17,474 nt of DNA. It comes from an uncultured euryarchaeote. Its GTDB lineage: Archaea; Thermoplasmatota; Poseidoniia; Poseidoniales; Poseidoniaceae. A model generated the notes under the pieces. That model saw only the letters and a list, made by a program, of their open reading frames with translations. It was not told the DNA's origin and did not search any database. Positions 1-17,474 of this stretch are shown in pieces. The stretch spans positions 1-17,474 of the forward strand of contig CALBRH010000050.1 of assembly GCA_937899865.1 (NCBI GenBank). The letters are read 5' to 3'. The stretch's first letter is position 1; every line of letters starts with the position of its first letter. A program made the translations under genes and the position numbers.

Positions 1-59
1 AAGGTCAACAAGGCCAGCAAGGTCAACAAGGCCAGCAAGGTCAACAAGGCCAGCAAGGT
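1..59 (+). repeat. 18-bp tandem repeat AAGGTCAACAAGGCCAGC x3 plus partial copy, encoding (GQQGQQ)n; probably continues upstream
   Basis: Exact copies at 1-18, 19-36 and 37-54, then AAGGT at 55-59. Degenerate CAA/CAG/GGT/GGC triplets continue to about 258. Confidence 0.95.
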
Positions 60-908
60 GAACAAGGCGAGCAGCAGGATAACGGGCAAGGACAACAACA
101 ACAAGGTGGAGAACAAGGTGGCCAACAAGGTCAGCAAGATCAACAAGATCAGAACGGTCAAAACCAAAATGGACAAAACGAACAACAACAAGGACAAACC
201 CAAAACGGTCAACAAGGCCAACAAGGCGAACAGACCGACCAGCAGCAAGGCCAACAGCTAGATAATCAGGATTTGAACGGTGATAATGACAACGATGGCG
301 ACGGTATTCCAGATGATGTCGACAATGATGACGACAATGACGGAATCCCTGATGACGTTGACGCCAATCCAGAAGATCATGATAATGACGGAATTAATGA
401 TGCAGAAGATAACGACGACGATGGCGACGGTATAGACGACCAGGAAGAAGTTACTGACGGCAATCAAAACACCGACATTTATGATCACGACAATGACGGA
501 ATTTCCGACAGTGTTGATTTAGACATTGATAATGATGGTATTGACAACAGAAATGATTGGGAAGACTTGAATGGCAATGGCGTAATGGATGCTGGCGAGG
601 ATCGCACACGCGACCACGACAATGACGGTTTGAATGACGCTGAAGACTTAGATGATGATAACGACAATATCCTCGATACCGAGGAGATTGGCGGCCCAAC
701 ATCTACTGGCTACCGCTATGATCACGATAATGATGGATATGTCGATATGACAGATACTGACGATGATAACGACGGTCTTTCTGACTGGTTCGAAAACAAC
801 GACGGTAATGATATGACTGGTCAATTCGACCACGATAATGATGGCATTGATGACGTAACAGATGATGACGACGATAACGACGGCATCCTCGATGTCCTAG
901 AACTTTGA
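3..908 (+). CDS. 5'-truncated protein (>301 aa): Gly/Gln/Asn-rich low-complexity region (GQQ repeats), then thrombospondin type-3-like acidic Ca-binding repeats (DHDNDG...DDDNDG); no C-terminal membrane anchor
   Basis: The frame of track ORF 273..908 is open back to base 3: GQQGQQGQQGQQGQQGQQGEQGEQQDNGQGQQQQ...GQQLDNQDLNGDNDNDGDGIPD... It therefore starts upstream of the window, not at 273. DHDNDG occurs five times (375, 483, 612, 720, 828). An EF-hand/SdrD-like loop DLNGNGVMDAGE lies at 564-599. Stop TGA at 906-908 is followed by further stops and a terminator. Confidence 0.9.
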   Translation, partial: GQQGQQGQQGQQGQQGQQGEQGEQQDNGQGQQQQGGEQGGQQGQQDQQDQNGQNQNGQNEQQQGQTQNGQQGQQGEQTDQQQGQQLDNQDLNGDNDNDGDGIPDDVDNDDDNDGIPDDVDANPEDHDNDGINDAEDNDDDGDGIDDQEEVTDGNQNTDIYDHDNDGISDSVDLDIDNDGIDNRNDWEDLNGNGVMDAGEDRTRDHDNDGLNDAEDLDDDNDNILDTEEIGGPTSTGYRYDHDNDGYVDMTDTDDDNDGLSDWFENNDGNDMTGQFDHDNDGIDDVTDDDDDNDGILDVLEL

Positions 909-929
909 GTAATAGGCTAACATCATTCC

Positions 930-947
930 ACTGATAGCAATATCAGT
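930..947 (+). other. 7-bp RNA hairpin with GNRA tetraloop (ACTGATA-GCAA-TATCAGT)
   Basis: Perfect 7-bp inverted repeat closed by GCAA, 4 nt upstream of the terminator hairpin. Confidence 0.65.
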
Positions 948-951
948 TATT

Positions 952-990
952 GGTCTCCTGAGGAGTTCGCTCCTCGGGAGACCTTTTTTT
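952..990 (+). terminator. Intrinsic-terminator-like hairpin: 14-bp stem, UUCG loop, U7 tract
   Basis: GGTCTCCTGAGGAG-TTCG-CTCCTCGGGAGACC (13 Watson-Crick pairs plus one G-U), immediately followed by TTTTTTT at 984-990, 43 nt after the upstream stop codon. Confidence 0.85.
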
Positions 991-1087
991 ATTTTGAATT
1001 CGGCATTGATACTTATTTGCTGACTTGATACTAAAGGTACTAATCGACCTATCGCGTTGATATACCATACTCCGGTGGCAAATTGTC

Positions 1088-1093
1088 GGGGTG
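1088..1093 (+). promoter_or_regulatory. Archaeal-type Shine-Dalgarno (GGGGTG) for the giant ORF
   Basis: GGGGTG lies 5 nt before ATG 1099 and 11 nt before ATG 1105. This supports a start there rather than at the track's TTG 1057. Confidence 0.6.
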
Positions 1094-1098
1094 CAGAA

Positions 1099-4000
1099 AT
1101 GCAAATGAAAAAATACCAAAGTAAAACTGAAAATCGCCGAAAATTAACACTGTCATTATTGATGGTTTTCTTAATGATATCAAGCACAACTATCTCTTTT
1201 TTGGCGACAGAATCGTCAACAGAAGAGAACACACCAAGCTTCAGTATAGCTTCTGGCGGGGAGATTCTCCATCCAGAAATTGTTCCTCAAGGCGGTGAGG
1301 TTTCTGGCCAAGGCACATTGGTTGACTTCAACCAATTACCATCTCAGCCACACCCTGCATTGTATGACATCATGTGGACCGACCCCGGTGTTTCATCTGG
1401 TGTAATAAGTGACATGTCGGCAATCTTTGCTCTTTCTCAAACATATTCTGTATTCCTTGAAGAGTCAAATAAAGAAGACCACGATAATGATGGAATTAAC
1501 GATTTGAATGATTTAGATGACGATAATGACGGAATCTATGACTTGTTAGAAAGATTTGACGGATGTTATGGAACCGATCCACTTGACCACGACAATGATG
1601 GAATCCCTGATGTTGATGATTGGGATGACGATAATGACGGGATTTTAGAAGGCCCACTAGACATTGAGGCATTGGAAGCACAAGGTCTCGACCCAATAAA
1701 TGTATCAACAGATAGATACCTCGATTCTGCAATCATTCATCCTTGGACAGATGCTCCGGTTGGACCATTATACCTTGCAGATCAGAACCCTATGGACCAT
1801 GATAACGATGGGGTAACTGACGAAGATAGTGATGGTTCAGGAGCAGATAGATACGACGAAGATGATGATAATGATGGAAGAATTGACCAATTCAAGTGGC
1901 CATGCGACTTAGATAGTGATGGTGTTCAGGATTATTTTGACAGTGATGACGATAACGACGGAATCCTTGATGTTCAAGACCGAGACCCATACAACGCATC
2001 TATTGATACAATAATGGGAGATACTGGTGAGCTAACCGATGCAGCACGAGAATGGCAATTAAACGAATATATCGCATATTCCGGCGGAGTAGACTTCCTT
2101 GCATGGGAGCAAAACCGTGTTAATGGTCCATTAGCGACAGCATCAGGATTCTATCCATTATTCGAAGATGCAACAATTACTGCACAAGGAACTCCTTCGT
2201 TTACCCAAATTTTTGATGGCGACTTGGATCAAGATGGCATACCTAATTTCCTTGACCCTGACGACGACAATGATGGTCTACCGGACAGTTCAGATACCGA
2301 TGATGACAATGATGGAATCTTGGATATGTCAGATCCTGATGATGACAATGACTTCATTGCGGACGTTTGTGTTGTTGTTGATTTCAATAATGATGGATTT
2401 AATGATTATAATTGGAGCAATGACACCGGGTCATATCAAACGCCAGGTGGCGATACCGATGGTGTAGCAGGCTTAGATTGTGAAATTGATTATGATGGCG
2501 ATTTAGATGACGACCGAATGAGACCATTCGACCAAAACTACAACGCAGTTCCCGATTGGTTAGATCTTGATATGGGTGGAACTCCAAATCCAGATAATCT
2601 AGCTAATATTGCAGTAAGTGGCGATCAAGCTAACTTTGAATATGACTTAGATGACGACCAAATTCAAAATGAAAATGATTCATTCCCATTAGATGCAAGC
2701 GCAGATGTCGCTTCATGGAACTGCCCAACGCAAGCAAACCCAATTCCAGCAAACCCAGATCCAAGATGTACTACTAGAAGAGCATCATTCTCTCAGTTTA
2801 ATGATTGGGACGGCGATGGAATCTCAAACTGGGACGACATCGATGATGATAATGATGGAATAATCGATGTGCTTGATATCGATTGGGATTGTGATTTCGA
2901 TAATGATAATGATTTACATTTGATTAATGGTGCATTATACCGTGACGATGGTCCAAATGATATCGATTCCGATATTGATGGCGATGGTTTGGAAAATAGT
3001 ATTGATTGGGATGATGACAATGATGGATTGTCTGATTTGTACGATCCAGATGATGGTAATTGTGGAGTAGTAGACTTTGACCAAACAGATGCATTCTACA
3101 GGCCGTATTACCCGGCCGATGATGGCGGAGATCTTGATGGTAGCTCAGATAGCCAAGGCTATTCTGATAACGCATCAGATTATTGGAAAATGGTATTTCA
3201 ACACAATCCCTTTGATTCTATGATGATTAATTACAATGGTTATGATGCAACAACTCAACCGGTTACCCCTGGTGAAGTGCCAGAATTTTACTGGTTCTTG
3301 TTTGCTCGGTGGAATTCTCGTAATGGTGGTAATGAGTGGGATATTGATACCGATGGAGACTCATTAATCAATGGACTTGACACCGATCAAGATGGTGACG
3401 GACTACCTAATTGGTGGGATCAAGATGAAGGTAATGACGGTATCATGGATATAAACGATCCTAAGATGGGTGGAACATTTAATCTAACAACTTGTGGATA
3501 TACTGCGGGTAATTTCGCCACAGGATTCTCCTGTGGATACACTTACGCCTTTGCTTATCAAATGCCGCTAAATGGAGTAAATGCACAACTTGGCCTGCCA
3601 TTTTCGACAAGACCAGATATAGGTTTGGACCAAGGTCAAACTGCAGGGGGGCCGTCAAATAATTGGAGTTGTACTCCAGGTGCTCAAGGAGGTTGCTATC
3701 ATTATGACTATGGTAATGATGGAACTATTGATGCTGGTATTACTTACAGTCAAATCGCTAACAGCCGAGATGCATTCACTGTTTGGATGGGATTAACACT
3801 TGGTGTGCAAGGCTGGAGTTGGAATTCAGACACCGGCCCTGTGCAAGATTTCCCAGATGAAATGGGAGCCGATATAACTGCAAATGAAGTGGATGAGGAT
3901 ATTGATGGAGACAGTTTCAACAACACTATCGATATTGATGATGATGCTGATGGAGTTTACGACTGGTTCGATATCGATGATGATAATGATGGAGTCTGGG

Positions 4001-7000
4001 ATTACTTTGACATGGACACTAATGATGATTTAGACGATGATGCTAATATTACTTTGCCACAAGGATCATCATTCTTTACAGGAACAAATTGTGATGATAA
4101 TGATGACGACGGTAATGATGCTGACGCAGATGATGACGGATTCTTCCAAGCAGTATGGGATCGAGGAGAAATGACCCAAGGTTATCAAAACCCACGTTAT
4201 TATGACGTCGACAACGATAACGACGGGGTTCCAGATGCTGAAGACTATGATGATGATAACAACGGAATTGATGATTGGGCACAAGAACTACTTCCAGGCT
4301 GCTTCACCGGTGAAGAGCAATCTCCATGGGATCATGACAATGACAATATCTCTAATTGGGCTGATGACGATTGGGATGCAGATGGTTTGACAAACGACGT
4401 CGAACTCGCAATTTCTCTCACCCAAGCATTTGATCATGATAATGACGGTCTAAGGGACGATATTGATGAAGACGATGATGAAGATGGGATGAAGGATAAG
4501 GATGAAATCTTAGTTTGGCCAATTAGATATGATAGGAACTCGACAAATCCTTGGGACCACGACGACTTTGGTGACGGTGAAGCATTAGCTAATCCATCAG
4601 ATCCATCAGTAGGTCCAGACGCGATTGACAATGATGATGATAATGATTCACGAATCGACCCTGACTTCGATCATTTAGAAAATGGTGAAATCAATGACCC
4701 CTGTTACAATGGTGCTGAATCGAGTGATTGGGATTTCGATAATGATTGTTTACTCGATGCTGATGACAAGGCTCCAACGTTTATCACACTTAATGTTCCT
4801 GATAAGCTTTGGATTGATGCCAAGACGCCTCAAAGATTCTCAGGGCATGTTGACTGGATTAACCCAATAACCAGCGCTTATGAACCAGCACCAAATATCC
4901 CAGTACAAATCAACATTGAGTGGGCAAATAATGGTACGAAGGCCATAGAGTCAATTTATGTTCCAACCAATAACTTTGGTAACTTTACTTACAATCAATA
5001 TATTTACCCTGAAATGCTTACAGTAGGCGATGTAGGTACTTACAAAGTATATGCTGAAGTCACTGAATTATTCGTCTTTAACGGCAACCGGTCTCAAGAT
5101 TATTTCCTCGGTGTTGATGCTAATTTAACAGCAAATATCGCACCAATAGGTTCTTTCAAGAGTAGTGAGCAACCATTCAAGATTGATTTCTGGGCTCACT
5201 ATACTGCAGATACAGACAGAGGAGATTATACTAAACTTATCAGTAATGTGCCGATTACTTTCACCGTGAGAGGTGGCCCATTTGGCAATATTACTAGTCC
5301 AACAACCTTTGCTGGATTGGATGGCAATGGATACCGTACAGATAACCGAGGATTTGCTTCAGTGACTTTCGTTCAAGACTTGGGAATTGCTGGAACATGG
5401 CGACAAATTCGTTTGAATGCTAGCCTTGATAATGGGCCAGGACAAATCCCGGGCGGTTATGAAGAAATAATTTGGGACAATTTAACCAAACGTCACGTTG
5501 TAGTCACCGATCCAGTTACTGGCGATCCAGTCACTGGAAACTTCACAAGTTTGTATTCTAATACTACTTTACCAGCCGGCGACTACCTAGTAACAGGATT
5601 TGTTCAGCCTGAAATTACCGATTGGAGCTACTGTTACAACTTTACCGAATACAATGAAGTTAGTATGGAATGGGAAACTCCATCTTCACCAATTTATCGT
5701 GGAGGATATGGTAGAAACATTACAAATGAAGCGGATTGTATCAGCACAGTTGATCCTAACAATAGTACAGTAAATTTGCAATGGGAAAAAGACGTAGAGT
5801 GGCCTTACTCCTTTATGCATGGCGATCAAACAGAGCCAGAAAGTGTTAGAGTCATGCATCGTATGAATATTGACGGAACAATGTATGTGACAGGAACTAA
5901 TCCAGTATATTATTTCGATAAGACAATCAATAATGGCGACGGTAGTTTCGGTAACTGGGCAACTTTATTCCATGCAGACGCATTGACTAATGCAGGTCTA
6001 AATTACAATGAGGTTTCTGCAATCAAACCATACCCAACCAATTGGGACGGCAATCCAGCAAGTTTGACCGGTGAAGCAGCACTCTTACGTCCGTTTATCG
6101 ATACTGATGGAGACAACTGGTCTATTTCATTGGTTAATGGCGGCAATACAAACTTACCTCCTTGTGGAGCAGTTGACCCAACAGACCCAAATAGTGCTGT
6201 TAGGTGTGAAATAGTTCCAGAATTGAATACTGGTGAAGGGTTTAGAGTAGTTGGTACCGTTACCAATAGAACCCTTGCTCCTTGGGTCGATGACCCAATT
6301 ACGCTTCAAATCGATATTGATGGCAATGGATTATTTATCGGACAGCAAGAAACACAGTTTACATCTAAACCAACTCAAGCCTGCTCATCTTGCGATGCAG
6401 TGTATGATTACAACTTCACTTTCTTGAGCCAGTATCCGGCTAAGACTTACGGAACGAGAGTTGATTTCACTAATTCAGCGTATTATTTTACAGGAAATAC
6501 TAGCACATTATCGCCAACAGGTGCTTATATCAACATCAGTGTTATTGGTACTACCGATTTCCAAATGACTTCCACACCGCGTTTATATCGTAATACAAGC
6601 ACTGTAATACAAGCAAAATTGGTTGATAATTCATTGCAGCCGGTAAGAAATGCACCGGTGAATTACACTTGGTCATTCGATGGCAGAACTGGAGTAAACT
6701 ATACCGATGATAACGGCTTCTTTGAAGTCCCATTCACCATTAACAGCACAGATTCATTAGGTAATTTCTCTTTAGAATTCGAATATCCAGGTTCTAATTT
6801 ACTGAAAGGCTCGTCTGTAAGCCAGTACATATGGGTAATATCGCGTACCAATATTTCAGTCACGGATATTTTGCCAAGACAAGTCCAAGAGGAATTTGGT
6901 AATTTCAGAGTAAGCGGCGATTCATGGAATTTTGTTGCTCAAATTACCGATGATGGAGCTAACGATCCAAGTATTACTCCAGTCAATCTTAATGGTGCCC

Positions 7001-9261
7001 AAGCGCCTACAGGTGGCTTGGTTGACGTTATTTTCGAGGGTACTGATTTCCAAGGTAATACCTACAGGCAATTAGTTGCAACAATCGCTCCTGAAGGCGC
7101 AGGCCAGCTAACATTGCCAGAACCAATTCCAGGTGCAGGGGACTCGCATCTATGCTATTTCGATGGCAATAATGACGAGTTCTCAGATTGGGATACCAAC
7201 CAAGATGGCGTTGTAAGCCGAGAAGAATCTGTAGGCTGTTTAAGAGCCGACATACTACCGTTAACACCGTCTAAGTTGGCTCAAGATCCAGCAGGGTTCT
7301 TGCCTAATGGATTCGGTCCAGTTAATGTTATTTTGAGATACGAAGAAAGTTTACCAAACGAAGGATGTCTTCCATTCGCCGATGATTTAGACATTAGAAC
7401 TCTTGGCGGTGCTTGGGACTCATGTTCATTTATTCCTAATAATGAGAAGTTCCGTGTATTTATGCCAAACATTGAAAATGGCTTCAACCTGATAGGAACG
7501 ACATTCATTGATGCACAAGATGAAGTAATCGTATACACCGGTGAATTTGATCCACAAACTAACCAATATGAAGACAAACCAATGATTCTAACCGGCAGAT
7601 TATACGATGAACTTGGCAATAACCTGACTAGTAGAATCGTATCTGCTCAATACACAATGAAGAATGATCCAAACAATCAAATCACTAAGTGTAATGATGT
7701 TAGAACCGATGAATTCGGAATATTCGTTATTGAATGTGATATTGAAGGAGTACAAGCGGGCCAAGCGGAAGTCAACATTATCTATTCTGCATTGGATTCA
7801 CAGAACCGTGACCAATATCGCTACAAGTCAAAGACACTACCTCTAACCTATCAAATATTCTCCAATTCGACTTTGGCAATCACCGATGTCGGACCATTCA
7901 AGTCGACTACTGATAAGTGGCTAGCACCAAATGGAACCGAATATTACCGTTTGTTCCTAAAGGAATCCTTCCACATAGATGCGATTTTGAAGCAGAGTAA
8001 CGGAGACCCAGTAGGGGACAAGTGTCTGAACATCTATTTGGACCCTGAGGAAAATGTAAGGCCTATTGCTAGAATTAGGACTAGCCAAGCATTGGACGAC
8101 CGCGGGACTATCAGTTGGTTTAGTGGCGATCCATTACAGAATCCAACTCTAAAGGGGGTTGAAACAACCGGTGGTAAGACCGAAGGTTTCCGAGTTTTAC
8201 GTGTTGCATATGAGCCAACTGAGGACTTAAGCAATTACGGCGGCTGTGCAAGAGATGCAGATAAATCATTGAATGGTTCTTTCATGGATGTTGATATTTT
8301 AGTTCGTTCCAGAGTAGATATTCAAGTCCAGCAAACATGGAGTTATCGTGGCGATAACGGCCTTTCTGAAGGAGACCCAGTCATCGGCGAAATCGCTCTG
8401 TTAAGAGATAGGTTGGATTTAGCTGTTGAGAATGAAGAAGTCTTCTTCCTTCGTCAGTATTTCTCTAATGATGGAGAATGGGTGACAGAGGGCGAGAATC
8501 GTTCAACAACCAATGAGCAAGGTATTGCAAGCTTTGAGTGGGCCTTTGATGGCCGCACTTGTGAAGGACAACCGTGTCAAGGGTTGTGGAGAATCATTGC
8601 CTATTATCCAGGTTCGACCTTCTTCGCGCCATCACAAAACAATATTTCTCACGAGATTCAGTGGCGTGAACCGATAGCAGTTAGTGCAGATACAGGCTTC
8701 TTTACACCAGCTAATACGATGGCTTTGGTAATACTGCTAATGGCATTAATCATAGGTGGTGCAGCTTACTATCAACGTACGCAAGCACGTCGACAAGTAC
8801 AGGCTCTACGCGGTATCTTAACCGACACTATGCTACAGTTGGAGGCAAGCAACGAGTTTATTGCAGCGATCTTTGATTGCTACAAGAATTTAGTACGGCA
8901 TTTCAGAAAGCATGGTTTCATGAAGAAGGTTTACGAAACAACTAGAGAGTTTGAAGCAGCGGTTAGAAAAGCCTTCGACATGGTGCCATCTGAGCAACTT
9001 GATGCATTCTTAACCATCTTTGAAGAAGCACGATATTCCGACCACACAATCGATGCAAGCCATCGAGATAGAGCAGTTGCAACATTGGGAATGATTCAAC
9101 AATCATTGAACATTGCACTTGGAGAAGGAATGTTGGTAAAGCGCTATGATGATGTGAACTTGTACAATAATCAAACCAAGGCAGGAGAGTTTGTTGCTGC
9201 TGACGGCTCGGTTAGGCAAGCAGGTATCGTCGATGGCGAAGATTCAAACTTCAAGATTTGA
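1099..9261 (+). CDS. Giant (~2720 aa) single-pass cell-surface glycoprotein: signal segment, TSP3-like acidic Ca-binding repeat region, tandem Ig-like domains, TM helix, cytoplasmic DUF4129-like domain
   Basis: Uninterrupted ORF. N-terminus MQMKKYQSKTENRRK-LTLSLLMVFLMISSTTISFLA (basic then hydrophobic). DxDxDG/DDDNDG repeats span 1477-4770. A beta-rich region 4771-8690 has recurring TDxxGxF/A motifs (PTNNFGNF, TDNRGFA, TDDNGFF, TDEFGIF, TNEQGIA). TM MALVILLMALIIGGAAYY at 8719-8772 is followed by basic QRTQARR. The helical tail CYKNLVRHFRKHG...ETTREF...FEEARYSDH...HRDRA resembles DUF4129. Family names come from motif recognition, not from a search. Confidence 0.9.
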   Translation: MQMKKYQSKTENRRKLTLSLLMVFLMISSTTISFLATESSTEENTPSFSIASGGEILHPEIVPQGGEVSGQGTLVDFNQLPSQPHPALYDIMWTDPGVSSGVISDMSAIFALSQTYSVFLEESNKEDHDNDGINDLNDLDDDNDGIYDLLERFDGCYGTDPLDHDNDGIPDVDDWDDDNDGILEGPLDIEALEAQGLDPINVSTDRYLDSAIIHPWTDAPVGPLYLADQNPMDHDNDGVTDEDSDGSGADRYDEDDDNDGRIDQFKWPCDLDSDGVQDYFDSDDDNDGILDVQDRDPYNASIDTIMGDTGELTDAAREWQLNEYIAYSGGVDFLAWEQNRVNGPLATASGFYPLFEDATITAQGTPSFTQIFDGDLDQDGIPNFLDPDDDNDGLPDSSDTDDDNDGILDMSDPDDDNDFIADVCVVVDFNNDGFNDYNWSNDTGSYQTPGGDTDGVAGLDCEIDYDGDLDDDRMRPFDQNYNAVPDWLDLDMGGTPNPDNLANIAVSGDQANFEYDLDDDQIQNENDSFPLDASADVASWNCPTQANPIPANPDPRCTTRRASFSQFNDWDGDGISNWDDIDDDNDGIIDVLDIDWDCDFDNDNDLHLINGALYRDDGPNDIDSDIDGDGLENSIDWDDDNDGLSDLYDPDDGNCGVVDFDQTDAFYRPYYPADDGGDLDGSSDSQGYSDNASDYWKMVFQHNPFDSMMINYNGYDATTQPVTPGEVPEFYWFLFARWNSRNGGNEWDIDTDGDSLINGLDTDQDGDGLPNWWDQDEGNDGIMDINDPKMGGTFNLTTCGYTAGNFATGFSCGYTYAFAYQMPLNGVNAQLGLPFSTRPDIGLDQGQTAGGPSNNWSCTPGAQGGCYHYDYGNDGTIDAGITYSQIANSRDAFTVWMGLTLGVQGWSWNSDTGPVQDFPDEMGADITANEVDEDIDGDSFNNTIDIDDDADGVYDWFDIDDDNDGVWDYFDMDTNDDLDDDANITLPQGSSFFTGTNCDDNDDDGNDADADDDGFFQAVWDRGEMTQGYQNPRYYDVDNDNDGVPDAEDYDDDNNGIDDWAQELLPGCFTGEEQSPWDHDNDNISNWADDDWDADGLTNDVELAISLTQAFDHDNDGLRDDIDEDDDEDGMKDKDEILVWPIRYDRNSTNPWDHDDFGDGEALANPSDPSVGPDAIDNDDDNDSRIDPDFDHLENGEINDPCYNGAESSDWDFDNDCLLDADDKAPTFITLNVPDKLWIDAKTPQRFSGHVDWINPITSAYEPAPNIPVQINIEWANNGTKAIESIYVPTNNFGNFTYNQYIYPEMLTVGDVGTYKVYAEVTELFVFNGNRSQDYFLGVDANLTANIAPIGSFKSSEQPFKIDFWAHYTADTDRGDYTKLISNVPITFTVRGGPFGNITSPTTFAGLDGNGYRTDNRGFASVTFVQDLGIAGTWRQIRLNASLDNGPGQIPGGYEEIIWDNLTKRHVVVTDPVTGDPVTGNFTSLYSNTTLPAGDYLVTGFVQPEITDWSYCYNFTEYNEVSMEWETPSSPIYRGGYGRNITNEADCISTVDPNNSTVNLQWEKDVEWPYSFMHGDQTEPESVRVMHRMNIDGTMYVTGTNPVYYFDKTINNGDGSFGNWATLFHADALTNAGLNYNEVSAIKPYPTNWDGNPASLTGEAALLRPFIDTDGDNWSISLVNGGNTNLPPCGAVDPTDPNSAVRCEIVPELNTGEGFRVVGTVTNRTLAPWVDDPITLQIDIDGNGLFIGQQETQFTSKPTQACSSCDAVYDYNFTFLSQYPAKTYGTRVDFTNSAYYFTGNTSTLSPTGAYINISVIGTTDFQMTSTPRLYRNTSTVIQAKLVDNSLQPVRNAPVNYTWSFDGRTGVNYTDDNGFFEVPFTINSTDSLGNFSLEFEYPGSNLLKGSSVSQYIWVISRTNISVTDILPRQVQEEFGNFRVSGDSWNFVAQITDDGANDPSITPVNLNGAQAPTGGLVDVIFEGTDFQGNTYRQLVATIAPEGAGQLTLPEPIPGAGDSHLCYFDGNNDEFSDWDTNQDGVVSREESVGCLRADILPLTPSKLAQDPAGFLPNGFGPVNVILRYEESLPNEGCLPFADDLDIRTLGGAWDSCSFIPNNEKFRVFMPNIENGFNLIGTTFIDAQDEVIVYTGEFDPQTNQYEDKPMILTGRLYDELGNNLTSRIVSAQYTMKNDPNNQITKCNDVRTDEFGIFVIECDIEGVQAGQAEVNIIYSALDSQNRDQYRYKSKTLPLTYQIFSNSTLAITDVGPFKSTTDKWLAPNGTEYYRLFLKESFHIDAILKQSNGDPVGDKCLNIYLDPEENVRPIARIRTSQALDDRGTISWFSGDPLQNPTLKGVETTGGKTEGFRVLRVAYEPTEDLSNYGGCARDADKSLNGSFMDVDILVRSRVDIQVQQTWSYRGDNGLSEGDPVIGEIALLRDRLDLAVENEEVFFLRQYFSNDGEWVTEGENRSTTNEQGIASFEWAFDGRTCEGQPCQGLWRIIAYYPGSTFFAPSQNNISHEIQWREPIAVSADTGFFTPANTMALVILLMALIIGGAAYYQRTQARRQVQALRGILTDTMLQLEASNEFIAAIFDCYKNLVRHFRKHGFMKKVYETTREFEAAVRKAFDMVPSEQLDAFLTIFEEARYSDHTIDASHRDRAVATLGMIQQSLNIALGEGMLVKRYDDVNLYNNQTKAGEFVAADGSVRQAGIVDGEDSNFKI
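1477..4770 (+). repeat. Protein-level TSP3-like repeat array (DxDxDGxxDxxDxDDDNDGxxD modules) within the giant ORF
   Basis: Dozens of DxDxDG/DDDNDG motifs with divergent synonymous codons, interrupted by non-repetitive aromatic- and Cys-containing inserts. Confidence 0.85.
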
Positions 9262-9320
9262 AATAAATTAGTCTAAATTTATTCCGAACCTTCAAGGTGT
9301 GAGTGCGCTGTGGCTTTCCT

Positions 9321-9764
9321 ATGGAAGACTGGAAAGGCCTAATCGACCAAGCTATGCAAAAGGAAACAGCTGACTTAATCGCCGCTCATGCAACCTATGG
9401 GCAGGCGGTTCGAGTGGCGCTTAGTGAAGCACAAATGTTACTTGGAGATCTTGAAGCCGCACAGATTATTGAATCAATCTATGGCGCTCTTGTAGCATAT
9501 TCTCAACAAGTAATGCTTCGTATGAAAGCAGAAGACCCTGAAGTTGGAGGCGTAGATCATGCGTTTAGAGCAGGGCAAGCATATGGTGTAAGTTGTGTTT
9601 TGAATCACTTAATCGACCAACTTACCGATGTTGTTGGCGCCACTGCACTTGGGGCATTGGATGATTTTTCCGATACGCTTCACGACGAAATAATCGTTCA
9701 AAGTAGAGCCGCTGGACTAACAGTGGAATTACTTGATGCTAAAGGCGATATTCTGTTCGAGTGA
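9321..9764 (+). CDS. Hypothetical protein, ~147 aa, predicted all-helical (alternative start GTG 9303)
   Basis: Clean ORF filling the gap between the giant gene and rpl18e. Ala/Leu/Glu/Asp-rich amphipathic pattern, no signal or TM segment, no family recognised. Confidence 0.75.
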   Translation: MEDWKGLIDQAMQKETADLIAAHATYGQAVRVALSEAQMLLGDLEAAQIIESIYGALVAYSQQVMLRMKAEDPEVGGVDHAFRAGQAYGVSCVLNHLIDQLTDVVGATALGALDDFSDTLHDEIIVQSRAAGLTVELLDAKGDILFE

Positions 9765-9786
9765 AAGGCAAAATAGGCGCGGCATT

Positions 9787-9811
9787 CGCGTATTTAGCAT
9801 TATAATACGCG
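9787..9811. promoter_or_regulatory. 8-bp inverted repeat CGCGTATT-N9-AATACGCG overlapping a TATA-like TTATAATA (9800-9807); candidate promoter/operator of the r-protein operon, or terminator of the upstream gene
   Basis: The inverted repeat is seen directly. TTATAATA is the most TATA-like 8-mer in the 108-nt intergenic gap. Confidence 0.45.
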
Positions 9812-9872
9812 TCGGTGCTTTGATAATGGGTTGGCGAGTCGCCAGCATGCTTCAAAGCATCGAGGGAGTCAA

Positions 9873-10238
9873 ATGAGTAACCCAAATAGCAAGACAAACG
9901 CTCAGTTAATTGAGGTAATCAATCAACTGAAAGCCCAGTCTCGCGAGACCGGTTCCGCTGTTTGGCGAGATGTGGCTATGCGCCTTTCTAAGAGTCGCAA
10001 AAACTGGGCCCAACCAAACCTTAGCAGAGTAAGCCGCCATGCTCCAGAGGGTGCAACAATCCTCGTGCCTGGTAAACTACTCGGCAGTGGTGAAGTTTCC
10101 AGTAACCACACGGTCGCCGCCTACAGTGTAAGTACAGGTGCTCGTGAGAAGATAGAAGCCGCTGGAGGTCGAGTAATGACATATGGCGAGCTAATGAACG
10201 AAAACCCATCAGGAAAGGGGGTTGTTATCCTTGCCTGA
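9873..10238 (+). CDS. rpl18e: 50S ribosomal protein L18e
   Basis: SKTNAQLIEVINQLK...VWRDVAMRLSKSRK...VPGKLLGSG...AAYSVSTGAREKIEAAGG matches the archaeal eL18 signature. SD-like GAGGGAG at 9862-9868 precedes ATG 9873. Confidence 0.95.
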   Translation: MSNPNSKTNAQLIEVINQLKAQSRETGSAVWRDVAMRLSKSRKNWAQPNLSRVSRHAPEGATILVPGKLLGSGEVSSNHTVAAYSVSTGAREKIEAAGGRVMTYGELMNENPSGKGVVILA

Positions 10239-10716
10239 AAAGACATATGTGTTTGACGCCAAAGGAATGATCCTTGGCCGATTGGCATCTGCAACTGCTG
10301 ACCTACTTTTGAAGGCAGCAAGAGAAGATAGAGACGATAAAGTCATTATCGTCAACGCAGAGAAAGCCATTGTCTCAGGCAGTAAGACCTCGGTATTCAA
10401 CAGATATCAAGAGAAGTACAAGTTGAATCACGCTAGAAAGGGACCGTTCTTTCCAAGAATGCCTGATATGATTCTAAAGCGTGCAGTTCGTGGTATGCTT
10501 CCTTATCAAAGTAAGAGTAGCGGCCGCAGAGCTCTACGAAACTTACGTGTTGAGATTGGCTGCCCAAGTCATCTAAGCGGCGATTTGCCAGACGGCCATG
10601 AGGCTGGCGATGATAGTAAGATTCGCAAAGGAGCGCCTGAAAGTTTTGTTTCACTTGGTGACATCAGTCATAATCTTGGTGCACCAAGCCACAGATGGAA
10701 TGGAGGTGACCAATGA
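10231..10716 (+). CDS. rpl13: 50S ribosomal protein L13 (archaeal uL13), probable TTG start
   Basis: VFDAKGMILGRLAS...VIIVNAEKAIVSG...GPFFPRMPDMILKRAVRGMLPY is the uL13 signature. There is no in-frame ATG before the conserved DA-G-ILGRLAS motif. TTG 10231 lies 9 nt after GGGGG and overlaps the rpl18e stop (TTGCCTGA); TTG 10222 is an alternative. Confidence 0.95.
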   Translation: MPEKTYVFDAKGMILGRLASATADLLLKAAREDRDDKVIIVNAEKAIVSGSKTSVFNRYQEKYKLNHARKGPFFPRMPDMILKRAVRGMLPYQSKSSGRRALRNLRVEIGCPSHLSGDLPDGHEAGDDSKIRKGAPESFVSLGDISHNLGAPSHRWNGGDQ

Positions 10717-11150
10717 TGGCTAAGAAGAAGAATAAGGCAGTAGAATCATCCGGAAAGCGTAAGACAGCAATTGCTAGAGCCAGTGTAAAGGCCGGTAAAG
10801 GCAGAGTAAGAGTCAATAGCGAACCAATCGAGATTCTTCAACCATCTTTGGCTAGAAGAAAAGCCATGGAGCCACTAATCATTGCTGATGCAATGAACAG
10901 ATTAGCAAAGGTCGATATCAACATTACAACAACCGGTGGCGGAATTATGGGTCAAACCGACGCAATAAGGACAGCGATCGCTAGAGGACTTGTTCTCTAC
11001 AATGGCGGAGCTGAAGGTCAAGACGAAGACCTTAGAGACGAATATCTAAGATTCGACAGAAGCCTATTGGTCAACGACCCAAGAAGAAAGGAACCAAAGC
11101 ACCAACTTGGACGCGGTGCTCGTCGAAAGAAACAAAAGTCCTATCGATGA
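10713..11150 (+). CDS. rps9: 30S ribosomal protein S9 (archaeal uS9)
   Basis: SGKRKTAIARA...GKGRVRVN...GGGIMGQTDAIRTAIARGL...DRSLLVNDPRRKEPK...GRGARRKKQKSYR. SD GGAGGTGA at 10702-10709; ATGA overlap with the rpl13 stop; the start could be 10713 or 10716. Confidence 0.97.
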   Translation: MMAKKKNKAVESSGKRKTAIARASVKAGKGRVRVNSEPIEILQPSLARRKAMEPLIIADAMNRLAKVDINITTTGGGIMGQTDAIRTAIARGLVLYNGGAEGQDEDLRDEYLRFDRSLLVNDPRRKEPKHQLGRGARRKKQKSYR

Positions 11151-11160
11151 GGTGTAAAGC

Positions 11161-11364
11161 ATGATAATTCCAGTAAGATGTTTCAGTTGCGGTGCAGTTA
11201 TTGCACATAAATGGGAAGAATTCAATGAGAAAGTCGCTGCAGGTATCGAAGTTTCCGATGCACTTGACCAGGTAGGATTTTCAAGATACTGTTGCCGAAG
11301 AATGTATATTGGGCACTTAGATCTAATCGAAGAAATCGCGCCATTCAGTGCAACAACTCAGTAA
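11161..11364 (+). CDS. rpoN: DNA-directed RNA polymerase subunit N (Rpo10/RPB10)
   Basis: MIIPVRCFSCG...RYCCRRM Zn-binding signature; GAGGTG SD at 11149-11154. Confidence 0.97.
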   Translation: MIIPVRCFSCGAVIAHKWEEFNEKVAAGIEVSDALDQVGFSRYCCRRMYIGHLDLIEEIAPFSATTQ

Positions 11365-11374
11365 TTTGAATCCT

Positions 11375-11452
11375 GGGCCCGTGGGTTAGCTTGGCCTATA
11401 CTTGGCGGCTGGGGGCCGTCAGACCCCAGTTCAAATCTGGGCGGGCCCACCA
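11375..11452 (+). tRNA. tRNA-Pro(GGG), intronless, genome-encoded CCA
   Basis: Acceptor GGGCCCG/CGGGCCC; D-loop AGCTTGGCCTA; anticodon stem GGCGG/CCGTC with loop CT-GGG-GG (anticodon 11411-11413); T-arm CCCAG-TTCAAAT-CTGGG; discriminator A11449; CCA 11450-11452. A position after rpoN is typical of euryarchaeal operons. Confidence 0.96.
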
Positions 11453-11487
11453 TTTGCTTGATATGCAAGCGTAGTAAAGGACATACT

Positions 11488-14400
11488 ATGCGGCAGCATG
11501 CGGTCTCAAGCAGTGTCATTGTTGCATTACTGATATCGATGTTATTTACTCCAATAATTTTAGCAACCTCTTCAACAATTTCTACAGATACAACATGGTC
11601 TGGAAACATAGTTCTTGAAGACGATGTGATAGTTTCTCAAGGAACAACCTTGACGGTTGAACCTGGTACGACTATTGATGGTGGAGAGGGCTTTGCAATC
11701 GAGATATATGGGACATTAGTTGCTGAATCATGTCACTTTTACTCCTCTGCGAATCCAACCGCACAATCATCACATGGTCAAGGATTATGGCAAGGGATTG
11801 TAGTTAAATCTGGAGGCAGTGCAACGATTACCAATGTTGAAATCGAAAATACCAATGTAGGAGTAAAGTCTGAAGGTAATTTGGTTGTTGATAATTTGAC
11901 CGTCAGAGATTCTTATCTCGGAATCAAGAATTACGGTACTGCAAATGTCGATGTATTCTATACTGAATCCATAGATTATGAAGCGATAATGAATAGTGGT
12001 AGTCTTACAGTATCAAATGCTGAAATAACTAAATCGTCAACAGGAATTCAATCTAGCGGCTCATTATCTGTAACCGATAGTAATTTTTCTGAAGTAGGGG
12101 CGGGAATTAGCGCCAATTCAGGTGTTGTAGCAGTTAACAACCTTACCTTTGAGAAAGTTTCAGTCGGCTTTTCATCTTCTTATGGAGTTGAATTTAGTGC
12201 TTTTGATGTTTATGGTAGCGAGGTTTCACTGCTAGCCGATATGGCCAATTCAGATGACTTCACTCTTGTTTCTGCCAATGTTATTGGAGATATATTAGCA
12301 AAATCAAATACGGCGATCAATACTAAACTTTCTGAAATCTCATTTGAATCAATTCTAACAAACCAAGCTCCAGTATTGGAACAGGATTGTAGTGGAGTTT
12401 GTTTGATTGAAAATGTTTCAATCACCAATTCTTTGCGTGGAGTCTCATTAACCGGAAACGGAGACCACATTATTGCCAATTCTAGCATAAACGCAGAACA
12501 ATACGGCATTAGAGCGGCAAGTCAAGGGACTTTAACGATTAGTAATTTGTCGATAACAGCTCAGCAAAAGGGAATAATAATTCGCGATACGAATGCCCAA
12601 TTCACTGGTGAAAACACAGTCACAATGACGAGCAGCAATTCAATCGGCCTCGATATATTGGGTGGAAGTCATCAATTGAGTGAGTTAAGCGTAGTCAAAC
12701 TCTACGATAGCACAGATTCAACCTCAATGGGTTGTCAGATTTGGTATGCTGAAATAGTAATTGATTCTATTGGAACTGAGAATTTTTCAACAGGAATCAA
12801 TATGCGAGATGTAGATTTTTCAGCAGACTCGGTATCAAATATCGGTGGTAATTCAATCGGTACAGAGATTATTGACAGTGAAGCATCCATCAACATACTA
12901 ACGACAAAATTCCAAAACAATGGAATAATTCTATCTGAAAACAGCCACCTTAGCACATATCAGTGGATTGCACAGTTGCATGATCAGCCCCTGCAGGTTG
13001 GGGCAGGTTCGATAGCAAATGTGCTTGATTTCACTACAATTAATACAAATCCAAGTTACAGTGATGCATTTGGAAAAGGGGCAGTATACTATGGATACAA
13101 TTCTAATTTGGATATTTCTTCTGATATTAGCGATTATTTTGTTATGACAAATGTCAAATTTACTGATATGTCAAATAATCCCGTTGAAGCAACAATAAAT
13201 GTAAATACTTTTCAATTTACAAGTGATGAAAATGGCGAAGTTTCAATTCCACTTTTCTCTAGTGGATCGATTGTTCAAGCCAGTTTGTTAGGTACTGGAG
13301 TTAGTGAGACCCTGTATGGTGGCATTCAAGACCAGTCTATTCAAATTCCATTGATTCCTAGTGGAGATTGGATTATTTCTGGTAACCAGCATATCAGTTT
13401 GCAATCATTTGAGGCTACTCAATCTTTTACCGGAGATTTAGTAATCAATGATGATGCAATTTTACAAATCACCAATTTGGATTTAGAATTAGCATCTGGC
13501 AAGGTGATAATTCTTAATGATAATGCTCAAATTATTGGTACTAATTCTTCGATAAAGGCTGATAGCATTTTTGTCAATGATGCCAGCCTCATCGCAAGCA
13601 TGGGCTCCTCTTCTAACCTACAAATTGATAGTGATCTAGAATGGAATTGTCAAGGTCAAAAATTGTCTTCAAACCTCTTTTTCAGTCAGCAATTAAGTCT
13701 CGGCTCCGGTTGTCACTTAACTATTGAAAATGGCGTTGCTGCTGGACAATTAACAGTACCAACCGACTCATCATTCAAGATTACTTCATCTCTAGTTGTT
13801 TCAGTTATCGACAGAGGATTGCCGGTTAGCAATGCTGTTGTCGAGTTCCAAGGTGCCGATTATTACACCGATTCTTCAGGCGAAGTTAGTATTGAATCCA
13901 TAGCTCGATTTGTTGATTCACAAGATGATATTGTTGGGACCAATGAAAATGTATTGTTGAAATTAGATGATTTTAATGAATTAATTACTTGGAACACGTC
14001 CTTATCTAAATTTCATCAATTCATAGTTTCAAGTTTGGATGTTAGCGAGATATTGAGTGAAGATGTGACTTTGGAAACTATCTGGAGTCCGTATTATCTT
14101 GAAACTGATTTAACCATCCCATTGGGGCGAACGATGACTGTTGTTGACGGTGTATCGGTGAGAATTTCTGATGGCGTAGAAATTTCAGTTTTAGGTACTT
14201 TAGATGCTGAATCAGCAATCTTTTCATCAACAGGGTTTGGTGATAGATGGTCTGGATTGGTCATAGATTCTCTATATTCCAACCTTCATTTATCTGGTAC
14301 GACACTACTTGAAGCGTCCCCTGCAATCTCATATAATGGTGGTAATTTAATCGCTGATGATGTTTCTATCTCAAGGTCATCTTCATCAAGAGCACTTATT

Positions 14401-16152
14401 GAAGTGAATGAGCAAATTGGGGGCTCGTTTAGTCTGACAAACTCACAGTTAAGCGATGCGAGTAGTGTTTGCTTAGATATCATGGAATCATCCGTTGAAT
14501 TACATATTTCTAATATTGATTTTGCTCGATGCAATGGACCTTCAGTAAGGGCTGAAAATGCTTACATTGCCATGACAAATATCACTATTGGCGAAGATTC
14601 TTCCAATGGACTAACACTATCAAATGTAAATGGTAGTGTGCAAGCTATAGACGCATTAGAGTTCAATGGAGCAGGTAGCATTTTGAAATTAGATTACATC
14701 AATGATGATTTGCTAATTAGTGATGTAATTGGTACGGTTGGAGGTTCACCAGGCATTGCTGGTGCCAATAATCGGGCATTAAACCTAGAATCGATCAACT
14801 TGAATGGAGCTCCAGCAATTGACTTTGATGCATCAGCAGGCATTTTGTCAAATCTTACTCTTACTGGAGATGGCTATGGAACGGGCTTGATTAGTCATCA
14901 TGGGCGCTATTCGGATTCATTGAGAGTTTACAACATCGAATTATCAGATTATGCAGTAGGTATTGATTTGCATGCCGATGGTCCAGATACTACCTCAGCA
15001 TTTATGATTGATAACGCAGTAATTTCTTCATCTACTTCACTTTCTGTCGAAGATTACCCTGTGATTGTTAACAATGCATCGATTATTGGTGTTGTCGAAG
15101 TCAGTGGCGCGATAGTCTTGCAGTTGATTGATACACAATTAGATCAAGCAGCATCAATTTACACTGGAGCAAGCATAGATTATTACCATACAATTGAAAT
15201 GATGTCAACATATTTAGCAATAGTAAAACCAACCAATTATCATCTAGATATTGTTTATTCAAATGGCGATGAAGAACAGATACAAGTTGATGGCACTTAT
15301 GTTGAAGCAATTATCAAATTTACGACTAGATACGCTGAATCAACCAATGATGTCAGCATGCTATCGCTAAACATAATTGCTAATTCGCTCGGCCACCCAA
15401 CTGAAAGCCAATCGTTTACTATGTTCGAATTACAACAATTAGTAACTCCAGTAATTTTCACACTTAATGAAAATCAACCACCACAAATCAATACTATCTC
15501 CCCATCTTCAACTGATCAAATTATGCAAACAATTCCGTTTGAATCTATTATTGACGCAAGTGATGACTTTGATTCTGCTAGTGCTATGAGTTATCAATGG
15601 GTAATAACTAATGATGCGGGTAGCGAAGTGTATTCTTACAATTCGAATAATTACAATAACACAATCACGCTTAACTCACCTGGAAGTTATTTGTTGAAGA
15701 TTGTAGTTATAGATTCCAATCAAGCACAAACAGAAGAAATAATTCCAATAGAAGTTATCTTACTTGATTCAGATGGTGATTATCTTTCCACATGTGATGA
15801 TACAACATGGTTTGATTTGGCTGCCAGTCGTTCGTGTGGTCCTGATGTTTATGACGACGACGATGATAATGATGGCATCATTGATTCAAGAGACGATTGG
15901 CCGTTAGATGCTTGTGCTTGGCAGGATACTGATGGTGATGGTCAGCCAGATGAAGTAAACTGTCCAGAAGGAGTTGTATCGGATTTATTCGAAGACCAAG
16001 ACGACGATGGTGATGGAATACCGGATGTATTGGAAGGAACTTCAGACAAGTCCGACGGGCAATTCAATTTGGTTACTTTGATTCTATTGGTAATTGGAAT
16101 TGTAGTTGTGATTATGTTTGTAGTTCGCACCCGTAAGGGATTACAGGAGTGA
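11488..16152 (+). CDS. Large (~1554 aa) membrane-anchored surface protein: right-handed parallel beta-helix (pectin-lyase-like) segments, PKD/Ig-like domain, TSP3-like repeats, C-terminal TM
   Basis: Signal-like MRQHAVSSSVIVALLISMLFTPIILA. Beta-helix cap motifs TWSGNIVLEDDVIVSQGTTLTVEPGT...WQGIVV and SPYYLETDLTIPLGRTMTVVDGV...WSGLVI. I/S/N/G-rich coil repeats. NQPP...SYQW...PGSYLLKIVVID resembles PKD. DDWPLDACAWQDTDGDGQPD...DQDDDGDGIPD is TSP3-like. TM at 16069-16125, then RTRK. ATG 11488 with upstream AAGGA is preferred over TTG 11458. Confidence 0.88.
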   Translation: MRQHAVSSSVIVALLISMLFTPIILATSSTISTDTTWSGNIVLEDDVIVSQGTTLTVEPGTTIDGGEGFAIEIYGTLVAESCHFYSSANPTAQSSHGQGLWQGIVVKSGGSATITNVEIENTNVGVKSEGNLVVDNLTVRDSYLGIKNYGTANVDVFYTESIDYEAIMNSGSLTVSNAEITKSSTGIQSSGSLSVTDSNFSEVGAGISANSGVVAVNNLTFEKVSVGFSSSYGVEFSAFDVYGSEVSLLADMANSDDFTLVSANVIGDILAKSNTAINTKLSEISFESILTNQAPVLEQDCSGVCLIENVSITNSLRGVSLTGNGDHIIANSSINAEQYGIRAASQGTLTISNLSITAQQKGIIIRDTNAQFTGENTVTMTSSNSIGLDILGGSHQLSELSVVKLYDSTDSTSMGCQIWYAEIVIDSIGTENFSTGINMRDVDFSADSVSNIGGNSIGTEIIDSEASINILTTKFQNNGIILSENSHLSTYQWIAQLHDQPLQVGAGSIANVLDFTTINTNPSYSDAFGKGAVYYGYNSNLDISSDISDYFVMTNVKFTDMSNNPVEATINVNTFQFTSDENGEVSIPLFSSGSIVQASLLGTGVSETLYGGIQDQSIQIPLIPSGDWIISGNQHISLQSFEATQSFTGDLVINDDAILQITNLDLELASGKVIILNDNAQIIGTNSSIKADSIFVNDASLIASMGSSSNLQIDSDLEWNCQGQKLSSNLFFSQQLSLGSGCHLTIENGVAAGQLTVPTDSSFKITSSLVVSVIDRGLPVSNAVVEFQGADYYTDSSGEVSIESIARFVDSQDDIVGTNENVLLKLDDFNELITWNTSLSKFHQFIVSSLDVSEILSEDVTLETIWSPYYLETDLTIPLGRTMTVVDGVSVRISDGVEISVLGTLDAESAIFSSTGFGDRWSGLVIDSLYSNLHLSGTTLLEASPAISYNGGNLIADDVSISRSSSSRALIEVNEQIGGSFSLTNSQLSDASSVCLDIMESSVELHISNIDFARCNGPSVRAENAYIAMTNITIGEDSSNGLTLSNVNGSVQAIDALEFNGAGSILKLDYINDDLLISDVIGTVGGSPGIAGANNRALNLESINLNGAPAIDFDASAGILSNLTLTGDGYGTGLISHHGRYSDSLRVYNIELSDYAVGIDLHADGPDTTSAFMIDNAVISSSTSLSVEDYPVIVNNASIIGVVEVSGAIVLQLIDTQLDQAASIYTGASIDYYHTIEMMSTYLAIVKPTNYHLDIVYSNGDEEQIQVDGTYVEAIIKFTTRYAESTNDVSMLSLNIIANSLGHPTESQSFTMFELQQLVTPVIFTLNENQPPQINTISPSSTDQIMQTIPFESIIDASDDFDSASAMSYQWVITNDAGSEVYSYNSNNYNNTITLNSPGSYLLKIVVIDSNQAQTEEIIPIEVILLDSDGDYLSTCDDTTWFDLAASRSCGPDVYDDDDDNDGIIDSRDDWPLDACAWQDTDGDGQPDEVNCPEGVVSDLFEDQDDDGDGIPDVLEGTSDKSDGQFNLVTLILLVIGIVVVIMFVVRTRKGLQE

Positions 16153-16700
16153 TTTTATTGTCTGCAATCGATTTACCTTCAGCGGAATCGTTTGCTCTTT
16201 TTGTCATCTTTGTACTGGCTGCTATAGTTTTGTGGGATGCATTTTGGTTGACTAAACAAAAGGGCGATGTTCCTAGTTTTGGCGAGTTGCCCAAAGGAGG
16301 CTATGCTTGGGCCAGCGAAGGCGCACATGAAGTAATTAGGCAATGGGGTAATTTATTCTCGATGGCTGCCATGATGAGTTTACCTTGGGCTCTAATTTCA
16401 CTATCGAATACTCCAATAATTTATGGCATAATATGGGATTGTTTACTTGCACTTCACATCATCTACTTGTTGGTGCCTAAGCGTTATGCTGTTACATCGA
16501 CTCATTTATTTGCTGATGGGCAAAGATATGAGTGGTCTAAACTTCGCTTAGCAAAAAAACAACCCAAACGTCGAATCATGCTTTTGCGTAAAGGCTGGGG
16601 TATATTCGGGCCGTTGCCACTGGGTGGCAATTACCATGATTTAGAACAAGCCAAACATGCGATAGCTCGCTTTTATCAAATTGATGATGAATCCGAGTGA
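16149..16700 (+). CDS. Hypothetical integral membrane protein (about 3 TM helices plus a basic C-terminal soluble domain, bacterial-PH/DUF5673-like pattern)
   Basis: Hydrophobic segments FALFVIFVLAAIVLWDAFWL, LFSMAAMMSLPWALISL and IIYGIIWDCLLALHIIYLLV, then KRYAVTSTHLFADGQRYEWSKL. The start is GTG 16149 (overlapping the upstream TGA) or TTG 16158 (5 nt after AGGAGTGA). Confidence 0.75.
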   Translation: MILLSAIDLPSAESFALFVIFVLAAIVLWDAFWLTKQKGDVPSFGELPKGGYAWASEGAHEVIRQWGNLFSMAAMMSLPWALISLSNTPIIYGIIWDCLLALHIIYLLVPKRYAVTSTHLFADGQRYEWSKLRLAKKQPKRRIMLLRKGWGIFGPLPLGGNYHDLEQAKHAIARFYQIDDESE

Positions 16701-16709
16701 CCGTTATGA

Positions 16710-16730
16710 CCAATAGGCGCATTCTATTGG
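16710..16730. promoter_or_regulatory. 7-bp inverted repeat CCAATAG-N7-CTATTGG in the 37-nt gap before the PPC gene
   Basis: Seen directly; ends 7 nt before ATG 16738. Function unknown. Confidence 0.35.
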
Positions 16731-16737
16731 AAAAGAC

Positions 16738-17166
16738 ATGGAATGGACTCGAAGCGATGAAGACTTGCTGGTAAGAATAGACCCCGGTGAAGAAATTCAC
16801 GTATCTTTACAGCAACTTGCAGATGAAGTTGGCTTTAATGCTGCAGCAATTACTAGCGGTATTGGCCGGACACGCGATAATGAGTATGGTTACATGAACA
16901 ATGATGGAATCTATATCAAAAGAATACTTGAAAATCCTTCCGAACTGGTTAGTTTATCCGGTAATATTGCTAGGACTCAGGAAGGAAAACCCTTCACTCA
17001 TATTCATTGTTGCTGGTCTGATGACGATAATACCGTTCATGCGGGGCACATGTTTTCTTCAACTGTTGCAGTAGTTGCTGAAATCCATCTAAGGATTATG
17101 TCACAAGCCATAATGACCCGTTGTCCATTGGCTGATGTACAACTATTAGGGCTACAATTTTCGTGA
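16738..17166 (+). CDS. PPC/DUF296-domain protein (stand-alone, putative DNA- or metal-binding)
   Basis: LVRIDPGEEI...ITSGIG...ELVSLSGNIA...PFTHIH...D...HAGHM...VAEI matches the PPC/DUF296 pattern (RLxPGEE, GIG, ExxSLxGN, HxH, GGH). Confidence 0.88.
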   Translation: MEWTRSDEDLLVRIDPGEEIHVSLQQLADEVGFNAAAITSGIGRTRDNEYGYMNNDGIYIKRILENPSELVSLSGNIARTQEGKPFTHIHCCWSDDDNTVHAGHMFSSTVAVVAEIHLRIMSQAIMTRCPLADVQLLGLQFS

Positions 17167-17197
17167 TATTCAAAGCCTATGACTTGGGTGGTTGAAC

Positions 17198-17474
17198 ATG
17201 GCCGAGGAGAGCAGAATTGAGCAACTCTCAGCGGCGATTCGCTATCATCGAGAATTGTATTATAATCACTCTGCACCAGAGATTTCAGATGCGGATTTTG
17301 ATAAGTTATGGGATGAATTGAAATCACTTGATCCAGATAATTCAGTACTTCATGAAGTTGGCCCAGAACCGCTACCAGGCACAGTGAAAGTAGAGCATAT
17401 ATTTCCCATGAGGTCTTTAGATAAAGGTACAACAGATGAAGACATAATTCACTTTGTAACCCAATCAACATTCG
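17198..17474 (+). CDS. ligA: NAD+-dependent DNA ligase, N-terminal 92 codons (3'-truncated by the window; absent from the ORF track)
   Basis: Manual translation: MAEESRIEQLSAAIRYHRELYYNHSAPEISDADFDKLWDELKSLDPDNSVLHEVGPEPLPGTVKVEHIFPMRSLDKGTTDEDIIHFVTQSTF. This is LigA domain Ia (YY...PEISDxxxDxLxxEL) followed by the KVxHxxPMxSL motif. SD-like GGGTGG at 17186-17191. The catalytic KxDG lies beyond the window. Confidence 0.92.
   Translation, partial: MAEESRIEQLSAAIRYHRELYYNHSAPEISDADFDKLWDELKSLDPDNSVLHEVGPEPLPGTVKVEHIFPMRSLDKGTTDEDIIHFVTQSTF

Follow-up and report, generated by a model that had tools for sequence, protein, structure and literature searches.

Genes A and B, adjacent on the forward strand at the start of the window (the whole stretch of 17,474 nucleotides analyzed), encode surface proteins that share a His-bearing calcium-loop cassette. 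On balance, we lean towards the view that A and B are core envelope proteins of the Poseidoniales, whose paralogous Ca-loop arrays would be shared by descent and whose loop His would be structural. The Poseidoniales (Marine Group II), which have never been cultured, outnumber all other archaea in the surface ocean. The features of the window discussed below are as follows.

3..908, forward strand: gene A, an open reading frame with its 5′ end cut at the contig end, encoding an acidic secreted protein
3..290, forward strand: Gly-Gln-rich low-complexity spacer of A, in which the assembly breaks
375..905, forward strand: C-terminal domain of A, five ~36-aa cassettes with His loops at 375, 483, 612, 720, and 828
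930..990, forward strand: two hairpins (7 bp, then 14 bp and GC-rich) followed by U7, just past the stop codon of A
1099..9261, forward strand: gene B, a giant type-I membrane protein of ~2,720 aa
1477..1956, forward strand: N-terminal cassette domain of B, with His loops at 1477, 1585, and 1795
4330..4626, forward strand: second His cluster of B, with DHDNDN at 4330, DHDNDG at 4432, and DHDDFG at 4555
8722..8772, forward strand: C-terminal TM helix of B (residues 2556–2572), a hydrophobic stretch followed by basic residues
8878..9084, forward strand: cytoplasmic DUF4129 domain of B (PF13559, residues 2608–2676; 35 bits against a cut-off of 24.8)
11458..16152, forward strand: protein C, a third large anchored surface protein with four generic DxDxDG loops, used as an internal control

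The N-terminus of A, which the original prediction had left to be recovered, was obtained from full-length orthologues (L001:3761-5497 and L002:3135-4880). These proteins of ~580 aa consist of a signal peptide, three TSP3_bac repeats, a (GQ)n/(GQQ)n spacer of ~200 aa, and the C-terminal cassette domain. The signal peptide is of the cleavable type and there is no membrane anchor; thus, of the two states envisaged earlier for A, unanchored or N-anchored, only the former is retained. The three N-terminal repeats match PF18884 (42 bits against a cut-off of 25 in the orthologue P0004); this part of A is absent from the window owing to the truncation at the contig end. Contig ends fall inside the Gly-Gln repeat in many relatives too. 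The C-terminal domain comprises 213 aa in full-length A, contains 40% Asp and Glu and no Cys, and has five His in all, every one of which is a loop His. A is single-copy in 85 of the 121 genomes of the order, mostly with E values of ~1e-80 to 1e-99.

B most likely starts at ATG 1099. From the N- to the C-terminus, it consists of a signal, the cassette domain, generic TSP3-like loops, a beta-rich stalk, the TM helix, and the cytoplasmic DUF4129 domain, which sits C-terminal to the helix. The giant is indeed membrane-anchored, as had been proposed. Between residues 140 and 1230, it contains 15 Cys, none of them in a CDxxxNCP pattern. B is present in 98 of the 121 genomes and, like A, is single-copy with a fixed architecture. 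Its N-terminal domain was found in none of 165 sampled genomes from other orders of the phylum, a search made with B only. In the second His cluster, the first two loops are conserved as DHDNDG in relatives.

All eleven His-type loops of A and B, whether DHDNDG, DHDNDN, or DHDDFG, were located at the predicted coordinates. The unit in which they occur is a Cys-free cassette of ~36 aa, [aromatic/R]-DHDNDG-x-x-D-x-x-D-x-DDDNDG-[I/L]-x-D-x-x-E, and not a module of ~23 aa as originally estimated; one period includes one His loop, one DDDNDG loop, and one linker, with loop spacings of 35–43 aa. Asp at positions 0, 2, 4, 8, 11, 13, 15, and 17 is invariant in the A cassettes and invariant or dominant in those of B. 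A six-frame scan of the whole 2.0-Mb genome revealed ~430 DxDxDG loops, spread over some 40 ORFs or more; His stands at position 2 in just 12 of these loops. Exact DHDNDG occurs nine times in the genome, and all nine copies lie in the adjacent genes A and B. Protein C had been described as having TSP3-like loops but no His version, and indeed none of its four DxDxDG loops is of the His type. Among 150 unrelated TSP3-rich giants, His occupies loop position 2 in 32 of ~10,700 loops (0.3%), and in 21 of 1,986 loops in the paired-loop context. The enrichment of DHDNDG in A and B therefore exceeds chance.

The His loops use mixed codons (GAT/GAC, CAT/CAC, AAT/AAC), and third-position identity between copies at conserved residues is 0.51, matching the expectation for saturation of two-fold codons. 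Since synonymous sites are saturated, the copies are old and maintained at the protein level, in agreement with the earlier argument for protein-level selection over recent DNA duplication. The expectation that His would be conserved in orthologues was also borne out: it is kept at 285 of 293 anchored positions (~97%) in three families of the order, encoded by either of its codons. The exceptions include H→R at the third loop of B in several Thalassarchaeaceae and H→A or H→S at the fifth loop of A in several Poseidoniaceae. On a wider scale, conservation peaks in the cassette domains in both A and B; in B, the segment 1477..1956 reaches an identity of 0.81 across families. Cross-family identity is 66–72% for the C-terminal domain of A and 71–76% for residues 140–290 of B, compared with 57–67% for L18e, 59–65% for L13, 72–81% for S9, and 34–44% for the B stalk. 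The cassette domains are thus conserved at the level of ribosomal proteins.

The two arrays are closely related to each other. An hhalign comparison of the C-terminal domain of A with the N-terminal domain of B gave a probability of 98.8% (E = 1.3e-16, 52% identity over 131 columns), and the B domain is collinear with modules 1–3 of the A domain. Within their own genome, the two domains are reciprocal best non-self BLAST matches (116/110 bits versus 87/69 for the next). With composition-corrected BLAST, B is the sole non-self match of A (E = 3e-4). The alignment is helped by the extreme composition that the two share, yet it survives this correction. As the arrays are collinear reciprocal-best paralogues, paralogy suffices to explain the shared module.

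Adjacency of the two genes across the Poseidoniales had been anticipated, and it holds over most of the order but not throughout. A and B are adjacent in every genus of the Poseidoniaceae (f1) sampled (~44 genomes), in family f2, and in the Thalassarchaeaceae (f3) genera g3, g18, g11, and g4, but adjacency is lost in six other Thalassarchaeaceae genera (g5, g6, g7, g8, g10, and g20). These losses include the single-contig genome G039, where the genes are 245 kb apart. They are likewise unlinked in genus g21 (G312). Where unlinked, both genes are retained with their His loops intact. Both genes are absent from G033 (genus g9), a genome that is 96% complete. Among the 121 genomes, no long open frame was seen to join A and B. 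Between the two genes in the window, the hairpins at 930..990 have a minimum free energy of −35.2 kcal/mol (z = −5.3 against shuffles) and, together with U7, form a probable transcript end as judged from the predicted fold. The occurrence of B without A was considered as evidence against a partnership: in a first sample of g21 and g19, A is missing in four of four genomes, and the His loops of B are all kept. When more of g21 was examined, A turned up in 2 of 13 genomes (62–88% complete). Since A may have dropped out of these genomes at the Gly-Gln repeat during assembly or binning, this argument was dropped.

RNA libraries from several marine studies contain contigs over A and over B. In four metatranscriptome runs, the A contigs had k-mer depths in the hundreds to thousands versus tens for B and ribosomal genes; these depths are summed over organisms, cannot rank genes, and show only presence in RNA libraries. 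AlphaFold2 models built from 11-sequence alignments without ions reached a pLDDT of 48 for the C-terminal domain of A and 40 for the N-terminal domain of B, too poor for a fold search or for placing the loop His. A complex prediction with both domains and four Ca scored 0.00 with an uncertain partner fold, and it weighs neither way.

Thrombospondin and COMP are among the nearest known relatives of the cassette. A PDB profile search with the C-terminal domain of A retrieved COMP (3FBY) at E = 3e-6. The T3 repeats of thrombospondin and COMP (PF02412; PDB 3FBY, 1YO8/2RHP, and TSP-1 1UX6) are, like the A/B arrays, tandem DxDxDGxxDxxD repeats with a ~36-aa period. Moreover, one unit of human TSP-2 (1YO8/2RHP), (A)DHDRDG-QGDACDP-DDDNDG-VPD, has a spacing identical to that of the archaeal [Y]DHDNDG-xxDxxDx-DDDNDG-[I]xD, His included. 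The differences lie elsewhere: vertebrate T3 repeats are stapled by disulfides, whereas the C-terminal domain of A has no Cys and the conserved Cys pairs are absent from the A/B cassettes; His is present in every first loop of the A/B arrays but in only one unit of the aligned TSP-2 stretches; and in A and B an aromatic residue or Arg precedes the loop and there is no C-terminal lectin-like domain. The Pfam TSP_3 model (PF02412) scored the N-terminal domain of B at 15 bits (E = 0.021), below its cut-off of 25, and matched neither the C-terminal domain of A nor the whole proteins. Bacterial TSP3 proteins (PF18884; OmpA-family and gliding-motility-associated) resemble the N-terminal third of A, but in generic members loop position 2 is T or S, with His at 0.3%, and the cassette domain itself scores 6.7 bits against PF18884, below the gathering score. 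In databases, relatives of the cassette domain go by the name "thrombospondin type 3 repeat-containing protein" and have matches to PF18884 and PF02412. A protein homologue search with the C-terminal domain of A was swamped by Asp-rich proteins, and one true orthologue surfaced. At the other end of B, the TM helix followed by a cytoplasmic DUF4129 recalls TgpA-like proteins (PF13559); however, the extracellular part of B consists of calcium loops and a beta-rich stalk, and no transglutaminase core was detected by the Pfam search. A literature search retrieved no paper mentioning DHDNDG, and otherwise general background on TSP and COMP.

The original prediction regarded the module as the mark of a private two-protein system, a view that finds no support. 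The same cassette consensus, single or tandem, occurs in many phyla, among them in Deltaproteobacteria, Patescibacteria, Gammaproteobacteria, Actinomycetes, Nanoarchaeia, and other Thermoplasmatota, and also as single units in Cys-containing TSP3 proteins. Examples include arrays of six units in a Deltaproteobacteria MAG (JAADFL010000109, L024) and in Patescibacteria (SCPX01000063, L073), and further cassettes in Gammaproteobacteria (OZ246414, L033) and Nanoarchaeia (DASVHF010000073, L107). These bacterial and archaeal arrays share with A and B the His, the spacing, the DDDNDG second loop, the lack of Cys, and tandem periods of 29–36 aa. They differ in residing in unrelated host proteins and taxa, and no two-gene arrangement was seen. 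The linkers ERFDGCYGT and DWFExNDGxxxTGQF mark the Poseidoniales A/B arrays and are absent from the outside ones. "Bacterial" matches with typical MGII A/B sequence were probably misbinned and were not counted as independent taxa (Acidimicrobiaceae RS349, Gammaproteobacteria RS465, Legionellales ipaMAG-0636, Verrucomicrobiales ARS100, and a Salipiger MAG). As the consensus recurs in so many taxa, His travels with the cassette and not with the A/B pair. Scattering of DHDNDG over unrelated proteins without linkage, named at the outset as a sign against the two-protein system, is thus seen in part, in the outside cassettes and in the losses of adjacency, and the His is still conserved. Judged by its sequence, the DHDNDG/DDDNDG unit is a recognizable Cys-free subtype of the thrombospondin calcium repeat, extending from CPR bacteria to human TSP-2.

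Under the reading favored here, A would be a secreted core envelope protein of ~580 aa and B a TM-anchored giant of ~2,720 aa with a cytoplasmic DUF4129 tail. The C-terminal domain of A and the membrane-distal N-terminal domain of B would be paralogous, collinear arrays of one Cys-free double calcium loop, shared through an old duplication or an exchange between neighboring genes instead of serving as a private recognition code. From the Asp pattern of the loops, we infer that the A/B cassettes bind Ca2+. Seawater contains ~10 mM Ca2+, and each cassette would bind several of these ions through Asp side chains, as thrombospondin and COMP do, and stiffen into a rod that is rigid and highly acidic. 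At loop position 2, His may be an intrinsic structural residue of this cassette subtype, probably a hydrogen-bond or charge partner of nearby carboxylates that packs on the preceding aromatic residue or Arg and stands in for the missing disulfides; it probably binds no second metal. Substitution patterns and the thrombospondin analogy are what this role is drawn from. The ribosomal-level conservation implies that, within the cell envelope, the partner or lattice is endogenous and fixed; candidates are A with B, self-association, and a third component common to both.

Not all observations fall into place. A near-100% His per unit sits awkwardly with a purely structural role and is not obviously explained by it, as T, S, N, and F fill this position in most TSP3 loops. 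A specific A–B contact would fit the ribosomal-level conservation and the wide adjacency just as well. Such a contact, as co-assembly through the His-bearing module, was the core of the original prediction; in the form considered here, the C-terminal cassettes of A would dock heterotypically and Ca2+-dependently on the membrane-distal tip of B and build a coat or tether around the cell, with the His loops as the interface. It would work like the dockerin–cohesin system, in which a duplicated Ca2+-binding Asp/Asn loop pair is the docking module on secreted proteins; neither dockerin nor cohesin was matched by A or B at the sequence or Pfam level, and the dockerin partner is a beta-sandwich, whereas that proposed for A is a paralogous loop array. 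Docking agrees with the linkage in the Poseidoniaceae, f2, and four Thalassarchaeaceae genera, with the intact His loops of both proteins where the genes are unlinked, with the placement of B's conserved domain at the tip farthest from the anchor, and with the joint absence of the genes from G033. We nevertheless consider it unlikely, as the cassette is not specific to A and B, paralogy alone accounts for the sharing, the genes are unlinked in seven genera (by 245 kb in G039), and a strong hairpin with U7 separates them. Co-occurrence carries little information since both genes are near-universal in the order, and, being equally polyanionic, the two domains could associate only with cations to bridge them. 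An elaborated version, in which A polymerizes via its Gly-Gln spacer and plugs its five cassettes, as Ca2+ docking elements, onto the tip of B to build an outer, S-layer-substitute envelope, with His setting specificity or metal/pH control, appears quite improbable.

The adhesin reading, in which A and B are simply two among many TSP3 adhesins and their arrays bind external particles, anionic polysaccharides of algae or bacteria, or other cells, possibly by Ca2+ bridges, seems distinctly unlikely as well. It draws on the finding that thrombospondin genes are widespread in the Poseidoniales, from which cell adhesion was inferred (Rinke et al. 2019, PMC6461757). The genome also encodes dozens of further surface proteins with TSP3 loops, the spacer of A is long and flexible, and the cassettes of B project on a long stalk. 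However, domains with variable ligands usually evolve fast, whereas the cassettes are far better conserved than the B stalk, and both proteins are single-copy with a fixed architecture across the order. The idea that His and nearby Asp form a second-metal site (Zn2+, Ni2+, Cu2+, or Fe) or a pH switch, acting as a store, sensor, or assembly trigger, is very improbable. It gains from the presence of exactly one His per cassette with no other in the C-terminal domain of A, from its rarity in generic TSP3 loops (0.3–1%), and from its high conservation. Yet a single His per 36 aa makes no site alone, Arg, tolerated in a Thalassarchaeaceae clade, cannot ligate metal, and the H→R, H→A, and H→S replacements are more in keeping with a polar or charge role than with an obligate metal ligand. 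The solved, Ca-loaded signature domain of TSP-2, which contains the homologous DHDRDG unit, is not known to carry a second metal, and open-ocean pH is stable and far from the pKa of free His.

With their single-copy state, ribosomal-level cassette conservation, and, for the N-terminal domain of B, restriction to the order in the phylum sample, A and B are good candidates for fixed envelope components. They may be useful as antigens, as FISH or proteomic markers, or as landmarks in cryo-ET. The role of the loop His would inform how these calcium "wires" fold in the absence of disulfides. On the elaborated docking reading, if true, the planktonic archaea that are most abundant in the surface ocean would owe their outer envelope layer to A and B.

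The window is the entire 17.5-kb contig C50 of an archaeal MAG of 2.0 Mb and 91% completeness, and genes A and B also occur in public relatives named Candidatus Poseidoniales, Poseidoniaceae, Thalassarchaeaceae, or Marine Group II (MGII). It contains the following features:

3–908: ORF A, the secreted protein, its 5′ end truncated by the contig end
1099–9261: most likely extent of ORF B, the giant membrane-anchored protein
9303–11150: a short conserved ORF and, after it, the L18e-L13-S9 ribosomal genes
11458–16152: protein C, the third large surface protein

The repeated unit of A and B is a cassette of about 36 residues. It frequently begins with an aromatic residue or Arg, continues as D-H-D-N-D-G-[I/V/L]-x-D-x-x-D-x-D-D-D-N-D-G-[I/L]-x-D-x-x-E, and ends with a linker of about 10 residues. 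Every loop position in the original prediction proved correct: A carries five copies of DHDNDG, B carries four plus one DHDNDN and one DHDDFG, and protein C (11458–16152) has no His-type loop. Full-length orthologues of A (578–581 aa) consist, in order, of a signal peptide, three PF18884 repeats, approximately 200 residues of (GQ)n/(GQQ)n, and a 213-aa C-terminal domain with five cassettes, and thereby supply the N-terminus missing from the window. A had been proposed to be unanchored or N-anchored; these orthologues contain no TM helix or other anchor, so only the former description is retained. In the C-terminal domain of A, Asp and Glu account for 40% of residues, Cys is absent, and His is found only at the five loops. 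B comprises an N-terminal signal, a cassette domain (residues 141–300), many generic loops, a second His cluster (1092–1172), a β-rich stalk, a TM helix (2556–2572), and a cytoplasmic DUF4129, in agreement with its description as a membrane-anchored giant. Protein C (1,564 residues) combines a long stretch of repetitive β-helix-like segments with a sub-threshold match to a PKD-like domain (PF22352) and four generic Ca loops, and is anchored by a TM segment at its C-terminus.

The His-bearing loop is rare. In a six-frame scan of the whole source genome, about 430 DxDxDG loops were found in some 40 or more ORFs; their second position is mostly Thr and Ser, with His in only 12 cases, and every one of the nine exact DHDNDG copies falls in A or B. 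Among 150 unrelated TSP3-rich giant proteins drawn from a library of 1.8 billion proteins, His occupies position 2 in 32 of about 10,700 loops, or in 21 of 1,986 when the paired-loop context is considered. At conserved residues, the third codon positions of different copies match at a rate of 0.51, i.e., saturation for two-fold codons. The copies are thus ancient, which upholds the earlier argument against recent DNA duplication and also excludes recent gene conversion.

A profile–profile comparison aligned the C-terminal domain of A collinearly with the N-terminal domain of B (modules 1-1, 2-2, and 3-3), with a probability of 98.8%, an E-value of 1.3e-16, and 52% identity over 131 columns. 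Within the source organism's own proteome, the two domains are mutual best non-self matches by a wide margin, and a composition-corrected search returned B as the only non-self match of A. Judged from these alignments, the simplest account of the shared module would be an old duplication or exchange between neighboring genes. Some genomes of the order (G063:C1:188682-189290, G138:C157, G102:C57, G134:C3, and G097:C5) also encode a more weakly matching family (E ~1e-21) whose alignment spans almost the full C-terminal domain of A; its proteins, of about 555 or 1,355 aa, may represent additional paralogues of the array.

Both domains are widespread in the order. The DHDNDG DNA pattern, in its 5 + 3 + 1–2 layout, recurs in 35 of 41 relatives; a control with the reversed pattern gave zero matches. 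Of 121 genomes of the order, 85 contain a single copy of the C-terminal domain of A (E mostly ~1e-80 to 1e-99) and 98 contain the N-terminal domain of B, which is present in none of 165 sampled genomes from other orders of the phylum. The Gly-Gln repeat of A is a recurrent assembly break-point, both in the source assembly (window 1–374) and at the contig starts of many relatives, and dozens of MAGs have the C-terminal domain of A no more than about 1 kb from a contig end. Such breaks probably account for many of the genomes in which A seems to be missing. In one Thalassarchaeaceae genome (G033, genus g9, 96% complete), A, B, and any DHDNDG pattern were all not found, making joint loss possible in this single case.

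The His columns are invariant in alignments across three families, save one loop in family f2, a Poseidoniales family other than Poseidoniaceae and Thalassarchaeaceae. As predicted, His is conserved in orthologues, at 285 of 293 anchored positions over all loci fetched, a count somewhat biased upward by loci picked through the motif pattern scan; both CAC and CAT are used. The exceptions are Ala or Ser in the fifth loop of A in some Poseidoniaceae and Arg in the third loop of B in some Thalassarchaeaceae. Cross-family identity is 66–72% for the C-terminal domain of A and 71–76% for residues 140–290 of B, compared with 57–67% for L18e, 59–65% for L13, 72–81% for S9, 58–69% for DUF4129, and 34–44% for the stalk of B; no part of B is better conserved than the cassette domain. 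Two B orthologues depart from the usual structure. In G037 (97% complete; L012, G037:C1:594000-611000), two open frames (351 and 2,302 aa) take the place of a continuous B gene, and two TAG codons fall within the N-terminal-domain match; a pseudogene, a sequencing error, or recoding could each account for this. In G030:C23 (L010), the segment just after the N-terminal cassette domain differs from that of the window and could be a blue-copper (cupredoxin) insert.

The adjacency of A and B, proposed for testing across Poseidoniales, holds in only part of the order when the positions of both matches are combined across genomes. B directly follows A in all sampled Poseidoniaceae genera (about 44 genomes), as well as in f2 and Thalassarchaeaceae genera g3, g18, g11, and g4, but the two are far apart or on different contigs in Thalassarchaeaceae genera g5, g6, g7, g8, g10, and g20; they are separated by 245 kb on one contig in G039 and by about 218 kb in G312 (genus g21). 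B is beside the ribosomal operon throughout. This pattern indicates that A and B were probably adjacent in the ancestor and became separated in a part of Thalassarchaeaceae, which retained both genes and their His loops. A and B of one g3 genome flank a gene for a 1,065-aa secreted β-propeller protein (PF09826, E = 1e-104, plus a TSP3_bac repeat; L008:4827-8021, G034:C6). The 153-aa ORF just 3′ of B (9303–9764), which has no Pfam family, is conserved at 52–58% identity across families (versus L006, L007, L008, and L013) and remains together with B and L18e-L13-S9 across Poseidoniales. It has the same direction as B in the source genus and is on the opposite strand in f2 and Thalassarchaeaceae, indicating a small local inversion.

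Directly 3′ of the A stop codon (930–990), hairpins of 7 bp and then 14 bp (GC-rich) are followed by U7, with a minimum free energy of −35.2 kcal/mol (z = −5.3). This arrangement has the shape of a bacterial-style intrinsic terminator in an archaeal locus, and A and B are probably separate transcripts. In three metatranscriptome runs (X14, X15, and X16), contigs over A (window 1–1122) have a k-mer depth 10–1000x that over B and the ribosomal operon; A may be very highly expressed, although contig depth is a sum over organisms and cannot show expression level.

The cassette itself is not confined to this pair: it occurs in many phyla and in TSP-2. A scan for DHDNDGxxDxxDxDxDxD over 185,579 species genomes gave at least 120 stretches. 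Among the matches listed, the majority are from Poseidoniales and about one-fifth from elsewhere, including six 35-aa units in tandem in Deltaproteobacteria and six units in Patescibacteria/CPR, with several more MAGs of the latter group, as well as cassettes in Gammaproteobacteria, Actinomycetes, Nanoarchaeia, other Thermoplasmatota, Bacteroidota, Kiritimatiellia, Polyangiaceae, and Thermodesulfobacteriota. Protein searches added more examples, one fused to a glycerophosphodiester phosphodiesterase. A few "bacterial" contigs were rejected as independent carriers, being clearly misbinned MGII, and short matches in culicid MFS-domain proteins (PF12832; P0180, P0203, P0205, and P0246; 58–83% identity over 10–34% of the query) are probably Asp/His/Asn-rich low-complexity stretches. 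In a PDB profile search, the archaeal profile matched COMP (E = 3e-6), and the TSP-2 stretch DHDRDG-QGDACDP-DDDNDG-VPD aligned with the archaeal unit with identical spacing; hence, the His version also exists in a vertebrate thrombospondin. The animal repeats carry cysteines, whereas the archaeal units lack them and score below the threshold of Pfam TSP_3. "Thrombospondin genes" have been reported as widespread in Poseidoniales, with adhesion inferred (Rinke et al. 2019, PMC6461757). DHDNDG is absent from papers in the literature searched.

The type-3 DxDxDG loops of thrombospondin and COMP use Asp side chains to bind Ca2+, and their folding requires the bound ion. The cassettes would similarly form Ca-stiffened acidic rods at the C-terminus of A and at the membrane-distal tip of B. 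Their His may be an intrinsic structural residue of a Cys-free subtype, acting as a hydrogen-bond or charge partner and packing on the preceding aromatic. It is read as structural because it accompanies the cassette from phylum to phylum and is occasionally replaced by Arg, Ala, or Ser; it is taken neither as a recognition code nor as an obligate second-metal ligand. The ribosomal-level conservation of the cassette domains favors an endogenous, constant partner or lattice over variable external ligands. Candidate pairings would be A with B, self-association, or a third component, and direct docking of A onto B seems unlikely. Collectively, the observation underlying the original prediction is confirmed and its interpretation partly supported, with a two-protein system of A and B being a reasonable but unproven hypothesis. 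The cassette forms a well-defined new variant within a known repeat class, and the two core envelope proteins of Poseidoniales that carry it are paralogous and highly conserved.
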